In this document: piece by piece, positions 1 through 64,000 of the stretch
Position numbering within the stretch: the first letter of the stretch is position 1
How the letters are laid out: every line of letters starts with the position of its first letter
From: a bacterium
GTDB taxonomy: Bacteria; Auribacterota; Auribacteria; Auribacterales; Auribacteraceae
Direction of reading: 5' to 3'
DNA length: 64,000 nt
Assembly: GCA_018435605.1 (NCBI GenBank)
Contig: JAHDNF010000004.1
Span: 184,542 to 248,541 of the forward strand
Position numbers and translations under genes: made by a program
Notes under the pieces: model-generated
Database searches by the model: none
What the model was told of the DNA's origin: nothing
Seen by the model: the letters and a program-made list of their open reading frames with translations, nothing else

Positions 1-103
1 TACATCGCTAAGCACATCTCAGAATGACCGTATAATAATTAAAGCCGCCATTTCGTATACATCTACCCCTCAATTACAGACATCGGATCACACTAATTTC
101 GGA

Positions 104-3100
104 GTGGCTATAAACGAAATGCCAGATTTTGATATCTGGAATAATGCAGTTTTTGCCGATTACCCAGGGTACCCGCAAGGATTGAAAATTATTTCCGACA
201 ACAATAATGTCCTTCACGCAACGTATTATGTATACTATGCCAGAAATGTAAGCACTCCGCCCGGCGTTTATTATTCGCAGTCCTCTGACGCAGGTGCAAA
301 TTGGACGCCAACTCATCTTACACCGGATAGTTCCACCTATAACAGCGGTTATACAAGCACATGGCCGCGCCGGCCGTCTATCTCGAAATACGGCGATGTA
401 ATAGCAATAGCATGGGTGGAAGATTCGGTAATGGGCACCGAAGGTTTTGAGGATAAAAGAATATACCTGCAGATAAACGACAATAACGGGAATCCGTCTG
501 ACTGGTTGACGTCAAACATACAGGTCAGCGGATCGTCATCCATATATAGCAATGTAATTGTGCATGTCGACTCCACTAGCAATGTACATGTTATATGGGA
601 AGCCTCAAATTCCGGCGTATCTTCTATAGAATACGCCAAGTACACTTATAACAGCGGATCAGGCCAATGGACAACAACCGGCATGGAAACTGTATCGACC
701 GGTGCGTCAACCGATTACGTATTGCGTACTCCGTCGGTAACAACATCTGCTTACGGTGTTCACGCTATATGGGGCGAATACAAAAAAGAAATTATACAAT
801 TAGGCTCGGAAGAAACATTGTTTTTGGAAAACTTTAATAGTTATCCTACCAGTAACTGGGCAGGATGGGGAGCCAATGGCGGTGTTTATAGTTACACAGA
901 AGGTTCCAATACATATATAAGGATGATCAAAGATTCTTCTTCGGCACGGTGCGGCCTTTATCAAAAAGCTAATTGGAGTCCTTCTAAAGATCTTACGGGA
1001 GCAACTATTTCCATTGATATACGAACAAATCTAGGTTCATCCGTTTCAAACTCTGTTACAGCGGAAATTGTCGCTAAGCCGATTAACGGGGGAAACTATT
1101 CGACATTCAGTCTGCCTATTGGATCACTTTTAACTTTACCCGCATCATTATCAGGCTGGCAAACACTTAACTTTGATGCTGAAGACTTGACAGATATAGA
1201 AGGAACTTATGTATTGCCTGATCTTACCGATGTAATACAGGTTAAGATTCGTATCGAGTACACAGGCGCAGTTAATATCGATTTGGATAATTTTACGGCA
1301 GTAGGTTTTACTGATTCAACAACAATACCGCCTGAGATGCGTATTGTTTCTAGCACGCGAACAACATCGTGGCAGTCTGAGCAGGAAGTATACACTGATA
1401 CATACGAAAACGAACAATTGTTATCCGGTGCTCCGGGCAACCATGTGAATTATCCCGTTTATTTTCCGAAAATAACCGCCATGGGTGATTATACTTATGC
1501 CGTATGGCAGTTTACCACCGTAGGAACACCCGGCGACGACGGACTCGAACAATTTTCGGAAATAAAATATTCCAAACGAGATGTGTCTTCGTTGTCAAAC
1601 GATTGGGATACAGCGTCTACCATATCCTCTAGCGGATATGCACCCGCTATTTCCGTATGGAATAATTCTGGTACGCCTGCGGTACAGGTTGTATACGCCA
1701 ATAATTTTTCGGAGTATGTATCTGAAAATGCCTATACAGGCAATCTTTTGTACGTGGAAAGTGAAAACCACGGCGCAACTTGGTCGACTGCCGAAGGCAT
1801 TGCTTCAGGTAGCGGTTTGGCCAGCGGTATACGAAGGCCGTATCTAAACATCAGATGGGGCGGTCAAAATGGATTTCGCGCGGCTCATTTTCTATCGTAT
1901 CCTTTCATCTTTTCTGATGAAAACGGAATCTCTACATTAAACTGGATAAACGGCGGTGTAGATGTAGACAAGCCGGAAGAATATTATATGGTTCGCGGAG
2001 TGACTTTGCTTGATCCACCTAACCCGCCTTTTGCCAATATTACCTTGAACGAAGACGAAGAATTTATAGGGTTTACGATATCATGGAACCCGCCGGATAT
2101 AGTCTTTGCGCCAACAGGTTACAAGTTACGTCGTATTGCAAATAACAACACAGCGTCGCCGTATGAGCTCAATTCCGGCAATCCGATACACGCTATTGTA
2201 TATTTCGATGACGATAACATCTTAGCCGATACCCATTACCGCTATGAATTAGCTTATGTGATAGACGGATTAGCTTCACCGTGGTCGAGTTTGTCAAACG
2301 CAGTCAAACCTGATACGGTTTTGCTTATAGACGACTTCGAGTTAGATGCATCGCCACAAACCTATACCGGAATAGAATACACCATGTTTAACCCATATAT
2401 AACCGGTTCTATAACCGATGAAACTACCGAAGGGTTTGCCCCGGCATCTGGCGATAATTTTTATAAAATTGTATACGACGACAATGACGGGACAGCACCA
2501 GGGTCCTTTGTTTCTTTGGTATTTCCGACTGCCATGAATTTCACAGGTTACGGTAGCATCAAGTTTAATATATTGGCTCCGGTAGGAGCGCTTGAACGGG
2601 ATGTCGTAGTACAATTTGTGGAAGAAGATACCGGAGAAGTCTTTCAAATAGGCACTTCTATAACTCTTTCCGCTGACGGTCAATGGGATACATATTATCT
2701 GTTCTTCGATCAGGTCTCTTTGGAAGTAAACGGAATACCCGGCGCTATGCTTGATCTTGATAAAATAAAAAAGATTAATTTTGTAACTTGGTTTCCCGGA
2801 AGCACAACATATTATATTGACGACATAACCCTTATTCCAACTACATCAAGCAATATAATTTTATATTTAAGTCCAAAAAACCTCACGGCAGACCCTATTT
2901 ATGATTCCGGCGAAGAAAAAAGGCATGTGATGAATCAGCTTAATACCCCTGTTTACGTGTATTACGGAAACATGGATGCCCTCTGGCAATTAAGAATTTA
3001 TACCTCGTCCGTAGTTAAAAACAGAAATGCACAAGAACATATTATAAAAAGAGACGGATTGATCCGATACGATAATGCTACCGATACGGTATACCCGGAA

Positions 3101-3655
3101 TACACTATACGATTGAAAGTTTGGTGCGAAAATTTCGGCCCTCCGGGCTTTTTCAAATCGGACGGCACTATCAATGATCCGGTATACAAGATTTTAGGTT
3201 ATCCTCCTGTAACCAACGATTATTTCTTCAAAGGATATGATTTTGATAATGACGGCGATATTTCAGGTTATTATAACAGAGAACTAAATACGTATGTTGA
3301 AGGAAACAACCCGGGGCAATTCCCGTTCGACCTTGACGGCGATGGTTTTGCACAGGGAGACGACTTTTTTACCGAATCAGACAGGGATAGAATCGGTGAA
3401 GAACCGGTCTGGCTGTTCGTTCCTGTTATGAAACATCCTACAGAACCAATGGACTCCGACGCGATAGTCATGGATCCCGAAGACCCTGCAACATGGCGTA
3501 TACTTTCCGACTGGGATAAAGGATCAGGAGGACATCAGCTAGGGCTGTATTTCGCTGTTTTTATCAGCGAAGAATATATCTTAAATACCACTGATCCGGA
3601 CATTTTATACGGCGAATATACCAACGTGGTCATAGTAGACGTCACATATAACTAA
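104..3655 (+). CDS. Large (1183 aa) BNR/Asp-box repeat protein with C-terminal dockerin-like / thrombospondin-type-3-like calcium-binding repeats; no recognisable N-terminal signal peptide
   Basis: Asp-box motifs S-x-D-x-G-x-x-W (SQSSDAGANWT, ESENHGATWS, SGSGQWTT). C-terminal D-x-D-x-DG repeats (YDFDNDGDISGYY, FDLDGDGFAQGDDFF). The ORF opens after a TAA at 35-37; the first start codon is GTG at 104 (ATG at 119). A TATAAT-like hexamer lies at 32-37. Confidence 0.55.
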   Translation: MAINEMPDFDIWNNAVFADYPGYPQGLKIISDNNNVLHATYYVYYARNVSTPPGVYYSQSSDAGANWTPTHLTPDSSTYNSGYTSTWPRRPSISKYGDVIAIAWVEDSVMGTEGFEDKRIYLQINDNNGNPSDWLTSNIQVSGSSSIYSNVIVHVDSTSNVHVIWEASNSGVSSIEYAKYTYNSGSGQWTTTGMETVSTGASTDYVLRTPSVTTSAYGVHAIWGEYKKEIIQLGSEETLFLENFNSYPTSNWAGWGANGGVYSYTEGSNTYIRMIKDSSSARCGLYQKANWSPSKDLTGATISIDIRTNLGSSVSNSVTAEIVAKPINGGNYSTFSLPIGSLLTLPASLSGWQTLNFDAEDLTDIEGTYVLPDLTDVIQVKIRIEYTGAVNIDLDNFTAVGFTDSTTIPPEMRIVSSTRTTSWQSEQEVYTDTYENEQLLSGAPGNHVNYPVYFPKITAMGDYTYAVWQFTTVGTPGDDGLEQFSEIKYSKRDVSSLSNDWDTASTISSSGYAPAISVWNNSGTPAVQVVYANNFSEYVSENAYTGNLLYVESENHGATWSTAEGIASGSGLASGIRRPYLNIRWGGQNGFRAAHFLSYPFIFSDENGISTLNWINGGVDVDKPEEYYMVRGVTLLDPPNPPFANITLNEDEEFIGFTISWNPPDIVFAPTGYKLRRIANNNTASPYELNSGNPIHAIVYFDDDNILADTHYRYELAYVIDGLASPWSSLSNAVKPDTVLLIDDFELDASPQTYTGIEYTMFNPYITGSITDETTEGFAPASGDNFYKIVYDDNDGTAPGSFVSLVFPTAMNFTGYGSIKFNILAPVGALERDVVVQFVEEDTGEVFQIGTSITLSADGQWDTYYLFFDQVSLEVNGIPGAMLDLDKIKKINFVTWFPGSTTYYIDDITLIPTTSSNIILYLSPKNLTADPIYDSGEEKRHVMNQLNTPVYVYYGNMDALWQLRIYTSSVVKNRNAQEHIIKRDGLIRYDNATDTVYPEYTIRLKVWCENFGPPGFFKSDGTINDPVYKILGYPPVTNDYFFKGYDFDNDGDISGYYNRELNTYVEGNNPGQFPFDLDGDGFAQGDDFFTESDRDRIGEEPVWLFVPVMKHPTEPMDSDAIVMDPEDPATWRILSDWDKGSGGHQLGLYFAVFISEEYILNTTDPDILYGEYTNVVIVDVTYN

Positions 3656-3854
3656 CCTTTCTTTCGATTTCGATTGCCGACCAATTTTTCAGTATCCATC
3701 TAATTCATTGTCAGGTATCGTTTATGCTGTTGTTTGTTATACAGTCGGCAACGTTCGGAATTGATTCACATCACTGACATTCGCCGGCGTGTCCTGACTA
3801 TTACAGATTCAATTAAGTTGTGCTGAGGTCTTACAATATGTTACACTAAAAAGA

Positions 3855-3891
3855 AAAGGCGCCCAAACATTATCGGGCGCCTTATCTTTTT
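3855..3891 (+). terminator. Rho-independent terminator downstream of the 104..3655 gene (GC stem GGCGCCC/GGGCGCC followed by a T-run); possibly bidirectional
   Basis: AAAAGGCGCCCaaacattatcGGGCGCCTTATCTTTTT; an A-run precedes the stem and a T-run follows it. Confidence 0.6.
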
Positions 3892-3941
3892 AAGATACCA
3901 TACTAATACATACCCATGTAATCCTACTTCTGCTTGCAATA

Positions 3942-3977
3942 GAAAAAAACATCTACCGGCTAAGCCGGTGGATGTTT
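3942..3977 (-). terminator. Rho-independent terminator for the minus-strand gene 3998..4489
   Basis: Inverted repeat AAACATCTACCGGC-taa-GCCGGTGGATGTTT (one G-U wobble). It is followed, in the minus direction, by a run of 7 T (plus-strand A7 at 3943-3949). Confidence 0.55.
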
Positions 3978-3997
3978 ACTAATATGGCCTTTTATTA

Positions 3998-4489
3998 CTA
4001 AAACTCTCTTGATGCACAGTTCAACGAAGAAGAACGGAATTCTATTTTCTTAATATTCAACTTGTCTTTCAATAGTTCATAGAATACCGTGCAGAACCAT
4101 TCGCAAGTAGAGGGGCCTTTGCTTACAGATATTCTGCTTTCAGGATACGATTTTACCAGCTCATGATTGAGAGCTTTTGCAGGCTTACCAAATCTATTTG
4201 TTGTACCCTTCATTCCTGTCTTCTCATATCCTTGCAAAACTAACTCAAGCAAGGGGTCTCCTTCTTGAAAAATCGTTCCATGCATGAAGTTATCGGCTAC
4301 TTCCCATGCTAATTTTTGTGCCTCTTTTACTGGGTAGGCATAATTGTGTTTATTTAAGTCCCCCTCAATTTCGATCGTTAGCAATCCCGAGTGTCCATGA
4401 AGATAGCTTGCCTCTCCTTGATAATTCATAAACCTGTGTGCATACTGGAAGTCAAGTTTTACGATTGATCTGTACTTTTCGTTTGACAT
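3998..4489 (-). CDS. 6-pyruvoyl-tetrahydropterin synthase family protein (PTPS/QueD-like)
   Basis: KLDFQYAHRF...ASYLHGHSGLLTIEIEG matches the PTPS/QueD zinc-binding H-x-H and AHR motifs. At 163 aa it is longer than the canonical ~120-aa QueD. Confidence 0.55.
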   Translation of the reverse strand: MSNEKYRSIVKLDFQYAHRFMNYQGEASYLHGHSGLLTIEIEGDLNKHNYAYPVKEAQKLAWEVADNFMHGTIFQEGDPLLELVLQGYEKTGMKGTTNRFGKPAKALNHELVKSYPESRISVSKGPSTCEWFCTVFYELLKDKLNIKKIEFRSSSLNCASREF

Positions 4490-4604
4490 GATATCTTACT
4501 CCTTTTGGTTGATATGCATATTTTGATATTATTTACTACATGCCGCTAATCACTCTTTATTTTTTCAATAAATCACCTCCTTTAATTTGCGTTAGCTACT
4601 AAAT

Positions 4605-4620
4605 CGTAATCATTACTACT
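4605..4620. promoter_or_regulatory. Fur-family-box-like palindrome (CGTAATCATTACTA) in the upstream region of the PTPS-like gene
   Basis: 7-1-7 inverted repeat sharing the 13-nt core GTAATCATTACTA with the box at 5087-5101. Resembles the B. subtilis Fur/PerR 7-1-7 box architecture. Confidence 0.4.
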
Positions 4621-4635
4621 AAATAGGCAAAAAAA

Positions 4636-5073
4636 TTATTTTCCCTTACACCTTGAACAGATGCCTTCCAATACTACCCTCTTATTGATAATGACTCCTT
4701 GTCTCTGCACAGCCTCCGGTACGGCGATATCATTATAAGCATCATTTTCGAAATCGTAAATGGTATAACACTTAATACATCTAAAATGATGATGATGACG
4801 CAAGTTGGGCTCAAAACGTTTTTGCTCACCCGTTCCTTCCACTAGATTAACTAGGCCTAGTTCAGTAAATGACAACAACGTTCGGTAAACGGTATCAAAA
4901 GAAATATTCGATAAGGTCTTTCGCACACGTTTGTATATAGCGTCAGCAGTGGGATGATCCGTTGCCTTAACTAGCTCATCAAATATGACCGATCGTTGCG
5001 GGGTAATCTTAAGCCCCCTCTCGGCACACTTGTCATAAAACATTTTTTTTAGGTCTTCATTATTAATTTTCAT
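4636..5073 (-). CDS. fur: Fur-family metalloregulator (Fur/PerR/Zur class; subfamily not resolvable)
   Basis: N-terminal winged-helix region (LKITPQRSVIFDEL) and C-terminal HHHHFRCIKC plus CSRC metal-site motifs typical of the Fur family. Confidence 0.8.
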   Translation of the reverse strand: MKINNEDLKKMFYDKCAERGLKITPQRSVIFDELVKATDHPTADAIYKRVRKTLSNISFDTVYRTLLSFTELGLVNLVEGTGEQKRFEPNLRHHHHFRCIKCYTIYDFENDAYNDIAVPEAVQRQGVIINKRVVLEGICSRCKGK

Positions 5074-5086
5074 AAGACCACTATAT

Positions 5087-5101
5087 AGTAATCATTACTA
5101 T
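5087..5101. promoter_or_regulatory. Perfect 7-1-7 palindrome TAGTAATcATTACTA in the divergent fur / nuoE-like promoter region (putative Fur-family operator, autoregulatory)
   Basis: TAGTAAT-C-ATTACTA lies 14 nt upstream of the fur start codon. The second copy at 4605-4620 has one mismatch. Confidence 0.45.
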
Positions 5102-5263
5102 TTGTAAATAATAATTTTTTATCCATCAGCAAAATTATGCTAAATTGATTGATCGTTCTGCCGATCTATGTTAATATTTATAATCCTTCTATGGCATCTT
5201 ATGTAACATACTTATATCCAAGGATTTACCCTAAAGAAACTTACACGAAGGGAGCGGACTGTT

Positions 5264-5794
5264 ATGAACGACCCAAAATGTTCGGGGTGCGCATGTACAC
5301 TATCCGAAGAAGAAATCACAAAACGATTGGACGATATAATTGAAGAATATCGTGACAAACCGGGCGGCTTGATTCCCGCTCTGCAGATCGTGCAAAGCCT
5401 GCTGGGTTATTTGCCGGATAAAGTCATACGGTACTTGAGCAACGGATTTCATAAATCATACAGCGAAGTTGCAGGAATAGTGAGTTTCTATTCGTTTTTT
5501 TCTACTACTCCCCGCGGTAAATACATTATTAGGGTTTGTCTTGGAACAGCATGCTATGTACGCGGCGGAAAACAGATACTGGAAAACTTAAAGCAGGAAC
5601 TTGGTATCGATGTCGGCGAAACTACGGAAGATAGAATGTTTACCCTTTCCATAGCAAGATGCTTCGGCGCATGCGGCCTTGCTCCGGTAATAACTATTAA
5701 TGACGATATCCATCAGCGCGTCAAAGGCGCGAAAGTCAGGGATATCCTCAAATATTACCGCGAAAAGGATTCTCAGGGAAAGGAGATGAATTGA
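5264..5794 (+). CDS. NuoE-like thioredoxin-fold [2Fe-2S] subunit (HydC/HndA-like) of a multimeric [FeFe]-hydrogenase
   Basis: CLGTACYVRGG ... CFGACGLAPV cysteine pattern of the NuoE/24-kDa family. Translationally coupled to the next gene (stop at 5792-5794, next ATG at 5796). Confidence 0.8.
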   Translation: MNDPKCSGCACTLSEEEITKRLDDIIEEYRDKPGGLIPALQIVQSLLGYLPDKVIRYLSNGFHKSYSEVAGIVSFYSFFSTTPRGKYIIRVCLGTACYVRGGKQILENLKQELGIDVGETTEDRMFTLSIARCFGACGLAPVITINDDIHQRVKGAKVRDILKYYREKDSQGKEMN

Positions 5795-5795
5795 T

Positions 5796-8700
5796 ATGGC
5801 ACACCGATTTCAATCTATCAGCGATTTTAACTCATTTAAAAATAAACTTCAGTCCACTGAACGGAGAAAAACGCGCATTATGGTCTGCGCCGGAGGCGGA
5901 TGCCTCGCTTCAGGCTCGCTCGATGTAAGCGCGGCGTTCCGCAAAGAAATATTAAACCAGAAAATCGGCGATCAGGCGACTGTCATAGAAACCGGCTGTC
6001 AGGGTTTGTGCGCCGCGGGGCCTGTGGTGACTATTGAGCCGGACGGCATATTTTATGAGAATGTAAAGCCGCAGGATGTGCCTGAAATCGTCAAAGATCA
6101 TATAATGAACGGCAAAGTAGTACAAAGGCTTGTACATAAAGATAACCTAACAGGCGCCCCCATACCTAAAATGCAGGATATCCCCTTTTTTAAAAAACAG
6201 GAAAAGATAGTACTGCGCAACTGCGGAACTATCGATCCTTTGGATATAGAACAATATATCAATAAAGAAGGGTATGCCGGATTAGCCGGCGTACTCGACG
6301 AGATGTCATCCGATCAAATAATCGACACTGTAATAAAATCAGGGTTGCGCGGACGCGGAGGCGCAGGGTTTCTGACCGGCAAGAAATGGAGTTTCGCTCA
6401 AAAAACAGCAGGCGATGTCAAATATGTTCTGTGCAATGCCGACGAAGGCGACCCGGGCGCGTTTATGGATAGAAGTATTCTCGAAGGCGACCCGCACAGT
6501 GTTATAGAAGGCATGGCTATAGCAGGATACGCCATAGGCGCGAATCAGGGTTACGTATACGTCAGAGCTGAATATCCTCTTGCTGTGGAACGTCTTAACC
6601 ATGCAATTATGCAGGCTAGGCAATATGGATTGCTTGGCGACAAAATTCTAGGCACTAATTTTTCTTTTGATCTGGAAATCAGGATGGGGTCCGGCGCTTT
6701 CGTATGCGGCGAAGAAACCGCATTGATCGCGTCTATCGAAGGAAACCGCGGCGAACCGCGGCCAAGGCCTCCGTTTCCGGCGGACAAAGGGTTGTGGAAT
6801 AAACCAAGCCTTCTTAATAACGTAGAAACATTCGCCAATATTCCGGTTATTTTTTCAAAAGGTGCAGACTGGTTCGCCTCTTTTGGCACTGAAAAAAGCA
6901 AAGGCACCAAAGTGTTCGCTCTGGCGGGCGCGGTTAACAATACCGGACTGGTTGAAATTCCCATCGGAACCACTTTAGGAGACCTGATTTACGATATCGG
7001 AGCCGGCATGACGTCCGGTGCGGATTTCAAAGCCGCCCAGATCGGCGGACCCTCCGGAGGATGTGTACCAAAAGAATACCTCAACGTGCCTCTGGATTAC
7101 GAATCGCTCAACGAACTGGGTGCAATCATGGGTTCCGGCGGTTTAATCATTATGGATGACAATACATGCATGGTAGACGTTGCCCGTTACTTTCTCGAAT
7201 TCGTTCAGGAAGAATCATGCGGGAAATGTACTCCGTGCAGAGTCGGAACCAAACGTATGCTGGAAATTCTTACGCGGATTTGCGATGGTCACGGAACTAC
7301 GGACGACCTTTGCATGCTTAACGATCTCGGTGTCATGATCAAAGATACATCACTTTGCGGACTTGGACAAACAGCTCCGAACCCTGTATTGTCCACCATG
7401 AAACATTTTTTTGAAGAATACATCATGCATATTCGCGACAAATATTGCGCCGCCAGCATATGCCCGGCTCTTGTGCGGGCTTCTTGCCAAAATGCTTGTC
7501 CGGCAAATGTGGATATACCGGGTTTCGTATCGTTGATCGGAGAAAAACGGTATGCGGAAGCGCTAAAACTTCATCGCGAACGAAATCCGTTCGCATCTGT
7601 CTGCGCTCGTGTATGTTTTCATACCTGTGAGGATAAATGCAGGCGTTCTACAGTAGACGAACCGGTTTCTATAAGAGGACTCAAACGGTTCATGGTCGAA
7701 CAGGAAGTAACTGTTCAGCTACCGGAATTTCGGGAAAACTCAGCTAACGAAAAACGGAAAATCGCTATTATCGGAGCAGGCCCGGCAGGCTTGTCGTGCG
7801 CGTATTTTCTGGCTCGACTCGGTTACCGTCCGACAATTTTCGAATCGGAACACCGTCCGGGAGGCATGCTTGTGCAAACCATTCCGGCATACAGGCTACC
7901 GCGCGAAGAACTCGCCCGCGAAATCCGCATGATCGAGAATATGGGAGTGTCCATTGAAACCGGCATGCGGCTTGGCGAGAATATATCGTTGAAACAATTA
8001 CGCGATGACGGCTACGACGCTGTTTTCATCGCTGTCGGCGCGCCAAACGGTATGCGTCTTAATGTCAGAGGCGAAGACGCCGACGGCGTATTCGACGCTA
8101 TAGAATACCTGCGCCAATACAACATCCGAGGATCCGTTCCTGTAAAAAAACGTGTCGTTATCATTGGCGGCGGAAATGCCGCCATAGATGCGTCACGCAC
8201 TGCGTTACGGCTCGGCGCAGATCAGGTTACTGTCATGTACCGCAGAACACGAGGCCAGATGCCTGCGTATGCTGAAGAAGTCGTATGCGCCGAAGAAGAA
8301 GGCGTCAAATTCGAATTCCTTGTCGCCCCTACGGAAATAGTCGTGGAAAACGGTCAGGTATCAGGCATCAAATACCGTTACATGACACTCGGAGAGTTCG
8401 ACCGTTCCGGAAGAAGACGCCCGCAGGATATGGGCACGGAAGATTTTTTTATGGAATGCGATCAGGTAATTTCCGCAATCGGACAGTATATGGATCCGAA
8501 AGAAATGTTTACCGATATCAACATCAAACTGACCAGAAATAATCTGATAGAGGCGAATCCGGTAACCGGACAAACATCGGTCGATTGGATTTTTTCCGGC
8601 GGCGACAGCGTTACCGGCGCATCATCAGTGGTGCAGGCAGTAGCCGGCGGCGAACGAGCGGCTATCGGAATCGATATGTTTTTAACCGGTGCAAACCATG

Positions 8701-8912
8701 CTTTTTGGAGAAAAGAAAAAGCGGTTGACACATTCTTCGATCCAGATGCCGATATTGTAGATTGCAAACGAGCCGCCATGCGCCTTGTGCCGGTCATCAA
8801 ACGCAAAAACAACTTCAATGAAGTTGAACTTCCATGGACGGAAGGCGATGCTGTTCGTGAAGCAAAACGTTGTCTGCGTTGCGATTACGGTAAGACTACT
8901 GTGGAAAAATAA
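5796..8912 (+). CDS. NuoF-like FMN/NADH-binding [4Fe-4S] subunit fused to a GltD/NfnB-like FAD/NAD(P)H oxidoreductase domain (1038 aa)
   Basis: N-terminal 2Fe-2S region (VCAGGGCLASGS, CQGLCAAG). NuoF core (GLRGRGGAGF, ESCGKCTPCR). Extra Cys clusters (CPALVRASCQNACP, CARVCFHTCEDKC). Then IAIIGAGPAGLSCAYFLA and VVIIGGGNAAIDASRTA dinucleotide-binding motifs, as in glutamate synthase small chain, SfrB and FdhB. Confidence 0.8.
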   Translation: MAHRFQSISDFNSFKNKLQSTERRKTRIMVCAGGGCLASGSLDVSAAFRKEILNQKIGDQATVIETGCQGLCAAGPVVTIEPDGIFYENVKPQDVPEIVKDHIMNGKVVQRLVHKDNLTGAPIPKMQDIPFFKKQEKIVLRNCGTIDPLDIEQYINKEGYAGLAGVLDEMSSDQIIDTVIKSGLRGRGGAGFLTGKKWSFAQKTAGDVKYVLCNADEGDPGAFMDRSILEGDPHSVIEGMAIAGYAIGANQGYVYVRAEYPLAVERLNHAIMQARQYGLLGDKILGTNFSFDLEIRMGSGAFVCGEETALIASIEGNRGEPRPRPPFPADKGLWNKPSLLNNVETFANIPVIFSKGADWFASFGTEKSKGTKVFALAGAVNNTGLVEIPIGTTLGDLIYDIGAGMTSGADFKAAQIGGPSGGCVPKEYLNVPLDYESLNELGAIMGSGGLIIMDDNTCMVDVARYFLEFVQEESCGKCTPCRVGTKRMLEILTRICDGHGTTDDLCMLNDLGVMIKDTSLCGLGQTAPNPVLSTMKHFFEEYIMHIRDKYCAASICPALVRASCQNACPANVDIPGFVSLIGEKRYAEALKLHRERNPFASVCARVCFHTCEDKCRRSTVDEPVSIRGLKRFMVEQEVTVQLPEFRENSANEKRKIAIIGAGPAGLSCAYFLARLGYRPTIFESEHRPGGMLVQTIPAYRLPREELAREIRMIENMGVSIETGMRLGENISLKQLRDDGYDAVFIAVGAPNGMRLNVRGEDADGVFDAIEYLRQYNIRGSVPVKKRVVIIGGGNAAIDASRTALRLGADQVTVMYRRTRGQMPAYAEEVVCAEEEGVKFEFLVAPTEIVVENGQVSGIKYRYMTLGEFDRSGRRRPQDMGTEDFFMECDQVISAIGQYMDPKEMFTDINIKLTRNNLIEANPVTGQTSVDWIFSGGDSVTGASSVVQAVAGGERAAIGIDMFLTGANHAFWRKEKAVDTFFDPDADIVDCKRAAMRLVPVIKRKNNFNEVELPWTEGDAVREAKRCLRCDYGKTTVEK

Positions 8913-8938
8913 TCCTGATTAACATAGGAGATGAAATT

Positions 8939-10708
8939 ATGCCGAATGTAACGATCAACGGCGTAGATGTGTCGGTTCCAAATGGAACTACCATCCTTGC
9001 CGCCGCTAAAAATGCCGGTTTTGAAATACCCACCTTATGCGCTCTTGAAGATTTACACGCGGTAGGCGCGTGCCGTATATGCGTTGTCGAAGTGGAAGGA
9101 GCAAAAACACCGGTTCCTTCATGCGTTACTCCGGTCAGCGACGGGATGAAAGTATACACCAATACCCAGCGTGTACGCCAATACCGCCGCATGATGGTTG
9201 AACTCTTGCTGTCTGAACACGACGGAGTATGCCAAACATGCAACAGGTTTGCAGACTGCGAATTGCGAAAACTGGCTAACGAACTTAGCATACTTGATGT
9301 CAGGTTTACAGGCGATAAAAAATCACGAAAAATCGATAAAAGCACACCCGGTTTGATGCGCGACAACTCGAAATGTATTCTTTGCCGAAGATGCGTCACC
9401 ATGTGTAACCGGATTCAGGGCGTAGCCGCTTTGTTTCCGCAAAACAGAGGTTTCGAAACATCCATAGGACCGGCATTCTCTACAGACCTTCAGAACGTTT
9501 TTTGCGTGCAGTGCGGACAATGTGCGGCATTATGTCCGGTAGGAGCCATATCGGAAAATAATCACATCAGCGAGGTATGGGCCGCTCTTGATAACCCTGA
9601 TAAATTCGTCGTGGTCGAAACCGCTCCGGCAATACGCGCTTCTATCGGCGAATGTTTCGGGTACGACACCGGCACAGCTGTAACCGGAAAAATGGTAGCA
9701 GCGCTCAGACGGCTAGGCTTTGACGCGGTATTCGATACAAATTTTGCCGCCGATTTGACCATTATGGAAGAAGGAACCGAATTCCTTACACGCCTTAAAG
9801 CAGTTTTCAAAGATAAAAAAGACGCCCCGTTACCGCAGTTTACCAGTTGCTGTCCGGCATGGATCCGTTATGCGGAACATAATTACCCTGAATTATTGCC
9901 CAATATATCTTCGTGCAAATCGCCTCAGCAGATGTTCGGCGCGGTTGCAAAGACATATTACGCAAAAAAACTCGGTAAAAAAGCCGATGATATTGTCGTT
10001 ATATCGGTCATGCCTTGTATAGCAAAAAAATCGGAGGCAATCCGTCCCGAAATGAACGACAGCGGTGTACAGGACGTCGATTACGTGCTGACTACCCGCG
10101 AACTCGGATTGATGATTAAAGAATCGGGCATCGTATTCGAAAATTTACCTGAGGAATACGCAGACGCCCCTATGGGTAAAGGAAGCGGTGCGGCGGATAT
10201 TTTCGCCAATACCGGCGGCGTCATGGAAGCGGCGCTTCGTACGGCGTATGAGATTATCACCGGAAAGTCATTGCCCTTCGAAGATTTGCACATCAAACCC
10301 ATAGAAGGTTTGATAGGAATTAAACGGGCGGAATTCACAATAAAAGGAACCCTTCCGGAATGGTCTTTTCTTGAAGGAGTTACATTGAAAGTAGCGGTTA
10401 CTCATGGGCTTGGGCAGGCGAGAAAATTTGTCGATGCCCTGAAAGCGGGCCAAGAAGAATGTCATTTCATTGAAGTGATGACTTGCCCCGGAGGGTGTAT
10501 CGGAGGAGGCGGACAACCAAGGTTTACTACAGATGAAGTGCGTAATCAGCGTATGAATGTCATTTTCAAAGAGGATGAAGGGAAAAAAGTACGCAAATCA
10601 CACGAAAACCCTGAAGTCATGCGCTTATATGAAGAATTTCTCGGCGCACCTTTAAGTGAAATGTCTCATAAATTACTTCATACTAAGTATAAACCTTCTA
10701 ACAAATAA
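8939..10708 (+). CDS. hydA: [FeFe]-hydrogenase catalytic subunit HydA (N-terminal 2Fe-2S + 4Fe-4S ferredoxin domains + H-cluster domain)
   Basis: H-cluster motifs L1 FTSCCPAW, L2 MPCIAKKSE, L3 EVMTCPGGCIGGGGQP. N-terminal plant-type ferredoxin (GACRICVVEVEG). CILCRRCVTMCN and CVQCGQCAALCP 4Fe-4S motifs. Confidence 0.9.
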   Translation: MPNVTINGVDVSVPNGTTILAAAKNAGFEIPTLCALEDLHAVGACRICVVEVEGAKTPVPSCVTPVSDGMKVYTNTQRVRQYRRMMVELLLSEHDGVCQTCNRFADCELRKLANELSILDVRFTGDKKSRKIDKSTPGLMRDNSKCILCRRCVTMCNRIQGVAALFPQNRGFETSIGPAFSTDLQNVFCVQCGQCAALCPVGAISENNHISEVWAALDNPDKFVVVETAPAIRASIGECFGYDTGTAVTGKMVAALRRLGFDAVFDTNFAADLTIMEEGTEFLTRLKAVFKDKKDAPLPQFTSCCPAWIRYAEHNYPELLPNISSCKSPQQMFGAVAKTYYAKKLGKKADDIVVISVMPCIAKKSEAIRPEMNDSGVQDVDYVLTTRELGLMIKESGIVFENLPEEYADAPMGKGSGAADIFANTGGVMEAALRTAYEIITGKSLPFEDLHIKPIEGLIGIKRAEFTIKGTLPEWSFLEGVTLKVAVTHGLGQARKFVDALKAGQEECHFIEVMTCPGGCIGGGGQPRFTTDEVRNQRMNVIFKEDEGKKVRKSHENPEVMRLYEEFLGAPLSEMSHKLLHTKYKPSNK

Positions 10709-10730
10709 TTTAGTTCGCACAATTATATTC

Positions 10731-10772
10731 AAAGGCCTGACGAGCTTAATTGCCTGTCAGGCCTTTTCGCAT
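10731..10772 (+). terminator. Rho-independent terminator after hydA
   Basis: AAAGGCCTGAC-gagcttaattgcct-GTCAGGCCTTTT stem-loop followed by TTTTCGC. Confidence 0.5.
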
Positions 10773-10961
10773 CTAAAATATCTTGTAAAATTTTCTCTAT
10801 TGATGGAGAATACAAATGTCAAGATGGAAACGCCGAACCAGTTTCGATGCATTATTTTTTAAGAGTTAACTGAGTAGCGGTTTTACGGTAAGCGTGAAAC
10901 AGCCTATTAAGAATTTCTCAATGAAATTTTAAGCGATAAATCGGATAACTTTCACGGAGGG

Positions 10962-11690
10962 TTGCACATGAAATCCAAACTTTTAATGTTTACTTTTTTT
11001 ATTACGGCTATAACTGTCTTCGGAAATTATACCGTTTGTTCAGGAGCCGGTATCTTTGAAAAATTAGGATTGTTCAGGTCTACGAGTTTGAGCGATACTA
11101 AAATCGCCGGAGGACTTAAAGACGCCCTGAAAGTGGCTGTGGATAACGCTGTAAAACTTACAGGAAAAGAAAACGGTTTTTTAAAAAACGAAGCCATTAA
11201 AATTCTGCTACCCGAAAAAATCCAGCTGGTTGAAAAAGGATTACGGGTTATCGGCGCCGGTCCTGCTATCGACGAGTTCGTACTTAGCATGAACAGAGCC
11301 GCAGAACATGCTGTCCCACAAGCAGAATCCATATTCATCGACGCCATCATGAAATTGACCTTTGATGATGTCATGGGTATATATAAAGGCAGTGAAACCG
11401 CGGCAACCGATTATTTCAAACGAACCACCCATGATAATCTTGTTGAAGCGTTTTTACCTGCCGCACGCACGACTATGGACAAATATTCGGTTACACAACA
11501 GTATAATTCTCTGCTAGACCGGTATAAAAAGATTCCTCTCTCGCAAAACGTGCCTGTTCCGGAAATAGACCGGTACGTTGTGGAAAAAACCATTGACGGA
11601 TTGTTTTATGTAATGGCTCAACAGGAACGAAAAATACGCACCGATCCTTCAGCGCGCGTAACAGATTTGCTCAAGGAAATTTTTAAATAA
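10962..11690 (+). CDS. Secreted DUF4197-like protein (signal peptide; function unknown)
   Basis: N-terminal signal peptide (KLLMFTFFITAITVFG). GGLKDALKVAVDNAVKLTGKENGF region recalled as typical of DUF4197 periplasmic proteins. ~240 aa. Confidence 0.4.
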   Translation: MHMKSKLLMFTFFITAITVFGNYTVCSGAGIFEKLGLFRSTSLSDTKIAGGLKDALKVAVDNAVKLTGKENGFLKNEAIKILLPEKIQLVEKGLRVIGAGPAIDEFVLSMNRAAEHAVPQAESIFIDAIMKLTFDDVMGIYKGSETAATDYFKRTTHDNLVEAFLPAARTTMDKYSVTQQYNSLLDRYKKIPLSQNVPVPEIDRYVVEKTIDGLFYVMAQQERKIRTDPSARVTDLLKEIFK

Positions 11691-11750
11691 CAAGTTGGTT
11701 TGACGCTAAAAATGGCGAAGAAATTTCTTCTTACACCTGATGGAGATAAA

Positions 11751-12068
11751 ATGGCTTGGATATACTTGCTGATAGCCGGCTTGATGGAAATATCATGGGC
11801 GGTCGCGCTAAAACTTAGCGACGGTTTCACCCGACCGGTCGTATCAATATTCACTATTGTTTTGCTGGTTTTGAGCTTTATTTTTCTGTCGTTCGCATTG
11901 AAAACCATCGCTGTCGGTACCGGTTATGCCGTGTGGACAGGCATAGGAGCTGTCGGTACCGCAATAATAGGCATGCTGGTACTTGGCGAACCGGCATCTT
12001 TTATAAAAATATTCTGTATTTCTCTTATTGTAGCGGGAATAATAGGCATAAATCTATTTTCGCGGTAG
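11751..12068 (+). CDS. sugE: SMR-family small multidrug/guanidinium exporter SugE (Gdx)
   Basis: MAWIYLLIAGLMEISWAVALK...YAVWTGIGAVGTAIIGMLVLGE is near-identical in pattern to SugE/Gdx. GGAGA RBS 4-5 nt upstream of the ATG at 11751. The ORF-track N-terminal extension from 11700 was rejected. Confidence 0.8.
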   Translation: MAWIYLLIAGLMEISWAVALKLSDGFTRPVVSIFTIVLLVLSFIFLSFALKTIAVGTGYAVWTGIGAVGTAIIGMLVLGEPASFIKIFCISLIVAGIIGINLFSR

Positions 12069-12160
12069 CAATAATTCCGAACTGAAAATTTTTATTGCTT
12101 AATATTTTGACCTGTGTTTACAATAACCGTAAGACAAAAAATACGCTTATTATCAAATGA

Positions 12161-13486
12161 GTGGTTAATATGATTCAACATTCCAATCGGTATCAAGCAT
12201 TCCTTCTAATCGCGTTAATTTTTGCCATCGTTGGAAACAAATGTTCCTTTTCATCGGAACCCAATGAAAGCTCGACACAACTTACCGGACAATCAACACT
12301 CGGGTATTATCTAAAATATGCGTCTCTAAACAATCCGGCAATTGAAGCGTCGTACAACCGCTGGCAGGCAATGTTGGAAAAGATTCCTCAAGTGAAATCC
12401 TTGCCCGACCCGCGGTTTAGTTATGGGTATTATTTTCAGGAAATTGAAACCCGCGTCGGCCCACAACGCAACAGGTTCAGCGTTTCCCAGATGATCCCAT
12501 GGCTTTTTAAGCTGGATTTACAAGGAAAAATTGCACTACGGGATGCCCTTATCGCCCAATGCCAGTACGACACATTGAAACTTGCTTTATATGCCAAGGT
12601 GAAGACTATCTTTTTTAAGTATGCTTATCTTGGCCGTGAAATTGCCATTTTGAACGATATGGTATTTTTGCTAGATCAAATAGAGTCGGTAACTTTGACG
12701 CGATACAAATCCGGAACGACATCTTATGCCGATGTGCTTAAAACTCAAATAGAAATCTCAAAACTAAAAGACCGCCTTGAGTCGGCTCGGCAAATGCGCC
12801 AACCGCTAATGACGGAGTTTAACTCTTTACTCAACCGTCCGGCTAACATTGAGATAACATTCCCTGACGATATACCTGACAAACACAAAGATTTTACTGA
12901 TGAAGAATTGTTTCAGGCTTTGCGCGAATTCAACCCGCAACTGGCGGCTGTTTCAGTATCTATTGAGAAACGGAAAGATATGCGGAATTTGGCAAAACAG
13001 GAGTTTTTCCCCGATGTAACTATCGGACTCGATTATGTCCAAACCGATAACTCTATTTTTCATAATGTTCGCGACGACGGAAAAGACGCGGTAATCGGTA
13101 TGGTTTCGGTCAATGTACCGATCTGGTGGAACAAGTATTCCGCGGGTATTCGCGAAGCTGAAAAAAATTCTACCGCAGTTCAACATGATTTTGCGGAAAC
13201 TCAAAATAATCTGACAACCGCTCTCAAATCAGCTCTATATGAATTCCATGACGCTGGGCGTAAAATGAATCTTTACAATCAAGAACTTATTCCAAAAGCC
13301 GAACAAACTCTGTCCACTGTCCGTCAGGCATATACAGCCGGATCGGCGGATTTTTTTGATCTTATCGACTCGTATAGAACTCTGCTGGATTTCAGGCTGG
13401 CATACGAAAAAGAATTTTCCCGCAAATTTAAAAGTCTTGCTCAGATCGAAATGCTTTCCGCGACAGATTTAATGGAATACGACTGA
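12161..13486 (+). CDS. Outer-membrane efflux factor (TolC/CusC/CzcC family) of heavy-metal RND system
   Basis: Signal peptide, then a lipobox-like ...VGNKCSF. Paired OEP-family repeat regions (SYADVLKTQIEISKLKDRLESARQ). Operon context with MFP and HME-RND pump. Start is GTG 12161 or ATG 12170. Confidence 0.7.
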   Translation: MVNMIQHSNRYQAFLLIALIFAIVGNKCSFSSEPNESSTQLTGQSTLGYYLKYASLNNPAIEASYNRWQAMLEKIPQVKSLPDPRFSYGYYFQEIETRVGPQRNRFSVSQMIPWLFKLDLQGKIALRDALIAQCQYDTLKLALYAKVKTIFFKYAYLGREIAILNDMVFLLDQIESVTLTRYKSGTTSYADVLKTQIEISKLKDRLESARQMRQPLMTEFNSLLNRPANIEITFPDDIPDKHKDFTDEELFQALREFNPQLAAVSVSIEKRKDMRNLAKQEFFPDVTIGLDYVQTDNSIFHNVRDDGKDAVIGMVSVNVPIWWNKYSAGIREAEKNSTAVQHDFAETQNNLTTALKSALYEFHDAGRKMNLYNQELIPKAEQTLSTVRQAYTAGSADFFDLIDSYRTLLDFRLAYEKEFSRKFKSLAQIEMLSATDLMEYD

Positions 13487-13577
13487 TATTTTGATCTTTT
13501 AAATCAAAAATTGAATCTTAACTATAATATATTTCATAAATATCTCTCATCAACCTACAACTGGAAAGGTCTGCACA

Positions 13578-15530
13578 ATGAGCGATGCGCGAAAGAAAAT
13601 AGCGGTTGTTTTTATCGTGATACTGTCTGCCTTATTCGGTTTTTATGTAAGAAGTTTTTTCACCCGTTCTCATCCGGAAGCAATAACGAATATTGGAGAA
13701 CCGGTATCGGCACAAGTTTGGACGTGTTCAATGCATCCGCAAATCCGTCAGCCTGAAAAGGGTCTATGCCCTATTTGCGCTATGGAATTGATTCCTGTTG
13801 TAGCCGACACAGGAACGCATACAGGCGAATGGCAATTGAAATTATCTGAAAACGCCATAAAACGGGCTCAGGTCGAAACCGCTACAGTTGAACGAAAATT
13901 CGTGACTAAAAAAATCAGGATGGTCGGCAAAGTAGCCTACGACGAAACACAGCTCGCTTATATTACCGCGTGGGTACCGGGCAGAATAGATAAGCTGTAT
14001 GTGGACTACACAGGCATACCTGTAAAAACCGGCGACCACATGGCCGACCTTTACAGCCCTGAGTTGATCAGCGCGCAGGAAGAGTTGATTCAAGCTGTAA
14101 AAACCAGCGGTCAATCGGAAGGCATGCCGGTTATCAAAGATATTGCAAACAAGACCATTATGGCTGTCAGAGAAAAATTGAGGCTCTGGGGATTGACCGA
14201 CGAACAGATTCAACAGATCGAACAAAAGGACAAACCTTCCACGCATATAACAATTTCTTCTCCTTTGAGCGGAATAGTGATTCATAAAAATGCCTTTGAG
14301 GGAATGTACGTACAAACCGGCACAAAAATATACACTGTAGCCGACCTTACGCATCTCTGGGTTAAACTCGATGCGTACGAATCTGATCTCGTATGGCTTC
14401 GATACGGACAGGATGTTATATTTTATACTGAAGCATACACGGGCGAACAATTCGAAGGAAAAATCGTTTTCATCGATCCGGTAATCGATTCTAAAACCCG
14501 TACAGTTAAAGTGCGCGTCAACGTGGATAATTCCGCAGGTAAATTGAAACCCGACATGTTCGTGCGCGCGGTTGTAAAATCAACACTGGCTGAGGATGAC
14601 AAAATTGTCAGCGGCAAATTCGCAGGCAAGTGGATCAGCCCCATGCATCCTGAGATAGTCAAAGATCATCCCGGCACTTGTGACGTCTGCGGTATGCCGC
14701 TTGTCAGCGCAGAGTCGCTAGGGTTTGTATCCGATGCCGATGCAGGGGCATTGCCGCCCTTGGTGATACCCCATACCGCGCCGTTGATTACCGGACAGCG
14801 GGCGGTTGTATATGTGGCTGTTTCCGAAGAAGAAGGATTGTTTGAAGGCAGAGAAATACTGCTTGGCGCACGCGCCGACGACCACTATATTGTGCGGGAA
14901 GGTTTGTCAGAAGGCGAACAGGTGGTTGTAAGAGGCGTATTCAAGATTGATTCGGCAATACAAATTCAGGCAAAAAAAAGCATGATGAATATGCAGGACA
15001 GCGCTCATCACAGCGCAACCGGTTACGAGGATGCGTGTCACACCGAAAAACGTCCGGTTTTTCCGGAAAAATTTTTGGAGTCTATAACGCCGGTATATAC
15101 GGCGTATTTCTCTATACAAACTTTTTTAAGCAAAGATAACTTGGAGTCCGCCATAAAAGAATCGCGCAAACTGATTGACGCCGTTAACGCGGTTGACAAA
15201 ACTAATCTTGATCCCCAAGAGCTTATCATTTGGAACAAGTATAGTTCGCAATTGATCTCTATCGGTGAAAAAATTGTTTCGAGCAACTTGTTACAGTCAG
15301 TCAGAGAACAATTCCAGCCGCTTAGCGACATAGTTACAGGTCTTGTGAAGGAAATCGGTTTTGCCGATTTTGAAAATATATATATGATGCAATGCCCTAT
15401 GGCATTTGATAATAAAGGCGCAGGATGGCTTCAGCGTGAGGCTGAGATCGCTAACCCGTATTTCGGAGCCGCCATGTTTCGATGCGGCGAGCAGAAAACT
15501 GTATTCAAACATTCGGCGCAGTCCCGTTAA
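13578..15530 (+). CDS. CusB/CzcB-like periplasmic adaptor (MFP) with two N-terminal CxxC heavy-metal-binding modules and a long C-terminal extension (DUF3347-like)
   Basis: WTCSMHPQIRQPEKGLCPICAMEL and WISPMHPEIVKDHPGTCDVCGMPL motifs. HlyD-like beta-barrel/lipoyl regions. ~200-aa C-terminal Cys/His-containing tail. Confidence 0.75.
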   Translation: MSDARKKIAVVFIVILSALFGFYVRSFFTRSHPEAITNIGEPVSAQVWTCSMHPQIRQPEKGLCPICAMELIPVVADTGTHTGEWQLKLSENAIKRAQVETATVERKFVTKKIRMVGKVAYDETQLAYITAWVPGRIDKLYVDYTGIPVKTGDHMADLYSPELISAQEELIQAVKTSGQSEGMPVIKDIANKTIMAVREKLRLWGLTDEQIQQIEQKDKPSTHITISSPLSGIVIHKNAFEGMYVQTGTKIYTVADLTHLWVKLDAYESDLVWLRYGQDVIFYTEAYTGEQFEGKIVFIDPVIDSKTRTVKVRVNVDNSAGKLKPDMFVRAVVKSTLAEDDKIVSGKFAGKWISPMHPEIVKDHPGTCDVCGMPLVSAESLGFVSDADAGALPPLVIPHTAPLITGQRAVVYVAVSEEEGLFEGREILLGARADDHYIVREGLSEGEQVVVRGVFKIDSAIQIQAKKSMMNMQDSAHHSATGYEDACHTEKRPVFPEKFLESITPVYTAYFSIQTFLSKDNLESAIKESRKLIDAVNAVDKTNLDPQELIIWNKYSSQLISIGEKIVSSNLLQSVREQFQPLSDIVTGLVKEIGFADFENIYMMQCPMAFDNKGAGWLQREAEIANPYFGAAMFRCGEQKTVFKHSAQSR

Positions 15531-15541
15531 CGGAGTTTGAT

Positions 15542-18500
15542 ATGACAGAAAAAAACAATGCACAAAGCGCCTCTATAATTGACGGACTCATAAAATTCTG
15601 CCTTGAAAAGAAGGTAATTGTTTTTCTGGTTACCCTCCTGTTTATCGCATGGGGAATTCTGGTTGCTCCATTTGACTGGCACATACCAGGCATCCAGCGC
15701 GACCCTGTGCCGGTCGACGCAATACCTGATATCGGAGAAAACCAGCAGATTGTCTTCACGCAGTGGCCGGGTCGATCTCCTCAGGATATCGAAGATCAGA
15801 TCACCTACCCTCTTACCGTGAACCTGCTCGGAATACCATCGATCAAAACTATCCGCAGTTATTCTATGTTCGGTTTTTCCATGATTTATGTGATATTCGA
15901 GGAATCCGCCGGTTTTTACTGGTCAAGATCACGTATTCTTGAGAAACTCAACAGCCTGCCCACTTCCGTGTTACCGGATAACGTAACTCCTATGCTTGGA
16001 CCCGATGCTACCGCGCTCGGTCAGGTATTTTGGTATACTCTTGAAGGACAAGATAAAGACGGTAATCCGGCCGGAGGATGGGAACTTCAGGAACTTCGCA
16101 CCATACAGGACTGGTATGTGCGCTATGCCCTGTCGGCGGCTGAGGGAGTTAGCGAAGTCGCGTCGGTAGGAGGTTTTGTAAAAGAGTATCAAATAGATAT
16201 CGACCCTGACGCAATGCGTGTATACGATGTAACCCTCGATCATCTTATCAGAGCAGTGAAAAACGCCAATCTCGATGTCGGAGCGCGTACCATAGAAGTC
16301 AACAACGTGGAATACGTTATAAGAGGCGTCGGATTTGTAAAGAACATTGCCGATTTGGAAAATTCGGTTGTCGCGGTACGCGATAACATACCGGTTTACC
16401 TGAAAAATGTGGCTCATGTAACATTAGGCCCCGCTCTTCGCAGAGGCGTGCTTGACAAAGAAGGAGCCGAAGCGGTAGGCGGTGTCGTGGTGGCGCGTTA
16501 TGGAGCTAACCCGCTTGAAACAATCCGAAATGTCAAAAAAAGAATTGAAGAGATATCCCCCGGCCTTCCTGCGAAAACACTTGCAGACGGAACTCAAAGC
16601 AAGGTATCTATCGTTCCGTTTTACGACCGCACAGGTTTGATCTACGAAACCCTAGGCACTCTCAATACCGCTTTGATTCTGCAGATAATTGTAACCGTGC
16701 TGGTTATATTGGTTATGCTGATGCATCTTAAAAGTTCTATAATGATATCCGGGCTATTGCCGCTGGCCGTGTTGATGTGTTTTATCGCCATGAAACTATT
16801 CGGAGTTGACGCAAACATAGTCGCATTATCCGGTATCGCCATAGCGATCGGCACTATGGTGGATATGGGCATTGTCATATGCGAGAATATCATTCAACAT
16901 CTTAAAGCCGAGCCTGACGAAGATAGCAAACAGGTTATTTTCCGGGCATCCTCCGAGGTTGCAGGCGCGGTACTGACAGCTATAGCCACTACGATTATCG
17001 GTTTTTTACCGGTTTTTGCTCTCGAGGCGGCTGAAGGAAAATTATTCAAGCCGTTGGCTTTTACAAAAATATTCGCGCTTTTCGCATCGTTGATTGTAGC
17101 GATCTGCATTATACCGCCTGTAGCTCACGTTATCCTTGCAAAGCGAAAAAAAAGCATTCTTTTGAGCACGACAGTTTATATCCTGCTACTTACCGCCGGC
17201 GGGCATGTTTTTCTTTCTTATTCGAGATTGATAGGCGCGGTTGTCATTGCGGTAACCGCGTATCATCTGCTCCTTAAATTTTTGCCTGACAGGTGGATTC
17301 CTTCGGCAAAACGTTTTTCTCCGTTTGTCATGCCTATTGCTGTGGCGCTACTGCTGACCGACTACTGGTTGCCGCTGGGGCCGGCGGCAGGTTTTATATG
17401 GAATCTGTTTTTTATTTTGGGAATTGTGGGCGGGTTGCTCGGCATATTTTATCTCTTTCATAAGTTCTATAGCGACATGTTAAAATGGTGCCTGGATCAC
17501 AAAACCTTGTTTTTGTCGATCCCAATCCTAATTATGCTGGTAGCCTCCAATATATGGATGGGGTTTGATACCATCTTCGGATGGATTCCAGACAGCGTCA
17601 AGCGCACTCCGGTAATCTCGGCGTTGTGGCATGCATTTCCGGGGTTGGGAAAAGAATTTATGCCGCCTTTAGACGAAGGCTCGTTCCTGTTTATGCCCAC
17701 CACAATGCCCCACGCATCTATCGGCGAAGTATACGACGTATTGCGAAAACAAGATATGGCTATGTATACCATTCCTGAGATTGACACTGTCGTAGGTAAG
17801 CTCGGACGCGCAGAAACACCGCTAGACCCAGCGCCCATATCAATGATAGAAACAATTATTCATTACAAACCGGAATTTATTGTGGATAAATCTGGCAGAC
17901 GGCTGACATTCAAATATGAATCGAATAAAAATGATTTGTTCCGCGATGAAAACGGCGTAGCCCTCCTTGCCCCTGACGGAGAACCGTATATCGTGCGCGG
18001 CAAATTTACCCGTAGCAGTGACGGGAAACTGATCCCCGATCCGTCAGGAATTCCGTTTAGATTGTGGCGTCCGGCGTTAGACCCTTCCCTGAACCAAGAC
18101 CGTGAATACTGGAAAGGTATAAACAGCCCATCCGATATATGGGATACCATTGTCCAAACAGTCGATATCCCCGGAACGACATCTGCCCCCAAACTTCAGC
18201 CTATTTCCGCGCGTATAGTGATGTTGCAAAGCGGCATGCGCGCGCCTATGGGAGTAAAAGTCAAAGGTCCCGATCTGGAAAGTATCGAAAAAGTGGGCAT
18301 TGAAATAGAAAAATTTCTAAAAGAAGTGCCGTCTGTCAATCCTCCGACGGTCAATGCCGACCGTATAATCGGCAAACCGTATCTTGAGATAAACATAGAC
18401 CGAAACGCAATCGCACGATACGGAATACAAATCGCCGCTGTCCAACAGGTTATCGAGGTAGCTATCGGAGGTAAACCTCTCACCGCCTCGGTTGAGGGCA

Positions 18501-19426
18501 GAGAACGGTATCCGATACGCCTTAGGTACATGCGTGAATTGCGCGATTCTATTGAATCACTGGAACGAATCCTTGTGCCCGCGCCGGACGGCGCTCAGAT
18601 ACCGCTAATCCAACTTGCAGATATACAATATACACAAGGTCCACAGATGATAAAAAGTGAGGATACGTTTCTTATAGGATACGTAACCTTTGATAAAAAA
18701 GATCAATTCGCCGAGGTCGACGTAGTCCGGCAGGCACAGGAATACCTTCAGAAAAAAATACAGACGGGCGAGTTTGTTGTTCCTCCAGGGGTAAGTTATG
18801 TTTTTGCAGGAAGCTATGAGAATCAAGTGCGCTCGGAGCGGAAACTCCGAGTACTTGTGCCTGTTGCTCTGCTGATGATATTCATTATTTTATATTTGCA
18901 ATTCGGATCGCTTATAACCAGCTCTCTAGTTTTTAGCGGCATATTCGTTGCATGGGCAGGCGGTTTTATCGTGTTATGGCTGTACAGCCAACCGTGGTTT
19001 ATGGATGTATCTTTGTTCGGCATCAACTTACGTGAATTATTTCAGGTTCATCAGATCAATTTAAGCGTCGCGGTTTGGGTGGGGTTTCTGGCATTGTTCG
19101 GCATTGCATCCGACGACGGAGTTGTAATGGCGACATATCTTACGGAATCGTTTCGATCTAAACAGACCTCATCAGTACGGCAAATACGCGACGCCGCTAT
19201 CGAAGCAGGTAACCGGCGCGTCAGGCCATGCCTTATGACTACTGCAACAACCATTCTTGCGCTACTTCCTGTGCTGACATCTCGCGGACGAGGATCGGAT
19301 ATTATGGTGCCGATGGCTATACCTGTATTCGGCGGGATGCTATTTGAACTGATAACCATGTTTGTCGTACCGGTACTGTACTGCGCGTGGCAGGAACGCC
19401 GGTTCAAGACTATCAAATCTTCCTGA
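15542..19426 (+). CDS. cusA: Heavy-metal efflux RND pump (CusA/CzcA family), unusually long (~1294 aa) with extra hydrophobic segments and a ~140-aa periplasmic insertion
   Basis: Conserved HME-RND blocks (VPLTEFDM start region, FGFSMIYVIFEE, GIAIAIGTMVDMGIVICENI, ASDDGVVMATYL). ACGGAG RBS before the ATG at 15542. The ORF-track start at 15482 overlaps cusB and was rejected. Confidence 0.85.
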   Translation: MTEKNNAQSASIIDGLIKFCLEKKVIVFLVTLLFIAWGILVAPFDWHIPGIQRDPVPVDAIPDIGENQQIVFTQWPGRSPQDIEDQITYPLTVNLLGIPSIKTIRSYSMFGFSMIYVIFEESAGFYWSRSRILEKLNSLPTSVLPDNVTPMLGPDATALGQVFWYTLEGQDKDGNPAGGWELQELRTIQDWYVRYALSAAEGVSEVASVGGFVKEYQIDIDPDAMRVYDVTLDHLIRAVKNANLDVGARTIEVNNVEYVIRGVGFVKNIADLENSVVAVRDNIPVYLKNVAHVTLGPALRRGVLDKEGAEAVGGVVVARYGANPLETIRNVKKRIEEISPGLPAKTLADGTQSKVSIVPFYDRTGLIYETLGTLNTALILQIIVTVLVILVMLMHLKSSIMISGLLPLAVLMCFIAMKLFGVDANIVALSGIAIAIGTMVDMGIVICENIIQHLKAEPDEDSKQVIFRASSEVAGAVLTAIATTIIGFLPVFALEAAEGKLFKPLAFTKIFALFASLIVAICIIPPVAHVILAKRKKSILLSTTVYILLLTAGGHVFLSYSRLIGAVVIAVTAYHLLLKFLPDRWIPSAKRFSPFVMPIAVALLLTDYWLPLGPAAGFIWNLFFILGIVGGLLGIFYLFHKFYSDMLKWCLDHKTLFLSIPILIMLVASNIWMGFDTIFGWIPDSVKRTPVISALWHAFPGLGKEFMPPLDEGSFLFMPTTMPHASIGEVYDVLRKQDMAMYTIPEIDTVVGKLGRAETPLDPAPISMIETIIHYKPEFIVDKSGRRLTFKYESNKNDLFRDENGVALLAPDGEPYIVRGKFTRSSDGKLIPDPSGIPFRLWRPALDPSLNQDREYWKGINSPSDIWDTIVQTVDIPGTTSAPKLQPISARIVMLQSGMRAPMGVKVKGPDLESIEKVGIEIEKFLKEVPSVNPPTVNADRIIGKPYLEINIDRNAIARYGIQIAAVQQVIEVAIGGKPLTASVEGRERYPIRLRYMRELRDSIESLERILVPAPDGAQIPLIQLADIQYTQGPQMIKSEDTFLIGYVTFDKKDQFAEVDVVRQAQEYLQKKIQTGEFVVPPGVSYVFAGSYENQVRSERKLRVLVPVALLMIFIILYLQFGSLITSSLVFSGIFVAWAGGFIVLWLYSQPWFMDVSLFGINLRELFQVHQINLSVAVWVGFLALFGIASDDGVVMATYLTESFRSKQTSSVRQIRDAAIEAGNRRVRPCLMTTATTILALLPVLTSRGRGSDIMVPMAIPVFGGMLFELITMFVVPVLYCAWQERRFKTIKSS

Positions 19427-19583
19427 TTATTCCTAAATCGACCCGCATTATATTATACAAGAATGCTTGTTCCTTGCTTGTAGGTTTATTGGATTCGCTC
19501 GCGAAAAATCTTACTCAAACAAATATTGAAAATACCGATATTACAATTGAAAACAAACCGCAAATAATTTTGAGAGTGAGCGT

Positions 19584-20744
19584 ATGATCAATCCTTTTCA
19601 ATCAAAACAGATAACTTGTCCTGTCTGTTTGGAAATAAGCGAGATCTCTGTATTGATCAGTGAAGTGTTCGGTAAATATTTTCCGGTTACACATGAAAAA
19701 GATCAATACGTCAGCCAATGGAAATGGACTGACGAACAGTGGCAACATATCAATCCGTATTTATATTCTATAGTAATGTGCCCGAAATGCTATTACAGCA
19801 ATTTTATAGATTCTTTTACCGATAAGCAAAAAAGCACAACTAAACGCCAAATGCGATATCTCAAGGAAAAATTAAACGAAATATCAGGATTTGAGAAAGA
19901 TTTAATACGGAAAATAGCCGAAGTGTTCCTAGCAAGCCAAACCGACCACAGCCACGAAACCGCTGTGATGGGTATGATACTTACCATTTTTTATCAGCGT
20001 ATGATCATGGAACGCAAAGATTTTGCAATAAGCTACACTTTACCGGGAAGGCTGTATTTACGGCTGTCATGGTTATATAGAGAACAATTCGCCAATGGGC
20101 AGAAAGACGAAAACAACCAGTGCGCAGTTACCCCTATCGTATCCGATATGCTCGATACACTGCGCAACTTTCACAGCCTGAACAAACAGATAGAAACCCA
20201 GATAAAAACAATGAACGAAGAAAGCAGTGAACAGGTTTATACTATCGTACTATTTCTGGAAGAAGCTACAAAACGACTGGCAGAAAAAACGGAAGAAATC
20301 CTATCCCATATAGATTCCGCCCGCGGGCAAGCAGGCGATGAACGATCGGCCATTATAAAAAAATCTTATACATTATGGAACTGGCTACCAAAAAATGAAG
20401 CTCAAGCCGTCGCAATGGCGGCGGATTGTTTTGTACAAGCCGCCAACAATGATTATGAAATCAGCGAAAAAGGAGCATGCAAAATTCTTGAGCTTGCGGC
20501 ATACCTGTATGCAAAGATAGGCAACAAAGAAGGATCAAACAACTGCCTTCGCCAAATAATCAACCTATGCTACAACCAGCGAATGAATTTGATGAAAAAA
20601 CTACAAAAAAACACATCCATAGCCCAAAAATCGGATATCGAGCTGGAAGTAAAAAGGCTCAATACATATATCGAAGATATAACTTATCAGTACAAATACG
20701 AAGAAAACCAGCAATCCGACAATTTCCCGTCCGCGGACGCTTAA
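19584..20744 (+). CDS. DUF2225-like zinc-ribbon protein with alpha-helical (TPR-like) C-terminal region
   Basis: N-terminal paired CxxC (CPVCLEISEISVL ... YSIVMCPKCYYSNF), resembling the DUF2225 family signature. AT-rich gene with lower GC than its neighbours. Confidence 0.4.
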   Translation: MINPFQSKQITCPVCLEISEISVLISEVFGKYFPVTHEKDQYVSQWKWTDEQWQHINPYLYSIVMCPKCYYSNFIDSFTDKQKSTTKRQMRYLKEKLNEISGFEKDLIRKIAEVFLASQTDHSHETAVMGMILTIFYQRMIMERKDFAISYTLPGRLYLRLSWLYREQFANGQKDENNQCAVTPIVSDMLDTLRNFHSLNKQIETQIKTMNEESSEQVYTIVLFLEEATKRLAEKTEEILSHIDSARGQAGDERSAIIKKSYTLWNWLPKNEAQAVAMAADCFVQAANNDYEISEKGACKILELAAYLYAKIGNKEGSNNCLRQIINLCYNQRMNLMKKLQKNTSIAQKSDIELEVKRLNTYIEDITYQYKYEENQQSDNFPSADA

Positions 20745-20886
20745 TACAATACATCAGTAATGGAATAATTTCCGCTCAATAATATATTTTTAACACAATT
20801 CGAAATATTTTCATTCAGGCGTAAACAATATATAATAAAGATACCCTACCATAATGACAAACTAGGAAAAATTTCGCTAAAACGGT

Positions 20887-21582
20887 TTGTCATTTATGGG
20901 CTTGCAAAATAACGAAGTAATATTCAAATCAACTCAATACCAAGTAACTGTGCGGATATTCAAATTTCGCACACCTATTCCTTTTGTGAAAAGAAAAATC
21001 CGATACCTTGTCGGTTATACTATAAAAGACGGTGTGAAATATTTCGACGATGCCGTTCGGATTGTCTTTAAAAGTTCATGGCTAGACCCTTTTCAGATTA
21101 TATTCACAAGCGGGCATGTGTTTCTTACACGTCAGGCCTTAAAAAAATTCGGTTTTAATAAGGCTGACCGCGCTGTTTGCATTGCATCCAACATGAAAGC
21201 CGATTCGCGGGAACATTTCTATAAACATCAGCATTATCTGCCTCACACCCGTGATAAATCGGAAGATTTTCTCAAAATGTGCCTTTACATGGCGGTTCAC
21301 TCCGATCATCCGCTATTTTGGCTTGGAAAAGGCATGCATACATTGCAAGACAGATTTTCGCATTTCGAACAAAACGCAACTTTGAAAGATCACATGCCGT
21401 TCGGCAAAGACCCAGATAATCCGGCAAAACATCCCTATAAGTACTGGCAGGCATACAAACATTCCGTCGAATATGTCAGAGAATTCTTGGAGAAAAAGCA
21501 ATGTTTGTCAATAAACATATTTGATTTTGTCAAAGATACTATACCGCAATCGGTTGAGATTCCTTCAAAAAACATCGCCTGA
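20887..21582 (+). CDS. Hypothetical protein with His-rich metal-site-like motif (possible zinc-dependent phospholipase C / S1-P1 nuclease-like fold)
   Basis: HQHYLPH...AVHSDHPLFWLGKGMHTLQDRFSHFEQ (H-x3-D-x3-H) is reminiscent of the GEAMHYFGDxxxPxH motif of zinc PLCs. Assignment is weak. Confidence 0.3.
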   Translation: MSFMGLQNNEVIFKSTQYQVTVRIFKFRTPIPFVKRKIRYLVGYTIKDGVKYFDDAVRIVFKSSWLDPFQIIFTSGHVFLTRQALKKFGFNKADRAVCIASNMKADSREHFYKHQHYLPHTRDKSEDFLKMCLYMAVHSDHPLFWLGKGMHTLQDRFSHFEQNATLKDHMPFGKDPDNPAKHPYKYWQAYKHSVEYVREFLEKKQCLSINIFDFVKDTIPQSVEIPSKNIA

Positions 21583-21703
21583 TCATGCTCTCTTATAGAT
21601 TTTCACTGCTAATATTCTAACGTCTATTTTGAATTTTATTGATTACGCGCATAACCTGCTATAAACAGCTATCTTCAAAATAATTTATTATTTTATCAAA
21701 ATA

Positions 21704-21721
21704 TTGTGAAAAAAATCACAA
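21704..21721. promoter_or_regulatory. Rex operator (TTGTGAAaaaaATCACAA) upstream of rex-hydCBA
   Basis: 17/18 match to the Rex consensus TTGTGAA-N4-TTCACAA, with perfect TTGTGA/TCACAA arms. It lies immediately upstream of a sigma70-like promoter and of the rex gene. Confidence 0.7.
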
Positions 21722-21727
21722 TGGATA

Positions 21728-21756
21728 TTGACAAAGCATAATTCATGGGTTATATT
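21728..21756 (+). promoter_or_regulatory. Sigma-70-like promoter (TTGACA-17nt-TATATT) for the rex operon
   Basis: TTGACA at 21728-21733, 17-nt spacer, TATATT at 21751-21756. Implies a ~210-nt leader before rex. Confidence 0.35.
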
Positions 21757-21976
21757 AAAGAAAAATATATCGATATAAATTTATCGATAAACTTTTCTCG
21801 AAAAGTGCCGATCTTATGTATACAAACAACTCGCACTCTAGAGAAAATCCGGAATTTTAAAAAAACATAAGCTGGCGAACCAATCTAAAAGGATTGCCGC
21901 CTGATTTCCAGAAACATTGAATTTTAAATATTAAAGATAAACACAATCTCAGTAGTTCCGCACAAGGAGAAACTAT

Positions 21977-22621
21977 ATGAACGACCTGAAAATCAGATGC
22001 ACTCCGGAACCAACGCTACGCCGTCTGCCATTGTATTTGGGGTTTTTAAAAGGAATCTCGGATAGAGGCAGAAATATTTCGTGTACCCAGATAGCAAATG
22101 AATTCGGTTTTGATCCGACACAGGTGCGTAAAGATATCGCTCAGACAGGTATTGTAGGAACGGCTAGAATAGGTTATGACACCAAAGACCTGATTTTGCA
22201 AATAGAAACCTTTCTCGGCTGGAACAAAAAACATGAAGCGTTTCTTGCCGGAGCTGGAAACCTCGGAACCGCACTGCTCAAATACAATCTTTTCAAAGAT
22301 GAATACGGACTGGATATCGTTGCGGTTTTTGAGAACGACAAAGCAAAACAAGGAACTCATATTGCGGGCAGGAAGGTACTTCCGGTTGACAAGATTACCG
22401 ATCTGGCTCGCAGGATGCATGTCCCTATCGGAGTTATCGCGATACCGCCCGAAGCGGCACAGAGTGTCGCCGACCGCATGATAGAAGGCGGCATCATCGG
22501 AATATGGAACTTTTGTCCTGTTGCCCTGAAAGTCCCTGAAGGAATAATTGTCGAGAACGCAAGGCTGTCAACCAGTCTTGCCGTATTGACAGGAAAATTG
22601 CATAACTTGCTTAACGCTTAA
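21977..22621 (+). CDS. rex: Redox-sensing transcriptional repressor Rex
   Basis: LRRLPLYLGFL winged-helix region and the Rossmann NADH-binding GAGNLGTAL motif, as in B. subtilis and Thermoanaerobacter Rex. Confidence 0.85.
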   Translation: MNDLKIRCTPEPTLRRLPLYLGFLKGISDRGRNISCTQIANEFGFDPTQVRKDIAQTGIVGTARIGYDTKDLILQIETFLGWNKKHEAFLAGAGNLGTALLKYNLFKDEYGLDIVAVFENDKAKQGTHIAGRKVLPVDKITDLARRMHVPIGVIAIPPEAAQSVADRMIEGGIIGIWNFCPVALKVPEGIIVENARLSTSLAVLTGKLHNLLNA

Positions 22622-22639
22622 AAATAAGGAGGATCTCTC

Positions 22640-23134
22640 ATGCCGCTGAGGAAATTCGAGAAAGTATGCGAAATAATTAACACGTATAACAAAGACAAAT
22701 CAAAACTTATTCCCATCTTGCAGGATGTGCAAAGGGAATACAGATACCTGCCGGAAGAAATTATGGCGTACATCGCCACTTCGCTGGATATACCGCCTGC
22801 AAAGGTATTTGGGGTAGCGTCGTTTTACGCCCATTTTGCTTTGGAGCCGAGAGGCAAACATATTATAAGGTTGTGTTGCGGAACCGCCTGTCATGTTAAA
22901 GGTTCGCTAGGACTGCTCGAAGCGTTGCGAAAACGCCTGAACCTTACCGCCGAAAAACACACTACGGACGATATGCTGTTCACCATCGAAACCGTTTCAT
23001 GTCTTGGGGCGTGCGGTTTGGCGCCGGTCATGGTTATAAATGAAGATGTATACGGACAAGTCACACCGGTTATGGCGGTAAACTTAGTGGAAAAAATTAT
23101 GATAGAGGAGAACGGCAATGAAACAGGCGCTTAA
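22640..23134 (+). CDS. hydC: HydC (NuoE-like [2Fe-2S] subunit) of trimeric bifurcating-type [FeFe]-hydrogenase
   Basis: CCGTACHVKGS ... CLGACGLAPV NuoE-family cysteine motifs. AAGGAGG RBS. Confidence 0.85.
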   Translation: MPLRKFEKVCEIINTYNKDKSKLIPILQDVQREYRYLPEEIMAYIATSLDIPPAKVFGVASFYAHFALEPRGKHIIRLCCGTACHVKGSLGLLEALRKRLNLTAEKHTTDDMLFTIETVSCLGACGLAPVMVINEDVYGQVTPVMAVNLVEKIMIEENGNETGA

Positions 23135-25022
23135 TAATATGTTCGACGATATTTACAAACCGCTTGACGAACCGTGCGCGGGTAAAATTGTAATCTGTAC
23201 CGGCACCGGTTGTGTTGCTAGCGGTTCTCTCAAAGTATTGCAGGCGTTTACTGAAGAGATAAGAAAAGCAGGGTTTGACGTCGCTCAAACCTTGCCGGAA
23301 GCAAAAGAATCAACCCGCCCCGATTCAACAGTCAGATTGTCCAAGAGCGGATGTCAGGGGTTTTGTCAGATGGGGCCGCTGGTAACCGTGCTTCCAGAAA
23401 ATATTCTTTATACAAAAGTAAAACCTGAAGACGTGGCGGAAATTGTAACGGAAACACTCTTGAACAAACGGGTAATAGAACGACTGCTCTATAAAGACCC
23501 GGTAACCAAAGAACCGTGTCAAGGACAAAATGAGATTGTTTTCTATAAACGCCAGTCCCGATTCGTGTTGAAAATGTGCGGCGAACTTGACCCGGAAAGT
23601 ATAGACGAATATATTGAACGCGGAGGCTATGACGCCGCCAAAAAAGCCTATTCCGATATGACGCCCGAACAGATTTGCAAAATGATTCTCGAATCAGGGC
23701 TTCGCGGCAGAGGCGGAGGCGGGTTCCCGACCGGACGAAAATGGGAGCTGACCCGTATTCAACCCGGCGATAAGAAGTATGTTATATGCAACGGCGACGA
23801 AGGCGATCCCGGAGCATTCATGGACCGCAGTGTCATGGAAGGAAATCCACACAGCGTGATCGAAGGAATCATGATAGCCGCCCGAGCTGTCGGAGCCGAC
23901 GAGGCGTATATATACGTAAGGATGGAATACCCGCTGGCGGTAAAACGTCTTCGCAAAGCTGTCGAAGCCGCAGAATCCAAGGGTGTTTTAGGTAAAAACG
24001 TTTTAGGATCAGGCAGACAACTTATATGCCACGTAATGGAAGGCGCCGGAGCTTTTGTCTGCGGAGAAGAAACCGCGCTCATATCGTCTATCGAAGGCAA
24101 ACGAGGTATGCCGTCTCCAAAACCGCCGTTTCCCGCCCAAAAGGGTCTGAACGGCAAACCGACTGTCATAAATAACGTGGAAACACTGGCTACAATACCG
24201 TTGATCGTAAATCTCGGCGTCGAAAAATTCCGGAAAATCGGCAACGAAAAGTCGCCCGGAACCAAAACTTTTGCCTTAAGCGGCCACGTGGCCAACACAG
24301 GATTGATCGAGGTGCCCTTAGGCATAACATTGCGGGAAATTATCTATGATATCGGCGGCGGAGTAACCGATAAACACGGCACTATAACCAACGACGGTTT
24401 CAAGATAGTCCAGATCGGCGGCCCTTCCGGCGGGTGTCTGACAGAACAGCACCTTGAACTGTCCCTCGATTTCGATTCGCTCAGGGAAATCGGAGCTATG
24501 ATCGGTTCCGGCGGACTGGTTTTAATGAACAAAAACACTTGTATGGTGAGCGTTGCGCATTACTTCATGCAGTTTACCCAGAATGAATCGTGCGGAAAAT
24601 GCGTGCTGTGCAGAGAAGGTACAAAGCAGATGTTGTACCTGCTTGAAGACATTATGAACGGTCAGGCAACTGCCCAGACATTGGAATTGCTAGAACAACT
24701 CGCCAGAGTCGTACAGAAAGGATCATTGTGCGGATTGGGTAAAACCGCGCCTAACCCTGTATTGTCGACATTGCGTTATTTCAGGGACGAATACGAAGCG
24801 CATGTGTTCGGCAAACGATGTCCGGCAGGCCAGTGTAAAGCTCTGCTTGTACCTGAAATCGATCCTGAAAAATGTAAAGGATGTACGCTATGCGCCAGAA
24901 AATGCCCTGTTGAAGCCATTACCGGCGAACGCGGCAAACCGCATACTATCGATCCTGAAAAATGTATAAAATGCGGCGCATGCGCGGCCGCGTGTAAATT
25001 CTTAGCTGTAACGGGGGTGTAA
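23118..25022 (+). CDS. hydB: HydB (NuoF-like FMN/NADH subunit with N-terminal 2Fe-2S and C-terminal 2x[4Fe-4S] ferredoxin domain)
   Basis: ICTGTGCVASGS, GLRGRGGGGF, ESCGKCVLCREG, CKGCTLCARKCP, CIKCGACAAACK. Overlaps hydC by 17 nt. Confidence 0.85.
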   Translation: MKQALNNMFDDIYKPLDEPCAGKIVICTGTGCVASGSLKVLQAFTEEIRKAGFDVAQTLPEAKESTRPDSTVRLSKSGCQGFCQMGPLVTVLPENILYTKVKPEDVAEIVTETLLNKRVIERLLYKDPVTKEPCQGQNEIVFYKRQSRFVLKMCGELDPESIDEYIERGGYDAAKKAYSDMTPEQICKMILESGLRGRGGGGFPTGRKWELTRIQPGDKKYVICNGDEGDPGAFMDRSVMEGNPHSVIEGIMIAARAVGADEAYIYVRMEYPLAVKRLRKAVEAAESKGVLGKNVLGSGRQLICHVMEGAGAFVCGEETALISSIEGKRGMPSPKPPFPAQKGLNGKPTVINNVETLATIPLIVNLGVEKFRKIGNEKSPGTKTFALSGHVANTGLIEVPLGITLREIIYDIGGGVTDKHGTITNDGFKIVQIGGPSGGCLTEQHLELSLDFDSLREIGAMIGSGGLVLMNKNTCMVSVAHYFMQFTQNESCGKCVLCREGTKQMLYLLEDIMNGQATAQTLELLEQLARVVQKGSLCGLGKTAPNPVLSTLRYFRDEYEAHVFGKRCPAGQCKALLVPEIDPEKCKGCTLCARKCPVEAITGERGKPHTIDPEKCIKCGACAAACKFLAVTGV

Positions 25023-25023
25023 C

Positions 25024-27033
25024 ATGAACAAAAAAGCCTTTATATATGTGGATGGAATTAAAGCTCCTATCAACGGTGAACGGAACCTGCTCGAAGTTAT
25101 AAGAAAAGCGAACATAGATATACCGACGTTCTGTTACCATTCCGAATTGAGCGTTTACGGCGCATGCAGAATGTGCATGGTCGATGTGGAAGGGCAGGGA
25201 TTGATGGCATCGTGTTCCGTTGCCCCTCAACCGGATATGAAAGTCAAAACCAATACGGCGGAGATACGGGAACTGCGTAAAATAGCGGTGGAACTCCTGC
25301 TTGCCAACCACGAGAAAAGTTGCCCGACCTGTAAACGAAGCGCTACTTGTAAACTGCAGGATTTAGGCAGAAAACTAGGTATTGACAAAGTTCGCTTTAA
25401 ACCGATCAACAAACAACAACCGCTCGAAGACGCATCCCAAGTACTGGTTCGCGACCCTAACAAATGTATACTATGCGGTGACTGTGTCCGCATGTGCGCC
25501 GAGGTTCAGGGAATTGGCGCAATTGATTTTGCCTATAGGGGACACGACGTGGCGGTATTACCGGCATTCGGCAAAAGTCTTGATAAAGTGGAATGTGTGT
25601 TCTGCGGACAGTGCGCTCGCGTATGCCCGACCGGAGCTTTGACCGCAAAGTCACACGTCCAAGAAGTCTGGAAAGCGCTCGACGATAAAAATAAAAAAGT
25701 GGTAGTTCAAATTGCGCCGGCAGTACGTGTAGCAATAGGCGAAATGTTCGGTAAAGAACCGGGAACCGTCAGTACCGGACAGATAGTCTCAGCATTAAAA
25801 ATACTCGGTTTTGACAGGGTCTACGATACGTGTTTTGCCGCAGACCTTACCGTTATCGAGGAAGGTAGCGAATTCATACGGCGTGTAACGCAAGACGGCG
25901 CTCTGCCTCAGTTTACATCGTGTTGCCCGGGATGGGTGAAATTTGTCGAACAATATTATCCGGAGTATCTTGATAATTTGTCCACATGCCGCTCTCCCCA
26001 ACAGATGTTCGGCTCGCTGGCTAAAAAAATATTGCCTGACGATTTGAATGTCGCGCCGAAAGATTTGGTTGTGGTATCTATCATGCCGTGTACAGCCAAA
26101 AAATTCGAAGCGGCAAGACCGGAATTTCTACGGGACGAAATACCTGACGTGGATTATGTCTTAACCACACAGGAACTGGGACAAATGATCGAATCTAGCG
26201 GCATCAATTTCGTCAATCTGCAACCGGAATCGCTCGATTTACCGTTAGGATTCAAAACCGGCGCAGGGGTCATTTTCGGCAACACCGGAGGAGTCAGTGA
26301 AGCAGTCCTGCGGTTTTTGAATGAAAAACTTACAGGCAACACACAAGATAACTTCGAGTTTACTGAGGTACGTGGAACAGAGGGAATCCGTGAAGCCCAA
26401 GTTACTTTCGACGGCAAAACATACAGTCTGGCAGTCGTGCACGGACTGGGCAACGCTCGTAAACTGATAGAAAATATAAAAAACGGATCATGCCGCTATG
26501 ACCTTATCGAAGTCATGTCTTGCCCGGGCGGTTGTATAGGCGGGGCAGGCCAGCCGATTTCCTTCGATTCCGATACCAGAGAAAAACGTACAAAGGCTCT
26601 GTATGAAGCGGATAAAATGCTTCAGCTACATAAATCGCAGGAAAATCCATATATTAAAAAATGTTACGATACACATTTGGGCGAAGTCGGCGGCGCTGTA
26701 GCCCATCATCTTTTGCATACCCATTACAAGAGCAGAAAACGCATACACGACGCTGACCTGTCGCTCATGGCGTCCAAAGAAGCCCAACAACTGGAAATCA
26801 GAGTCTGCGTAGGAACCAGCTGTTATCTGCGCGGTTCACAGGATTTGTTACACGCGCTACTTTGCGATATCCATCACAGCGATCTAAAAGACAAGGTGGA
26901 CGTCAAGGCTACATTCTGCTTTGAAAAATGCTCGCAGGGGCCGGTTGTGCGAATCGGCGACAAACTGGTTACTTCAGCTACATTAGAAAAAGTCAAAGAG
27001 GAAATCGAATCGCAGTTGCGTAAACGACAATAA
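25024..27033 (+). CDS. hydA: HydA catalytic [FeFe]-hydrogenase with a fused C-terminal NuoE-like thioredoxin-fold [2Fe-2S] domain (Thermotoga HydA-like architecture)
   Basis: L1 FTSCCPGW, L2 MPCTAKKFE, L3 EVMSCPGGCIGGAGQP. C-terminal ~100 aa with CVGTSCYLRGS ... CFEKCSQGP. Confidence 0.9.
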   Translation: MNKKAFIYVDGIKAPINGERNLLEVIRKANIDIPTFCYHSELSVYGACRMCMVDVEGQGLMASCSVAPQPDMKVKTNTAEIRELRKIAVELLLANHEKSCPTCKRSATCKLQDLGRKLGIDKVRFKPINKQQPLEDASQVLVRDPNKCILCGDCVRMCAEVQGIGAIDFAYRGHDVAVLPAFGKSLDKVECVFCGQCARVCPTGALTAKSHVQEVWKALDDKNKKVVVQIAPAVRVAIGEMFGKEPGTVSTGQIVSALKILGFDRVYDTCFAADLTVIEEGSEFIRRVTQDGALPQFTSCCPGWVKFVEQYYPEYLDNLSTCRSPQQMFGSLAKKILPDDLNVAPKDLVVVSIMPCTAKKFEAARPEFLRDEIPDVDYVLTTQELGQMIESSGINFVNLQPESLDLPLGFKTGAGVIFGNTGGVSEAVLRFLNEKLTGNTQDNFEFTEVRGTEGIREAQVTFDGKTYSLAVVHGLGNARKLIENIKNGSCRYDLIEVMSCPGGCIGGAGQPISFDSDTREKRTKALYEADKMLQLHKSQENPYIKKCYDTHLGEVGGAVAHHLLHTHYKSRKRIHDADLSLMASKEAQQLEIRVCVGTSCYLRGSQDLLHALLCDIHHSDLKDKVDVKATFCFEKCSQGPVVRIGDKLVTSATLEKVKEEIESQLRKRQ

Positions 27034-27047
27034 CCGGAGGCATACCG

Positions 27048-28778
27048 ATGAATAACAGCCAGCCCAATCAGATCGTATATACCAACAACGCCCGGTGCAG
27101 AGATTGTTACCGGTGTATACGGGTATGTCCGGTCAAGGCAATTCAGATAAAAAACGGCCAGGCTTTCGTTGACCCGCAGAGGTGTATTGTATGCGGAACA
27201 TGCATCAGGGAATGCCCGCAAGGCGCTAAGACTTATAGGCACGACATAGAACAAGCCGCCACACTGGCGGCGCAACGCACTGTCGCAGTAAGCATAGCGC
27301 CGTCTTATGCCGCTGTTTTTCCCGACTGGCAACGCAAAAGGCTGGCTTCCGCTTTGAGAAAGCTGGGGTTTGATTATATTGCCGAAACGGCGATAGGCGC
27401 GTACCTGTCCGCGAAAAAAACAGTAGAATACACCTCAGCCAAGTGCGATATGCCGCATATTTGCACAGCTTGTCCTGCGGTGGTCAATTACGTCGAAAAA
27501 TATAACGACAATTACATTAATCTGCTTGTTCCGGCTGTATCGCCCATGGTCGCTCACGCTAAATTTTTAAAAGAAAAATACGGGAAAAATACAGCAGTAG
27601 TTTTTATAGGGCCGTGCGTGGCAAAAAAAGCCGAAGCGCAACGCGACGAGTATTCATCGCTAATCGATTGCGTATTAACCTTTGAGGAACTGTTTATATG
27701 GTTTGAACAGGCGGGCATCAATCTTAAAACATGCGAAGAAAGCGATTTCGACGACTATCCTCCCGCTGAGGCGCGATATTATTCTATAGAAGGAGGATGG
27801 CTGAAAACCGCCGGTTGCGGCAGTGACCGCTTTGACTCCATGTACCTGTGCGTAAGCGGATTTGAGTCGGTAGAAGAATCACTGAAAACCGTTGCCGAAC
27901 TGGAAAAACCGTGTATAGTCGAACCGCTGTTCTGCCCGCACGGATGCATCAACGGACCGGGAATTCATACTCAAGGCAACCTGTTTACCCGGCGCACAGC
28001 AATTATAGAACACGCCGGAGAAAATAAACCGGAGCGTATAAATAAAACTCCGGAAACTCAAGCCGATTTGACAACATCGTTTATAAAACGGTCTTCGGAT
28101 ATTCTCAAAAATGTTTCCCAAGATAAAGTCAGGGAAGTACTTGAAAAGACCGGTAAACTAAACGAGGCCGATCAACTCAACTGCGGCGCATGCGGATATC
28201 CGACATGCCGACAGCAGGCTATAGCCGTTGTGCAGGGCATGGCTGAAATAGATATGTGTATACCTTTCATGCGCCGCCTTGCCGAACAACGGTCAGACCG
28301 GATAATAGAAACCAGCCCGAACGGCATGGTCATTGTAGACGAGGACTTGCGCATCCTTACCATGAATCCGGCATTCAGGAAAATGTTCCTGTGCTCGGAA
28401 AATATTTTCGGCAAAAATATTTCACGGCTCATGGACCCTGAACATTTCATAAAAGTTATCTCAGGCAAAGAAGAAACAGTTACCGCCGTGGTATATCATC
28501 AACGATACGGCCTTATTTGCCATCAGGTGTTTTATATGCTCAAAGACGAACGCCAGATTGTGGGCATCTTTCTTGACATCACCAAAAGCCATACCGATCA
28601 TAAGCGCCTCGAAGAACTTAAAGCAAAAACCATTTTGCAGGCTCGGGAACTGTATGAACATCAAATCGGAATGGCAAGCGAATTTGCCAGATTTCTCGGC
28701 GAGTATACAGCCAAAGGGGAAAAACTGATCGATAACCTCATGCAGTTGAACGATAACCCGCAAGAGGGCGTAGATTGA
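27048..28778 (+). CDS. hydS: Sensory-type [FeFe]-hydrogenase (HydS/HfsB-like, group C): 2x[4Fe-4S] N-term, modified H-cluster domain, Cx2Cx4Cx16C cluster, C-terminal PAS domain
   Basis: CRDCYRCIRVCP and CIVCGTCIRECP. L1 is altered to CTACPAV (canonical TSCCPxW). L2 GPCVAKKAE. L3 EPLFCPHGCINGPG. Also CGACGYPTC-x16-C, and a PAS-like C-terminus (IIETSPNGMVIVDEDLRILTMNPAFRKMF). Confidence 0.75.
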   Translation: MNNSQPNQIVYTNNARCRDCYRCIRVCPVKAIQIKNGQAFVDPQRCIVCGTCIRECPQGAKTYRHDIEQAATLAAQRTVAVSIAPSYAAVFPDWQRKRLASALRKLGFDYIAETAIGAYLSAKKTVEYTSAKCDMPHICTACPAVVNYVEKYNDNYINLLVPAVSPMVAHAKFLKEKYGKNTAVVFIGPCVAKKAEAQRDEYSSLIDCVLTFEELFIWFEQAGINLKTCEESDFDDYPPAEARYYSIEGGWLKTAGCGSDRFDSMYLCVSGFESVEESLKTVAELEKPCIVEPLFCPHGCINGPGIHTQGNLFTRRTAIIEHAGENKPERINKTPETQADLTTSFIKRSSDILKNVSQDKVREVLEKTGKLNEADQLNCGACGYPTCRQQAIAVVQGMAEIDMCIPFMRRLAEQRSDRIIETSPNGMVIVDEDLRILTMNPAFRKMFLCSENIFGKNISRLMDPEHFIKVISGKEETVTAVVYHQRYGLICHQVFYMLKDERQIVGIFLDITKSHTDHKRLEELKAKTILQARELYEHQIGMASEFARFLGEYTAKGEKLIDNLMQLNDNPQEGVD

Positions 28779-29932
28779 TCATGATGAAAAACTCTTTTGT
28801 CGATATCTACTATAAACAATCTTCAAAAAGACCCGGCGACCCGTGCGGCGATGTGGTTGTATATAAGCGGGACGCCTACCACACCACAATTCTGCTGGTC
28901 GACGGCATCGGTTCGGGTATCAAAGCTCATATTGCCGCAACAATGAACTCGGCTCGTATCATGCAAATGCTTGCGGACGGGTTTTCTGTTCGCGACGTTT
29001 TTTCCCATATGGTAAAAACCATGAACGAATGGCGCAACTACGACAAACCGTTTTCAGCATTCACCCTTACACGCATTATGCACGACGGCACAGCAACAAT
29101 GCTCTCATACGAGGCTCCGGTACCGTTACTGCTAGGCGCTCGCGAAGCGTATGTGCTTCCCGCACAAACGTTGACTATCGGTGAAGCATTGGTCAGCGAA
29201 ATAGATTATCACCTAAGGCACGGCGAGGGCGTCGTACTGGTTTCAGACGGTATAACCCAAGCAGGAATAGGCAACGGACTTCCCAGAGGCTGGACTATCG
29301 AAGGCGTCAACGGATTTGTCAACCGCCTTGTTTCCCGCTCAACACCAACGGAAGATATCCCAGATCAAATTATTCAAGAGGCTTTTGTGATTGACGGATC
29401 TACATTCAACGACGATTGTACTGTAATAGCCGCCCCGTTTCGACACGGGCATGTGGTTACCATATTAACCGGACCTCCCGAATCACCCGCCGACGATGAA
29501 AAATCAATCGCAATGTTTCTTGAAAACAAAGGCACTAAAATCGTATGCGGGTCAACAACCGCTAATATTGTCGCAAGACACCTCAATACCGAGGTGCGGG
29601 TAGAGCATAACCGCAGGAATACAGGGACACCTCCGCAATATTTCATTGACGGGATCGATCTGGTAACAGAAGGAGCGATTACCCTTAATCAACTGCATAA
29701 TATCCTCGACGAAGATTTGCTCAACACAGCCGAACGAAGCGCTGTTTTCGATCTGTGGCAACAAATAATGGAATCCGACCGGATTCAGTTCATGGTAGGA
29801 AAAAAAATCAACTCTGCCAGCGACGATATAATATGGCGCAAACAAGGTATTTTACCGCGTATCCGCATTGTCAACCTGCTGGCAAAAAAACTCGAATCCA
29901 TGGGCAAACTGGTTACCATAACCTACGTATAA
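28775..29932 (+). CDS. PP2C-family (SpoIIE/RsbU-like) serine phosphatase with an uncharacterised C-terminal domain, translationally coupled to hydS
   Basis: GDVVVY...TTILLVDGIGSGIKAHIAA and VVLVSDGITQAG match PPM/SpoIIE metal-binding motifs. ATGA overlap with the hydS stop. Confidence 0.6.
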   Translation: MIMMKNSFVDIYYKQSSKRPGDPCGDVVVYKRDAYHTTILLVDGIGSGIKAHIAATMNSARIMQMLADGFSVRDVFSHMVKTMNEWRNYDKPFSAFTLTRIMHDGTATMLSYEAPVPLLLGAREAYVLPAQTLTIGEALVSEIDYHLRHGEGVVLVSDGITQAGIGNGLPRGWTIEGVNGFVNRLVSRSTPTEDIPDQIIQEAFVIDGSTFNDDCTVIAAPFRHGHVVTILTGPPESPADDEKSIAMFLENKGTKIVCGSTTANIVARHLNTEVRVEHNRRNTGTPPQYFIDGIDLVTEGAITLNQLHNILDEDLLNTAERSAVFDLWQQIMESDRIQFMVGKKINSASDDIIWRKQGILPRIRIVNLLAKKLESMGKLVTITYV

Positions 29933-30184
29933 TACTTGCTGTAGCCTAAATGAATTAAGCCTGCATCGAACTGCTAACTTCCAATCCTTTTATCTTTTCA
30001 GAATTTTATCAAACAATAACTGGTACGGATTTTGTATAATCAAGGTATTTGAATTTATTGTTTTACGGGGAAAGACGGTTTGTGTAATTTTTACACACTA
30101 TGACGACGATTTATTTCATAAATACAACACTAAAGAGACATCTGTTACCAACGGATAATCCGAATCATGACAGGAGGAACACCC

Positions 30185-30796
30185 ATGAGCGAAAGACCGC
30201 CATTTTTTAAACGCAAATACATTGTGAACAAAGAATTACAGTTCCACATATCTATTGTCATGATTATGGAAATTCTTCTCATGGCAATTGTTATGAGTAC
30301 AATTATCGTATGCCTGAACAATTACTATCAAGAGATATTTCAGTATATCGCAGGTACTACCGAGTTGCAGACTCCATTGCGGGAAATAAATAAACCGATA
30401 TGGCTGTTTATGCTGGGTAGTGTAAGTTTTAGTGTGTTTGTTTTTGCTCTGGTAGGTATTTTTTTGTCTCACAAAATCGCCGGCCCTTTATACCGCATGA
30501 AACGTATAATGATTGATATCGGTAAAGGAAAATTGCCCCGTGAAATACGGTTTCGCAAAGGCGACCATATGCATGACATGGCTGACGCCCTAAATGAAAT
30601 GGTGCTTGGATTGCAAAACCGCGACAAAACGACTCTTGAGGCTATAAATAAAATAGAACGCATTGTTAACGAGTTAGCCAAAGCACTTGCCGATTCAAAT
30701 CAGACTAAAAAACGCGATGAGTCCATTCAGCAACATCTTGGAGAATTGAATAGACTGATTGAAACGGAAAAAATCAAACACCCGGAAATAGCGTAA
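30185..30796 (+). CDS. Small membrane protein with two TM helices and a HAMP domain, no output domain
   Basis: Two hydrophobic segments, then IAGPLYRMKRIMIDIGKGKLPREIRFRKGDHMHDMADALNEMVLGL (HAMP pattern). AGGAGG RBS before the ATG at 30185. Confidence 0.5.
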   Translation: MSERPPFFKRKYIVNKELQFHISIVMIMEILLMAIVMSTIIVCLNNYYQEIFQYIAGTTELQTPLREINKPIWLFMLGSVSFSVFVFALVGIFLSHKIAGPLYRMKRIMIDIGKGKLPREIRFRKGDHMHDMADALNEMVLGLQNRDKTTLEAINKIERIVNELAKALADSNQTKKRDESIQQHLGELNRLIETEKIKHPEIA

Positions 30797-30807
30797 GGAG
30801 TTGATCC

Positions 30808-32502
30808 GTGAAAATTTCACCGCATCGTGAACTGAAGTCTAACAATATCGGATTCACTTTGCTTGAGCTGGTTGTAGTGGTAGCTGTATTAATGGTTGTT
30901 CTCTCAATTATAATCGCCGCTTCGCGTGAACTCAAGTATCATTCCAATCTTGCGTTTTGTATGAATAATCTGCGGCAGATTTCCCTTGCAATGGTAACCT
31001 ATCATAACGATCATAACGACTATCCGTACGGCTTGCCTTACGATACTTTGAGCAACCAATTGAGCAGATATTTATCCAGCGACAAGATATTTGTCTGCCC
31101 GCAGGATGATTACGAATCCGTAGACAGTTACAGCCAATTTTATTGTTATCCCGGTCAAGATGCTGATGGTAGCAAATATGTTGTGGGATGCCCTCGCCAT
31201 AAACGCGGCAGTCTGTGCGCCGCGGTTTTGGGTTTTCAGACGGCTTACATGACAAAATCGGCTAAAGTGACGGTGGATAATGTGGCTATTCGCACAGGTT
31301 GCGCTACTTCTGGCACAATGAATCTGGAAGACGGAACTACGATCAGTTCGAACGACATAGAGATGCACCTCGTGCAGTCGTTTCGCATGGCGGACGGATC
31401 TCTGTATACTATAATTCGCGTTCCTGAAGGAGAAACAGGTTCTTTGACTGTCAACGCTACCGAAGGAACGCAACTGGAGATTGTTACTCCTTCGCTTATA
31501 GCGGCTATTCGCGGAACTGCGTTTACAGTCGAGGTACAGTATGATAACGATTTACCTCTATCCAGTATATATGTTCATGACGGAATGGTTGAAGTACAAC
31601 CCATAAACGGTTTGCGCAGGGTTGATAACGAATTCGTAGCGGCAGGCAAACGGGGCATGCACCTACGCCCCGGTGAATCGGTACAGATATATACTGAACC
31701 TCAGAAAATAAATATATCTGCGCTCAATACCAGAGTTGAAGCTTTGCAGGCTAAAATCCGCCGCGGTCTTGCGAGCGGAAAAGATATGAACCCTGAAATA
31801 GGTATGATCAAATGGCTAATGTCTTTCAGCAGTACTCCGGTATCTTTGGATTTTCCATCCGCAAAACCGGTCTATGATTTTTCCGGATCATATAATTCGG
31901 TAGCCGAAGCGCGGCAAGGGGCAATGAATGCGGTTCAAGGCATAAACAACGAAATGGATAATACAAGAACGGCTAAAAACTTCATTAAAAATATTGCCAA
32001 CGAAGCGGAAAAAACATTAGGCGCTATTGTCAGGGATGCTGACACGTCGCAGAAACAATTAAATAAAGTGGTGGATGATTTATCCAAAAATAAACTCAGC
32101 AAAGCTATGGAATCCGCTCAAGCCGCTCAGGATGCCGCTATCGCCGCAGAACAGAAGGCTATTTTGATCAATCAACAGCTTCAGGCCGCTCAGCAAGCTA
32201 AGATAAATGCTGATAATGCCGTGGCCAGAGCGCAAGAATTAGCCGGCCATGCGGAAACCGCCGCTAACCAAGCCGCGGTGCTCGCTCAAGGCAACCCAAC
32301 TGAAACCGGAAACGCACAACAGGCTAGAGTCTTAGCGGAAAAAGCTGTGAATGAAGTCCAAAAAGCTATACAGGAAGCGAATCAGTCGGCTATAGATTTA
32401 TATAACATAATGCAGGCGCTACAAACTGCCAATGAAACCGCGGGATCCGCACGGTCATCGGCAAATCAGGCAAATCAACTGATCAGTCAGCACGGCAATT
32501 GA
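30808..32502 (+). CDS. Prepilin-type N-terminal cleavage/methylation-domain protein (DUF1559-like N-terminal region) with a long C-terminal Ala/Gln-rich coiled coil
   Basis: Class-III signal N-IGFTLLELVVVVAVLMVV (G-1, F+1, E+5). CMNNLRQISLAMVTYHNDH resembles the CxNNLKQIGLA..YH block of PVC-type DUF1559/H-X9-DG proteins. C-terminus has QAAQDAAIAAEQKAILINQQLQAAQQAK... repeats. GTG start with AAGGAG RBS. Confidence 0.5.
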   Translation: MKISPHRELKSNNIGFTLLELVVVVAVLMVVLSIIIAASRELKYHSNLAFCMNNLRQISLAMVTYHNDHNDYPYGLPYDTLSNQLSRYLSSDKIFVCPQDDYESVDSYSQFYCYPGQDADGSKYVVGCPRHKRGSLCAAVLGFQTAYMTKSAKVTVDNVAIRTGCATSGTMNLEDGTTISSNDIEMHLVQSFRMADGSLYTIIRVPEGETGSLTVNATEGTQLEIVTPSLIAAIRGTAFTVEVQYDNDLPLSSIYVHDGMVEVQPINGLRRVDNEFVAAGKRGMHLRPGESVQIYTEPQKINISALNTRVEALQAKIRRGLASGKDMNPEIGMIKWLMSFSSTPVSLDFPSAKPVYDFSGSYNSVAEARQGAMNAVQGINNEMDNTRTAKNFIKNIANEAEKTLGAIVRDADTSQKQLNKVVDDLSKNKLSKAMESAQAAQDAAIAAEQKAILINQQLQAAQQAKINADNAVARAQELAGHAETAANQAAVLAQGNPTETGNAQQARVLAEKAVNEVQKAIQEANQSAIDLYNIMQALQTANETAGSARSSANQANQLISQHGN

Positions 32503-32540
32503 TGTACGCATAACGCCTTCGAGATAAAATATTTATCTCA

Positions 32541-34232
32541 TCATTCGGAAGTGTTACGCTGAATTTTCGCCCATGTATCTTTCAAAGAAACGGCTCTATT
32601 GAATACGAGTTTGCCGTTTTTTGAGTCCGGATCAATAGTAAAATACCCGTGCCGCAGAAATTGCAGGCTAGTTCTCGCAGGCATTTCCATTAAACCCGGT
32701 TCTACCTTGCTGTCCGCAATTATTTCCAGAGAATTCGGGTTGAGGTTAGACAAAAAGTCCTTGCCTTCCTCTGCGTCTTCAGGATTCGGCTTGTTGAACA
32801 GATTCTCGTATATGCGCACTTCCGCGTCAACTGCATGGTCAACGGATACCCAATGGAGAGTTCCTTTGACTTTTCTTCCGTCTTGGGACCATCCGCCTTT
32901 GGTTGCCGGATCATAAGAACATAACAATTCCACAGGCTGTCCGCTGGAATCTTTGAGGACTTCATCACAGGTAATATAATATGCGTGCTTCAAGCGAACC
33001 TCAGCGCCAGGCGACAAACGGAAATACTTTTTAGGCGGGTTTTCCATGAAGTCGTCCTGCTCGATATAAATTACCCGCGAAAATGGAATCATACGCACAC
33101 CCATTGACTCGTCTTCAGGATTGTTTAGAGCTTCAAGTTGCTCAACTTTTCCTTCAGGATAATTTGTGATGGTAACTTTCAAAGGACGCAAAACAGCCAT
33201 AGCGCGCGGCGCTCGTTTATTCAAGTCTTCACGCAAACAATATTCAAGAAGCGCAAGATCAACTGTGCTTTCGCTCTTGCCCACACCGATCATTTCGCAG
33301 AATGTTCTGATCGCTTCAGGGGTATATCCGCGCCTGCGCAATCCGGCAATAGTAGGCATTCGAGGGTCATCCCATCCACTGACAATATTTTCTTTGACCA
33401 ACCGCAAGAGCTTGCGTTTGCTCATTACAGTATATGTCAGATTAAGACGGGCAAACTCAATTTGCTGTGGATGAAATACGTTGAGTTTTTCCAGAAACCA
33501 GTCGTATAAGGGACGGTGATCTTCAAATTCCAATGTACAAATGGAATGGGTTATTTTCTCAATGGAGTCTTCAAGCCCGTGCGCAAAATCGTACATCGGA
33601 TAAATGCACCATTTATCACCTGTACGGTGATGCGATGCTTTTAAAATACGGTATACGGCAGGATCTCGCATATTTATATTGGGAGATGCCATATCTATTT
33701 TTGCGCGAAGGATGCATTCGCCTTCCTCAAAATCCCCGTTTTTCATTTTCTCGAATAACGCAAGGTTTTCTTCTATTGTCCTGTCTCGATAGGGACTAGG
33801 CTTACCCGGCTGGGTTAGAGTACCGCGGTACTCTCGTATCTGATCTGCGGTAAGGTGATCCACGTAAGCCAAACCGTCTTTAATAAGCTGTAGCGCCGCC
33901 TGATAGAACTGTTCGAAATAATCGGAGGCAAAATACAGCCGGTCTTCCCAATCAAAACCCAGCCACCGCACGTCTTCTTTTATGGATTCGACATATTCGA
34001 GTTCTTCTTTAACAGGGTTGGTGTCGTCAAACCGCAGATTACACAACCCGTTGAATTCTTTGGCAATACCGAAATTAAGGCATATCGATTTTGCGTGGCC
34101 TATATGCAAATAACCATTCGGTTCGGGTGGGAACCGGGTATGTACTCTTGAGCCGTTTTTATTATCTTCCAGATCTTTTTTTATTATTTCTTTGATAAAG
34201 TGGGAAACCGGCTGAGTTTTTTCCTCTGACAT
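32541..34232 (-). CDS. glnS: Glutaminyl-tRNA synthetase
   Basis: HIGH motif ([13 protein letters not shown]) and KMSKS-like VMSKRK. Size 563 aa. Confidence 0.9.
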
Positions 34233-34372
34233 ATCTGTGCTCCTGTTATCGGTTGAGTGCTTTAAAATCAGAATTTACTTGATCTGCGAATATAATTTAC
34301 CCGCAAAAACAACCTAAAATCAACCATGAAAATTTAGATAATTTAACATTCAACAAAATATTTCACCATAAA

Positions 34373-36199
34373 CTAATTGAGAGTAAGGAACTTATTTTTC
34401 GCCTTAATCTGACGGGCGATATCGGAAATATTTTTGCGGATATACGTAACTTTATGAGCAGGCCCGTTTTCGTTTTCTGTCATCAAACCGTGCTCGACTA
34501 TTTCAACAAACTCATTTATTTTCGATTCCTGTAATGGATACGGATGCTCCGCCCAGAATTTAAGGTGTTCCATCTCGTACCTGCCCATCTTTTCAGAACC
34601 GTCAGCCGGACACAAAGGACGGGGGTTAACAGCCAACTGATAACCTTTAAGCGCCATAATCAGCGGCTGGTAATTGTGTTCCACATACAAACGGGCAAAC
34701 AGGTATTCCACCACAGTGGTTTTGTGCTGTCGTTCCCTATCCTGACAATGTATATTTTCAAGACTGAACCTCACGAAACCGTATTCATCTACGATTTCAC
34801 GGTTAAAAATGCGCTTTTCTCGCAAAATCTGATGCGTATCATACCCCAAATCACCGCCAAGCAACAATAAACAGATTAAATGATCTATATCGTTCTGGCG
34901 CGTAAACTGTACCTTCTCAGCCGCCTGAATGGATATATGCAAGCTGTGCGGACGAATACCGGTAAACCTAGTCGCTTCATTTATCAAGCGGTCTAAAATC
35001 CATGGATCAAGAGTTACCGGCTTCGACAAATCCTCGAAAATTTTACTGCGTCCGAACGCATACTCCAAAAAACCGAATGAACGTTCTTTGAGAGGATCAG
35101 GAAAATGATGGTCGTCTATGTGTCCGCCAATTTTCCACATCCTGCCGGTAAAATCGAAATCATGAAAGTAATGAAAATAGTTGTATACAGAATCAAACGG
35201 GCGCTCTTTTTCAACGGCAAACCGTCCGCCGGTACTGAATTCCACCTCCGCACCCAGAGGAATCACACCGGGATGGCGGTTTTTCTTAACCCACTCGACT
35301 TTCCGCTCTATCGATTCTTTATCATATATGGTATCCGCTATTTTTATTGCTTTATGCGCATAATCGACGTATTCCCATGAATCATTGAACGTATCCGCCT
35401 TATATTGTTTCATCAGCTGTGCAACCTCGTCCGAGCGCTCATTTACAACTGTAAGAGCGATCATTATCGAGATGGTATATGCGTAAAACTCGTGTTCCAC
35501 CTTAACCCGTCCGGTAAAATCGAATCTGATACGATCTTCTATCTGATTGAATATCATGTGTTTAACCGCAAACGATATATAGTTGTCGGCATACGCCAGT
35601 ATCGCAGGGTTGTTGCGGATAGGTTTAAGGGTAGGCAACTCCTTCTTTGCAAGATTTTTTGACAAATATTCCAGCGAAAGATTGCGGTGTTCTATGTGAG
35701 AACGCACCAGATCCTCGAAATCGGATCCAAGTAGCTCTTTCTTTATCCGCTGATATTCCGACGCCTTAAGAACATCCTGATCTTTTAAAGAATCCTGCAT
35801 CATCAGCTCGTTGACTTTGCTTGCGACATATTTTTCAATACGGTCTTCTATGTCGGTACCGGGTAAAAAATATTTTTTAATGGATTTAACATTGCCGATA
35901 TACACTTCGCATTCAACAGGACGAGTATTGCCTTCGGTATAAACCTTAACCGTGCGCCGCCAGTACAAATCGCCTTCAGCTTCGTACTTATCCATTTTAA
36001 GCATTGACTCGGCATCGACGTCATACAAAATATAACCGTCGACAAATTCGCCGAAATACGGAATAATAAACGGAAAGCAGGCTCTGGAAGTTACTTTACG
36101 ATAGTTTTTAAGGACAGCTTTTTCACTGCGGAACGTGTGGGACGTGACTATTTTTTGATTTTGTTCGCTGATTAACGTACCATATACAAATAAATTCAT
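34373..36199 (-). CDS. Fusion protein: N-terminal gamma-glutamyl cyclotransferase-like (GGCT/AIG2) domain plus ~480-aa uncharacterised C-terminal domain
   Basis: MNLFVYGTLISEQ... YGTL motif and ~110-aa GGCT-like region. The remainder has no motif I recognise. Confidence 0.45.
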   Translation of the reverse strand: MNLFVYGTLISEQNQKIVTSHTFRSEKAVLKNYRKVTSRACFPFIIPYFGEFVDGYILYDVDAESMLKMDKYEAEGDLYWRRTVKVYTEGNTRPVECEVYIGNVKSIKKYFLPGTDIEDRIEKYVASKVNELMMQDSLKDQDVLKASEYQRIKKELLGSDFEDLVRSHIEHRNLSLEYLSKNLAKKELPTLKPIRNNPAILAYADNYISFAVKHMIFNQIEDRIRFDFTGRVKVEHEFYAYTISIMIALTVVNERSDEVAQLMKQYKADTFNDSWEYVDYAHKAIKIADTIYDKESIERKVEWVKKNRHPGVIPLGAEVEFSTGGRFAVEKERPFDSVYNYFHYFHDFDFTGRMWKIGGHIDDHHFPDPLKERSFGFLEYAFGRSKIFEDLSKPVTLDPWILDRLINEATRFTGIRPHSLHISIQAAEKVQFTRQNDIDHLICLLLLGGDLGYDTHQILREKRIFNREIVDEYGFVRFSLENIHCQDRERQHKTTVVEYLFARLYVEHNYQPLIMALKGYQLAVNPRPLCPADGSEKMGRYEMEHLKFWAEHPYPLQESKINEFVEIVEHGLMTENENGPAHKVTYIRKNISDIARQIKAKNKFLTLN

Positions 36200-36255
36200 A
36201 TTGCCGATCTTGCTTACCCCAGCCGGAAAAATTTTTAAGAGCTTTTATTTGGTTA

Positions 36256-36771
36256 TCAGTATTTTATTATCGAATAAAGAGGATATGGATTAAGGGTCTT
36301 ACGGCCTTTGAGAAACTCCAGTTCCACTACGACAGCAATATCAACCAACTCCGCCCCCTGCGACGCTACCAATTCGGCACAAGCGCGCAATGTCCCTCCT
36401 GTAGCAATCAAATCGTCTACCAACAGGACACGGTCGTTCTTTTTTACTGCATCCACATGCATTTCTATAATGTCGGTACCGTATTCCAGATCATAGGTTT
36501 TCTGAATTGTTTTATACGGCAATTTACCCTTTTTACGAATCGGTATAAACCCGGCCTTCAACTGCACCGCCAACGCCGCTCCGATAATAAACCCGCGCGA
36601 TTCTATTCCCACCACATAATCAATCTTACTTTGCTTGTACTGCTCAAATAAAATACGGTTTACCTCCGCAAAAGTCTGAGGATTTTTAAGCAGTGGCGTA
36701 ATATCCTTAAAAACAATGCCTTTTTTAGGAAAATCTTTTATGTCTCGAATATATTTAGTCAAGACAGACAT
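36256..36771 (-). CDS. apt: Adenine phosphoribosyltransferase
   Basis: KDITPLL, VGIESRGFIIGAALA, LLVDDLIATGGTLRA PRPP-binding motif. Confidence 0.85.
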   Translation of the reverse strand: MSVLTKYIRDIKDFPKKGIVFKDITPLLKNPQTFAEVNRILFEQYKQSKIDYVVGIESRGFIIGAALAVQLKAGFIPIRKKGKLPYKTIQKTYDLEYGTDIIEMHVDAVKKNDRVLLVDDLIATGGTLRACAELVASQGAELVDIAVVVELEFLKGRKTLNPYPLYSIIKY

Positions 36772-36816
36772 GATAGCAAATCTCCTGTAAATGGTGGGTT
36801 AGGTTTGCGGTTGCGG

Positions 36817-37653
36817 TTAGACGGAATAGTCGTCATACTCAAGGTCATATTCACGCAGATAAGTTCGAAGTTTTTTTATGGCGCCTTTCGATAACTGGCG
36901 GATTCGCTCTCTTGTTACACCGATGATATCACTTATTTCATCAAGCGTTTTTCGGGTTTCATCGAAAAGCCCGAACCGGTGTATCAGTATTTTCTGCTCG
37001 CGTTCGTTAAGCAAACTGAGCAATTGCAACAGATCGTCTTTAAGCATATCGGAGCACAACGCCTGCAAAGGGGTCATCGCTTCAGGGTCTTCAAGCATCT
37101 GTATCAACTCCGTAACCTCATCTTCGTGTATAGAGCTGTACAGAGAACTGGGTTTTTGCAGGAGTTCCTGAATTTCCACAATAGTTTTGAGCGACTCACC
37201 GGTTTTTTCGGCTATTTCCGCGTTTGTAGGTTGCCTCCCATACTGCGTATTCAATTTATCGATGGCTTTTCGCACCACAGCCATCTTCTCAATCATATAA
37301 ACAGGTATGCGAATAATTTTACCCTGATTTGCCAGCGCGCGGACAATTGACTGCCGTATCCACCATGACGCATAAGTGCTGAGCCTGCATTCCTTAGAAA
37401 GATCGAATTTCTCTACCGCTTTCATCAAACCGAGGTTACCTTCCTCGACTAGATCAAGGAAAGGTAACCCCAAGTTGGAATATTTTTTCGCTATACTGAC
37501 TACCAGTCTCAAATTCGACCGGATCAGTTTCCGATAAGCGTCGACATCGCCTTCCTTTGCCAACCGGGCAAGCTCACACTCGTCTTCCCGATTAAGCAGT
37601 GGAATTTCGCCGATATCTCTCAGATAGATTTGCACCGAGTTTCGCGAAGTCAT
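36817..37653 (-). CDS. Sigma-70 family RNA polymerase sigma factor (group 2/RpoS-like by size, 278 aa)
   Basis: Region 2 (LVEEGNLGLMKAVEKFD, TYASWWIRQSI) and region 4.2 (IGVTRERIRQLSKGAIKKLR). No RpoH box. Confidence 0.8.
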   Translation of the reverse strand: MTSRNSVQIYLRDIGEIPLLNREDECELARLAKEGDVDAYRKLIRSNLRLVVSIAKKYSNLGLPFLDLVEEGNLGLMKAVEKFDLSKECRLSTYASWWIRQSIVRALANQGKIIRIPVYMIEKMAVVRKAIDKLNTQYGRQPTNAEIAEKTGESLKTIVEIQELLQKPSSLYSSIHEDEVTELIQMLEDPEAMTPLQALCSDMLKDDLLQLLSLLNEREQKILIHRFGLFDETRKTLDEISDIIGVTRERIRQLSKGAIKKLRTYLREYDLEYDDYSV

Positions 37654-37813
37654 GCTTCAACCTATAGTCCAGAGTCATTTTCTGCAAAAAAAGACAGTTA
37701 AACAAGATGTATCAGTTCAGTACTATACTATACTAATACTATTTTTTCAAATGTTTGTACACTTCTTTTTTCGGAAAAATATTTTTTTACTCCAGTGCAA
37801 AGTTTATTTTTTA

Positions 37814-40480
37814 TTATTTTTTACTGTCTATAGCCGCATGCGCCGCCGCCAAACGGGCGATCGGAACACGGTACGGCGAACAACTTACATAGTTAAGTCC
37901 GGTTTTATGACAGAAATCCACCGACCTCGGATCACCGCCATGCTCTCCGCAAATACCAACCTTCAATTTCGGATTTGTCTGACGACCAAGTTTAACGCCC
38001 ATTTCCACGAGTTTTCCTACACCGTTTTTATCAAGCGTCTGGAACGGGTCGTCTTCCAAAATACGCTTCTCGACATAATCCGGTAAAAATACTCCGGCGT
38101 CATCACGGCTGAACCCGAATGTCATCTGAGTCAAATCGTTGGTTCCGAAACTGAAAAACTCGGCTTCCGCGGCAATCTCGTCCGCCAGCAACGCCGCGCG
38201 CGGTATTTCTATCATAGTACCGATTGTATAATCCAGATCAACACCGCACTCGGAAATAACTTTTTTCGCTACGGCAAGTATCTCTTCTTTAAGCATTTTC
38301 AGTTCTTTAACGTCTCCGATCAACGGTATCATTATTTCCGGAAGAACCTTAACTTGTTTCTCTTTTTTGATTTCGCATGCCGCTTCAATGATCGCGCGTG
38401 CCTGCATGCGGGCTATTTCCGGATAGGTAATGGCAAGACGGCATCCGCGATGGCCAAGCATCGGATTGAGCTCTTTGAGGCTCTCTATCTTCGATTCGAG
38501 TTTTTCAACAGATACGCCCATGTCCGTAGCAAGTTCCTCAATAGCTTTTTTCTCATGAGGCAGAAATTCATGCAACGGCGGATCAAGCAACCTGATGGTT
38601 ACCGGCAGACCGTTCATTGCCTCGAAGATACCTTTGAAATCCGCTTTCTGCATAGGCAAAAGTTTTGCAAGAGCCTTTTCCCTGCCGGCTACATCTGAAG
38701 AAAGAATCATTTCACGCATTGCCTTGATACGGTCGCCCTCGAAAAACATGTGTTCCGTACGGCACAATCCGATTCCTTCAGCTCCGAATTTACGGGCGAC
38801 AGCGGCATCGTTCGGAGTATCCGCATTAGTTCTGACTCCGAGTGTACGCAGTTCGTCCGCCCATTTCATGATGATTTCGAAATCACCGCCCAAATCAGGG
38901 GTAATGCGTTTCACTTCACCATTAAACACTTCGCCGGTCGAACCGTCTAAAGATATAATATCGCCTTCTTTTATAAGCACATCGCCTACAGTGAAGGTCT
39001 TAGATTTATAATTGATCGATACGTCGCCGCAACCCGCAACGCAACATTTGCCCATGCCGCGGGCAACGACAGCCGCATGCGATGTCATACCGCCGCGGGC
39101 AGTCAAAATTCCCTGCGCTACATTCATACCGCCGATATCTTCCGGCGATGTCTCGACGCGCACTAGAATAACTTTCTCGCCCAATTCAGCCCACTCTTCC
39201 GCATCATGAGCATTGAAAACAACTTTGCCTACCGCCGCGCCCGGAGATGCCGGCAGTCCTTTTGCCAACACTTTGTGAGTGGCTTTGTCTTTTACGTCAA
39301 AGGTAGGATGCAATAGCTGATCGAGCTGTGAAGGCGCCACACGTTTTACAGCCGTAGTTTTATTGATGGCTCCTTCGTTAACCATATCCACAGCTATTTT
39401 TAAAGCGGCCGCCGCAGTACGTTTTCCGTTACGTGTCTGAAGCATATACAGTACGTTGTTCTGTATAGTGAACTCTATGTCCTGCATATCTTTATAATGA
39501 TTTTCCAGCCTTTTGTACACATCTACCAACTGCTGGTATACTTCAGGCATCAGTTCTTCCAGACTAATCAGGTTCTCATCGGTCTTTCTATCCTTGCGAA
39601 GCGGATGAGGGGTTCTTATACCAGCAACAACATCCTCGCCCTGAGCGTTCTGCAAAAATTCCCCGTAGAATATTTTCTCGCCGGTCGACGGGTCTCGGGT
39701 AAAAGCAACGCCGGTTGCGCAGTCTTCGCCCATGTTGCCGTAAACCATTGCCTGAACGTTTACAGCTGTGCCCCAGTCGGACGGAATATTGTTCAGTTTA
39801 CGATATCTGATGGCACGATCATTTTCCCACGAGTTGAACACAGCCTTGATGGCTCCCCACAACTGTTCCATAGGATCGGTCGGAAAATCTTTGCCGGTAT
39901 ATTCTTTCACCTTGGCTTTAAATACTGGTATAAGTGATTTCAGATCGTCCGCGGTAAGATCGTTATCAGCTTTTACACCCTTTTCTTTCTTTTTCTCTTC
40001 AAGAATATGCTCAAGCAATTCCGAATCCATGTCCATAACAACATTAGAATACATCTGAATGAACCGGCGGTAGCTATCCCATCCAAACCGAGGATTGCCG
40101 GTTTTCTCGATAAATCCGGCAACGATTTCATCGTTTATGCCGAGATTAAGCACTGTGTCCATCATTCCGGGCATAGATACACGCGCACCGGAACGAACCG
40201 ACACCAGCAACGGGTTATTCCTGTCGTTGAATTTCATACCCATGGCTTTTTCGAGTTTCTTCAAGTTTTCTTCAACCTGATCTTCAAGCCCTTCAGGTAA
40301 TTTCTGTCCGTTTTTGTAGTAATACACGCATGATTCTGTTGTAATTGTAAAACCGGCAGGAACAGGAATACCCAGATTGGTCATTTCGGCAAGATTAGCA
40401 CCTTTGCCGCCAAGCAAATTCTTCATATCGGCAGAACCTTCCGAACTGCCGCTACCAAAAAAGTACACATATTTAGTCAT
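37814..40480 (-). CDS. ppdK: Pyruvate, phosphate dikinase
   Basis: N-terminal [10 protein letters not shown], catalytic His region [20 protein letters not shown]-terminal PEP-utilising TIM barrel. 888 aa. Confidence 0.9.
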
Positions 40481-40782
40481 TGTTCACAAACTCCTTCTTT
40501 TTCGTTTCGCTACACTCTATTTTCAATTGGCATTGCTCACTATAAAAATATTTTAAATTTGCAAGAGTAAAATTGAGGCTCAAGGTTACCATAAGAGATT
40601 TTCTTTTACAATATTTTTTCAAAAAAAACAGAATCCCGATTCTCATAATTTTATATAACATGCTGTTATATCTTCATTATTAGTAATCGGTTAAAAAATC
40701 AAAAAATATCCTTTCAGAACTATAGAGAAGATATTGTCAAATGTTGTTCACCGGAAAATAATTTACCCGTTATTTTTATACA

Positions 40783-40822
40783 CGACAAAGCGGAGCCGGG
40801 GTTACCGGCTCCGCTTTGTCGT
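40783..40822 (-). terminator. Strong GC-rich hairpin downstream of dnaK-1 (18-bp perfect stem); weak U-tract
   Basis: ACGACAAAGCGGAGCCGG-ggtta-CCGGCTCCGCTTTGTCGT. The flanking T-run is modest on both strands. Confidence 0.45.
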
Positions 40823-40839
40823 GTATTTATGATCTATAA

Positions 40840-42774
40840 TCACTTCACTTCTTCATAGTCTGCGTCAATATAATCGTCGCTGTGACCTGCAGGCTCGTTT
40901 TCAGTTTTCTGAGATGTTTGCTCTGCTCCGGCGGTATGGGTTTGATACGCTCCCGCAGACGCTCCCTGTTGCGTGCCTGCCCTCTTGTAAAGTTTAGTAG
41001 ATACTTCCTGCCATGTTTGCTGAAGCGCGTTCATAGCAGGTTCGATCGCCGATGAATTACGCTCTTTGACCGCTTTTTCGAGGTCGTTTTTTAGTGATTC
41101 AAGTTTAGATCGGTCGGCAGGATCGATCTTATCACCGTTTTCTCTGAGCAGTTTATCCGTCTCGAAAGTCAATTGTTCCGCGCGGTTGATTTTATCCACG
41201 GTTTCTCGTTGCTGTTTATCTTCATGAGCGTACTGCTCTGCTTCTTTAACCATCCGGTCGATATCTGTTTTACTAAGTCCGCTTGACGCTTCGATACGGA
41301 TGGATTGTTCTTTTCCTGTGGCTTTATCTTTGGCGGATACATGCAGTATACCGTTTGCGTCAATATCAAACGTGACTTCGATCTGCGGTATTCCACGCGG
41401 CGCGGGCGGGATATCGGTCAACTGAAACCGCCCGATAGATTTGTTATACGCGGCCATTTCTCTTTCGCCTTGCAAAACATGTATATCCACAGCGGTCTGA
41501 TTATCCGCGGCAGTCGAGAATACTTCCGATTTTTTTGTCGGTATCGTTGTGTTTCGCTCAATTAGTTTAGTAAACACTCCGCCCTTGGTTTCCACACCAA
41601 GCGACAGCGGTGTAACGTCGAGCAGTAAGACATCTTTGACCGCGCCGGACAACACACCGCCCTGAATACTCGCGCCAATGGCAACAACTTCGTCGGGGTT
41701 GACTCCTTTATGCGGTTCCTTGCCGAACAATTCTTTGACAATCTGCTGAACAGCAGGCATACGTGTCTGTCCGCCGACGAGTATCACTTCGTCAATATCG
41801 CTTGCCGACAATTTGGCGTCCTGCATAGCCTGAATACAAGGCTTCTTTGTACGTTCAAGCAAACCGGATACAAGCTGTTCGAGTTTCGAGCGTGTGAGAG
41901 TAATATTGAGATGTTTCGGGCCGCTGGAATCGGCAGTGACAAACGGCAGATTAATTTCCGTAGACATTGACGAAGACAGCTCGCATTTGGCTTTTTCAGC
42001 GGCTTCTTTGAGTCTCTGTAGCGCCATCTGGTCTTTGCGAAGGTCTATTCCGTTATCCTTCGTAAATTCTTCCGCAAGATAGTTGATTATAGCATCGTCG
42101 AAATTGTCGCCTCCCAGATGCGTATCTCCGTTGGTAGACAATACCTCGAAAACACCCTCTCCCAACTGTAATATGGAAATATCGAAAGTTCCTCCGCCAA
42201 GGTCGAAAACCGCTATTTTCTCGTCATTCTTCTTATCCAAGCCGTACGCCAGAGCGGCGGCAGTCGGTTCGTTAATGATTCGCAACACATCAAGACCGGC
42301 TATCGCGCCCGCTTCTTTTGTCGCCTGCCTCTGTGCGTCGTTGAAATACGCCGGAACGGTAATTACCGCCTGCGTTACTTTGCTACCCAGATAATCTTCG
42401 GCGGTTTGCTTCATTTTCTGCAAAATCATAGCGGATATTTCCTGCGGTGTGTAATGCTTGCCTTCCAGCTCTACGACCGCGTTACCGGCCTTGTCGGCTT
42501 TTACTTTATAGGAAACCGATTTCTCTTCTTCTTTAACTTCCGTATACTTCCTGCCCATAAACCGCTTTATGGACATTATAGTATTGCCGGCGTTGGTTAT
42601 TGCCTGCCGTTTAGCCACAGTTCCCACAAGCCGTTCGCCGTTTTTAGTAACCGCCACGACCGACGGGGTAGTGCGCCCTCCTTCAGCATTGGTTAGCACC
42701 ACAGGTTCTCCGCCTTCCATCACAGATACACATGAGTTGGTAGTACCCAAGTCTATTCCGATTACTTTACCCAT
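40840..42774 (-). CDS. dnaK: Chaperone DnaK (Hsp70), copy 1, not in a grpE/dnaJ operon
   Basis: [30 protein letters not shown] signatures. Confidence 0.9.
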
Positions 42775-42981
42775 AACTTTATATCCTCCTTTTAAAGTTT
42801 TATATATTTCGCGTTACAGGATTTAAACATCAATATAATACAATACAAGCGCCATGCCACATTTGGACATTGACGCATGTATCTATATAACTAATTTATA
42901 AAAAGAATGTTAGGCATTACGACAACAAGATTGAGGTAAAAATAAGCCGTGACAAACAGGCTCAAGAAAAAATAAGTTGTG

Positions 42982-45570
42982 TCAATTTGTTACAATAAAT
43001 AAAAACTGAGAGTCATTGAACGTAACTTCAACACGGTTTCCTTCCGCTATGCTACCTTCAAGCATGCGTATAGCCAGCGGATTCAAAATTTCGCGCTGGA
43101 TTGCACGTTTGAGCGGACGCGCTCCAAACAGCGGATCGTAAGCGATTTTAGCAAGATGATCCTTAGCGGCGCTACTTAGAGATATTTCGATTTTTTTATC
43201 TTCAAGCCGTTTGGCCAGATGATGAAGCTGGATATCGATAATATGCTTTATGTCATCCTGCGTAAGGTTGTTAAATACCACTATTTCGTCGATTCGGTTG
43301 AGAAATTCCGGCCTGAACTGTTTGCGTAGCAGTTCGAGCATCCTGTCATTGAGTTCCTGACGGGGACGGTTTGACAGATCATGCACAAGATGGCTTCCTA
43401 AGTTTGAAGTCATGATGAGCACCGCGTTCTTGAAATCGACAGTACGCCCTTTGTTATCGGTAAGACGCCCTTCGTCGAGAATCTGCAGAAAAATGTTGAA
43501 TACGTCATGATGAGCTTTTTCAATTTCATCAAACAACACCACTGTATACGGTTTGCGCCTAATCGCCTCTGTAAGTTGTCCGCCTTCCTCGTAACCCACA
43601 TATCCGGGCGGCGGCCCGACCAGCCGGGATACCGAATGCTTTTCCATATATTCGCTCATATCAATACGAATCATTGCTTTTTCATCGTCAAACATGAAAT
43701 AAGCCAGTGAACGCGCAAGTTCGGTTTTGCCGACTCCTGTAGGACCGAGAAAAATAAACGAGCCTATCGGGCGGTTAGGATCCTGAATATCCGCTCGAGC
43801 ACGCCGTATCGCGTCTGATACCAGCTCTACCGCTTCATCCTGCCCGACAACCCGTTCTTTAAGACGGCTTTCCATGGCGATAAGTTTCTGTATTTCACCT
43901 TCCAGCATACGCGAAACAGGAATACCTGTCCATTTTGAGACAATTTCCGCTATATCCTCCTCGTCTACTTCTTCTTTGAGCATGACGGATTCTTTTTGAA
44001 GCTGAGCGAGTTTCGCGTTGGCATCTTCAAGGTTTTTATTTAACTGCGCCCGTTTGCCATAGCGTATTTCCGCCACTTTCTCGTAGTTGCCTTCCCTCTC
44101 ATAACGCTGTTCTTCACTATTGAGCTGGTCGAGTTGTTCTTTGATAGACCGTATATGCTCAATAATTTCTTTTTCCTGTTGCCAGCGTGATTTTAGCAGA
44201 GCACTCTGTTCTTTTAGTTCCGCAAGTTCCTGTTCTATCTTCTGACGCCGTTCTTTTGAGGCGGCGTCTTTTTCTTTTTGCATTGCCTGACGTTCTATTT
44301 CCAACTGCATAATTCGCCGTTCTATTTCATCTATTTCGGTAGGCATGCTGTCAATTTCTATACGCAGTTTGGATGCGGCTTCGTCAATGAGGTCGATAGC
44401 TTTATCAGGCAAAAACCGGTCTGTAATGTATCTGTCTGACAATGATGCCGCCTGAATTATAGCTGTATCTGTGATGCGAACTCCGTGGTGAACTTCGTAT
44501 TTTTCTTTCAAACCACGCAAAATAGAAATCGTATCTTCAACCGACGGCGGCTCGACCATTACAGGCTGGAAACGGCGTTCCAGCGCGGCGTCTTTCTCAA
44601 TATATTTCCTGTATTCGTCAAGCGTTGTAGCTCCGATACAGCGCAGTTCGCCGCGCGCAAGAGCAGGTTTGAGCATATTTGACGCATCGACCGAACCTTC
44701 CGCAGAACCTGCTCCGACCAGCGTATGCAATTCATCGATAAATATGATTATTTTCCCGGAGGCTTCCTCTATCTCTTTAAGCACCGCTTTGAGACGGTCT
44801 TCAAATTCTCCGCGGTATTTTGCGCCGGCTACCATAGCTCCGATATCGAGAGCGATAAGCGATTTGCCGCGCAACCCTTCGGGTATGTCGCCGCTGACCA
44901 TCCTCTGAGCAAGGCCTTCCACAATAGCTGTTTTACCCACGCCCGGTTCGCCGATTAACACAGGATTGTTTTTTGTCCTGCGCGATAATACCTGCATGAG
45001 CCTGCGTATTTCGTCGTCCCTGCCTATTACAGGATCGAGTTTTCCTTGCCGCGCCAGCGCGTTCAAATCTCTGCCGAACCTCTCGATAGCCTGATATTTG
45101 CTTTCCGGATTCTGATCGGTTACCCGTTGAGAACCCCTGATGGTTTTCAAAACGGCAAGCAGGCTGTCATGAGTAATTTTGTATCCGGAAAACAGTTTGC
45201 CGGCCTCCGATTGCGATTCCTGCGACATCGCCAGAAGAATATGTTCTGTGCTGATGTATTCGTCTTTAAGTTTTTTAGCTTCTTTTTCAGCAGAGTCAAA
45301 AATTTTCTGCAGTTCCGACGACAGATACAAATTATTTGCCTGACCATATACCTTTGCCAGTTTGCCGAGTTCCTGCTGGCAGTCGCTGTCAACCCTTGCC
45401 GGTTGAATTTCCAGCTTCTGCAAGATCGGGGGTATCAATCCGTCTTCCTGTTCCAGCAACGCTTTTAGCAAATGCAGGGAAGATATTTCCTGATGATTGT
45501 TATCACGGGCGATACTTTGTGCGTCCTGTATGGCTTCCTGTGTTTTGACTGTCAGTTTGTCGTATCTCAT
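42982..45570 (-). CDS. clpB: ClpB disaggregase (AAA+; two NBDs with middle coiled-coil domain)
   Basis: [18 protein letters not shown]-domain, Walker A GEPGVGKT and GPTGVGKT, long M-domain. Start set at the MRYDKLT methionine; the ORF-track extension was rejected. Confidence 0.9.
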
Positions 45571-45589
45571 AGCTGTGGAACTCCTTTCA

Positions 45590-46426
45590 TTACCGCAAAG
45601 CATACAGGCGTTTGACACGATCCTCAGTAGACGGATGAGTACTGAACAACCGCGCCAGCGAACTGCTTCTAAATGGATTGACGATAAATAGATGGGAAGT
45701 TACATACGATCCCGATTGCAACGGATTATGTCGTACGCTCCGTTCAAGTTTTTCAAGAGCGCGAGCCAGTCCAACAGGCGATCCGGCAAGTTCAGCTCCG
45801 CCTTTGTCTGCGGCGAATTCGCGAGAACGTGAAACCGCCAGCTGTATGATTACAGCCGCAACAGGCGCAAGTATGGATAACACCAGCATGCCAAGAACAT
45901 TGTCGTTGCGGTTGCGCCCGCTTCCGAAAAACATCAACGAGTAACGCAACATGCTGGCTATAAGTGTAATAGCCCCTGCTATCGTAGCGGCTACAGTGCT
46001 AATAAGACTGTCGTGATGTTTTATGTGGCTCAACTCGTGCGCAAGCACACCTTTGAGCTCTTCTTCAGATAACAAATGGATTATTCCTTGCGTAACCGCC
46101 ACAGCGGCATGACTCGGATTTCGTCCGGTAGCAAACGCATTCGGCGTCGATTGAGGAAGTATGTACAATTTAGGCATAGGCATACCAGCCCGCTGTGTCA
46201 AATCCTCAACCATGCGATAAATTTCCGGCGCTTGGTTGCGCTCAAGCGGCTGGGCGCGGTACATTTTGAGAACAATGGTATCGCTCCACCAGTAACTTGC
46301 AAAATTGATAGCCATGGCTATGACGAAAAAGACAATCGCTCCCTGTGATCCTCCCACATATTGCCCCATAACTACCAACAATCCGGTCAATAACCCCAGT
46401 AAAAGCGTTGTTTTGATGGTGTTCAT
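45590..46426 (-). CDS. htpX: Zinc metalloprotease HtpX (M48 family)
   Basis: [10 protein letters not shown] HExxH motif with flanking TM helices. 19-nt gap to clpB suggests an htpX-clpB operon. Confidence 0.85.
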
Positions 46427-46641
46427 ATTGCATCCTCCTATTATAAATGGTGTTTTATCCTGTTTTTTGTATAATATATGATCACATTATATACCAGAAT
46501 GTTTGTTTTTAGGCATATAAATTTTAACTCGCTTTGCAACAAAAAGTTACAAGCATATCTATTTTTCGAGCTATATTTTTTGAGTCATGGTGCTATGCCA
46601 TTATGGCGCATTGCGTGACAATTATGATAACAGAACAGTTA

Positions 46642-48924
46642 TTACTGAATAATTTTAAGTACGATGAATGTCAGGTCGTCGTCAAGAGGCTGGTGTCCGA
46701 TGTATTCATGCAGATACCAAAACAATATGGAACTGATTTCCTGCGCGGATTTGTCTTTGTTTTCGCGAATCACCTGCTGAATTCTATGCATACCGAGAAA
46801 TTCTTTCTGATTGTTTGTCGCTTCGGTTAACCCGTCGGTGTAAAACAGATAGATATCGCCTTTTTGTAACGGTATAACTATTTCGCCGTAGTCCGTTTTT
46901 TCAAATAAACTCAGGAATAACCCGTCGGTAGTGATAGCTATAAACTCATCCTCTTGAGCGCAGTACCGCATTGAAGGATTATGACCGGCGCTGGTATAGT
47001 GAAGCATTCGTTCTCTTGTATTTACAATGGCGTAAAGCATTGAAACAAAATTATTTCGTGGAATGTTTTTGAAAAGGAATGCGTTGAGCGCTTGAACAAC
47101 TTCTTTGGTAGAAACGATGCCGATTGACGAAAGCTGTGCACAGGTCTTTACCAGCGTCATAATAAATGCCGCAGATACTCCGTGACCGGTAACGTCAGCG
47201 ACGATAAATCCGGTATTATCGGCATCAATGGAAATGTAATCGTAATAATCGCCGCCTATCATTTCCGCAGGGGTATACATTGACGCTACTTCAAAAACTT
47301 CGCTTTCAGGCGGTTCTTTGGGTAAAAGTTCCATCTGCATTTCCATAGCTATTTTCATATCAGCCTCCAGTTTAGTTTTCTGGATAGTCTGCTGATACAA
47401 AGTAGCGTTTTCGATAGCTACGGTGGCCATACTGGCAAGGGTTGTAAGAGCTACGATGTCGTCCGGACTGAAACTATCGCAAAAAAGTTTATTGATGACC
47501 ATCATCGTTCCTATAACACTGGTTGCCGTTTTGAACGGGATACAAGCAAGGGCGTTAATGTTTAGATTGCGATCTTTGAGAATATCGCGGTCGAGTTGCT
47601 CGTCTACTTCCTGCTGATTCAGAATAACTACTTCGCCGGACTCAAGCACTCTCTGGTAGATCGGTTTGCCTCCGTTATCCTTGAAACGGATAGCCTTGAT
47701 TACCTCAAATCCGAGACCGAACTCGATTTTTTTTGAAATCTCGCCGTTTTCCAGCAGTAAAGCGGCGCCCACTTCCGCTCCAATAGAATTGATGATCATG
47801 TCGACCAGTGTCGCCAGCAGGCGGTTGGGGTCATGGATGGTGGTGAGAAGTTTGCCTGCTTCGTAAAACTTATGAAGTTGAACTGTGCGGTCTTCTATTT
47901 TTCTGTCCAGTTCGGCGTTGGAATGGATGATTTGGTTCTGTATTTCTTCCAGCTCTGCGCTTAGTTTTATTATCTTTCCGGTCATTCGAATATTATCGAT
48001 TATAGTGGTCAGCAAATCGTTGAGCGAGATAATCAAATCCTGCTCAAATGCTGAAAACGGTTCTCCGGTTTTCCGGCTAACTATCAAAGCGCCTATATAG
48101 TTGTTCTTTGAATAGAGCTTTTTTATAATTACCGTTTCGCGCGAAGGTTCGTCCTGTTCAACCGCATTTCCCGCATGCTTGTGACAGAAAAACGACAGTT
48201 TCAGCTTAGAGTAGTTGAATTCACAGGTTTTTTGAACGCTACACATGATATGTTCGATAAACACATCATCCGCATTGGATGTTCTGTCTATAAGCAGTTC
48301 TTTTGAGTCTGCCATATATATGGCCAGTATATCATAAGGTATTGTAGCCCCGAGTAGCTTGAATATCTGTTCTATAAGCTCGTCAGGATTTTCGATATTG
48401 TTGGCGTGTTTGTTGATGAGATTAATAACGTTTTTCTCAAGCAGTTTGTATTCTAGTATTCTGCTGATACGCTTGAGAATATCAATTTCCGACAATCGTT
48501 TTCCGTCGCGATATGCCGGAGACAACTGGGGGTTGCGTTTTTGAACCTGCTCATGGATAATTGACAACAGGGCGAACTGGTCGATATCCCTGCTTATTAC
48601 TTCATCGATCTCAAATTGGCTTTCCGTGCGGTGTGAATGGGAATTGTTTTCAGGTTCAATCCAAAGAAGCCTGATATGGCGTGTCGCGGAATCGAACTTT
48701 AAAATCCTGCAGGTTTCCTCGCCGGTAAGCTGGGGCAATTGCGGGTCAATAATTACAATATCCGGCCAATGCGAATAAATACACCTCAGTACATCTATGC
48801 CGTCATGAGCTATAACTACATCGTAACCGAATAGATTCAAGTTATGCCTGTAGCGCTTGATCAGTTTTTCATCCGTCATAGCGATCAAAATTTTAGATTT
48901 TTTGATCTCTGGTAAACAGCTCAA
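46642..48924 (-). CDS. Response-regulator receiver - GAF - PP2C (SpoIIE/RsbU-like) phosphatase
   Basis: N-terminal REC-like domain (ILIAMTDE ... IVIIDPQLP), central GAF-like regions, C-terminal GGDYYDYI ... ADVTGHGVSAAF ... FYTDGLTEA PPM motifs. Confidence 0.7.
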   Translation of the reverse strand: MSCLPEIKKSKILIAMTDEKLIKRYRHNLNLFGYDVVIAHDGIDVLRCIYSHWPDIVIIDPQLPQLTGEETCRILKFDSATRHIRLLWIEPENNSHSHRTESQFEIDEVISRDIDQFALLSIIHEQVQKRNPQLSPAYRDGKRLSEIDILKRISRILEYKLLEKNVINLINKHANNIENPDELIEQIFKLLGATIPYDILAIYMADSKELLIDRTSNADDVFIEHIMCSVQKTCEFNYSKLKLSFFCHKHAGNAVEQDEPSRETVIIKKLYSKNNYIGALIVSRKTGEPFSAFEQDLIISLNDLLTTIIDNIRMTGKIIKLSAELEEIQNQIIHSNAELDRKIEDRTVQLHKFYEAGKLLTTIHDPNRLLATLVDMIINSIGAEVGAALLLENGEISKKIEFGLGFEVIKAIRFKDNGGKPIYQRVLESGEVVILNQQEVDEQLDRDILKDRNLNINALACIPFKTATSVIGTMMVINKLFCDSFSPDDIVALTTLASMATVAIENATLYQQTIQKTKLEADMKIAMEMQMELLPKEPPESEVFEVASMYTPAEMIGGDYYDYISIDADNTGFIVADVTGHGVSAAFIMTLVKTCAQLSSIGIVSTKEVVQALNAFLFKNIPRNNFVSMLYAIVNTRERMLHYTSAGHNPSMRYCAQEDEFIAITTDGLFLSLFEKTDYGEIVIPLQKGDIYLFYTDGLTEATNNQKEFLGMHRIQQVIRENKDKSAQEISSILFWYLHEYIGHQPLDDDLTFIVLKIIQ

Positions 48925-48930
48925 ATCATC

Positions 48931-49476
48931 TTACTCCTTCAAAGTTGCATAACTCTTAAACGCGCTGTGATTTTGCTTATGTACGTCCTTGCATATATCC
49001 AAATCGTTCTCGATCGATTCAAGCGAACACAATATTTCCTCCAATAGATTTTGAAGGCGGTCTATAATCTGAGTGTGTTCCACAGATGTCTGCATATTTT
49101 CCGCATGCTGAGCGTCGACGGTCTGCAATAACGACGACTTTCGTATCTGTTCACTGATAATATGCAGGCTGTTGCGCATTCCGGCAGACGTTTTTTCCGC
49201 ATCGTGTTTGATATGATCCGGAATAAACCGGCAGGTATACCGCCAGCTTATTTCAAATATAATAAACATCTCGACGCCGACCGTTAAAACGTGTACCCAT
49301 ATAGCATCCGTAAAAGTAGCCAGCAATGTGTGCAACTCGACAAATATGGTTACCATCAGGCTTACAGCCACCACATTGACGACTGTCAACACGAACTCAG
49401 GCCTAAAAGGCGTATGTCGTTTCATATTATCCTGCTCATTTAATTTCGAATCTTGCGAACCCTTTGTCAGGGGCAT
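48931..49476 (-). CDS. Hypothetical small membrane/coiled-coil protein upstream of the RR-PP2C gene
   Basis: One or two hydrophobic helices (FVLTVVNVVAVSLMVTIFV, IWVHVLTVGVEMFIIF) and a C-terminal helical region. No recognisable motifs. Confidence 0.3.
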   Translation of the reverse strand: MPLTKGSQDSKLNEQDNMKRHTPFRPEFVLTVVNVVAVSLMVTIFVELHTLLATFTDAIWVHVLTVGVEMFIIFEISWRYTCRFIPDHIKHDAEKTSAGMRNSLHIISEQIRKSSLLQTVDAQHAENMQTSVEHTQIIDRLQNLLEEILCSLESIENDLDICKDVHKQNHSAFKSYATLKE

Positions 49477-49846
49477 ATATCATCCAATTCCCAAAAGATA
49501 ATTCGGTTATTTCGGTGGATTTCTTTAGATAAAACATGAATGCCAATGACTTATTCCCAAAACAAATTTATTAAAATCAAATAAGTTTTCTTAGAATTAA
49601 CACACGGTTATTTGCATAAACGGAAAAAGCATGGTAAAATTCTTGTAATAACCTGTGAATGCTTTCAGAAAATAAATATCTTTTCACAAAAAAGGTGTGA
49701 CAATGAAAGTGTGTAATCTATTTGCATACCGTATCTTGTGCTTTGTAGTATTTGCGGTTTTTATTTATACGCCGGCTTTTTCAGCATACTACTTTATAGA
49801 TAATACACTGAACATAACTTAAAATATTTCTGCTGATCAAATAATT

Positions 49847-50075
49847 GTGGGGTATTTCGGAACAGGCGTCGTAAACCAATCGGGATATACCGTTTCCACA
49901 ATTACCGATGGACAGATGCGAATCGGTGAGGAGACTGGATCCACAGGGACATATAACTTACACGGCGGAACAATTGATATCAGAGGTCATGAGGTAATGA
50001 GGTCATCGGATTCCACGGTACCGGAAATTTTTATCAAACCGGCGGCACATTGAATATCAATAAAAGTATGCTTGC
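49847..50075 (+). pseudogene. Frameshifted remnant of a protein with PATR-like (autotransporter-associated beta-strand) repeats
   Basis: Frame 1 gives GTYNLHGGTIDIRG. It then shifts to frame 2 giving GTGNFYQTGGTLNINKSMLA*. Both resemble the G-x-G-x-x-x-L-x-GGTL repeat. No intact long ORF. Confidence 0.25.
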
Positions 50076-50135
50076 CTGAATAATTCAGGCTAATTTGGAG
50101 TTTATGTAAAAAAGTTTAACAGTGCGGAGTAATCT

Positions 50136-51056
50136 ATGAAAAAATCTATCCTTGTATTTTTGTTGGTATTTTATACTTATAACGTATACGGATCAGTCTT
50201 TTACACAAACAATCGAAATGATGCCAGAGTATTAAAAGTAGACACTACAACAGGTGTTGTCTCAGTATTTCTTGATGGAGCTGTGGACGGTTTGATGAAT
50301 AATTCGGTTGGTCTGGCTTTAAGCAATGATAATAGCATATTGTACGTTACCGCCAGCAACGGCAAAATTTTTCAATATGATACCTCCACAGGCATTGGAA
50401 CCGAACTGGTATCCGGCCTTACACTGCCTCACGCCATAGCTTTTGATCAAACAGGTTACGTATATGTGAGCCATCCGGTCACAAAGACAATAGCGAAGAT
50501 CAGCCCTGACGGGACATCTGTAACGACATTCATTTCAGGAGGATATTTAACAGAACCGGCAGGATTGTTATTCGATAATTACGGTAACTTATACGTTGCC
50601 AACGGAACCGGCGGCAATATCCTCAAGTATGATTCCAACGGCACATATATAGATACGTTTGCCTCTACAGGATTGCTAAGACCCGGCATATTGTATCTAG
50701 ACCAAGATGACAATCTATACGTGGCAGATCGTTTAGCCAGAAAAGTTAACAAATATGATTTGTCAGGAAACCTGCTTTTGCAGATTACAACCGGATTACA
50801 TGATCCGCTCGGTATGGGACATGACTCGGAAGGAAATCTGTATGTCGCGGACAGGACAAACAACTATATTGCCATATTTGATCCATACGGCGTTTTTATA
50901 GGAACAGTGACCGATCCTTTGTTCAAAGCGCCGGGATTTATAGTTTTTGAGAATTCGTTTTCCAACGACATCATACCTGAACCGCTTACATGTATTTCTA
51001 TGGGAACCGGTTTGATGTTTATCGCACGTAGATTGGTAAGACAAAAGCTGTTTTGA
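50136..51056 (+). CDS. NHL-repeat beta-propeller protein with PEP-CTERM sorting signal
   Basis: Signal peptide. Repeated NLYVAD/YVYVSHP NHL-like blades. C-terminus IIPEPLTCISMGTGLMFIARRLVRQKLF (PEP motif + TM + basic tail). Confidence 0.7.
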   Translation: MKKSILVFLLVFYTYNVYGSVFYTNNRNDARVLKVDTTTGVVSVFLDGAVDGLMNNSVGLALSNDNSILYVTASNGKIFQYDTSTGIGTELVSGLTLPHAIAFDQTGYVYVSHPVTKTIAKISPDGTSVTTFISGGYLTEPAGLLFDNYGNLYVANGTGGNILKYDSNGTYIDTFASTGLLRPGILYLDQDDNLYVADRLARKVNKYDLSGNLLLQITTGLHDPLGMGHDSEGNLYVADRTNNYIAIFDPYGVFIGTVTDPLFKAPGFIVFENSFSNDIIPEPLTCISMGTGLMFIARRLVRQKLF

Positions 51057-51137
51057 TTCGTACATAATTTAAAACAGTATGATTTATTGCGCTAAGCTAA
51101 ATTGACTATATAAACTTAACTTATGAGGTCTGCTTAA

Positions 51138-51908
51138 ATGAAAAATATTATTTCGTCTACACTATCGGCACTGCTTATATTTACTGTTTCAACGTTGTTC
51201 GGAGCAACCGTTACGTTTGAGGATCATTTTACAGACTCTGCCCTGCCTGCATGGCAATCACACACAACCAATGTTACAAGTTGGCAGGAAACCGTTGCCG
51301 GAAGTTCGCTTACTATATCCGGTATAACCCAAACCCCCGGAACTCCTGCAGGCCAATATGCCATGGTAACATATAAACATTATATAGGATATAACATGAC
51401 CGATTTTCATCTCAGGTGGGATATCTCGTGGACACAGGCTAACAATTCCTATGTTCAAGACATACAAATAAATTTAGGTCAATTGAAGATCGCCTTTGCC
51501 ATCGGCGATGTTTTTACAACTTCAAGGCCGTATCTGCTGTATATGCTCAATAATATTTGGTATAGCGGAGCTTCTATGCCATATAGCGGTTCAGGCTACG
51601 TCGATATTATCTATGAGACAAATCAGAATCTGACAATAAAATGGAATGATTCGACTGTCCTGTATTCCGGTTCTTATTCTCCTGTTTCTAACGACTTAAC
51701 CAGCATATCAATGATTTTTGCAAAATATATTGTCAGCGGCGGGCAATTTGGAACTCTTTCCACAGACCGCATTTTCTTCGAGGGTAACGGAACTCCTTTG
51801 CACTCCGAACCGCCGGTTGATCCGGAACAACCGGCTGTTCCTGAACCATTATCCATATTTTTACTTATATGTTCCGTTATAAGTTTAAAGATTTTTAAGC
51901 GTAAGTAG
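51138..51908 (+). CDS. Secreted protein with PEP-CTERM sorting signal
   Basis: Signal peptide. C-terminus AVPEPLSIFLLICSVISLKIFKRK. Confidence 0.6.
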   Translation: MKNIISSTLSALLIFTVSTLFGATVTFEDHFTDSALPAWQSHTTNVTSWQETVAGSSLTISGITQTPGTPAGQYAMVTYKHYIGYNMTDFHLRWDISWTQANNSYVQDIQINLGQLKIAFAIGDVFTTSRPYLLYMLNNIWYSGASMPYSGSGYVDIIYETNQNLTIKWNDSTVLYSGSYSPVSNDLTSISMIFAKYIVSGGQFGTLSTDRIFFEGNGTPLHSEPPVDPEQPAVPEPLSIFLLICSVISLKIFKRK

Positions 51909-52146
51909 GGGCTACTGCGCACATCTTTCAGAAGCTAGTTATCCTCGCTCGAACTGAAAGAGACCAACCTAAAAATACTACTTTTGCCAACAATTTTCTC
52001 AATTAATCTCTATTATAAGACGATACTTATGTATAAATAGATATTTATTTTCCCATAACGTTTCCTGCGAAGTAATATGCTGTAAGGGCAATTACGTTTT
52101 TTATTCTGCGATGGGAACCGATGGATTCATACTCAAAGAGGTTATT

Positions 52147-52407
52147 ATGCACAGAGAAAAATCCGATAAAAATACATGCCATACAGAACCGGTTATAGAT
52201 CTTTGCGGCAAGGTGTGCCCGTACCCTGTAGTAGAAGTAATCAGCCGGATCGAATCGATGAAACCCGGCGAACATTGCACTTTTTACGTTGACGATCCGC
52301 TTGCGATAAAATCTATACCCGAAGAACTTGAGGAATTCGAAGATATCATTTTACAAGTCAGCCCGAAAGGGCGCTTCTGGCAAATTAACGTATCGATAAA
52401 ACTTTAA
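52147..52407 (+). CDS. TusA/YedF-like sulfurtransferase-fold protein (CPxP motif)
   Basis: DLCGKVCPYPVV matches the TusA/SirA CPxP active-site motif. GAGG RBS before the ATG at 52147. Confidence 0.7.
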   Translation: MHREKSDKNTCHTEPVIDLCGKVCPYPVVEVISRIESMKPGEHCTFYVDDPLAIKSIPEELEEFEDIILQVSPKGRFWQINVSIKL

Positions 52408-52425
52408 TAAAAGGTTGACGGATTT

Positions 52426-52878
52426 ATGAAAAAATTATTGTACAGACCCCTTATCATGGTCGCCGGTTTCGCTTTGCTTAATGTGATCATGTATCTGACA
52501 ATTCACAAATTCTGGATAGGCGGTAGCAGTTTTCTGCCGATGGTGGGCAAACTGGGACCCGGCAACAAACTCATTTTTGCCTTTATAGTTAACATGGGGG
52601 TTATTGTCGGGTCATTCGTCGGCGCGTTTACCAGCGGCGAGTTTCGTTTTCGCCTGCCGCGCACGGAGAGCATCGCGCGGGGAATACTGGGCGGCATACT
52701 GATCGGTATAGGCATAACGCTTGCGCCCGGCACATGCACGACGGCGTTCGTTATCGGACTACCTATGCTGTCCATATCGTCGGTACTGTCAATTGCCGGT
52801 ATGTTTGCGGGCGGTTTTATAATGTATTCCATGACTATGGGAAAATGTTCCGTTAAACAAAAAAAGGAGATTATATAA
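52426..52878 (+). CDS. YeeE/YedE-family (DUF395) sulfur/selenium-compound transporter, N-terminal half
   Basis: Polytopic membrane protein with GILGGILIGIGITLAPGTC motif. TAATG overlap couples it to the next ORF. Confidence 0.6.
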   Translation: MKKLLYRPLIMVAGFALLNVIMYLTIHKFWIGGSSFLPMVGKLGPGNKLIFAFIVNMGVIVGSFVGAFTSGEFRFRLPRTESIARGILGGILIGIGITLAPGTCTTAFVIGLPMLSISSVLSIAGMFAGGFIMYSMTMGKCSVKQKKEII

Positions 52879-53435
52879 TGCCTGTCTCTCTTTTAATAGC
52901 CGGTTTTTTGTTTGGAATCGGATTCGGATACTTCGTGCAACGGGCTGGGCTATGCTTTGCACACGGTCTGGGTGAAATATTCACAGGACGCGGACAACGT
53001 ATTATACGGATGTTTTTGGTAATCTTCATTATATCGAGCATAGGGTTTATGGTATCCGGATACGTCAACCCTGAACTGGGTCTCAAGGCTATCGGGGAAC
53101 TGCGAGGTTACGGATTCTGGAATCTGATGTCCGGCGCTATCTTCGGAGCGGGTATCCTTCTTAACGGAGGATGCATACTTGGCACGTTGCGTCAGATCGG
53201 CGAAGGCAATATGTTGTTCTCTGTCATCCTGTTGTCGTTCATCCCCGGCATGGCGCTGGTTGTTTATGTACTGGATCCACTGCTGAAAAAAGGCTACAAC
53301 GTTCATAATATTCTTCTTGTTGATCTTATCCCTGTAGCGGCGCCGGTGATAACCGGGGTACTGGCGGTTGCTTCGATTATCTGGTTGATTATATTGGTCG
53401 GACAACAAAACGGCCGTAATAAACGGAATAATTAG
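52878..53435 (+). CDS. YeeE/YedE-family transporter, C-terminal half
   Basis: FGIGFGYFVQRAGLCFA and IFGAGILLNGGCILG repeats of the YeeE/YedE family. Confidence 0.6.
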   Translation: MPVSLLIAGFLFGIGFGYFVQRAGLCFAHGLGEIFTGRGQRIIRMFLVIFIISSIGFMVSGYVNPELGLKAIGELRGYGFWNLMSGAIFGAGILLNGGCILGTLRQIGEGNMLFSVILLSFIPGMALVVYVLDPLLKKGYNVHNILLVDLIPVAAPVITGVLAVASIIWLIILVGQQNGRNKRNN

Positions 53436-53439
53436 TTTT

Positions 53440-55893
53440 ATGGATAAAAGAAAATCTTCACATATCGAAAGCGCGTCTTCCATTCTTGAGAAACGCAATA
53501 AGGCGTTCAGAATACTTTATAACACTGTTATAGAAGTTACCCAAGCTCAGGACGACAATATATTTACCATTCTGACGCGCAATCTGCGCGAACTTTCGCA
53601 GGCCACAACTACTGCAATAGCAGTGGTTGACCGTAATTCCATGTCGATCGCACTTAAATCTGTAACCCATGATGGTGAGGATATTGTAATTGACGCTCAC
53701 CTACCCGCTCACACGGCATACATAACCCCTGAAATACTGAAAATTTTTTCGCAGGCGCTCATCCATGAGGTTAAAGAGAATGAAATCAACCTTGCTACAT
53801 TGTTTCCCGGCTCCTGTCTTGCGGATATGGTGCTCTCCTCCGATTCGGTCATTTATAATACGACGTGCATGCGCAATGAGGACGTATTCGCATTCGGACT
53901 GATTCATTTCAGCGATAACCGGCATATAAAAATGAAGGATATGGCCGATACGTATCTTGGCCTTGCGAGCGTAATTATACAGCGGGCTATGGCAGTGAGG
54001 GAATTAAATGTATCAAAACAGTGGTTTAAAAATCTCCTTGATTGTTCTCCTGTGGGTATTATGGTAGTCGACCAGAACCGCAAGATTGTTGAAGTCAACA
54101 ATGCCGCCATTCAAATGGTCGCCGGTTCAAAAGAAAGTATCACCGGCAAATCCTGCAAGGAACTAATCTGTAACGACAAAAGCGAAAGATGCCCTATTTT
54201 TGACGACGGGAAAACAATCAATCAGGATGAACGACTTATCAAACATACCTGCGGACGCAAAGTTCCGATTCTCAAAAACGCTATACCTGTCGAAATAGAT
54301 AATAAGAAGTACATTATAGAAACAATTGTCGATATCAGCGAACGCAAAAAAGTTGAAGAAGAACTTAAAAAAAGCGAAGAGACATTCAAATCTATTTTCG
54401 AAGTGGCCAACGATGCTATTTTTATACACAGAATACCGGACGGCAGAATCTTGAACGTAAATCAGAAAGCACTGGAAATGCTCGGATATACGAAAGAAGA
54501 AACTCTCAATATGTCGGTAGGTGAAATCAGCTCCAACGAAACGCCTTACACCGACACCGAAGCGCTGGCTTATATTGCTAATGCCATGAAATCACCCCAG
54601 TTGTTCGAATGGAAATTACGCCGTAAAAACGGCGACGTTTTTTACACGGAAGTCAACCTTAACAAGGTGTCCATTCTTGGCGAGGATCGTATTATGGCGA
54701 TCATTCGCGATATAAGCGAACGGCGCAAAATGGAAGAAGAACTGCTCAAAATCCGTAAACTGGAATCGGTTGGCGTTTTGGCAGGCGGAATAGCGCACGA
54801 TTTCAACAATCTTCTGACAGTGATCATCGGAAATATATCCGTAGCGCAGATGGACATCGACCCGCGAGACGAAAGCATGATGTCGCTTCTCGATAACGCC
54901 GCCAAAGCCGCTCTCCGCGCCAAAGATCTAAGCGGCCAGCTACTGACATTCTCAAAAGGCGGCACGCCGGTTAAAAAAGCTACCTCAATCCAAAATATGG
55001 TAATGGAATCGGTCAATTTCATGCTCAAAGGCTCTAATGTTAAATGTGTATTTTCCATTCCCGACCGATTATTTCAGGTTGAGATAGACGAAGGACAGAT
55101 AAGTCAAGTTATATACAATCTTGTTCTCAACGCCGTTCAAGCGATGCCCGCAGGCGGCACACTGCGCGTTTCATGCGAAAACAGTTTATTACCAGTCGAC
55201 TACACAGGACCTTCGCGCAAACTGTCGGAATGCGTGAAAATCAGCGTCGCCGACGAAGGCATAGGCATACCGGAATCAATTATCGGCAAAATATTCGACC
55301 CGTATTTCACCACCAAGGATAAAGATTCGGTAAAAGGCACGGGACTCGGATTATCAACCTGCTATTCTATCGTCAAAAAACACGGCGGTATGATCGAAGT
55401 AAAATCTAAAGTCAATGAAGGGTCTGTATTCAATGTATATCTTCCTGCGTCAACAACTGAAAATGTGAACGACACTCCAGTGCAGGAAGTAAAAATAGTA
55501 AGGGGCGCCGGACGGGTGCTGGTTATGGACGATGAACCTATGGTTCGATCCATCATGGGCGATATTCTAAAACGACTGGGCTATGAGACCGCGTTCGCCA
55601 GCAACGGCTCAGAAGCTATGGAAATGTACAACGAAGCCTACCATAATGATGTTCCTTTCGATGTAGTCATTATGGACCTTACCATTCCCGGAGGTATGGG
55701 AGGCAAAGACACCATGGAAAAATTATACAGGCAGTACCCGAACGTCAAAGCCATAGTATCCAGCGGTTACTCAAACGACCCTGTGATGTCCGACTACAAA
55801 CTCTACGGATTCAAGGGAGTAGTTAAAAAACCGGTCAGAATTAACGAATTGAGCGCAATGTTATACAGCGTTATGCATTCTTCGGACAGATAA
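53440..55893 (+). CDS. Hybrid sensor histidine kinase (GAF/PAS sensor domains - HisKA - HATPase_c - REC)
   Basis: H-box GGIAHDFNNLLTVIIGN. ATPase G-boxes (ADEGIGIP, GTGLGLS). C-terminal receiver (VLVMDDEPMV ... VVIMDLTIPGG). Confidence 0.8.
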   Translation: MDKRKSSHIESASSILEKRNKAFRILYNTVIEVTQAQDDNIFTILTRNLRELSQATTTAIAVVDRNSMSIALKSVTHDGEDIVIDAHLPAHTAYITPEILKIFSQALIHEVKENEINLATLFPGSCLADMVLSSDSVIYNTTCMRNEDVFAFGLIHFSDNRHIKMKDMADTYLGLASVIIQRAMAVRELNVSKQWFKNLLDCSPVGIMVVDQNRKIVEVNNAAIQMVAGSKESITGKSCKELICNDKSERCPIFDDGKTINQDERLIKHTCGRKVPILKNAIPVEIDNKKYIIETIVDISERKKVEEELKKSEETFKSIFEVANDAIFIHRIPDGRILNVNQKALEMLGYTKEETLNMSVGEISSNETPYTDTEALAYIANAMKSPQLFEWKLRRKNGDVFYTEVNLNKVSILGEDRIMAIIRDISERRKMEEELLKIRKLESVGVLAGGIAHDFNNLLTVIIGNISVAQMDIDPRDESMMSLLDNAAKAALRAKDLSGQLLTFSKGGTPVKKATSIQNMVMESVNFMLKGSNVKCVFSIPDRLFQVEIDEGQISQVIYNLVLNAVQAMPAGGTLRVSCENSLLPVDYTGPSRKLSECVKISVADEGIGIPESIIGKIFDPYFTTKDKDSVKGTGLGLSTCYSIVKKHGGMIEVKSKVNEGSVFNVYLPASTTENVNDTPVQEVKIVRGAGRVLVMDDEPMVRSIMGDILKRLGYETAFASNGSEAMEMYNEAYHNDVPFDVVIMDLTIPGGMGGKDTMEKLYRQYPNVKAIVSSGYSNDPVMSDYKLYGFKGVVKKPVRINELSAMLYSVMHSSDR

Positions 55894-55942
55894 ACCCGTA
55901 ACCGGTTAATCTGTCCAAATTCAGCCTGCTCGCCAATAATAA

Positions 55943-56074
55943 TTAAGATTTTCTCACCCGCCGCAGTACAAGACCACCCACACTCAACAGAACAAGTCCT
56001 ATGCTCGCCGGTTCAGGAATGACGACATCATCCGGCAATTCACTGTTCGACAACTCGCTGTCCATGATAAGCAT
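55943..56074 (-). CDS. Candidate 43-aa stand-alone PEP-CTERM mini-protein (below the ORF-track cutoff); alternatively the surviving tail of a decayed PEP-CTERM gene
   Basis: Hand translation of the minus strand gives MLIMDSELSNSELPDDVVIPEPASIGLVLLSVGGLVLRRVRKS*. This has PEP + hydrophobic helix + RRVRK. An in-frame stop lies 4 codons upstream of the ATG. Confidence 0.3.
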   Translation of the reverse strand: MLIMDSELSNSELPDDVVIPEPASIGLVLLSVGGLVLRRVRKS

Positions 56075-56399
56075 AACCCCTGCAGATCACGAAACAATAT
56101 TTCTGTAAATTCTGTTATAAAGGTTGACGTTGTTTAACAGATCGACATTGAGATAGTTTTTTTCGGTAGTCCTTTTGTCATGGATTTTCACAAAAATCAC
56201 CGTTAGTCACTACCTTTTTTTGTTAAAATCGATTTCTCTTGACATCACCGCTTGTTCATATAAAAATAGACAGTTACTACAGCCGGATTGGCAATATAAA
56301 TAACCTGCTGATATAGATAGGATAACTATCATGGTTGTTTATATAGCATGAATAACGGTAGGTAATAATCGGCACAGACAGTAGATTTTAAGGTGTCCC

Positions 56400-56936
56400 A
56401 TGAATAGAATCGAATTGGCATGGATGAAAGATAAGGCGGTAATCAGGGTTGTGGGAAAAGGAAGTTTTCTCAACAGCCGCAACTTCAAAGAAGCTGTCAT
56501 TGCATTGCTGGCAAGATCTGATAAAACGATCGTAATCGATTTCGCCGACTGTAGCGGCATGGACAGCACGTTTATCGGAGTTCTAACCGGCATAACGCTA
56601 AGAGAATTGAAAAAAAGCGACAAACAAATGCTACTAGCCAATCTGGGCAAATGCAACAGGGAGTTGCTGGAAACTCTGGGAGTAATCCGGTTTTTCAATG
56701 TGATGAAAAACGACTGTACATTCGATGCCGAATTCAAATCGGTTGCCGATACCCCCGAAGACCCCGACGGAGCCATAGAACAAATAAAACATATCCTCGA
56801 AGCTCACGATAACCTGATCAAAGCCAACGAGGAAAACATCGACCGATTCAAGCTGGTTAAACAAACGCTCGAACAGGAGCTCGCCCAAAAAATAGATGAA
56901 AAAAAACAACGCAACGGCAAGAAAAATCAACAATAA
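56400..56936 (+). CDS. STAS-domain protein (anti-sigma-factor antagonist / SpoIIAA-like) with C-terminal coiled-coil extension
   Basis: VIDFADCSGMDSTFIGVLTGI resembles the SpoIIAA/RsbV phosphorylatable-Ser region. ~100-aa STAS core plus a Lys/Glu-rich tail. Confidence 0.55.
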   Translation: MNRIELAWMKDKAVIRVVGKGSFLNSRNFKEAVIALLARSDKTIVIDFADCSGMDSTFIGVLTGITLRELKKSDKQMLLANLGKCNRELLETLGVIRFFNVMKNDCTFDAEFKSVADTPEDPDGAIEQIKHILEAHDNLIKANEENIDRFKLVKQTLEQELAQKIDEKKQRNGKKNQQ

Positions 56937-57056
56937 TTGCCGGATATCTTCTTTCCCCAGTTGCCAAAACGGGTGAAAGGTTGCCCTAAAAGGGAGGAAT
57001 AACATATCGTCACCTCTATTTTACTGTCTTTCAGCGTATTACTTCTTATTTTCACG

Positions 57057-58433
57057 TTGCGCCTCATTCAACGATGCCGCGACCTTGAGATTTTGCAACG
57101 CTCACTGATCGAAGAACGCAATATCATGGTCGATTTCCTTCGCGAAATAGGTAGCGCTTTTTCCGACTCACTGCAAATCGACGACCTGCTCACCATCGTT
57201 TTGCGAACAGCCAAAAGAATAACCGATGCCAACGCCGGCGTAATTTATCTGGTCGAAGACGACGGCAATATGTCCGCGCGGGTCATAGAAGGGCTGTTTC
57301 CGCCAATGGTGGAAGTAGGCTCCAACACGGAAACAAAATGGACTAGCAAACAAAAGTATATCCACGACATAATCAAATCGTATCCGGTTCACCGCGGAGA
57401 AGGAATACTCGGCAAGGTACTCGAAGATGGCCGGGCGGTATGCTTGGACAGCAAAGATATAAATACCAGCCAACTGATACCACGCTACAAATCCGATTTT
57501 TTACGCATCAAAAGCCTGATGGTAGTACCGCTAAAGCTGAAAAACAGGGTGCTGGGAGTCATGGCTGTAGTAAATAAACGATACCATGAAGTGTTCCGGC
57601 CGCAGGAACTGGCTTTGCTCGAATCGCTGGCCGAACAGGCGGCTGTGGCGTTGATAAACGCACGCCTGTCAATACAGCTGGCCGAACAAAAACAGTTGGA
57701 ATGGGAACTGCGCGTCGCTTCCGATATCCAAAATCTATTGATACCAAAAAAGATACCGCCTATACACGGCTATGAGTTGGCGGCAATCAGCCAGCCGGTT
57801 AGAAGCCTCGGTGGCGACTATTACGATATAGTTAAACTCGATTACGACCGATACGGAATAATCATCGCCGACGTGTCCGGCAAAGGTGTACCCGGAGCGA
57901 TCACCATAGCCATTTTCCGAAGCCTGTTTCGCAACTACGCCGTACGTTTCGAATCGCCGGCAAAAGTGCTGGTCGAAATCAACAACTGGCTCTACGGCGA
58001 AATGCAGGAAGATATGTTCATCACAGCCACATACGCAATCCTGTATCCAAAAGAAGGACGGCTCGTATGGAGCAGAGCCGGACATGAACCGATACTGTAC
58101 TATTCGAAAAAAGAAGAGGCAATTCACGCTTTTTCAGGAATGGGAGTCATGATGGGCATGACTTTCGGAAAAGATTTCGACTCGTTCCTCGAGGAAAACG
58201 AACTCTGCATCGGATCAGGCGACCTTATCACCCTATACACAGACGGTGTTATCGAAGCCCAAAACAAGGCAGGCTGTGAATTCGGTCGCGACAACCTATG
58301 TCAGGTCATTCGCGCAAACGCAGACAAAAAACCTCCTAAAGTACTGCAAAGCATCACATCTCAGGTTTCAAAGTTTTCAGGTTTGTCAAATTTTACCGAC
58401 GACATTACACTGCTGATACTCAAACGACTCTAA
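57057..58433 (+). CDS. GAF-domain PP2C (RsbU/SpoIIE-like) serine phosphatase
   Basis: GAF-like region, then GGDYYDIV ... ADVSGKGVPGAITIA ... LYTDGVIEAQN. Start uncertain (TTG 57057, or ATG 57126). A strong AGGGAGG RBS at 56991-56997 precedes an in-frame hydrophobic stretch. Confidence 0.65.
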   Translation: MRLIQRCRDLEILQRSLIEERNIMVDFLREIGSAFSDSLQIDDLLTIVLRTAKRITDANAGVIYLVEDDGNMSARVIEGLFPPMVEVGSNTETKWTSKQKYIHDIIKSYPVHRGEGILGKVLEDGRAVCLDSKDINTSQLIPRYKSDFLRIKSLMVVPLKLKNRVLGVMAVVNKRYHEVFRPQELALLESLAEQAAVALINARLSIQLAEQKQLEWELRVASDIQNLLIPKKIPPIHGYELAAISQPVRSLGGDYYDIVKLDYDRYGIIIADVSGKGVPGAITIAIFRSLFRNYAVRFESPAKVLVEINNWLYGEMQEDMFITATYAILYPKEGRLVWSRAGHEPILYYSKKEEAIHAFSGMGVMMGMTFGKDFDSFLEENELCIGSGDLITLYTDGVIEAQNKAGCEFGRDNLCQVIRANADKKPPKVLQSITSQVSKFSGLSNFTDDITLLILKRL

Positions 58434-58600
58434 CACCGCCTGCGCTACCGCCAAAGAAAATAAACCTCTGGAAAGAAAATGAGTCAAAGCGAAACGTGAA
58501 ATATATCTTGACAACAACTGCCATGATAATTAAATATAAATAGCTCGATTTTAGAAAATATTTTAATGGAACACTGTGTTTGTTTTGGAGGAAGCAGGGG

Positions 58601-59227
58601 ATGAAAAAAGACAGGAAACACGAACAACAACAAAATGCTCAAAACGACGAGAAGACTGTCGAACAGGAATTTGACGAAAACCAAGTCCGGCAAGAACCCC
58701 AGGATACCGATCAACAGGAAGAAACTCAAGATCAAGACGGTACTGCCGCTCCTGAAGACGAGAAGCAGAAAGATTATTTCGACCAGATGCTTCGCATTCA
58801 GGCCGAGTTCGATAATTACCGAAAACGGATTAACCGTGAACGCGACGAATTCCGCAAATACGCGGTAGAACAACTTCTTCTGGAACTTTTGCCTATAATA
58901 GACAATTTCAGACTCGCTTTGACTTCGCTCGAAGAACATGTTGTGCCGGAAAATCACAAGTTTTTCGAAGGAGTTGAGATGATATACCGTCAGTTATGCC
59001 GTACTCTGGAAAAAAACGGCGTACAGGCTATCGAAACTATTGGAAAACCGTTCGATCCGTGCTACCATAATGCACTGCAACAAATAGAAAGCTCGGATGT
59101 GCCGGAAAATCATGTGCTACATGAAGTAGCAAAAGGTTACATGATGCACGGCAAACTGCTTCGTCCGGCGGCGGTTGTGGTGGCTAAAGAACCCGCGTCC
59201 GACGGTTCGCAACAACAGCAGGATTAA
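58601..59227 (+). CDS. grpE: Nucleotide-exchange factor GrpE
   Basis: FDNYRKRINRE, LLPIIDNFRLAL, HEVAKGYMMHGKLLRPAAVVVAK. GGAGG RBS 9 nt before the ATG at 58601. Confidence 0.8.
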   Translation: MKKDRKHEQQQNAQNDEKTVEQEFDENQVRQEPQDTDQQEETQDQDGTAAPEDEKQKDYFDQMLRIQAEFDNYRKRINRERDEFRKYAVEQLLLELLPIIDNFRLALTSLEEHVVPENHKFFEGVEMIYRQLCRTLEKNGVQAIETIGKPFDPCYHNALQQIESSDVPENHVLHEVAKGYMMHGKLLRPAAVVVAKEPASDGSQQQQD

Positions 59228-59416
59228 AACAGGTATCAACAGACGGGTATTTATATACATCAAAAAAATCTCAGGACTTTTTATAATACAGTCCCCGTAA
59301 TTTCAATGGGTTAGACTATAAACGTATTATTTAGAGCCGCCGGCAAAAAGGTTTTTCAGATAACTTTAAAAATAAATTAATATCTTAAGCATACATTTAA
59401 ACGGAGGGGTTGCGAT

Positions 59417-61363
59417 ATGGCAAAAGGTAAAGTAATCGGTATCGATCTGGGAACTACCAACTCGTGCGTAGCCGTTATGGAAGGCGGTGAAGCTGTTGTT
59501 ATCCCAAATGCCGAAGGCGGGCGTACCACGCCGTCTGTAGTGGCGTTTACCAATACAGGCGAACGGTTGGTCGGGTTGACAGCCAAACGGCAGGCAGTCA
59601 CCAACTCGGATAACACCATTTTTTCCATAAAACGATTCATGGGACGCAGGTACGACGAAGTAAACGAAGAAATGAAACTCGTTCCCTATAAGGTTATAGA
59701 TAAAAACGGGCTGGTCGGCATATCCGTCCGAGATAAGGAATACACCCCGCCGGAAATATCGGCCATGACGCTCCAAAAAATGAAACAAACCGCCGAAGAT
59801 TATCTCGGAACTACCGTTACTCAGGCGGTAATTACCGTTCCCGCTTACTTCAACGACAGCCAGCGGCAGGCTACAAAAGACGCCGGCAAAATAGCGGGGC
59901 TTGAAGTATTGCGCATAATCAACGAACCGACTGCCGCGTCTCTGGCATACGGACTGGATAAGAAACACGACGAGAAAATCGCTGTTTACGATCTTGGCGG
60001 CGGTACGTTCGATATATCCATACTACAACTTGGCGACGGGGTATTCGAGGTGCTGTCAACCAATGGAGATACTCACCTAGGCGGCGATAACTTCGACCAA
60101 AAAATAATCGACTGGATGGCTGAAGAATTCAAAAAGGACAACGCAATAGATCTGCGCAAAGATAAAATGGCGCTCCAGCGTTTGAAAGAAGCCGCGGAAA
60201 AAGCCAAATGCGAACTTTCTACCACCATGCAGACCGAAATAAACCTGCCTTTCGTCACAGCTGACGCAAGCGGGCCTAAACATTTATCGCTTACATTGAG
60301 CCGAGCTAAACTGGAACAACTTGTAGCAGACCTCCTTGAACGAACAAAAAAACCATGCCAGCAGGCAATAGCCGACGCAAAACTATCGGCCGGCGATATT
60401 GACGAGGTTATCCTCGTAGGCGGACAAACACGAATGCCGGCTGTACAGGCAATAGTCAAACAAATATTCGGCAAGGACCCTCATAAAGGAGTCAATCCAG
60501 ACGAAGTTGTGGCTATAGGCGCGGCAATTCAGGGCGGCGTGCTTGCCGGTGAAGTCAAAGACGTTCTCCTGCTCGACGTTACACCGCTGTCGCTCGGTAT
60601 AGAAACTCTGGGCGGAGTGTTTACACGTCTGATCGAACGCAATACAACCATACCATGCCAGCGGAAACAAATTTTTTCGACCGCGGCGGACAATCAGCCG
60701 GCAGTGAGTATTCATGTCCTTCAGGGCGAACGCGATATGGCCGCTTATAACCGTACATTGGGGCGCTTTGACCTGACAGATATACCGCCAGCTCCGCGCG
60801 GCATTCCGCAAATCGAAGTCTGCTTCGATATCGACGCCAACGGCATTCTTCACGTTTCCGCGAAAGATATGGGAACGGGAAAAGAACAGAAAATCCGCAT
60901 AGAATCGTCAAGCGGGTTGTCCGAATCGGACATAGATAAAATGGTCAAAGAAGCCGAATCCCATTCTGAAGAAGACAAAAAACGAAGGGAACTGATCGAA
61001 ACTAAAAATCAAGCCGATACCCTCGCTTACAGCGTGGAAAAAACCTTAAAAGAACACGGCGATAAAATATCATCCGACGAAAAAAGCAAGGTTGAAGCCG
61101 CTCTGGCCGATTTACGAGAAGCGTTAAAATCCGACGATATGGATGCAATCAAAAAGGCAATGGAAAACCTCACGCAGGCATCGCATAAAATCAGTGAAAT
61201 GCTCTATCAGTCAGCCGCTAAAGAGGCTCAACAGCAACAAGGCGCGGCAGGCGGTAGCGGTGCGGCCAACGCCGGGAGCGCAAATGAATCCCCACGCGAT
61301 AAAAAAGAAGACGAAGGTGTAGTCGACGCCGATTACGAAGTAATGGACGACGACAAAAACTAA
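59417..61363 (+). CDS. dnaK: Chaperone DnaK (Hsp70), copy 2, in grpE-dnaK-dnaJ operon
   Basis: [30 protein letters not shown]. 648 aa. Confidence 0.9.
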
Positions 61364-61384
61364 TAAGCAGGAAGTTTCTCGATT

Positions 61385-62533
61385 ATGGCTAAACGCGATT
61401 ACTACGAAGTTCTGGGAGTGTCAAAAAACGCAACCGAAGACGAACTGAAAAAAGCGTACCGAAAATTGGCTTTGAAATATCATCCCGACCGCAACCCTGA
61501 CAACAAGGAAGCGGAAGAAAAATTCAAAGAAGCGGCCGAGGCATACGAAGTCCTGTCCACTACGGAAAAACGCAAACGATACGATCAGTTCGGACACGAA
61601 GGCGTCAGCTCTACATTCGGACAATCCGGATTTCAGTGGTCGGATTTCAGCCATTTTTCCGATGTGGAAGATATTTTCGGCGACCTGTTCGGCGGAGGCG
61701 GAATTTTCGGCGAGATCTTCGGAACAGGCCGCAGAGGAAGTAGTTCCCGCAGAGGAGTGCGCGGAAACGATTTGCAGTACAATATGGAAATATCTTTTGT
61801 GGAAGCCGCATCCGGATGTACCCGTGAGATATCTTTCAAAAAGAAATCCGTCTGCGAAACATGCAACGGCGAAGGCGTAAAACCCGGAACCAGCAAAGCA
61901 ACATGCCAGCAGTGCGGCGGAGCAGGCCAGATTCGTCTTTCTCAAGGGTTTTTCTCCATAAACCGTACCTGCGACCAGTGCGGAGGTACAGGTTCGGTAA
62001 TAAAAGATCCATGTCCAACCTGCAAAGGAAGCGGACGGGTTCTCAAAGATAAAAAACTGTCCATACATATTCCTGCCGGCATCGAAAACGGTTCCAAACT
62101 GAAATTGAGCAACGAGGGTGAAGACGGCGCATACGGCGGACCGCCGGGCAACCTTTATGTAGCTATACATGTTACTCCTCACCCGTTTTTCACAAGACAG
62201 GGCAATGATATTGTCTGCGAAGTTCCTATAAGTTTCCCGAAAGCGGCTCTGGGCGGTGAAGTTGAGGTGCCTACCCTTGACGGCAAGGTGAAACTCAAAA
62301 TACCGCCGGGCACTCAAAGCGAAAAAATATTCCGAGTGCGCGGCAAGGGAATACCAGATTTGCGCGGGTACGGAAAAGGCGACCTGAAAATAAAAATCGT
62401 GGTCGAAGTGCCCACAAAATTGACCGCCGAGCAAAAAGAACTGCTGGAAAAATTCGCGCAAATCAGCGGTGAGGATATTTATCCGATGATGCACTCGTTT
62501 TTCAATAAGGTGAAGCATATTTTCAAAGGTTGA
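61385..62533 (+). CDS. dnaJ: Co-chaperone DnaJ
   Basis: J-domain (DYYEVLGV ... KYHPDRN), G/F-rich linker, four CxxCxGxG zinc-finger repeats. Confidence 0.9.
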
Positions 62534-62542
62534 TACATTCAA

Positions 62543-63292
62543 TTGAGACAACGACGTTTTTTTTCTCCGGCCAAATGCTGGCAATCCGACCGCATTATCC
62601 TTGAAGGCGAACAGATCCATCATGTTTTCCACGTACTCCGTTTGCGCAAGGGAGACACTGCCGTATGTTTTGATGAAACAGGCCGATGCGCTCAAACGCG
62701 CATATTTCATATAGACAGCGTTAGCGGTATTTTAGAAATAGTCAGCCTCCTTCCTGCCAACCAATCATCCGGCGCGCGGTTGACGCTTGCACAGGCTGTT
62801 GTCAAATCTCAACGTATGGATATGATTATTCAGAAAACCGCGGAACTGGGCGTAGATTCCCTAATCCCTTTTTTCTCGCAAAATACAGTTGTCGAACTCG
62901 GCACGGAACGACAGGACACCAAACGGCAACGCTGGCGTAAAATCGCGGTCGAAAGCGCCAAACAGTGCGGCAGAAATACCGTTATGGAAATCGGCGAATT
63001 TGCGAGTGCGGACACGCTCGCTTGCGGGTTGAAATCCTATGACCTTGCTATTCTCGGATGCCCATGCGCTAAGCCCCTTGATATTTCCAGACTCATCGCT
63101 TCGGCTGATAATGTAATCGTAATCATAGGGCCTGAAGGCGGATTTACCGACCGTGAAATCTCAGCCTTTACGGTAGCTTCAAACTGCGTGCCGTGGCGGT
63201 TTTCCAATACGGTTTTGCGCGCGGAAACCGCGGCGTTAAGCGCGATAGCCATTATTCAATACGCTTTGATTACCTGCCGGCAGGATGTGTGA
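62543..63292 (+). CDS. rsmE: 16S rRNA (uracil1498-N3)-methyltransferase RsmE (SPOUT family)
   Basis: N-terminal PUA-like region (HHVFHVLRLRKGD) and C-terminal IIGPEGGFTDREI SPOUT motif. Confidence 0.7.
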   Translation: MRQRRFFSPAKCWQSDRIILEGEQIHHVFHVLRLRKGDTAVCFDETGRCAQTRIFHIDSVSGILEIVSLLPANQSSGARLTLAQAVVKSQRMDMIIQKTAELGVDSLIPFFSQNTVVELGTERQDTKRQRWRKIAVESAKQCGRNTVMEIGEFASADTLACGLKSYDLAILGCPCAKPLDISRLIASADNVIVIIGPEGGFTDREISAFTVASNCVPWRFSNTVLRAETAALSAIAIIQYALITCRQDV

Positions 63293-63296
63293 AACC

Positions 63297-64000
63297 ATGA
63301 GAACAACCTTTTGCGTATCCACTTACGGTTGCAAAGTCAATCAATATGAATCGCAGTTGATCAGAGAAGGGTTTATCGCCGCAGGTTGCGCGGAAACAAA
63401 TTCTACCGACGCCGATATCGTGGTAGTGAACACGTGTACGGTTACAGCTCAAAGCGACGGAAAAATCAGACAGGCTGTCCGGCGCATACGGCGTTCGAAT
63501 CAGAATAATACCATAATTATCACCGGTTGCGGAGCCAACCGGCATGCGGATTTGTTCGGAGACGATGAAAATATATATCTTGCTACGGGCAATTCATGGA
63601 AAGAACGCTATACGCAGTTACAGAGCGTAATATTGCGTGTCATGTCCGGCGACATACATCCATATAGTCCCGAAACAAATTTTTCCATACCGGAATCCAT
63701 AACCGGATTCGGCAGACACACACGCGCGTTCGTAAAGGCTCAAGACGGGTGCGACTCATTCTGTTCGTACTGCACAATTCCTTTGGTTAGAGGCAGGTCG
63801 GTCAGCAGAGACCTTGGAGAAGTGTGCGAAGAAGTGAACCGACTGCTCGAATCGGGTTACAAGGAAATCGTACTGACAGGAATACATCTCGGACAGTACC
63901 GCGACTCCAACCACAACAGGTTAGACGCATTACTGCGAGCATTAACCGGACTGCCGTACCGGTACAGACTGCGCCTGAGTTCCATAGAACCGCAGGATAT
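63297..64000 (+). CDS. MiaB/MtaB-family radical-SAM tRNA methylthiotransferase (3' end beyond window)
   Basis: TYGCKVNQYES N-terminal MTTase motif and CDSFCSYCTIP radical-SAM CxxxCxxC. Continues in frame to the end of the window. Confidence 0.7.
   Translation, partial: MRTTFCVSTYGCKVNQYESQLIREGFIAAGCAETNSTDADIVVVNTCTVTAQSDGKIRQAVRRIRRSNQNNTIIITGCGANRHADLFGDDENIYLATGNSWKERYTQLQSVILRVMSGDIHPYSPETNFSIPESITGFGRHTRAFVKAQDGCDSFCSYCTIPLVRGRSVSRDLGEVCEEVNRLLESGYKEIVLTGIHLGQYRDSNHNRLDALLRALTGLPYRYRLRLSSIEPQD

Follow-up and report, generated by a model that had tools for sequence, protein, structure and literature searches.

An [FeFe]-hydrogenase operon in which an NADPH-FAD cassette is predicted to take the place of the ferredoxin-docking domain of HydB

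Introduction

Which electron carriers serve a multimeric [FeFe]-hydrogenase whose NuoF-like flavoprotein continues into a GltD-like module? The question is raised by a 64,000-nucleotide stretch of an Auribacteraceae genome (the window), in which three co-directional ORFs form a tight operon at 5264-10708 on the plus strand. These are hydC (5264-5794; 176 aa, BfuC/NuoE-like, PF01257), hydB* (5796-8912; 1038 aa, a HydB/BfuB core followed by an NfnL/GltD-like NADPH-FAD module, as assigned from domain profiles and alignments) and hydA (8939-10708; 589 aa, the catalytic [FeFe]-hydrogenase subunit of M3a type, from domain profiles and motifs). The gaps are 1 nt between hydC and hydB* and 26 nt between hydB* and hydA.

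Results and Discussion

A protein identical to the 1038-aa HydB* is present in public data (P0001), and 62 HydB* homologues from independent genomes are single ORFs that share the junction LVRA[P/S]C, so a sequencing or read-through artefact is ruled out as the origin of the fusion. Judged from its genes, the locus specifies a soluble [FeFe]-hydrogenase, a heterotrimer of the HydABC/Bfu type that belongs with those catalogued as "sub-type I BfuABC", a fused architecture already published by Zheng and Huang in 2024 (PMC11406978). We found no purified, assayed or biochemically characterised enzyme of this kind in the literature. The initial annotation had called NuoF-GltD fusions uncommon beside HydA; the design, known from genomes since 2024, is instead widespread. 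The triad occurs in the same order in ∼75 species-level genomes from at least 10 phyla, and relatives of HydB* at 66-78% identity over the full length fall into more than 120 clusters (90% identity). The partner HydAs in these triads are 54-91% identical to the HydA of the window, most of them 60-68%, whereas canonical HydAs share 44-49% with it, and this partner identity, taken with the conserved gene order, argues for selection on the whole design. No other conserved neighbor genes were found around the triad in the related loci.

By sequence, the catalytic subunit is a complete H-cluster hydrogenase, in line with the initial reading of the locus as a true multimeric [FeFe]-hydrogenase. All three H-cluster motifs are found (FTSCCPAW, MPCIAKKSE and EVMTCPGGCIGGGGQP), and the NCBIfam model FeFe_hydrog_A6 is matched at 852.8 bits, above its cut-off of 765. 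Pfam matches comprise Fe_hyd_lg_C (E 4e-96), Fe_hyd_SSU, Fer2_4 and NADH-G_4Fe-4S_3, and the cofactor domains run from an N-terminal [2Fe-2S] through a His-ligated [4Fe-4S] and a 2x[4Fe-4S] domain to the H-cluster domain. Among solved structures, its nearest relatives (E 1e-174) are HydA1 from the HydABC complexes of T. kivui and A. woodii. HydC matches PF01257 (2Fe-2S_thioredx) over residues 23-165 (E 2e-48), and none of its cysteines C92, C97, C133 and C137 is substituted among 63 homologues, as expected of the thioredoxin-like [2Fe-2S] subunit that bears the C1 cluster.

By sequence, HydB* retains the whole core of a bifurcating-type HydB, namely B5, FMN, an NADH-selective pocket, B1 and the His/Cys B2(Zn) hinge. 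Its N-terminal half matches Pfam 2Fe-2S_thioredx (13-101), Complex1_51K (181-350, E 1e-46), SLBB and NADH_4Fe-4S (461-545, E 2e-33), as well as NCBIfam nuoF_fam (147-546), and residues 26-562 give an ungapped alignment with HydB of solved bifurcating complexes of the HydABC and NiFe-HydABCSL types (7t2r_B, 7q4v_B, 8a6t_B). The N-terminal thioredoxin-like [2Fe-2S] domain, B5 (residues 13-113; 5832-6134, plus strand; a partial PF01257 match), has cysteines C31, C36, C68 and C72, which are invariant in the 62 homologues. The NuoF-type core (residues 140-545; 6213-7430, plus strand), placed by Complex1_51K, NADH_4Fe-4S and alignment to solved HydB, has GRGGAGF at 186 as its FMN site and CGEETAL at 304, which includes E307, as its NADH site; it also comprises the SLBB domain and the ligands of the B1 [4Fe-4S] cluster, C475, C478, C481 and C521. 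The FMN and NADH motifs, E307 and the B1 cysteines are invariant in the 62 homologues; the GGPSG and AFM motifs are likewise invariant among homologues. E307 is the equivalent of Glu-286 in T. sibiricus NfnB, a residue reported to make the site selective for NADH over NADPH (PMC12018979). The motifs thus point to an intact FMN/NADH site with the NADH-selective Glu.

Directly before the fusion junction sits the B2/Zn hinge, H545-x5-C551-x4-C556 (7428-7475, plus strand), which also takes upstream C458 and C496. It matches A. mobile HydB position for position, the five ligand positions corresponding to C438, C476, H525, C531 and C536 of that protein (ligands from PMC9304861). H545, C551, C556 and C458 are invariant in the 62 homologues; position 496 varies (Cys in 24, Thr in 34). 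This His/Cys site is the hallmark of bifurcating BfuB; its His is reported from virtually all BfuB and not from non-bifurcating homologues (PMC9304861).

What follows the hinge is a cassette of 470 residues, joined at residue 561 (561-1030; 7476-8885, plus strand; delimited by alignment to StnC/NfnA), which by sequence contains two [4Fe-4S] clusters, an FAD and an NADPH site. Pfam Fer4_20 (551-638, E 5e-24) and Pyr_redox_2 (655-952, E 1e-30) and the NCBIfam gltA/gltD families (about 550-965) match here, and the initial annotation, which had described a NuoF-like protein and a GltD/NfnB-like FAD module with two Rossmann motifs in one gene and had named Complex1_51K, NADH_4Fe-4S, Fer4_20 and Pyr_redox_2 as the profiles to search, was borne out on each of these points. 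The Fe-S part (Fer4_20/DPD_II, residues 561-638; 7476-7709, plus strand), placed by Pfam, alignment and conservation, has C564, C568, C603, C607, C611, E612, C615 and K630 as candidate Fe-S ligands. Within the Rossmann domains for FAD and NADPH (residues 655-952; 7758-8651, plus strand), the Rossmann motifs are IIGAGPAG at 658 and IIGGGNAA at 789. The FAD side has GxGxxG at 660-665 and R700, the equivalent of StnC R239; the NADPH-type motifs are GxGxxA at 791-796, an NADP(H)-type motif (PMC7483475), and Y815-R816-R817, both invariant in the 62 homologues. Across these 62 full-length homologues every cofactor ligand of HydB* is invariant, except position 496.

Several features show the cassette to be of a circularly permuted, Lys-ligated Stn/NfnA type. 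It aligns to residues 101-567 of StnC/NfnA, a GltD-like insert with the same boundaries (E 1e-116 to 1e-104; 392-350 bits), and more weakly to NfnB/NfnL (E 1e-86; 292-282 bits). K630, in an invariant LKRF, is like StnC K170, which is a ligand of the proximal cluster and has a Glu as its counterpart in NfnB. The tail (residues 985-1030; 8748-8885, plus strand), which ends in RCLRC with the invariant C1026 and C1029, aligns to NfnB 14-43 and NfnL 18-46; this piece, which completes the Fe-S domain, is C-terminal in HydB* and N-terminal in NfnB/GltD. When the tail was moved to the front, the Fer4_20 match reached profile positions 1-109 and rose from 84.5 to 96.0 bits, and that to TIGR01316 reached 1-449 of 449, rising from 348.9 to 362.4 bits, which confirms the permuted order. 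The placement of the module differs, since in solved StnC and NfnA it belongs to a NuoG/HydA-like subunit and here to a NuoF-like one. The precedents named initially, SfrB and NADP-dependent formate dehydrogenase beta subunits, could not be confirmed as such, given this placement and a description of M. thermoacetica FdhB without an FMN/NuoF domain (PMC5736913). In the Stn/NfnABC transhydrogenases that contain StnC and NfnA, the module FAD starts a single linear chain without bifurcation.

The low-potential path of the solved Bfu enzymes runs from C1 through B3/B4 to ferredoxin, which docks on the B3/B4 domain (PMC12018979). HydB* has no CX2CX2CX3CP pair, the signature of this ferredoxin-like domain, which is present in the window's own canonical HydB; by position, the cassette has replaced this C-terminal 2x[4Fe-4S] domain, on which ferredoxin docks. 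The flavoprotein is therefore not NADPH-type instead of NADH-type, as had been claimed: the FMN/NADH site is fully conserved and it is B3/B4 that has been exchanged. With the NADH site intact and the docking domain swapped for an NADPH cassette, an enzyme containing HydB* is expected to work with NAD(H) as well as NADP(H), specificities that are predicted from motifs only.

The reading that we favor, and to which we give about an even chance, is a coupled H2/NAD(H)/NADP(H) enzyme of the sub-type I BfuABC kind, in which the low-potential branch serves NADP(H) in place of ferredoxin. HydC, through its mobile C1 domain, would hand low-potential electrons to the Fe-S pair and FAD of the cassette and thence to NADP+, a route standing in for that from B3/B4 to ferredoxin. 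The cassette FAD would simply convert between two-electron and one-electron transfer, as its counterpart in Stn/NfnABC does, and would not be a second bifurcation site. H2/H+ would then lie at mid potential (HydA chain, B1), NAD(H) at the high-potential side (FMN) and NADP(H) at the low-potential side (FAD), for an overall reaction NADH + NADPH + 2 H+ <-> 2 H2 + NAD+ + NADP+ without ferredoxin. An AlphaFold2 monomer model of HydB* (pTM 0.48) is weak exactly at the junction, with pLDDT < 50 at 560-646 and 968-1038. It is where the junction lies, rather than a structure, from which we infer that electrons pass from C1 to the cassette. Ferredoxin or flavodoxin could still dock at another place.

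At physiological potentials of -280 mV for NAD, -380 mV for NADP and -414 mV for H2 at 1 atm (PMC9304861), the calculated equilibrium H2 is ∼150 Pa for NADH + NADPH, ∼3 Pa for NADH alone and ∼16 kPa for NADH + ferredoxin. If the coupled reading is true, a fermenter could rid itself of NADH by making H2 when H2 is moderately low, with no need for reduced ferredoxin, and higher H2 would charge both pyridine-nucleotide pools. We note that NADP(H) in vivo is only ∼100 mV below NAD(H), so strict coupling would give a modest energetic benefit, and that an uncoupled enzyme would likewise work at low H2.

Such an uncoupled enzyme, in which NADH at FMN and NADPH at FAD exchange independently with the H-cluster through the Fe-S network, seems to us unlikely, if well worth considering. 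It would be like the HydABC of Syntrophomonas wolfei, which depends on NADH and does not bifurcate, but with an extra port for NADPH; HydB*, like the S. wolfei enzyme, is without a ferredoxin-like B3/B4 domain (PMC11406978), the cassette FAD belongs to the Stn type, which does not bifurcate, and the tabulated potentials make NADPH to H2 alone feasible and NADH to H2 alone feasible at very low H2. However, hallmarks that non-bifurcating homologues are without are strictly kept, namely the B2 hinge with His545 and its cysteines, B5, and a HydC whose mobile domain bears C1, and the cassette sits precisely at the low-potential exit domain, not on the mid-potential HydA chain.

The Stn-type features of the cassette bear equally on the proposal of Zheng and Huang, favored in their first description of the architecture (PMC11406978), that the FAD is a second bifurcating site beside FMN-FeS in an integrated hydrogenase-Nfn, with ferredoxin possibly a fourth partner. 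A homologue of the module, NfnB/NfnL, does bifurcate at its FAD, but Lys630 in place of Glu, the permuted topology and a sequence nearer StnC/NfnA make this improbable in our view; moreover, both solved Stn/NfnABC enzymes have one chain out of the FAD and were shown or argued to be non-bifurcating, and the locus has no conserved NfnA/NfnS(PyrK)-like partner gene or ferredoxin-type domain. We think the initial annotation's NADPH-linked hydrogenase very improbable if it is taken to mean that NADPH is the sole pyridine-nucleotide partner and the NuoF part a mere Fe-S/flavin wire: although the GltD module is NADPH-type and NADP-specific multimeric [FeFe]-hydrogenases exist, such as the C. autoethanogenum Hyt-Fdh complex (PMC6288185), the NADH pocket is undecayed, with GRGGxGF, CGEETAL and its selective Glu, AFM and GGPSG invariant in the 62 homologues across at least 10 phyla.

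A second hydrogenase locus lies about 12 kb downstream of the operon (21704-27033, plus strand). It comprises a Rex box with one mismatch (21704-21721), rex (21977-22621), hydC (22640-23134), a canonical hydB of 634 aa whose C-terminal domain has CX2CX2CX3CP twice (23118-25022) and a hydA of 669 aa with a C-terminal [2Fe-2S] domain (25024-27033), all on the plus strand, and is assigned as a Rex-linked canonical HydABC. No Rex box was found upstream of hydC-hydB*-hydA. The initial view of two differently wired hydrogenases holds in part: the Rex-linked neighbor is there, but because HydB* keeps its NADH site and has exchanged B3/B4, the predicted contrast lies in the third partner, ferredoxin for one enzyme and NADP(H) for the other, rather than in NADH versus NADPH.

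The first operon is, as first described, adjacent to a fur-like gene, a divergent Fur/PerR-family regulator (4636-5073, minus strand; PF01475, E 4e-28) whose best NCBIfam matches are PerR models, all under cut-off. This adjacency is particular to the present genome; a fur-like gene stands beside the triad in none of 80 related loci, including the closest relative (L002). Between regulator and operon, a perfect 7-1-7 palindrome resembling a Fur/PerR box, TAGTAATcATTACTA, can be read from the sequence at 5086-5100. It is 13 nt from the fur-like start codon and lies inside the footprint of a promoter-like site on the minus strand (5108-5080), next to the -10 hexamer of that site.

A three-gene hydrogenase operon with a fused flavoprotein

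The first hydrogenase operon (window 5264-10708, plus strand) consists of three co-directional ORFs, hydC, hydB* and hydA, with intergenic gaps of 1 and 26 nt. HydC (176 aa) is a full-length match to PF01257, the thioredoxin-like [2Fe-2S] family. In the 1038-aa flavoprotein HydB* (5796-8912, plus strand), Pfam finds a partial thioredoxin-like [2Fe-2S] domain (residues 13-101), Complex1_51K (181-350), SLBB, NADH_4Fe-4S (461-545), Fer4_20 (DPD domain II, or DPD_II; 551-638) and Pyr_redox_2 (655-952), and NCBIfam assigns residues 147-546 to nuoF_fam and the C-terminal half to gltA/gltD families. HydA (589 aa) contains the Pfam domains Fe_hyd_lg_C, Fe_hyd_SSU, Fer2_4 and NuoG-type [4Fe-4S], lacks a Pfam match to the C-terminal [2Fe-2S] domain, and scores 852.8 bits against the NCBIfam model "group A6 NADH-dependent [FeFe] hydrogenase" (curated cutoff 765). 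Its H-cluster motifs, defined as TSC[C/S]PxW (P1), MPCxxKxxE (P2) and ExMxCxxGCxxGGGQP (P3), are FTSCCPAW at 301, MPCIAKKSE at 358 and EVMTCPGGCIGGGGQP at 512. The initial annotation had described a NuoF::GltD fusion encoded with a HydA. The ORFs, the Pfam and NCBIfam matches and the H-cluster motifs bear this out throughout, and the four profiles proposed as a check (Complex1_51K, NADH_4Fe-4S, Pyr_redox_2 and Fer4_20) are all matched on HydB*. A protein identical to HydB* is present on a 280-kb NCBI contig and on a 220-kb Logan contig (run SRR13787009).

At HydA residue 305 (window 9848-9850), the second of the two Cys in P1 (TSCCPAW), only 7 of 61 partner HydAs share the Cys of the window HydA. 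The remaining 54 have Ser there (TSCSPGW), and the same sequence is present in A. woodii HydA1 (7q4v_A), a subunit of an active bifurcating enzyme.

The HydB core is retained up to the ferredoxin-docking domain

Residues 26-562 of HydB* align gap-free to solved bifurcating HydB/BfuB chains, namely 7t2r_B from the A. mobile NiFe-HydABCSL and 7q4v_B, 8a6t_B and 7p5h_B from [FeFe]-HydABC complexes, with E values down to 1e-238. These alignments end at about residue 562, where the solved chains start their C-terminal 2x[4Fe-4S] ferredoxin-like domain. The Fe-S and Zn sites of Bfu-type enzymes are designated B1-B5 and C1, and B3/B4 mark the ferredoxin-docking domain at the C-terminus of HydB/BfuB. 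Across 62 full-length HydB* homologues, the FMN/NAD(H) site and the B1 cluster are invariant (GRGGxGF, which reads GRGGAGF in HydB*; CGEETAL; C475/478/481/521), as are the B5 [2Fe-2S] ligands C31, C36, C68 and C72. The C1 ligands of HydC (C92, C97, C133 and C137) and the P2 and P3 motifs of HydA are likewise invariant among the triad homologues.

The B2 site, with His and Cys ligands for Zn or a [2Fe-2S] cluster, lies in the hinge. The B2 ligands reported for A. mobile HydB (C438, C476, H525, C531 and C536; Schut et al., PMC9304861) recur position for position in HydB* as C458, C496, H545, C551 and C556. C458, H545, C551 and C556 are invariant in the 62 homologues, and position 496 is either Cys or Thr, the same alternation that Schut et al. 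found at this position in BfuB (PMC9304861). The B2 His is absent from non-bifurcating homologues (PMC9304861). Past residue 560 of HydB* no Fer4-type dicluster is matched and the B3/B4 domain, with its two CX2CX2CX3CP motifs, is missing; both motifs are present in the canonical HydB of the second locus in the same window. The ICPALV segment that follows the hinge is still HydB-like, the GltD/NfnL-type module runs from R561 on, and its first cluster Cys lies 8 residues past the hinge. Judged by its sequence, HydB* retains the signatures of a bifurcating-type core and has the ferredoxin exit domain alone swapped, for an NADPH/FAD cassette of the Stn type.

The cassette is circularly permuted and of the Stn type

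The closest solved relatives of the cassette (residues 561-1030) are not NfnB/GltD; they are the GltD-like inserts in the NuoG-like subunits of the Stn/NfnABC transhydrogenases. It aligns to residues 101-567 of 9bov_A (E 3e-116), with the same start and end points to 9n5u_A, and to residues 101-566 of StnC (8oh5_C), so that both boundaries are shared with these inserts. The segment found N-terminally in NfnB/NfnL (…NF.EV…EA.RCLxC) sits at the extreme C-terminus of HydB*, in residues 1001-1030. When residues 985-1030 were relocated ahead of residue 563 and the profiles were rescored, Fer4_20 covered profile positions 1-109 rather than 21-109 (96.0 vs 84.5 bits) and TIGR01316 covered 1-449 of 449 rather than 35-449 (362.4 vs 348.9 bits). 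PRK12771 and PRK12814, profiles that have the permuted order natively, score higher on the natural order of the cassette. This result assigns C551 and C556 to the hinge and lets C1026 and C1029 complete the Fe-S domain of the module. The Fer4_20 match, which starts at residue 551, had offered C551/C556 as an initial Fe-S motif for the GltD module, a reading that we rejected; the C-terminal RCLRC supplies the two "missing" Cys residues.

The proximal-cluster Lys of HydB*, K630 (LKRF), corresponds to StnC K170 (LKSF), where NfnB has Glu, and R700 corresponds to StnC R239. All eight Cys of the module, E612, K630, R700, GxGxxG (660-665), GxGxxA (791-796) and Y815-R816-R817 are invariant in the 62 homologues. 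A 31-sequence alignment gave an AlphaFold2 monomer model of the fusion with a mean pLDDT of 69.6 and a pTM of 0.48; its confidence falls below 50 exactly at the Fe-S loops, the junction and the tail, and it gives no usable geometry.

As a separate observation, the match to NCBIfam PRK12771 ("NAD(P)-binding protein," a profile of 566 positions) starts at residue 515 with profile position 4, about 45 residues ahead of the cassette. The extra segment (residues 515-560, window 7338-7475) falls in the last part of the NuoF helix bundle and in the hinge. PRK12771 proteins that stand alone may retain a vestige of the HydB hinge, or the extension may be spurious.

The triad is conserved across many phyla

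A protein search with HydB* returned more than 120 clusters at 90% identity, whose members match at 66-78% identity over the full length with the same Pfam set and include proteins from Phycisphaerae, Hydrogenedentes, Lentisphaerae and Chitinispirillaceae; the Hydrogenedentes proteins (clusters P0045 and P0113) are 67-68% identical to HydB* over the full length. A scan of one genome per species, queried with only six peptides of HydB*, yielded 80 related loci, and the order hydC, fusion gene, hydA is kept in every one with sufficient flank. The closest, L002, belongs to a Ca. Auribacterota MAG (HydC 94%, fusion 86% and HydA 91% identity). Other carriers fall in Fibrobacterota, Kiritimatiellota, Ignavibacteriota, Bacteroidota (many of them Prolixibacteraceae), Spirochaetota, Lentisphaerota, Planctomycetota and Verrucomicrobiota, and three are cultured gammaproteobacteria: Photobacterium lipolyticum DSM 16190, P. 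sagamiensis and Vibrio sp. CAU 1672.

When every ORF up to 4 kb from the triad was clustered over these loci, no conserved accessory gene emerged, whether BfuD, maturase, Nfn partner or regulator: no cluster occurs in more than 15 loci, and the most widely shared one is a generic sensor family. Maturase genes neither adjoin the Photobacterium copy nor appear among the annotated ORFs of the window. Because gene order and cofactor sites are kept and other neighbors are not, the unit under selection is the triad itself, with both nucleotide sites intact.

In one locus (L066, 7543-12479), a divergent fusion of the same design, 50% identical over its full length, has a molybdopterin/FdhA-like gene (…CPYCGVGC…) after it in place of HydA. 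BfuB::NfnL flavoproteins thus seem to be paired with formate-dehydrogenase-like partners as well.

Relation to known hydrogenases and transhydrogenases

The same design has been described in silico. Zheng and Huang (mSystems 2024, PMC11406978) distinguished five sub-types among the group A3 hydrogenases of Hydrogenedentota. In their sub-type I BfuABC the B3/B4 domain of BfuB gives way to DPD_II (2x[4Fe-4S]) and a FAD/NAD(P) domain at the C-terminus, and the genes for BfuC and a BfuA of M3a type accompany it. Relatives were reported from Spirochaetota, Pseudomonadota, Planctomycetota, Verrucomicrobiota, Kiritimatiellota and Thermodesulfobacteriota, mostly without BfuD (PMC11406978). The window triad shares this design, including the lack of BfuD, and fits the definition by its Fer4_20 and Pyr_redox_2 domains, its HydA without the C-terminal [2Fe-2S] domain and its 67-68% identity to the Hydrogenedentes proteins. 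It is a further member of the class described in 2024, a modest result for the window itself. It differs from the published cases in coming from another lineage, its nearest species-level genome being a Candidatus Auribacterota MAG. The circular permutation, the Lys ligand and the Stn-type affinity of the module, noted here, are absent from PMC11406978. Xiao et al. (PMC12018979) mention an NfnL-like domain, in passing, for "FeFe hydrogenase group A" as well. We found no purification or assay of a sub-type I-like enzyme in the literature. As precedents for a NuoF-GltD fusion, the initial annotation had cited SfrB and the beta subunit of NADP-dependent formate dehydrogenase; a literature check did not confirm them.

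With the canonical bifurcating HydABC of T. maritima, A. woodii and T. kivui and the NiFe-HydABCSL of A. mobile, the window enzyme shares HydA, HydC and the HydB core (FMN/NADH, B1, B2(Zn) and B5). The best solved matches of HydA and of the HydB core are these complexes, and residues 27-560 of HydB* are 50% identical to the canonical HydB of the window. Set against the group A3 Bfu type, in which H2 reduces NAD+ and ferredoxin in tight coupling, the H-cluster HydA, FMN/NAD(H) with B1, B2, and B5 with C1 are all present. Unlike canonical HydABC, however, HydB* lacks the ferredoxin-docking B3/B4 domain and has an NADPH/FAD module in its place, so that the third substrate is predicted to be NADP(H) rather than ferredoxin.

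The same permuted, Lys-ligated cassette (E 1e-116 to 1e-104) and the same BfuBC-type core are found in StnABC/NfnABC (Nfn-Bfu) of S. ovata, C. saccharolyticus and T. sibiricus. There, however, the cassette is inserted in a NuoG/FdhF/HydA-like BfuA without an H-cluster and feeds the mid-potential chain, and BfuB keeps B3/B4 and reduces ferredoxin, whereas in the window the cassette sits on a BfuB without B3/B4 and BfuA is a real hydrogenase.

HydDB assigns group A2 (glutamate synthase-linked) by a GltD-like neighbor without NuoF and group A3 by a NuoF neighbor (PMC5037454). The window HydA, like those of A2, goes with a GltD-like NAD(P)H flavoprotein, but NuoF and GltD are in one polypeptide there, which places the enzyme outside A2. 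By this rule the window enzyme is labeled A3, implicitly ferredoxin/NAD-bifurcating, and its NADPH module is hidden.

Proposed mechanism and alternatives

In solved Bfu enzymes, mid-potential electrons pass through the BfuA chain to B1 and on to FMN, where NAD(H) binds, and the mobile C-terminal domain of BfuC shuttles C1 between FMN and B3, with ferredoxin docking on B3/B4 (PMC12018979). By analogy, C1 would hand low-potential electrons to the cassette, NADP(H) would take over the role of ferredoxin, and the overall reaction would be NADH + NADPH + 2H+ <-> 2 H2 + NAD+ + NADP+. We calculated equilibrium H2 from the physiological potentials tabulated in PMC9304861 (-280 mV for NAD, -380 mV for NADP), at 29.6 mV per decade of H2, and obtained ∼1.4e-3 atm (∼150 Pa) for NADH + NADPH, ∼3 Pa for NADH alone and ∼16 kPa for NADH + ferredoxin. 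These pressures would give the enzyme a coherent role, in which NADH is disposed of as H2 at moderately low H2 without ferredoxin, and both nucleotide pools are charged at higher H2. We regard this mechanism, with this role, as the best explanation and put its chances at about even; its nucleotide specificities and electron path are drawn from motifs and homologous structures. The bolder proposal, a ferredoxin-independent confurcating/bifurcating hydrogenase with NAD(H) as the high-potential partner and NADP(H) in place of ferredoxin as the low-potential one, which would make it the first such Bfu-type enzyme, is advanced more tentatively, as somewhat less probable.

The main rival is an enzyme with both donors and no coupling between them, which we consider rather unlikely, if a serious contender. 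A ferredoxin-independent trimer without B3/B4 does exist in the non-bifurcating, NADH-dependent Hyd1ABC of Syntrophomonas wolfei. Its HydB, however, merely lacks the domain, and such enzymes lack both B3/B4 and the B2 His, whereas HydB* has a large added NADPH/FAD module and an invariant His545/Cys hinge. Zheng and Huang speculated on a second, FAD-based bifurcation center (PMC11406978), and homology to NfnAB/NfnSL, whose FAD/NADPH/2x[4Fe-4S] subunit matches the cassette with E 1e-86 to 1e-83 and has a bifurcating FAD, can be placed beside this idea. The NfnAB/NfnSL subunit, however, has the non-permuted native order with an N-terminal RCxxC, a Glu ligand and the need for a PyrK-like NfnA/S partner, whereas the window cassette is permuted and Lys-ligated and no partner gene is conserved; in Stn/NfnABC the GltD-like FAD starts one linear chain without bifurcation. 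The evidence here argues against a second bifurcating FAD, and two bifurcation centers, a poorer fit to the sequence, seem to us improbable. A purely NADPH-linked enzyme could draw on the cassette; it too fits the sequence less well and strikes us as more improbable still. E307 of HydB* is the counterpart of Glu-286 of T. sibiricus NfnB, the residue that confers selectivity for NADH over NADPH (PMC12018979).

The exchange of a ferredoxin port for an NADPH port is widespread, with the bifurcating core kept. The re-oxidation of NADH to H2 by anaerobes is a central problem in fermentation and syntrophy, solved on the accepted view either by confurcation with reduced ferredoxin or at very low H2. 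The exchange suggests a third solution, in which the NADPH port would also tie H2 directly to the anabolic NADPH pool. Since standard classifiers such as HydDB check only for a NuoF or a GltD neighbor, such enzymes are now counted in metagenomic surveys as ordinary ferredoxin/NAD-bifurcating hydrogenases. If the NADP(H)-for-ferredoxin mechanism holds, an unrecognized NAD(P)H-to-H2 route would exist in many fermenters, among them Prolixibacteraceae, Spirochaetota, the PVC group, Fibrobacterota and some Photobacterium and Vibrio species, and genome-based predictions of H2 metabolism made under "A3, ferredoxin/NAD-bifurcating" would need revision. The presence of the family in cultured strains makes the hypothesis directly testable.

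The second hydrogenase locus and regulation

The rex-linked second hydrogenase of the initial annotation, ∼12 kb downstream, stands: a rex gene and a good Rex-box match (TTGTGAAAAAAATCACAA, 21704-21721, 1 mismatch) are present ahead of hydC, a canonical 634-aa hydB with two CX2CX2CX3CP motifs and a 669-aa hydA with an extra C-terminal [2Fe-2S] domain. The locus (21704-29932) is more elaborate than first described, as it also encodes a HydS-like PAS-containing sensory [FeFe]-hydrogenase (27048-28778) and a SpoIIE/PP2C phosphatase (28775-29932), which look like an H2-sensing regulatory pair. Subunits of the two loci are 41% (HydC), 50% (HydB core) and 45% (HydA) identical. A canonical HydCBA cluster adjoins the fusion-type cluster, on the opposite strand, in MAGs of Spirochaetaceae and Fibrobacterota (L014, 7884-12004; L017, 7019-11119; L019, 5294-5980; L027, 3215-7521), an arrangement that mirrors the two-locus layout of the window. 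Carriage of both types is thus recurrent and implies different jobs; we read the two as differing in their third partner, ferredoxin for one and NADP(H) for the other.

Upstream of the first-operon hydC the window has no Rex-like site; matches with 3 mismatches are at chance level and the only good one precedes the second locus, and we rejected Rex control of the first operon. A perfect 7-1-7 palindrome resembling a Fur/PerR box (TAGTAATcATTACTA, 5086-5100) lies 13 nt from the start codon of a Fur/PerR-like gene, adjoining the -10 hexamer of a minus-strand promoter-like site (5108-5080) and inside its footprint; it probably reflects autoregulation of that gene. The initial annotation called this hydrogenase fur-adjacent, and a Fur/PerR-like gene is indeed found upstream in the window, but it is not a conserved neighbor: no Fur homologue lies beside the triad in the 80 related loci, including L002, with its 86-94% identity. 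Fur/PerR control was accordingly dismissed as a property of the system.

Palindromes of the form TGTTA-N6-TAACA (Rex/CRP-like) occur 42-307 nt upstream of hydC of the fusion-type operon in five genomes of Bacteroidales or Bacteroidetes (L008, L012, L020, L032 and L060). Of 13 matches in 1.13 Mb of loci, 6 fall within the 24 kb of upstream windows, and the operon may be under redox- or cAMP-type control in these five genomes.

Other features of the window

A 1183-aa ORF at 104-3655 has no Pfam match at E ≤ 1e-6 and is part of a called gene of 1793 aa that extends past the window start. Two full-length DnaK (Hsp70) paralogues are encoded at 40840-45618 and 59417-62533, one beside ClpB and an M48 peptidase and the other beside DnaJ. 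Signaling proteins at 46642-48924 (minus strand), 57057-58433 (plus) and 53440-55893 (plus) comprise REC-GAF-SpoIIE and GAF-SpoIIE phosphatases and a PAS hybrid histidine kinase, which suggests a partner-switching or PP2C-rich regulatory repertoire. Directly downstream of the first hydrogenase operon and a DUF4197 gene, an SMR pump adjoins a TolC-like, CusB-like and RND heavy-metal efflux set (11700-19426), in which the CusB-like protein carries two HMBD heavy-metal-binding domains and DUF3347.

Follow-up and report, generated by a model that had tools for sequence, protein, structure and literature searches.

The window analysed here, a stretch of 64,000 nucleotides from a Candidatus Auribacterota MAG, contains a six-gene operon, rex-hydC-hydB-hydA-hydS-pp2c, whose last two genes encode a putative sensory [FeFe]-hydrogenase (HydS) and a PP2C phosphatase. 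Taken as a whole, the locus is best explained, with good probability, by H2 sensing at HydS that is signalled through the phosphatase within a Rex-controlled operon. The six genes (Table 1) follow one another at spacings of 18, -17, 1, 14 and 2 nt, and 234 nt separate the last from the next gene. HydA is of the A6/A3 type and is accompanied by NuoE-like and NuoF-like subunits (Pfam, NCBIfam), the composition that defines the HydABC trimer; it carries the motifs TSCCPGW, MPCTAKK and EVMSCPGGC, and its proton relay (E279, E282, R286 and S319) is complete in the alignment. By these sequence features HydABC is a predicted Thermotoga-type NADH/ferredoxin-dependent (electron-bifurcating or confurcating) [FeFe]-hydrogenase.

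Table 1. Features of the operon and its upstream region, in window coordinates
Feature	Position	Strand	Details
Rex operator-like palindrome TTGTGAAAAAAATCACAA	21704..21721	.	1 mismatch to TTGTGAANNNNTTCACAA
Best sigma-70-like promoter match, TTGACA-17-TATATT	21728..21756	+	just downstream of the Rex box
Six-gene operon	21977..29932	+	rex-hydC-hydB-hydA-hydS-pp2c
rex, redox-sensing (NADH/NAD+) repressor	21977..22621	+	NCBIfam NF003994 equivalog, 251 bits vs cut-off 130; Pfam Put_DNA-bind_N and CoA_binding
hydC, NuoE-like [2Fe-2S] subunit	22640..23134	+	Pfam 2Fe-2S_thioredx 4e-51
hydB, NuoF-like flavin/NADH subunit with C-terminal 2x[4Fe-4S] domain	23118..25022	+	Pfam Complex1_51K 2.6e-48, NADH_4Fe-4S 5.9e-34, Fer4
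hydA, catalytic group A [FeFe]-hydrogenase, trimeric NADH-dependent type	25024..27033	+	NF040763 'group A6', 784 bits vs cut-off 765
hydS, putative sensory group C (M2f) [FeFe]-hydrogenase	27048..28778	+	576 aa
hydS, 2x[4Fe-4S] motifs	27096-27218	+
hydS, H-domain	27279-27959	+	L1 27462-27482, L2 27609-27635, L3 27921-27962
hydS, accessory Cx2Cx4Cx16C	28182-28259	+
hydS, PAS domain	28296-28583	+
hydS, helical tail	28584-28775	+
pp2c, HfsC-type PPM/PP2C (SpoIIE-family) phosphatase	28781..29932	+
pp2c, PPM domain	about 28880-29434	+
pp2c, putative metal-binding motifs		+	CGD 28844-28852, DGIGSG 28901-28918, SDGI 29243-29254, NDDC 29408-29419
pp2c, predicted Rossmann-like C-terminal domain	29444-29929	+	TGPP 29468-29479, DLVTEGAITLNQ 29657-29692

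The first-pass annotation, made from the letters of the DNA, had described the operon as Rex-controlled, and this view gained support from a candidate operator beside the best promoter-like site upstream of rex. It differs at one position from TTGTGAANNNNTTCACAA, which we take, from established knowledge of Rex regulons, to be the Rex operator consensus, and it is the sole such site in the 64 kb, where shuffled sequences predict 0.01. The sigma-70-like site agrees with its consensus at 11 of 12 positions, the best score between 21400 and 30400, and is a consensus match only. With both a Rex protein and a candidate operator in the promoter region, the operon has the expected signature of Rex regulation. 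Of 31 related loci, 6 also have Rex-box-like sites ahead of rex (0.27 expected), so the consensus is enriched yet missing in most of them; this absence probably reflects lineage-specific operator variants.

HydS shows the H-cluster scaffold, the two 4Fe-4S motifs and the exact Cx2Cx4Cx16C motif with which it had initially been described. The two N-terminal motifs are CRDCYRCIRVCP (residues 17-28) and CIVCGTCIRECP (residues 46-57), matched by Pfam Fer4 and Fer4_10, while L1, L2 and L3 of the H-cluster site read CTACPAV (residues 139-145), GPCVAKKAE (residues 188-196) and EPLFCPHGCINGPG (residues 292-305), and CGACGYPTC-x16-C spans residues 379-404. The Pfam search that had been proposed for this gene pair matched all three expected profiles, Fe_hyd_lg_C, PAS and SpoIIE. 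Fe_hyd_lg_C covers HydS residues 78-304 (1.3e-52), and FeS PF04060 covers residues 376-406 (4e-12). PAS_8 (7.1e-8; 32.5 bits, cut-off 21.8) and PAS (4.2e-7; 30.4 bits, cut-off 22.6) both match residues 417-471, and a PAS_9 match runs to residue 512.

We aligned HydS with HydA of the same operon and with the solved HydA1 (8a6t), using CpI numbering. The four H-cluster ligands are kept (Cys142, Cys190, Cys296 and Cys300, equivalent to CpI C300, C355, C499 and C503), as is K358. Ala141 lies opposite the first Cys of TSCCP, that is CpI C299, which upholds the original reading of L1 as a replacement of the proton-relay Cys by Ala. M353 is replaced by Gly and M497 by Leu, and E279, E282 and R286, all present in HydA, are replaced or deleted. 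Judged from the alignment, HydS has a complete H-cluster binding site and lacks the catalytic proton relay. In an NJ tree it falls within a clade of 66 phosphatase-linked orthologues (itself and 65 others), which includes the Thermotogae and Thermoanaerobacter loci and stands apart from HydA and from the HfsD-like monomeric enzymes; its identity is 42% (median) to this clade, 27% to HydA and 29% to the HfsD-like enzymes. Across all 66 orthologues the H-cluster ligands and K358 show little or no variation, and every one of these proteins also has the PAS domain and the accessory cluster. A Cys is kept at the C299 position in 22 of the 66, so the loss of C299 is not universal in the clade.

The sequence features that define the M2f, or group C, putative sensory [FeFe]-hydrogenases have been published (PMC8163306, PMC13104023, PMC10055695), the Cx2Cx4Cx16C motif and the PAS domain being part of the M2f definition (PMC8163306, PMC13104023), and HydDB lists subgroup C3 as 'phosphatase-linked (putative)' group C (PMC5037454). 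Every such feature is present in HydS, its phosphatase neighbour agrees with the C3 description, and its scores lie below the NCBIfam cut-offs for group A (100.6 against 406) and group B1 (189.6 against 450). The published features thus support HydS as a putative sensory group C (M2f; HydDB C3-type) hydrogenase, in keeping with the H2-sensor architecture at first suspected; for the reference group C enzymes, too, the literature terms the sensory role putative.

HydS was compared by published features with TmHydS, to which only distant sequence identity is to be expected. The two share the order of 2x[4Fe-4S], H-domain, Cx2Cx4Cx16C and PAS, an Ala at CpI C299 and a Gly at CpI M353, the lack of a group A proton relay (PMC10055695; published residues), and an operon that also encodes another hydrogenase. 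They differ at CpI M497, where HydS has Leu in place of Ser, a position that is variable among sensory enzymes (PMC10055695). HydS also resembles the M2e (group D) enzymes, which have N-terminal 2x[4Fe-4S], an H-domain, a C-terminal Cx2Cx4Cx16C and no proton relay, and are found beside bifurcating HydABC (PMC8163306); it is not an M2e enzyme because it has a PAS domain and a Gly at M353.

The phosphatase reading frame (28775-29932, + strand) encodes 385 aa from TTG 28775 or 383 aa from ATG 28781. Translational coupling to hydS through an ATGA overlap had been proposed, and the tight spacing was upheld while the overlap was not: the junction reads ...GTA GAT TGA TC ATG ATG AAA, so that 2 nt separate the hydS stop from ATG 28781, and the overlap (TTGA) is confined to the weaker start, TTG 28775. 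The case for tight coupling of the two genes holds without the ATGA. The identification of the gene as a PPM/SpoIIE phosphatase proved correct, with SpoIIE PF07228 scoring 55 bits against a cut-off of 25 over residues 36-220 (Pfam). Neither of the two outcomes named beforehand as refuting the sensor-phosphatase reading thus arose: properly aligned, HydS lacks the proton-relay Cys, and the profile search identifies the gene after it as a PPM. Its structural model matches SpoIIE, RsbU and RsbX with E values from 7e-16 to 6e-12 (Foldseek: SpoIIE 5mqh, 6.9e-16; also RsbU 3ke6 and RsbX 3w40). D24, D41/G42, D156/G157 and D211/D212, putative metal ligands by motif position, are invariant in 30 homologues, and the enzyme looks catalytically intact, as an HfsC-type PP2C. 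SpoIIE, RsbU and RsbX are the best structural matches of its N-terminal domain and have the SpoIIE Pfam family and the metal-binding Asp motifs in common with it. Unlike these enzymes, it has no STAS substrate or anti-sigma Ser kinase adjacent to it, either in the window operon or in 80 related loci, and its presumed regulatory module, a predicted Rossmann-like domain seen only in this family among the inspected matches, lies at the C-terminus, whereas in SpoIIE and RsbU the module is an N-terminal domain.

A fold search with the whole chain matched PP2C domains alone and nothing on the C-terminal half, which was therefore modelled separately; the model has a Rossmann-like fold. This half has no Pfam match at E<=0.01, and its best hit in a profile search against PDB sequences was eIF2-alpha (E 0.49), taken as chance. 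The 180-aa C-terminal domain had been thought special to the window gene, but it is conserved at full length throughout the phosphatase family, including the Thermoanaerobacter, Fervidobacterium and Clostridium members, with about 25 invariant residues, among them TGPP and DLVTEGxxTLNQ. Among the inspected matches it is restricted to the HydS-linked phosphatase family, and it finds no mention in the literature cited here. Speculatively, and with considerable doubt, the domain may supply the missing link in HydS signalling, either as a docking module for the signal from the PAS domain and helical tail or as a second sensor for a nucleotide-type ligand, for instance NAD(H). If it did bind such a ligand, the phosphatase would be a two-input device for H2 and a metabolite. 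The domain offers a concrete target for studies of how HydS transmits its signal.

Using the phosphatase as query, we retrieved 80 related loci, 75 of them with enough upstream DNA. HydS lies immediately upstream of the phosphatase in 68 of the 75, and the hydS stop and pp2c start overlap or abut in most loci. The presence of the sensor in a rex-hydCBA operon had been put forward as distinctive, a view that did not survive this comparison: the exact order Rex-HydC-HydB-HydA-HydS-PP2C is found in 19 loci (from Omnitrophota, Planctomycetota, Ignavibacteria-type bacteria, Bacteroidales, Armatimonadota, Bacillota and others), and among the closest relatives the commonest arrangement is a rex-hydCBA operon with the sensor at its end. 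Since this layout recurs in many bacterial phyla, the locus is ordinary. It adds a Candidatus Auribacterota example and nothing beyond what the catalogued class already shows, and it belongs to a widely conserved rex-hydCBA-hydS-pp2c unit present in at least eight phylum-level groups. The pair is also kept where a monomeric HfsD-like enzyme takes the place of HydABC as companion hydrogenase, and where the order changes to HydS-PP2C-HydCBA-Rex, as in the Thermotogae-type locus of Fervidobacterium (HydS-PP2C-HydC-HydB-HydA-Rex). More generally, M2e and M2f genes are often in one operon with group A hydrogenases (PMC8163306).

That the locus offers the sensor no partner besides the phosphatase, another trait once considered peculiar to the window, turns out to be the rule. 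Between -9 and +5 kb of the pair, no kinase, STAS protein or regulator other than Rex recurs in the 80 loci, and the search space for the output of [FeFe] H2 sensors narrows accordingly. Additional recurrent 'families' near the pair were rejected as antisense shadow ORFs of the hyd genes. A 209-aa HAMP-like membrane protein encoded downstream (30167-30796) was likewise dropped as a partner, because it is next to the pair in no related locus. A PADLOC scan of HydS and the phosphatase was empty, and the two are therefore without a link to a defence system.

The closest described counterparts of the pair are HfsB/HfsC of T. saccharolyticum and HydS with its phosphatase in R. albus (C3), in which a PAS-bearing HydS is likewise followed by a SpoIIE-type phosphatase of about 380-390 aa with the same C-terminal domain. 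Thermoanaerobacter, Clostridium and Oscillospiraceae loci give full-length phosphatase matches and have tight start/stop coupling, as in the window, at an identity of only about 28-32% between the window phosphatase and those of Firmicutes. The T. saccharolyticum and R. albus pairs are accompanied by a monomeric ferredoxin-dependent hydrogenase (HfsD/HydA2) and by a small ORF resembling HfsA, whereas the window pair follows the trimeric HydABC and Rex; the R. albus cluster is reported to include AdhE as well, which is not part of the window operon.

The sequence of events that we propose begins with H2, which would be bound and slowly turned over at the H-cluster of HydS. The redox change would reach the C-terminal [4Fe-4S] cluster and alter the PAS domain and helical tail, and this alteration would modify the activity of the phosphatase, which coupling of the genes would supply in fixed proportion to HydS and which is probably complexed with it. 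The substrate of the phosphatase would be a phospho-Ser/Thr protein whose gene lies elsewhere in the genome, and this target, once dephosphorylated, would adjust the expression of hydrogenase or fermentation genes, or the activity of enzymes. Rex would add a second input, the NADH/NAD+ ratio, by controlling transcription of all six genes, the sensor pair among them. In R. albus, a group C gene and its phosphatase subunit are reported to be co-transcribed with a hydrogenase and strongly H2-responsive (PMC6776011). Deletions of hfsB (sensor) and hfsC (phosphatase) in T. saccharolyticum gave opposite fermentation phenotypes (PMC5707799), which agrees, by analogy, with control of the phosphatase by the sensor.

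We think it distinctly unlikely that HydS reads the redox state of the cell, that is reduced ferredoxin or the electron pool, and not H2 itself. In that case the two N-terminal [4Fe-4S] clusters would be the entry point for electrons and the H-cluster a reference or slow vent, and the PAS domain and phosphatase would respond to the redox state of the clusters. Such a role would suit the fully conserved N-terminal ferredoxin-like domain, the PAS domain of HfsB, possibly responsive to cell redox potential (PMC11837493), and an operon that already appears to answer to the redox sensor Rex; however, the near invariance of the H-cluster ligands and K358 argues that the H-cluster is essential, TamHydS has a raised affinity for H2 (PMC8163306), and regulation in R. 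albus is reported to follow H2 levels (PMC6776011). It is very improbable that HydS is instead a low-activity catalytic hydrogenase or an extra HydABC subunit, next to an unrelated phosphatase through co-expression only. The pair stays together despite changes of hydrogenase and gene order, with conserved start/stop coupling; the PAS domain and accessory cluster are universal among the orthologues, and all of these lack the proton relay, even though 22 keep the C299 Cys. These observations stand against the complete H-cluster site, the low yet measurable activities of TmHydS and TamHydS (PMC8163306, PMC10055695) and the co-transcription of hydS with hydCBA that gene spacing suggests.

A further alternative retains the same sensor and changes its output: the phosphatase would act directly on a HydABC subunit or on Rex, so that the hydrogenase would be controlled post-translationally instead of by partner switching or through a transcription factor. 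The literature cited here documents no phosphorylation of HydABC or Rex, loci with unrelated monomeric hydrogenases and loci that lack Rex contain the pair as well, and the closest folds are those of the partner-switching phosphatases SpoIIE, RsbU and RsbX, with STAS and other partner-switching genes present elsewhere in the window. We regard direct action on HydABC or Rex as rather unlikely, although recurrence with the pair is limited to the hydrogenase structural genes and rex, and results from T. saccharolyticum point tentatively to post-transcriptional effects (PMC5707799). H2 sensing by HydS with signalling to a target encoded elsewhere remains our preferred reading.

Further PP2C and STAS genes do lie near the heat-shock genes, as the first-pass annotation had noted. 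The STAS gene is 26 kb from the HydS-PP2C pair, beside a different GAF-PP2C.

The 576-residue HydS has the composition that Land et al. describe for M2f (group C) enzymes, namely two N-terminal [4Fe-4S] motifs, an H-domain, a Cx2Cx4Cx16C motif and a PAS domain, with C299 (CpI numbering) and the proton pathway missing. Group D (TamHydS) is without a PAS domain (PMC13104023). ORF calling verified both reading frames of the first-pass annotation, and direct reading found every motif quoted there at its exact residues (Table). In alignments with the upstream HydA and, using HMMER, with solved group A enzymes (8a6t and others), Ala141 lies opposite the first Cys of TSCCP, the proton-relay residue C299, and Cys142 opposite the [4Fe-4S]H ligand, which upholds the proposed exchange of the relay Cys for Ala. 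Column-based read-out gave Ala, Gly and Leu at C299, M353 and M497; E279, E282 and R286 are missing, while C300, C355, C499, C503, K358 and S319 are retained. In both HydA proteins of the window the C299, M353, M497, relay and ligand positions all carry the catalytic residues. HydS keeps an intact H-cluster site and lacks the group A proton relay. TmHydS has Ala, Gly and Ser at the three positions, and Gly is the most frequent residue at M353 among sensory enzymes (about 51%) (PMC10055695). A PDB sequence search with HydS retrieved no solved group C or D structure, the top matches being catalytic enzymes.

Features of the HydS locus and of other hydrogenase and signalling genes in the window (residue numbers refer to HydS)
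Feature	Position	Strand	Basis or remark
Fur-family regulator	4636-5073	-	divergent to second hydrogenase cluster
Second cluster, NuoE-like subunit	5264-5794		
Second cluster, HydB, 1038 aa	5796-8912		NuoF-like, fused to GltD/NfnB-like Fer4_20 + Pyr_redox_2 module
Second cluster, HydA, 589 aa	8939-10708		catalytic, full TSCCP + proton relay
Rex-operator palindrome TTGTGAAAAAAATCACAA	21704-21721		1 mismatch to consensus
Promoter-like match TTGACA-17-TATATT	21728-21756		best in region
rex	21977-22621		NF003994, 251 bits (cut-off 130)
hydC			NuoE-like
hydB			NuoF-like
hydA			NCBIfam 'NADH-dependent [FeFe] hydrogenase, group A6', 784 (cut-off 765)
hydS, 576 aa	27048-28778	+	
Two 4Fe-4S ferredoxin motifs	N-terminal part		Pfam
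Fe_hyd_lg_C	residues 78-304		Pfam, 1.3e-52
CTACPAV	residues 139-145		
GPCVAKKAE	residues 188-196		
EPLFCPHGCINGPG	residues 292-305		
'FeS' domain PF04060	residues 376-406		Pfam
CGACGYPTC-x16-C	residues 379-404		
PAS	residues 417-471		PAS_8 and PAS exceed gathering scores; PAS_9 reaches 512
pp2c ORF	28775-29932	+	Pfam SpoIIE, 55 bits (cut-off 25)
Antisense ORFs, 80-190 aa, over hydB/hydA/hydS/pp2c	22046-29845	-	sense-frame shadows, not genes
209-aa membrane protein and 564-aa DUF1559 protein	30167-32502		
Response-regulator-GAF-SpoIIE phosphatase, 760 aa	46642-48924	-	
Hybrid PAS-HisKA-HATPase-receiver kinase, 817 aa	53440-55893	+	
STAS-domain protein	56400-56936		directly before GAF-SpoIIE PP2C
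GAF-SpoIIE PP2C	57057-58433		just 5' of grpE
grpE	58580-59227		
648-aa ORF	59417-61363		presumably dnaK

These features were compared across the 66 phosphatase-linked orthologues longer than 500 aa from the related loci. All 66 have the four H-cluster Cys ligands and the Cx2Cx4Cx16C motif, beyond which a tail of 160-224 aa (median 171) extends, and none has the E279/E282/R286 relay residues. C299 is Ala in 33, Cys in 22 and Ser in 8; M353 is Gly in 56; M497 is Leu in 35 and Ser in 21, so that the HydS of the window carries the commonest residue at each position. The 22 proteins with Cys at C299 still miss E279, E282 and R286. Judged from the alignment, the clade is therefore defined by absence of the remaining pathway residues and not by absence of the relay Cys. 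Neighbour joining on 300 H-domain columns groups the 66 proteins in a single clade that includes neither HydA nor HfsD-like sequences; the median identity of HydS to this clade is 42%, compared with 27% for HydA and 29% for HfsD-like enzymes.

The phosphatase expected downstream was borne out by its Pfam match. The ATGA overlap described for the junction is absent: it reads GTA GAT TGA TC ATG ATG, and the pp2c ATG therefore lies 2 nt past the hydS stop. The only start overlapping that stop is a TTG at 28775, and the 100% identical database entry from a Candidatus Auribacterota MAG (383 aa) begins at the ATG. Tight coupling of the two genes stands nevertheless. The gaps between the six operon genes are 18, -17, 1, 14 and 2 nt in order, with the next gene after 234 nt. 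The Rex-operator palindrome is the sole such site in 64 kb (0.01 expected by chance), and because it lies directly 5' of the best promoter-like match, regulation of the operon by Rex is plausible. Two genes follow beyond the 234-nt gap. One encodes a membrane protein that matches HAMP weakly, the other a protein that combines DUF1559 with a prepilin-type methylation motif at the N terminus, as is typical of PVC-group bacteria; neither is kept beside HydS-PP2C in related loci.

Homologues of the phosphatase number >3,000, and almost all of the top 120 are 380-384 aa in length. A 30-sequence phosphatase alignment, scanned against a single genome of each species, gave 594 confirmed loci; 80 were retained, and their ORFs were called and labelled by similarity to the six window proteins. 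Of the 75 loci whose upstream DNA extends to 1.8 kb or more, 68 have a HydS-like gene that ends no more than 400 nt from the phosphatase start, which shows that the HydS-PP2C pairing is conserved. Stop and start overlap or abut in most loci, with a true ATGA overlap in many. The exact order Rex-HydC-HydB-HydA-HydS-PP2C on one strand occurs in 19 of the 80, from Omnitrophota, Thermoguttaceae, Anaerohalosphaeraceae, 'delta proteobacteria', Ignavibacteriales, Bacteroidales, Firestonebacteria, Bacillota, Oscillospiraceae and Armatimonadota, and in truncated or split form in several more. Alternative contexts are HydS-PP2C-HydC-HydB-HydA-Rex, as in Fervidobacterium, and in Clostridia an hfsABCD-like arrangement of a small ORF, HydS, PP2C and a monomeric hydrogenase of ~475 aa. 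Clustering of all ORFs from -9 to +5 kb of the phosphatase in the 80 loci revealed no other recurrent family, including no kinase, STAS protein or non-Rex transcription factor; the leftover clusters were rejected as partner families, being antisense shadow ORFs. ORFs similar to the antisense ones of the window recur in up to 59 related loci. Assignment of HydS to the putative sensory group C is supported by motifs, alignment and phosphatase neighbour. The features singled out as distinctive, a sensor within a Rex-hydCBA operon, a phosphatase as sole partner and its 180-aa C-terminal extension, are the norm of the family, and the locus is an ordinary example of a class that is already known and catalogued.

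Only the phosphatase offers a lead of some value, in its unannotated C-terminal domain. An AlphaFold2 model from a 30-homologue alignment is confident (pLDDT 89.8); in predicted fold, its N-terminal two-thirds resembles SpoIIE (5mqh, E 6.9e-16), RsbX, SiaA and the RsbU domain of Rv1364c. The expected metal-site motifs GD24, D41-G42, D156-G157 and D211-D212 are invariant, and the PPM site looks intact. The C-terminal 162 residues, in which about 25 positions are invariant (TGPP and DLVTEGxxTLNQ among them), have no Pfam match and no relative among PDB sequences; modelled alone, they give a Rossmann-like alpha/beta domain (pLDDT 89.9, pTM 0.86). A profile of this domain had 926 matches among 1.84 billion representative proteins. 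The domain appears specific to the HydS-linked phosphatase family, since the best 150 of these matches always place it at about residues 222-382 of ~380-aa proteins or at the C-terminal end of shorter ORFs, which are probably fragments.

We propose that the H-cluster of HydS would react with H2, that the redox change would pass to the C-terminal [4Fe-4S] cluster, and that the PAS domain and helical tail would then change conformation. The co-translated phosphatase would in turn be modulated, possibly via its Rossmann-like domain, and would remove phosphate from a protein encoded elsewhere, with Rex superimposing NADH/NAD+ control on the entire operon. In T. saccharolyticum, deletions of hfsB and hfsC have opposite phenotypes (PMC5707799). 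HydS might instead sense a redox pool rather than H2; with the H-cluster ligands kept, we regard this as unlikely. That it is a minor catalytic subunit of HydABC, next to which it is encoded, is highly improbable for a protein missing the relay. Direct post-translational action of the phosphatase on HydABC or Rex, its operon neighbours, is rather unlikely. As to substrates elsewhere, the STAS protein of the window is conceivable as a putative target of the PP2Cs of this genome. The further PP2C/STAS genes reported near heat-shock genes do lie beside grpE, and from their sequences the pair looks like a partner-switching system.

A second multimeric [FeFe]-hydrogenase cluster (4636-10708) lies 11 kb upstream, with no HydS, PP2C or Rex box; the module fused to its HydB suggests NADPH coupling. 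In one 'Pseudomonadota' MAG (L007), the ~10-kb region upstream of rex-hydCBA-hydS-pp2c holds a second HydS-like gene on the opposite strand. Its 448-aa product has Cx2Cx4Cx16C and SSACPAV and is too short for a PAS domain, so that an M2e / group D-like and an M2f sensor could lie on either side of one operon.

Follow-up and report, generated by a model that had tools for sequence, protein, structure and literature searches.

In the DNA analysed here, a gene encoding a stand-alone HAMP protein (gene 1) lies directly upstream of a gene encoding a prepilin-type protein (gene 2), and this pair recurs at each of the five loci known from a small Auribacterota clade in which gene 2 bears its C-terminal tail, namely the window (the whole 64-kb stretch under analysis) and the loci L001 to L004. 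The pair is one clade-specific instance of a wider, undescribed adjacency of HAMP-only and prepilin genes, because gene 1 belongs to a very large stand-alone family in which prepilin neighbours recur. The preliminary description had not recognised the arrangement; this particular pair is indeed restricted to the clade, but it is not an isolated oddity. We tentatively read the two genes, with somewhat less than even confidence, as an autonomous two-gene operon whose products are two inner-membrane proteins working as one split trans-membrane relay.

The locus and its stand-alone HAMP protein

The longest ORF of gene 1 spans positions 30167-30796 (+, 209 aa) and that of gene 2 positions 30808-32502 (+, 564 aa, GTG start), so that both the ORF listing and the sequence agree with the earlier claim of two real ORFs 11 nt apart. 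Each gene has a Shine-Dalgarno sequence of its own, which for gene 2 is an AGGAG located 7 nt upstream of its GTG start. The true start of gene 1 is probably ATG 30185, as judged from the GGAGGA upstream of it and from the conservation among orthologues, which starts at MSERPP. The features of gene 1 and of the spacer are as follows.

30185..30796, +: gene 1, stand-alone 2TM-HAMP protein, 203 aa from the probable start ATG 30185 (longest ORF from 30167)
30191..30241, +: N-terminal cytoplasmic motif ERPPFFKRKYIVNKELQ, family consensus RRxYxVxKxxQ
30233..30328, +: TM helix 1 (hydropathy; AF2 helix 16-56)
30395..30484, +: TM helix 2 running into HAMP AS1, SHKIAGPLYRM (hydropathy; AF2 helix 59-113)
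30461..30616, +: HAMP domain with AS1, connector and AS2 (Pfam HAMP aa 93-144; family profile; Foldseek)
30617..30778, +: C-terminal cytoplasmic helical hairpin (AF2 helices 130-169 and 174-198), with no recognisable output domain
30797..30807, +: spacer between gene 1 and gene 2, 11 nt, holding the end of the gene 2 Shine-Dalgarno AGGAG (sequence)

The two TM helices described previously were recovered by hydropathy (aa 23-54 and 77-106 in the 209-aa numbering) and in the AF2 model, and the periplasmic part of the protein amounts to one loop of about 25 aa. Within the N-terminal motif, Y12, K16, and Q19 do not vary among the eight sequences of alignment A5, while Q19 alone is invariant in the 40-sequence family alignment A4; SHKIAGPL is invariant among the orthologues. 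The "textbook" HAMP domain of the preliminary description is a HAMP domain but not a textbook one, since the single sequence matches Pfam HAMP (PF00672) with 18.7-18.8 bits, below the GA of 25. However divergent, the domain is real, as 32 of 40 family members match Pfam HAMP at E<=0.01 (best 8e-12), the family profile matches in the PDB the TM+HAMP part of HtrII (1e-7) and of Tsr (2e-7) as well as the HAMP domain of CpxA, and the AF2 model (pLDDT 87.5) has a helix-connector-helix fold after the TM region (helix 59-113, connector 114-129, helix 130-169). By fold, its nearest solved relative is the TM2-HAMP part of WalK in the integrative WalK-YycH model, on which it superimposes with 2.4 Å over 99 residues (Foldseek).

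The absence of a transmitter or output domain, also claimed before, was confirmed with Pfam and NCBIfam. Both NCBI and JGI label gene 1 as a methyl-accepting chemotaxis protein; we reject this identity since there is no MCPsignal match in Pfam or NCBIfam and the protein stops about 55 aa past the HAMP domain. Its match to CtpM is confined to the TM/HAMP stretch.

In the window, the pair is flanked by a hydrogenase operon and GlnRS. A HydS sensory hydrogenase and a PP2C phosphatase are encoded upstream on the same strand (27048-29932), and the PP2C gene is separated from the pair by an AT-rich gap of 234 nt. Strand and distance would fit a reading of the pair as part of this hydrogen-sensing unit, tying hydrogenase regulation to the envelope, which we deem highly improbable: hydrogenase genes are missing from the surroundings of all four orthologous pairs, and the gap contains an extended -10-like element, TGTATAAT, which suggests a separate promoter for the pair, although a consensus scan for promoters and terminators gave no signal above the shuffled background. 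Membership in a HydS/PP2C operon is rejected because synteny is absent at all orthologous loci. A defence system was also ruled out, as PADLOC returned no match for either protein, and the window holds no Rfam matches or tRNAs.

A prepilin-type protein with a FecR-like domain

Gene 2 encodes a modular protein with the following features.

30808..32502, +: gene 2, modular prepilin-type protein, 564 aa
30838..30912, +: class III (prepilin) signal and N-methylation motif, comprising the leader, G|FTLLE and Glu+5 (Pfam N_methyl aa 11-35)
30859..31014, +: pilin-type alpha-1 helix (AF2 helix 18-69), its N-terminal half being the single TM segment (hydropathy aa 11-43)
30958..31032, +: DUF1559 N-terminal block, CMNNLRQIS...YHNDH (Pfam PF07596 match)
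31033..31176, +: Cys/Tyr/Asp-rich head with C97, C128, CPRH, DSYSQFY and invariant columns; low-confidence fold
31177..31695, +: FecR/PupR-like beta-sandwich of about 170 aa (aa 124-296)
31714..31821, +: conserved helical pair (..KI.KG...M..E..L..WL) at the end of the family core (AF2 helices 303-322 and 328-338; conservation)
31900..32496, +: Ala/Gln/Asn-rich C-terminal module, modelled as an antiparallel three-helix bundle, clade-specific

The class III leader IGFTLLELVVVV, with Gly at -1 and Glu at +5, stands as previously described: the leader peptide takes up 15 aa at the N-terminus, and N_methyl (PF07963) matches with 23.8 bits against a GA of 21.2, while TIGR02532 gives 10 bits, under its cut-off of 16.3. 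Among the orthologues, two have Ala instead of Gly at -1 and one has Asp at +5. The statement that the gene is present as a single copy holds for the 64-kb window, in which only one GFxxxE motif occurs. This canonical signal, together with the long alpha-1 helix of the model, is consistent with gene 2 being a modular minor (pseudo)pilin that is cleaved by prepilin peptidase and placed on the tip or along the length of a type IV filament, its FecR-like and helical modules acting as an adhesin or ligand binder. Gene 1 would then be an accessory or regulator of assembly, which might monitor the subunits that await assembly in the membrane, or act as their chaperone, rather than relay an environmental signal. 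Modular pilins with grafted domains are widespread, 264 architectures being known from over 1,200 proteins (PMC8179133), and type IV pili have been reported for some Auribacterota MAGs (PMC9324843). Nonetheless, we consider this filament role rather unlikely, in view of the Ala at -1 in the two orthologues, of the region expected to form the globular pilin head (aa 73-123), which is modelled with a pLDDT <50, and of the cargo of 550 aa, which is large for incorporation into a filament. Moreover, the 64-kb window contains no T4P or T2SS machinery (no Peptidase_A24, T2SSE, or T2SSF match) and no second pilin.

The relationship to DUF1559 that was proposed earlier applies to a short block following the pilin helix, CMNNLRQISLAMVTYHNDH (aa 51-69), in which C51, N53, N54, and Q57-S59 are invariant in the alignment. 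A relative with 99% identity, from a Candidatus Auribacterota MAG, is labelled "DUF1559 domain-containing protein"; however, the match of gene 2 to PF07596 (24.9 bits against a GA of 23.3) covers only positions 12-36 of the 268 of the profile, and TIGR04294 gives no match at E<=1. The string closest to H-X9-DG, HLVQSFRMADG at aa 187, is spaced by 8 residues, and its His is not conserved among orthologues. Membership in the DUF1559/H-X9-DG families does not hold, and we reject a full-length DUF1559 domain or H-X9-DG protein given the partial PF07596 match and the lack of a conserved H-X9-DG. Instead, the core of gene 2 belongs to a prepilin + FecR-domain family of about 50 clusters from Auribacterota and Brocadiia, in which tandem paralogues are frequent. 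Profile searches place neither protein of the pair in a characterised family, so that this refuting condition of the preliminary description does not arise.

The FecR/PupR-like beta-sandwich was overlooked in the preliminary description. Gene 2 contains this periplasmic type of sandwich, while its single sequence scores below GA with FecR (PF04773) in Pfam. The tail (aa 365-564) is Ala/Gln-rich as stated before (22% Ala, 12% Gln, 11% Asn), but instead of one long coiled coil, AF2 models three helices of about 60 residues each packed as a bundle.

Conservation of the pair and the wider adjacency

A HAMP-only gene lies directly upstream of the gene 2 orthologue in each of L001, L002, L003, and L004; in L002 it is broken by two frameshifts, which are probably assembly errors. 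The genes around the pair vary: L001 and L003 have genes for Fur, ferritin, and peroxiredoxin beside it, and L002 and L004 carry other genes there. The pairing reported previously is thus real and conserved, being kept in 5/5 loci with unrelated neighbours. No T4P/T2SS machinery or pilin was found in the flanks of the four orthologous loci, which further weighs against a filament subunit, and the five loci share no third conserved gene and no conserved output partner beside the pair. A metagenome scan for further members of the clade yielded one distant fragment only, and the five orthologous pairs are too small a set for co-variation analysis.

Gene 1 belongs to a large uncharacterised family of stand-alone HAMP proteins of about 200 aa. 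The family, as we define it here without curation, has a length of about 150-240 aa, the RRxYxVxKxxQ motif, 2 TM segments, SH[KR]IAGPLYR, FRKxDE...FNxM, C-terminal helices, and no other domain, and gene 1 agrees with this description throughout. At E<=1e-3 the search gave 10,555 matches, and at E<=1e-10 it gave 1,501 cluster representatives; among the top 150 matches, nearly all have a length of 140-250 aa and most align along the greater part of the profile. A genome scan run with the 8-sequence alignment located at least 578 HAMP-only loci in species-representative genomes. HAMP is the sole recurrent Pfam domain of the family, and a cluster look-up of distant relatives returned no name other than "methyl-accepting chemotaxis protein". 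A full-text literature search turned up no publication dealing with HAMP proteins of this stand-alone kind, nor anything relevant to a pairing of HAMP and pseudopilins.

Of 80 sampled HAMP-only loci, 23 have a prepilin-type gene as the immediate neighbour (+1 or -1) in the same orientation. Prepilin-type ORFs amount to 24/150 at ±1 against 3/280 at ±2/3 (Fisher p = 3e-9, with approximate denominators), and the adjacency occurs in at least five HAMP subclades and in several phyla. Six sampled neighbours match pilin or pseudopilin N-terminal models, five of them above the TIGR02532 cut-off. The prepilin-type neighbours are usually orphans. In an Elusimicrobiota MAG (L067), the HAMP-only gene lies between pilD and pilM within a complete T4P operon (pilBC-pilin-pilD-pilMNO), which favours a filament-related role; against it, Glu+5 is missing altogether from the pilin-like neighbours of one HAMP subclade. 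L067 is the only one of L053, L061, L065, L067, and L069 with real T4P machinery, and a guess of GspE/GspF for the large neighbours in the other four was rejected, these being PEPCK, ThiC, AFOR, and other unrelated proteins. Also encoded beside HAMP-only genes are a PilZ protein (one subclade) and a hybrid HAMP histidine kinase (another subclade).

The numerous DUF1559-type proteins of PVC bacteria are assumed to be membrane-anchored periplasmic or surface proteins, and gene 2 could be one that is merely co-transcribed with gene 1, the two envelope proteins having no physical or signalling tie and gene 1 acting alone, for example by modulating other HAMP receptors through hetero-oligomerisation. 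Each family is indeed widespread without the other, the neighbourhoods of HAMP-only genes are heterogeneous, and no third conserved gene marks a pathway at the pair loci. We judge such independence unlikely, since the 11-nt coupling is kept in 5/5 loci despite complete turnover of the flanks, and the recurrence of prepilin enrichment in independent subclades (p = 3e-9) argues for a functional link between HAMP-only and prepilin genes.

A possible relay and its known counterparts

In the relay that we propose, the pilin-type alpha-1 helix of gene 2 would insert in the membrane, cleaved or uncleaved by prepilin peptidase, and the rest of the protein, that is the Cys-containing head, the FecR/PupR-like beta-sandwich, and the three-helix bundle, would lie outside the cytoplasm, leaving no cytoplasmic part. 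Gene 1 would contribute the 2TM-HAMP unit and the cytoplasmic helical hairpin. The state of the periplasmic module, meaning ligand or partner binding or the size of the membrane pool, would travel laterally, from helix to helix within the membrane, until it reaches the TM bundle of a HAMP dimer; HAMP would turn the signal into a conformational change of the C-terminal hairpin, which would then act on a putative cytoplasmic partner. Topology, physical contact, signalling direction, and output are all parts of this scheme that we infer. It is suggested by the 11-nt spacer with its own Shine-Dalgarno sequence, by the retention of the pair in 5/5 loci while the flanks differ, by the complementary topologies, gene 1 having a tiny loop and gene 2 no cytoplasmic part, by the relatedness of gene 1 to HtrII in profile and to WalK in fold, by the recurrent prepilin neighbours of the HAMP-only family, including the T4P operon of L067, and by the precedent of pilin helices that bind sensor helices (PMC7196804). 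Against it stand the other neighbours seen in 57 of the 80 loci (PDZ-TPR proteins, SurA_N-like lipoproteins, SLT or housekeeping genes). A pilin neighbour is also absent from the nearest HAMP relative beyond the clade (P0115; L013-L015, L017). Further points against the relay are the tail-less relatives of gene 2, which function without any HAMP partner, and the lack of a conserved output partner, as well as the sub-GA score of the gene 1 HAMP domain and the Ala at -1 in two gene 2 orthologues. The co-occurrence of the clade-specific tail with the HAMP partner may also be purely phylogenetic, since the tail is predicted to be periplasmic while HAMP output is cytoplasmic.

More broadly, 2TM-HAMP proteins of about 200 aa may be widespread, undescribed pilin-coupled transducers, with the Auribacterota pair as a derived form that has acquired a FecR-like sensor partner, a generalisation that we regard as doubtful. 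Such transducers would read the state or the membrane pool of a pilin-like protein by helix-helix contacts, and candidate lineage-specific outputs are the PilZ protein, the hybrid HAMP histidine kinase, and, in Elusimicrobiota, the T4P assembly genes. HAMP is usually seen as an in-line coupler within receptors, kinases, and cyclases. There are thousands of 2TM + HAMP-only proteins without a described function, and their adjacency to prepilins offers a testable role. For the biology of the PVC group, this would be a first functional lead for one branch of the DUF1559-like prepilin proteins, in which the pilin helix would anchor a FecR-type periplasmic sensor module. If the transducer reading is true, cell-surface signalling would rely on a pilin anchor together with a HAMP domain that acts in trans and replaces the anti-sigma domain, and the principle of a membrane pilin as signal, as in PilA-PilS and PilA-PleC, could extend to many phyla. 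If it is wrong, the two genes encode a lineage-specific pair of envelope proteins in an uncultured bacterium.

Among known systems, the DUF1559/H-X9-DG families of Planctomycetota and Verrucomicrobiota share with gene 2 the prepilin N-terminus and a CxNNLKQI-type block, unlike them limited in gene 2 to 25/268 profile positions and not accompanied by a conserved H-X9-DG. Auribacterota, the phylum of the window, is discussed together with the PVC group, and proteins related to gene 2 occur in Brocadiia. FecR-type regulators receive periplasmic signals through the FecR/PupR-type beta-sandwich. These regulators come with an anti-sigma domain, an ECF sigma factor, and a TonB-dependent transducer, none of which accompanies gene 2: its N-terminus is occupied by the prepilin leader in place of a cytoplasmic anti-sigma domain, no ECF sigma factor or TonB-dependent transducer is encoded beside it, the window contains no TonB-dependent receptor, and the sole sigma factor encoded nearby, in opposite orientation, is a sigma-70 of group 1/2 type. 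Modular type IV pilins (Streptococcus sanguinis PilB/PilC, CofB, GspK) likewise combine an N-terminal pilin with grafted C-terminal modules and are of similar size (PMC8179133, the main text of which does not contain the term "FecR"); unlike them, gene 2 has no pilus operon around it, and its place in a filament would be hypothetical.

The family-wide adjacency of HAMP and prepilin genes suggests a coupling of the PilA-PilS/PleC type. In such a coupling, the size of the membrane pilin pool is signalled by the N-terminal hydrophobic helix of the pilin, which binds a membrane sensor at its TM region, as described for PilA and TM1 of PleC and, cited there, for PilA-PilS (PMC7196804). PilA-PilS of Pseudomonas aeruginosa and PilA-PleC of Caulobacter thus represent the same type of coupling as that proposed here, although PilS and PleC, as histidine kinases, have defined outputs, whereas gene 1 has no kinase or output domain, and we detected no homology of gene 1 to either of them.

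The SRII-HtrII system offers a further parallel, HtrII being the best solved relative of the gene 1 family profile, matched over both TM helices and the HAMP domain (E 1e-7). HtrII gets its signal via lateral TM contacts with sensory rhodopsin II. In both systems, the loop outside the cytoplasm is minimal, and the partner is a distinct protein embedded in the membrane and encoded adjacently. Unlike HtrII, with its full MCP signalling domain, gene 1 stops after about 55 aa of helix, and the partner here is a single-helix pilin-type protein in place of the 7TM rhodopsin.

The gene pair and its domain architecture

The two genes of the pair lie where the preliminary description had placed them and are spaced by 11 nt.

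30167-30796, + strand: gene 1, HAMP-only membrane protein (209 aa as the longest ORF)
30808-32502, + strand: gene 2, prepilin-type protein (GTG start, 564 aa)

The GTG start of gene 2 has an AGGAG sequence 7 nt on its 5′ side. Since in gene 1 a second ATG at 30185 is preceded by GGAGGA, and conservation among the orthologues starts exactly there, at MSERPPFFKRKYIVNKELQF, the true protein is probably 203 aa long. A Candidatus Auribacterota MAG holds a pair with 99 to 100% identity to both genes, named in the databases "methyl-accepting chemotaxis protein" and "DUF1559 domain-containing protein."

According to hydropathy, gene 1 encodes two transmembrane (TM) segments, and its AF2 model (pLDDT 87.5) contains four helices.

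H16-56: TM1
H59-113: TM2 continuing into AS1, followed by a connector
H130-169: AS2
H174-198: extra helix after AS2

The HAMP domain, previously deemed a textbook one, scores 18.7 bits against the Pfam HAMP profile, which is below the gathering score (GA) of 25, and NCBIfam models (WalK, CtpM, VanS, and the like) are matched in their TM/HAMP stretches only. Despite this score, the domain is a HAMP domain, since the model superposes on WalK TM2-HAMP at 2.4 Å over 99 residues and the best solved relative of a 40-member family profile is the TM+HAMP part of HtrII (E value of 1e-7), followed by the HAMP domains of Tsr and CpxA. The earlier claim stands for the two TM segments and the HAMP domain, and, as also proposed, no output domain was found in gene 1.

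The class III leader of gene 2 is confirmed by a Pfam N_methyl score of 23.8 bits (above 21.2) and the motif G|FTLLE with Glu+5. Its proposed likeness to DUF1559 holds only in part: the Pfam score of 24.9 bits is formally above 23.3, but the match is limited to the CMNNLRQIS block at profile positions 12 to 36 of 268, TIGR04294 (H-X9-DG) has no match in gene 2, and the His of its sole H-x8-DG string is not conserved. The preliminary description overlooked the middle of the protein, where residues 124 to 296 are modeled by AF2 as a β-sandwich corresponding to a subthreshold Pfam FecR match (residues 163 to 244) and to an NCBIfam match to Leptospira Lsa33 (1e-7). The model also features a 52-residue pilin-type α-1 helix, a low-confidence Cys/Tyr-rich stretch (residues 73 to 123), and a conserved helical pair; C51, C97, and C128 are invariant. 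The C-terminal tail is Ala/Gln/Asn rich (22/12/11%), the earlier reading having named Ala and Gln, but instead of one long coiled coil it is modeled as three helices of 62 to 67 residues (pLDDT of about 85 to 97) resembling three-helix bundles.

Conservation and surroundings of the pair

Only four full-length gene 2 orthologues were found (46 to 62% identity), and each of these loci (L001, L002, L003, and L004) carries a HAMP-only orthologue directly 5′ of the tail-bearing gene, so the arrangement noticed previously is real. Two frameshifts distribute the L002 orthologue (5380-5970) among three frames, which is probably a long-read assembly error, the alternative being a pseudogene. More distant relatives share residues 1 to 340 and lack the tail. 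A profile of residues 62 to 345 retrieved about 50 clusters from Auribacterota and Brocadiia MAGs, 300 to 450 aa in length and combining FecR with DUF1559/N_methyl, with Burkholderia FecR-LysM proteins ranking lower. Tail-less paralogues occur in tandem, as three copies (L005 and L010/L011) or two (L008 and L096), with no HAMP neighbor. In a Brocadiia MAG (L097:6001-9652), a tail-less prepilin/DUF1559-N/FecR protein is encoded tail-to-tail with a CHASE2-GAF-HD signaling protein, which in Planctomycetota might serve the FecR-type module as another partner. Profile searches placed neither gene in a characterized family; both are members of larger, uncharacterized families.

In the window, the pair is flanked by Rex-HydCBA-HydS-PP2C upstream and by a convergent GlnRS gene downstream, in L001 and L003 by Fur, ferritin, and peroxiredoxins, and in L002 and L004 by other genes. 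Because the flanks are unrelated from locus to locus, the pair is an autonomous module outside the hydrogenase regulon, and its belonging to the HydS unit is highly improbable. That the two genes are merely co-transcribed is unlikely, the pair being kept in all four other loci. The 64-kb window contains no second prepilin motif, T2SS/T4P machinery, or prepilin peptidase. Its other genes include the following.

104-3655, +: 1,183-aa ORF with no Pfam match at E ≤ 1e-5
5264-10708, +: second [FeFe] hydrogenase set, whose NuoF-like subunit (1,038 aa) is fused to Fer4_20 and Pyr_redox_2 (GltD/NfnB-like)
12161-19426, +: Cus-type heavy-metal efflux operon (OEP, HlyD_D23, ACR_tran), with two HMBD motifs and a DUF3347 domain in the membrane-fusion protein and an unusually long RND pump (1,314 aa)
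21977-29932, +: Rex repressor, HydC/HydB/HydA-type bifurcating [FeFe] hydrogenase, HydS-like sensory hydrogenase with a PAS domain, and SpoIIE/PP2C phosphatase, resembling the putative H2-sensing regulatory arrangement described for other anaerobes
34373-36199, −: 608-aa protein, recognizable only in its N-terminal γ-glutamyl cyclotransferase (GGACT) domain, leaving ~500 aa unassigned
40840-42774, −, and 59417-61363, +: two DnaK paralogues, one with GrpE/DnaJ and one adjoining ClpB
46642-48924, −; 56400-56936, +; 57057-58433, +: partner-switching parts (REC-GAF-SpoIIE, STAS protein, and GAF-SpoIIE)

Stand-alone HAMP genes and prepilin genes

Searched against 1.84 billion cluster representatives, the family profile of gene 1 gave 10,555 matches at E ≤ 1e-3 and 1,501 at E ≤ 1e-10; the best 150 nearly all measure 140 to 250 aa, and the majority of them can be aligned to most of the profile. 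Common motifs are RRxYxVxKxxQ at the cytoplasmic N terminus, SH[KR]IAGPLYR at the TM2/AS1 junction, and FRKxDE..LA..FN.M in AS2. Pfam HAMP is matched by 32 of 40 members, which share no other recurrent Pfam domain. With a sequence pattern, at least 578 loci were confirmed across a set of one genome per species, in Spirochaetia, Planctomycetia, Omnitrophota, Elusimicrobiota, Oligoflexia/Bacteriovoracaceae, Nitrospirota, Thermodesulfobacteriota, Acidobacteriota, and others. Full-text literature searches turned up no publication on stand-alone HAMP proteins, nor anything of relevance to the pairing of HAMP with a pseudopilin.

When ORFs were called in the 80 best genome loci and neighbors were clustered, the largest cluster consisted of small prepilin-type proteins (127 to 229 aa), some of them with a GspG-like DPWGxxYxY; 23 of the 80 loci encode such a protein on the same strand at +1 or −1. 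Six sampled neighbors match NCBIfam pilin/pseudopilin N-terminal models, five of them above the TIGR02532 cutoff. Pilin-like ORFs number 24 of ~150 at ±1 versus 3 of ~280 at ±2/3 (Fisher P = 3e-9), and in a neighbor-joining tree this adjacency is seen in five or more separate subclades. The recurrent third genes vary by subclade, being a PilZ gene after the HAMP gene in one and a hybrid HAMP histidine kinase gene after the pilin in another; Wzy_C-TPR proteins are encoded near Spirochaetia HAMP-only genes.

L023, L032, L033, L037, L040 (about 3500-5000 each): degenerate pilin-like (no Glu+5), HAMP-only, 126-aa PilZ
L034, L063, L069, L095: HAMP-only, GspG-like pilin, 870- to 950-aa hybrid histidine kinase with its own HAMP
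L067:11-6968 (Elusimicrobiota MAG JBDRON010000063.1): complete type IV pilus operon (T2SSE ATPase, T2SSF/PilC, pilin, PilD, HAMP-only at 3956-4582, PilM, PilN, PilO), PilD overlapping the start of the HAMP-only gene

The link is strong but not universal, since other subclades have PDZ-TPR, SurA_N-like, or SLT neighbors or housekeeping genes only, and the closest gene 1 relative outside the window's clade has no adjoining pilin. We regard this general association of stand-alone HAMP genes with prepilin genes, which is testable, as our most valuable result.

A candidate trans-membrane relay

The gene 2 product could be a modular pilin displayed at the tip, for whose assembly the HAMP protein would be an accessory; that pilins of modular build are common (PMC8179133) favors this reading, yet we consider it rather doubtful. 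Most likely, though only tentatively, the two proteins form a split trans-membrane relay, in which gene 2 would contribute everything outside the cytoplasm and nothing inside, while gene 1 would expose almost nothing outside and provide the TM bundle and the HAMP domain inside. From adjacency and complementary topology we infer contact and signaling.

Among known systems, cell-surface signaling uses the FecR/PupR fold as the module that receives signals in the periplasm, and HtrII is the archetypal case of lateral TM contacts driving a 2TM-HAMP unit. Binding of sensor TM helices by pilin α-1N helices is documented for PilA-PleC, beside which PilA-PilS is cited (PMC7196804). A pilin helix signaling to a membrane sensor is an already known principle.

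Follow-up and report, generated by a model that had tools for sequence, protein, structure and literature searches.

The window, i.e., the whole 64,000 nt stretch of DNA that was analyzed, contains a gene for a 608-aa protein with a gamma-glutamyl-cyclotransferase-like N-terminus and a much larger C-terminal region. The locus raises the question of what this larger region is and what chemistry the two parts perform in one polypeptide. According to the ORF list the gene is at positions 34373–36199 on the minus strand and has an ATG start, and these are exactly the limits and length that an earlier note on this DNA had given. Homologue matches reach down to E = 0 in the homology search and include a 100% identical protein in Candidatus Auribacterota, which shows that the ORF is genuine rather than a reading frame that arose by chance.

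Relatives of the 608-aa protein are present in 391 of 185,579 species genomes and form 101 homologue clusters. Nearly all are 600–650 aa in length with a common architecture, and they are found in mostly uncultured phyla, i.e., Auribacterota, KSB1, Zixibacteria, Modulibacteria, Omnitrophota, Poribacteria and Planctomycetota. Overall identity in the fusion family is 30–40% at phylum-level divergence. An alignment of 72 homologues was used for the Pfam scan, and residue conservation was counted over 71 members. The 796-aa "homologue" P0101 is an over-called high-GC ORF and is left out of the family. The AF2 model of the 608-aa protein has a pLDDT of 92.5 and a pTM of 0.90. The complete ORF displays a GGACT domain, a helical domain, a predicted GS-fold ligase core and C-terminal helices, which are described below; all coordinates are on the minus strand.

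The N-terminal cyclotransferase domain

Residues 1–110 (positions 35870–36199) represent a bona fide GGACT/AIG2-like gamma-glutamylamine cyclotransferase domain with its predicted catalytic Glu intact. The Pfam family PF06094 (GGACT) matches aa 3–104 with an E value of 2.2e-16 and a score of 61 bits, compared with 14.9 bits for PF13772, and it is matched by 71 of the 72 aligned sequences. The gathering cutoff is 22.8 bits, so the domain is kept by the profile-threshold check that the earlier note had proposed for it. The N-terminal part of the AF2 model fits the GGCT beta-barrel fold in a structural test. The GGCT/AIG2-like N-terminus of ~110 aa, which had been recognized by a YGTL motif and a conserved acidic residue, is thus borne out by profile and structure.

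The YGTL substrate-binding motif is at aa 6–9 (positions 36173–36184, confirmed by translation) and is assigned by homologue conservation. Y6 and G7 are present in all 69 non-gap sequences, with T/S8 and L/M9 also conserved. The predicted catalytic residue is E73 (positions 35981–35983) of a D-x-[YF]-E motif. It pairs with the Glu of LDDFE when aligned to mouse GGACT (1vkb), and a Glu directly follows the aromatic Y/F72 in 71 of 71 members when a variant with a 2-residue indel is allowed for.

The C-terminal region and its predicted fold

The earlier note had found no assignable motif in the remaining ~480 aa, and for the sequence databases this holds. Residues ~110–608 have no match among Pfam, NCBIfam or PDB sequence models, and the C-terminal region has no Pfam match to a known ligase family in any of the 72 aligned homologues and no PHROGs match. 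Searches of PDB with phmmer and with three differing family profiles give no link for the C-terminal region, and 4b0t, 4bjr and 9cku are not retrieved by the profile searches. Among 1.84 billion representative proteins an HMM search yields only 134 matches, all from the family itself, and no bridge to a known family. Comparison by hhalign gives probabilities of 0.5% with E. coli GshA, 3.5% with YbdK and 0.25% with a PafA/Dop alignment. A Foldseek search of viral structures (BFVD) shows nothing significant; a phage amidoligase is found only at rank 16 with E = 0.38. The 0.25% path with PafA/Dop pairs GAEVEFS with GIETEFG, HIDDH with LYLDVGS and FLEYA with HPEYA, but it is too weak and is not counted as evidence. 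A likeness of CLLLLGGD to the HVIVGD strand of PafA, matched by eye, was dropped, as the segment is helical in the AF2 model.

It is the structure model that gives a superfamily, and here the earlier view of the region does not hold. Residues ~308–530 are predicted to adopt the glutamine-synthetase/gamma-GCL/PafA-Dop fold: the modeled core (aa 308–530, positions 34610–35278) fits the GS-fold curved beta-sheet with flanking helices, and a GhExE signature is kept together with invariant Asp, Glu, His and Arg residues. The best structural match of the C-terminal part is Dop. The ligase assignment of this region rests on predicted structure, and by this assignment the known superfamily of GS-fold carboxylate-amine ligases gains a new sequence-orphan family. 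The earlier note had allowed for a match of the C-terminal domain to a characterized family; the match that is found is at the level of superfamily and fold, but not of family. The model gives a predicted fold and a testable chemistry to proteins from ~390 species-level genomes whose only annotation is "gamma-glutamylcyclotransferase" or "hypothetical".

The core is flanked by helical segments. The middle domain (aa 111–307, positions 35279–35869) is all-helical in the AF2 secondary structure and carries a conserved helix, YADxYxxxAVxHxxFNQxE, in which Y207, N218 and E221 are conserved. In stand-alone homologues, too, the ligase core is preceded by a helical region, with weak homology to this domain. 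Downstream of the core, a C-terminal helical bundle (aa 531–608; positions 34373–34609 including the stop codon) has AF2 helices at 540–551, 558–573 and 584–607 and conserved residues W549, F564 and G571.

The signature GhExE sets the ligases apart within the GS fold (PMC2588565). The window protein has it as GAEVE in core strand 1 (positions 35240–35254; strand 315–321 in the AF2 model), where G316, E318 and E320 are invariant in 71 of 71 members and also in the stand-alone subgroup. Core strand numbers are taken from the order in the AF2 model, without residue-level superposition. Predicted strand 2 is represented by WKIGGHIDDH (aa 355–364, positions 35108–35137; AF2 strand 359–362), with W355, G358, D362 and H364 each present in 71 of 71. 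The stretch GGHIDDHHFPD, which had been pointed out in the earlier note, is indeed found here at aa 358–368; its label of "His-rich" is reread as a conserved, predicted active-site strand of the GS fold that contains D362 and H364. Predicted strand 3 contains GFLEY (aa 376–380, positions 35060–35074; AF2 strand 377–381), and G376 and F377 are in 71 of 71. The acidic residues on strands 2 and 3, as numbered by model order, are D362 (71/71) and E379 (70/71).

The other motif features of the superfamily are present in altered form only, i.e., three of five (strand 4, the strand 5 Arg and strand 6). Predicted strand 4 has PHSLH (aa 417–421, positions 34937–34951; AF2 strand 417–425) and reads P-H418-S419-L-H421-x-S423. 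This provides His at i and i+3 and SxH or HxS at i and i+2, a variant of the canonical [HD]x[NH]; H418 and S419 are in 71 of 71 members and H421 in 70. In the superfamily one Arg is in the loop ahead of strand 5 and another in the strand itself. A candidate arginine finger is R463 (positions 34811–34813), in the stretch that leads to core strand 5. It is found in 71 of 71 and is invariant in the stand-alone forms as well. The candidate for the Arg in the strand, position 480, is Arg in only 38 of 71 members and Leu in the window protein. Strand 6 in the superfamily is Ex[RK]x2D, or [QH]x4D in PafA (PMC2588565). The predicted strand 6 of the window protein is EYLFAR (aa 498–503, positions 34691–34708), assigned by conservation as [EQ]498-x4-R503: position 498 is E in 63 members and Q in 8, and R503 (71/71) stands where the superfamily has a terminal Asp.

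Coupling of the two modules and gene neighborhoods

The GGACT domain is fused to the ligase-like half in 72 of 84 loci. Stand-alone homologues without GGACT are rare (P0136, P0164, P0140, P0143 and P0163), and a separate PF06094 GGACT gene directly adjoins the GGACT-less homologue in all five evaluable loci. Gene orientations and GGACT subtypes vary between these split loci, and the ligase-like gene is kept as a separate protein of ~470 aa with unchanged motifs. The GGACT and ligase-like modules are evolutionarily coupled, either as a fusion or as adjacent genes. An apparent split gene in Coatesbacteria L045 is an artifact of a 100-N gap.

The fusion gene of the window is located between glnS (positions 32541–34232, tRNA-synt_1c, E = 2e-113) and apt (positions 36256–36771, Pribosyltran), as the earlier note had described, and both are on the same strand as the fusion gene. 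No terminator is found between apt, the gene and glnS, but a promoter/terminator scan around the gene gives no more sites than shuffled sequence and is therefore uninformative. The earlier note had also called for a comparison of this context across relatives, and there glnS drops out: within Auribacterota only the upstream ppdK, a sigma factor and apt are kept. More telling neighborhoods are those of other lineages.

A homocitrate/Re-citrate-synthase-like gene is upstream of the fusion in 37 of 84 loci, at a median distance of 28 bp, in KSB1, Zixibacteria, Moduliflexus, Calditrichota, Coatesbacteria, Ignavibacteriales, Acidobacteriota and Omnitrophota. Loci of this type have IDH-like and AcnA genes downstream of the fusion. 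In Poribacteria-like MAG loci argC overlaps the stop codon of the fusion gene, Planctomycetota loci have glycosyltransferase neighbors and Auribacterota have apt. Because the neighborhoods differ between lineages, no single pathway is indicated. The putative Re-citrate synthase/IDH/aconitase and argC contexts point to a tie of the fusion to glutamate supply and use. Since the gene is part of a 2-oxoglutarate-for-glutamate operon in many phyla, the enzyme may provide a missing step in how anaerobic candidate phyla metabolize glutamate, gamma-glutamyl compounds or 5-oxoproline, or a point at which this metabolism is controlled.

In 32 loci the fusion shows translational coupling to a small helical protein that is RsbRD_N-like. 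A 171-aa co-transcribed protein, the only small neighbor that recurs, was considered as a Pup-like tag and rejected, as its C-terminus lacks a conserved Gln/Glu and the window does not encode it. The precomputed Pfam lists of the examined neighborhoods contain no proteasome genes, and pxpABC-type domains are likewise absent from the neighborhoods examined. A role in anti-phage defense was also rejected; there is no PADLOC match and the context is housekeeping.

Possible reactions of the fusion protein

We consider it somewhat better than an even chance that the protein is a cytoplasmic bifunctional enzyme that handles the gamma-glutamyl-amine bond from both sides, by ATP-dependent attachment and release. 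The fusion probably puts a glutamate tag on an amine and takes it off again. By the chemistry of the superfamily, the C-terminal domain would bind ATP and Mg2+, phosphorylate a carboxylate, most likely the gamma-carboxylate of glutamate, and couple the resulting acyl-phosphate to an amine. The N-terminal domain would later free the amine: the alpha-amino group of the gamma-glutamyl moiety would attack the gamma-amide and 5-oxoproline would be expelled. Both activities acting on one free compound would, on balance, futilely turn Glu into 5-oxoproline at the expense of ATP, and an intervening step or regulation must therefore be postulated. The two domains together may thus form a module for a transient gamma-glutamyl tag or protecting group, similar to PuuA/PuuD, BtrJ/BtrG and the "new CAL"/AIG2 pairs.

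In butirosin biosynthesis (BtrJ/BtrG) and putrescine catabolism (PuuA/PuuD), an amine is gamma-glutamylated in an ATP-dependent reaction and the group is removed later. BtrG has a GGACT-like fold and removes the gamma-glutamyl group by cyclization to 5-oxoproline, and PuuA is a GS-fold ligase. However, BtrJ belongs to the ATP-grasp enzymes and PuuD to the class-I amidotransferase-like hydrolases, and neither pair is fused. The add-then-remove logic is shared with the window family, but the enzymes that modify the intermediate in these pathways are not evident around it. Genes of another carboxylate-amine ligase (CAL) family are found next to those of AIG2 cyclotransferases in Firmicutes or, in Proteobacteria, of GAT-like peptidases (PMC2588565). 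This "new CAL" and the window family are alike in being coupled in the genome to an AIG2-family cyclotransferase, a likeness that does not establish family membership; the two are separate sequence families, and the window family matches no Pfam or PHROG amidoligase model. We take Pfam Amidoligase_2 and phrog_2443, a phage amidoligase, to represent the "new CAL" that Iyer et al. described in 2008. It is found in Firmicutes or phages, whereas the window family is in uncultured FCB/PVC-type phyla, in housekeeping or TCA-branch operons. "New CAL" and AIG2 are known as neighboring genes, while the window family has both in one polypeptide. It is the first fused ligase/AIG2-cyclotransferase pairing found; earlier the pairing was noted only as a gene neighborhood and was never characterized.

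In FluG/NodGS-type proteins a GS-fold gamma-glutamyl ligase is fused to a domain that cleaves amides, and the fusion is proposed to act on a gamma-glutamylated intermediate (PMC6478659). This arrangement in one polypeptide is as in the window protein, but the ligase half of FluG is a recognizable GS-I homologue, its N-terminal half is an amidohydrolase and not a cyclotransferase, and the lineages are unrelated. The gamma-glutamylcysteine ligases GshA, GshAB N-domain and YbdK/GCS2 (1tt4, 1v4g, 3ln7, 3nzt) have no sequence-level match to the window family; the Pfam families GCS2/YbdK, GshA and Gln-synt_C are not matched in the 72 aligned members, and nothing points to cysteine as the acceptor. 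The cyclotransferase is also of the GGACT (gamma-glutamyl-amine) type, unlike GGCT/ChaC, which act on gamma-glutamyl-amino-acids or glutathione. Compared with Dop/PafA (PF03136), the window family has no PF03136 match in 72 members at E <= 5, has no Pup-like gene nearby, differs in the motifs of strands 4 and 6, and adds the GGACT fusion and a ~190-aa helical domain before the core.

The likeness to Dop is open to another interpretation, in which both halves are degradative. A Dop-like C-terminal domain, with bound ATP or ADP+Pi as cofactor, would act on a gamma-glutamyl amide or (iso)peptide by hydrolysis or deamidation, and GGACT would cyclize the freed gamma-glutamyl-amine, which would make the protein a salvage enzyme. 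Dop, the best structural match, is an amidase and no ligase, and this counts against the ligase reading; all in all, we regard a salvage enzyme as unlikely. A GS-fold domain that is a non-catalytic ligand-binding or scaffold module, e.g., a glutamate or ATP sensor regulating an ordinary GGACT cyclotransferase, would agree with the altered state of several canonical motif positions, with the extreme sequence divergence from all catalytic families and with the hint of regulation given by the translationally coupled RsbRD_N-like protein. However, GhExE together with D362, H364, E379, H418, S419, H421, R463, E468, R503 and K518 is (near-)invariant across phyla, which is an active-site pattern, and in split form the ligase-like half is retained on its own, as a ~470-aa protein with its motifs intact. 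A non-catalytic module is therefore judged to be highly improbable.

Attachment and release could also take place in a more specific form, that of a writer and eraser for a mono-gamma-glutamyl mark that is reversible. With free glutamate and ATP, the PafA-like half would gamma-glutamylate a lysine or other amine on target proteins, or a signaling amine, and the GGACT half would erase the mark to 5-oxoproline. The classical type of GGACT substrate is epsilon-(gamma-glutamyl)-lysine. Such a system would be analogous to pupylation/depupylation but work without Pup and with glutamate only; it would be wired to glutamate/2-oxoglutarate status and represent a make-and-break bifunctional regulator in the manner of GlnE, GlnD and SpoT. 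We give this form a rather small chance; if the ligase half does modify proteins, it would represent a new prokaryotic post-translational modification system.

An ATP-driven interconversion of glutamate and 5-oxoproline appears quite unlikely. The protein would be either a glutamate cyclase that produces 5-oxoproline or a new 5-oxoprolinase, with 5-oxoproline bound by the GGACT fold and the lactam phosphorylated and opened, via gamma-glutamyl phosphate, by the GS-fold domain. GGCT-fold enzymes yield 5-oxoproline and must therefore bind it, and gamma-glutamyl phosphate, which is the intermediate of GS and GCL, gives rise to 5-oxoproline (bioRxiv 10.1101/2025.10.30.685629). Ligase and cyclotransferase acting on a free compound net exactly Glu + ATP -> 5-oxoproline, placement in a glutamate-precursor operon would suit a glutamate-recovery enzyme, and the lack of pxpABC-type domains in the neighborhoods examined is in line with this. 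On the other side, we know of no GS-fold enzyme that phosphorylates a lactam, and to our knowledge cyclization is the sole direction of GGCT-fold domains. In the cyclase version the cyclotransferase domain would be superfluous, because gamma-glutamyl phosphate cyclizes spontaneously. An ATP-dependent 5-oxoprolinase with a GS fold, the third class of such enzymes, would be almost as novel as a writer and eraser of a gamma-glutamyl mark.

The fusion gene and its GGACT domain

The fusion gene is at positions 34373..36199 of the window on the minus strand, has an ATG start in the ORF list and encodes 608 aa. It is flanked on the same strand by glnS (32541-34232; tRNA-synt_1c, E = 2e-113) and apt (36256-36771; Pribosyltran), and beyond apt, upstream on the fusion's strand, are a sigma-70 factor gene and ppdK. 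GC content and skew are like those of the surroundings, with nothing unusual. An identical protein has been deposited from Candidatus Auribacterota, and there are about 100 homologue clusters, nearly all of 600-650 aa and covering the full query length. The gene is therefore genuine, and its two-part architecture belongs to the family and is no accident of assembly. ORF and coordinates agree with the earlier note, which had described a 608-aa fusion with a GGCT-like N-terminus.

The reading of the N-terminus also holds, as PF06094 (GGACT, AIG2-like) matches residues 3-104 in Pfam with 61 bits (threshold 22.8 bits). In a PDB search the family profile recovers Arabidopsis AIG2-like structures (E = 1e-17) and, more weakly, mammalian GGACT and E. 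coli YtfP. All aligned family members carry the YG[TS]L motif. In D-x-[YF]-E, the Glu right after the conserved aromatic is present in 71/71 members and corresponds, in the alignment, to the Glu of LDDFE in mammalian GGACT; the nearby loop is two residues shorter in Planctomycetota-type sequences. With the universal motif and the aligned Glu, the domain looks catalytically competent. It is a member of the gamma-glutamyl-amine branch (PF06094) and not of the GGCT/ChaC branch, whose PF13772 scores only 14.9 bits.

The C-terminal region in sequence searches and in a structure model

The C-terminal ~500 residues show no Pfam, NCBIfam, PHROG or PADLOC match in the 608-aa protein or in any of 72 aligned homologues, and no PDB match by a single-sequence search and three different profiles. 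When 1.84 billion representative proteins are searched by HMM, only 134 are retrieved, all of the same family. However, an AlphaFold2 model from a 72-sequence alignment (pLDDT 92.5, pTM 0.90) displays a GGACT barrel (aa 1-110), a helical domain (aa ~117-307), a beta-rich core with helices (aa 315-525) and a C-terminal helical bundle (aa 540-607; window 34376-34579). Structural comparison values are 12.7 for Dop, 12.1 for both PafA and GshAB, 11.6 for YbdK-like 1tt4, 8.5-9.5 for several glutamine synthetases, 9.0-9.1 for GshA, 8.5 for GmaS and 8.4-8.8 for plant and yeast GCL. Profile-profile comparison of the family with a PafA/Dop alignment yields no significant match (probability 0.25%). For this reason the modeled domain is placed in the carboxylate-amine ligase superfamily on structural grounds, and is not assigned to the Pup-ligase, GCS2, GshA, GS or Amidoligase_2 families. 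The GS-fold model supersedes the earlier view of this part as a large unrecognised domain. The helical bundle (aa 540-607) has a weak, non-significant PDB sequence match to 6njv, 'Xcc_CTR', in three profile searches (E 0.6-1.4), which is probably compositional.

Five features define the superfamily (Iyer et al., PMC2588565): a GhExE motif in core strand 1, acidic positions in strands 2 and 3, [HD]x[NH] in strand 4, Ex[RK]x2D in strand 6 ([QH]x4D in PafA), and arginines within and preceding strand 5. With strands numbered by their order in the AlphaFold2 model and conservation counted over 71 sequences, the family has GhExE and the acidic residues of strands 2 and 3, but only modified forms of the features of strands 4, 5 and 6. 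Strand 1 is P-L-G316-A-E318-h-E320-F-S, with invariant G, E and E. Strand 2, W-K-L-G-G-H-V-D362-x-H364 (D and H invariant), is the stretch GGHIDDHHFPD that had been pointed out as His-rich. Strand 3 is G-F-L-E379-Y-A (E in 70/71), and strand 4 is P-H418-S419-L-H421-x-S, where H and S are invariant and H421 is found in 70/71. R463 (invariant) and E468 (70/71) precede strand 5, F-S-x-x-N482-x-H484, in which 38/71 members have Arg at position 480, where the window protein has Leu. Strand 6, V-x-[E/Q]498-[Y/F]-x-F-x-R503-L, has an invariant R and is followed by invariant K518. The PafA/Dop motifs GIETE[FY]G, LY[LV]D..HPEY, CHENY and RLHVI[VI]GD were verified in PDB sequences.

Stand-alone forms, distribution and genomic context

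Relatives are present in 391 of 185,579 species, scanned with one genome per species. The best 80 loci are almost throughout from MAGs, of Auribacterota, Omnitrophota, Poribacteria, KSB1, Zixibacteria, Moduliflexus/UASB14, Calditrichota, Coatesbacteria, Ignavibacteriales, Acidobacteriota, Spirochaetes and many Planctomycetota. The fused form is encoded in 72 of the 84 loci analysed; the remainder are four stand-alone loci and loci broken by a contig edge or N-gap.

A minor subgroup of 420-490 aa consists of the helical domain and the ligase core, with core motifs kept, and is without the GGACT domain; their profile match begins ~110 residues closer to the N-terminus than that of the fusion. 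A separate GGACT gene adjoins in every stand-alone locus with a readable flank (the sequence of locus L099 ends too early and was left out of this count). It encodes 248 aa at L012 (protein P0136; convergent and overlapping), 165 aa at L013/L014 (P0164; 10 bp downstream, same strand), 237 aa at L015 (P0140; convergent) and 212 aa at L098 (P0163; convergent), and at L017 (P0143) it is a convergent methyltransferase-GGACT fusion of 395-409 aa. Four neighbouring GGACT genes show PF06094 at 66-75 bits on rescan, and the L098 neighbour was called from precomputed Pfam annotation. L012 and L098 are syntenic, so the adjacency represents four independent arrangements. There are only a few GGACT genes per genome among thousands of genes, and chance adjacency is thus estimated to be of order 1e-3 per locus. 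That the pairing recurs despite this low chance is strong Rosetta-stone evidence for a functional module.

In the syntenic loci L012 and L098, the stand-alone ligase-like gene is preceded, at a distance of a few to ~50 bases, by the end of an AMP-forming acetyl-CoA synthetase gene (L012:364-2232, L098:3135-4997), and on the far side of the GGACT gene is a cNMP-binding/CBS/DUF294 nucleotidyltransferase (L012:4421-5543, L098:8051-9964). Zixibacteria locus L003 has a GlnD-type uridylyltransferase close to the fusion, and ADP-ribosylglycohydrolase genes recur near the module (L005, L013).

Neighbour clustering over the 84 loci gives four context classes. Class (i), Auribacterota including the window, has ppdK, sigma factor, apt and the fusion, with glnS after the fusion only in the window. 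Class (ii) is multi-phylum. Directly upstream in 37 loci, on the same strand with a median gap of 28 bp, is a gene for a 459-aa HMGL-family protein whose best matches, homocitrate and isopropylmalate synthases, are far under cutoffs. Further downstream come isocitrate-dehydrogenase-like genes in 29 loci and aconitase A genes in 24 (1395 bits). Beside aconitase and IDH the divergent HMGL enzyme is, in the simplest view, presumably a Re-type citrate synthase, and with this reading the operon would make 2-oxoglutarate, the glutamate precursor. Class (iii), in Poribacteria-like MAGs, has gpsA, a 291-298-aa gene, the fusion and argC (TIGR01850, 474 bits) in that order, the argC start overlapping the fusion stop. 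Classes (ii) and (iii) link the enzyme to glutamate supply and use, as does, loosely, glnS in the window. Class (iv), in Planctomycetota, has no such link, and therefore no single pathway is implied.

A ~171-aa all-helical protein (weak RsbRD_N match) overlaps the fusion stop codon on the downstream side in 32 class (ii) loci of several phyla (L025-L069; for example L030:8917-9432, L005:7922-8410, L003:7866-8387), often followed by a TPR/zinc-ribbon protein. Its C-terminus is not Pup-like, and the window has no homologue of it. In class (iv) (L071-L097, for example L097:138-2612 and L080:468-1217) the fusion is flanked upstream by a ~830-aa multi-pass membrane protein without Pfam match and an ArnC-like GT2 glycosyltransferase, and downstream by a Nudix/NtrR-like gene and a heptosyltransferase. 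This envelope-glycan context differs from the TCA-branch context in other phyla.

Proposed reaction and other features in the window

The GGACT and ligase-like modules are evolutionarily coupled. From sequence and predicted structure, the GGACT site is intact, the GS-fold core has GhExE and invariant acidic, His and Arg residues, and the inter-domain arrangement is confident and fixed in the model (pTM 0.90). With ATP and Mg2+, the C-terminal domain would convert a carboxylate into an acyl-phosphate; most likely this is the glutamate gamma-carboxylate, which is the site in nearly all superfamily members (PMC2588565). It would then pass the activated acyl group to an amine, and the N-terminal domain would cyclise the gamma-glutamyl group to 5-oxoproline and so remove it. 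By analogy, such chemistry matches a recurrent design of a ligase with a gamma-glutamyl-removing enzyme, of which PuuA/PuuD and BtrJ/BtrG are examples. The 'new CAL' family, another carboxylate-amine ligase family, has the same design with an adjoining GAT-like peptidase or AIG2 cyclotransferase. FluG, a fusion of an amidohydrolase with a GS-like part, is proposed to act on a gamma-glutamylated intermediate.

The weak point of this attach-and-release model is that ligation followed by direct cyclisation is futile (Glu + ATP to 5-oxoproline). This implies an intervening transformation elsewhere, a regulated make-and-break system, or a different reading of the enzyme. The C-terminal domain could be a Dop-like amidase, which is unlikely but carries some weight; interconversion of 5-oxoproline and glutamate by the enzyme is slightly less probable than that, and a regulatory pseudo-enzyme role for the C-terminal domain is quite improbable.

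A literature search found no paper on this family or on any GGACT/GS-fold fusion. The closest prior observations are the unfused CAL-AIG2 gene neighbourhood in Firmicutes (PMC2588565) and amidoligase/GGCT gene pairs in prophages, both of which represent another sequence family than the ligase-like half of the fusion. The attach-and-release model offers a clear biochemical hypothesis, open to testing, for a conserved 'dark' enzyme of candidate phyla; the chance that it leads to new modification or 5-oxoproline chemistry is modest.

The window has two [FeFe]-hydrogenase gene clusters (5796-10708 and 23118-29932). One includes a 1038-aa NuoF-like/GltD-like fusion; in the other, a SpoIIE/PP2C phosphatase comes after a HydS-like sensory hydrogenase (Fe_hyd_lg_C + PAS), and the two are putatively a regulatory pair that senses H2. 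The window encodes three SpoIIE/PP2C phosphatases that carry GAF or receiver domains (28775-29932, 46642-48924 and 57057-58433). A 1183-aa ORF at 104-3655 (+) has no Pfam match at E <= 1e-5. A small HAMP-like membrane protein (30167-30796) precedes a 564-aa protein at 30808-32502 (+), which has a prepilin-type N-terminal methylation motif, a DUF1559 head and a long Ala/Gln-rich C-terminal tail that is probably coiled-coil; a DUF1559 head with this motif is typical of PVC-group bacteria. Two full-length DnaK/Hsp70 paralogues are less than 20 kb apart, at 40840-42774 (-) and 59417-61363 (+), with clpB adjoining one and dnaJ the other.
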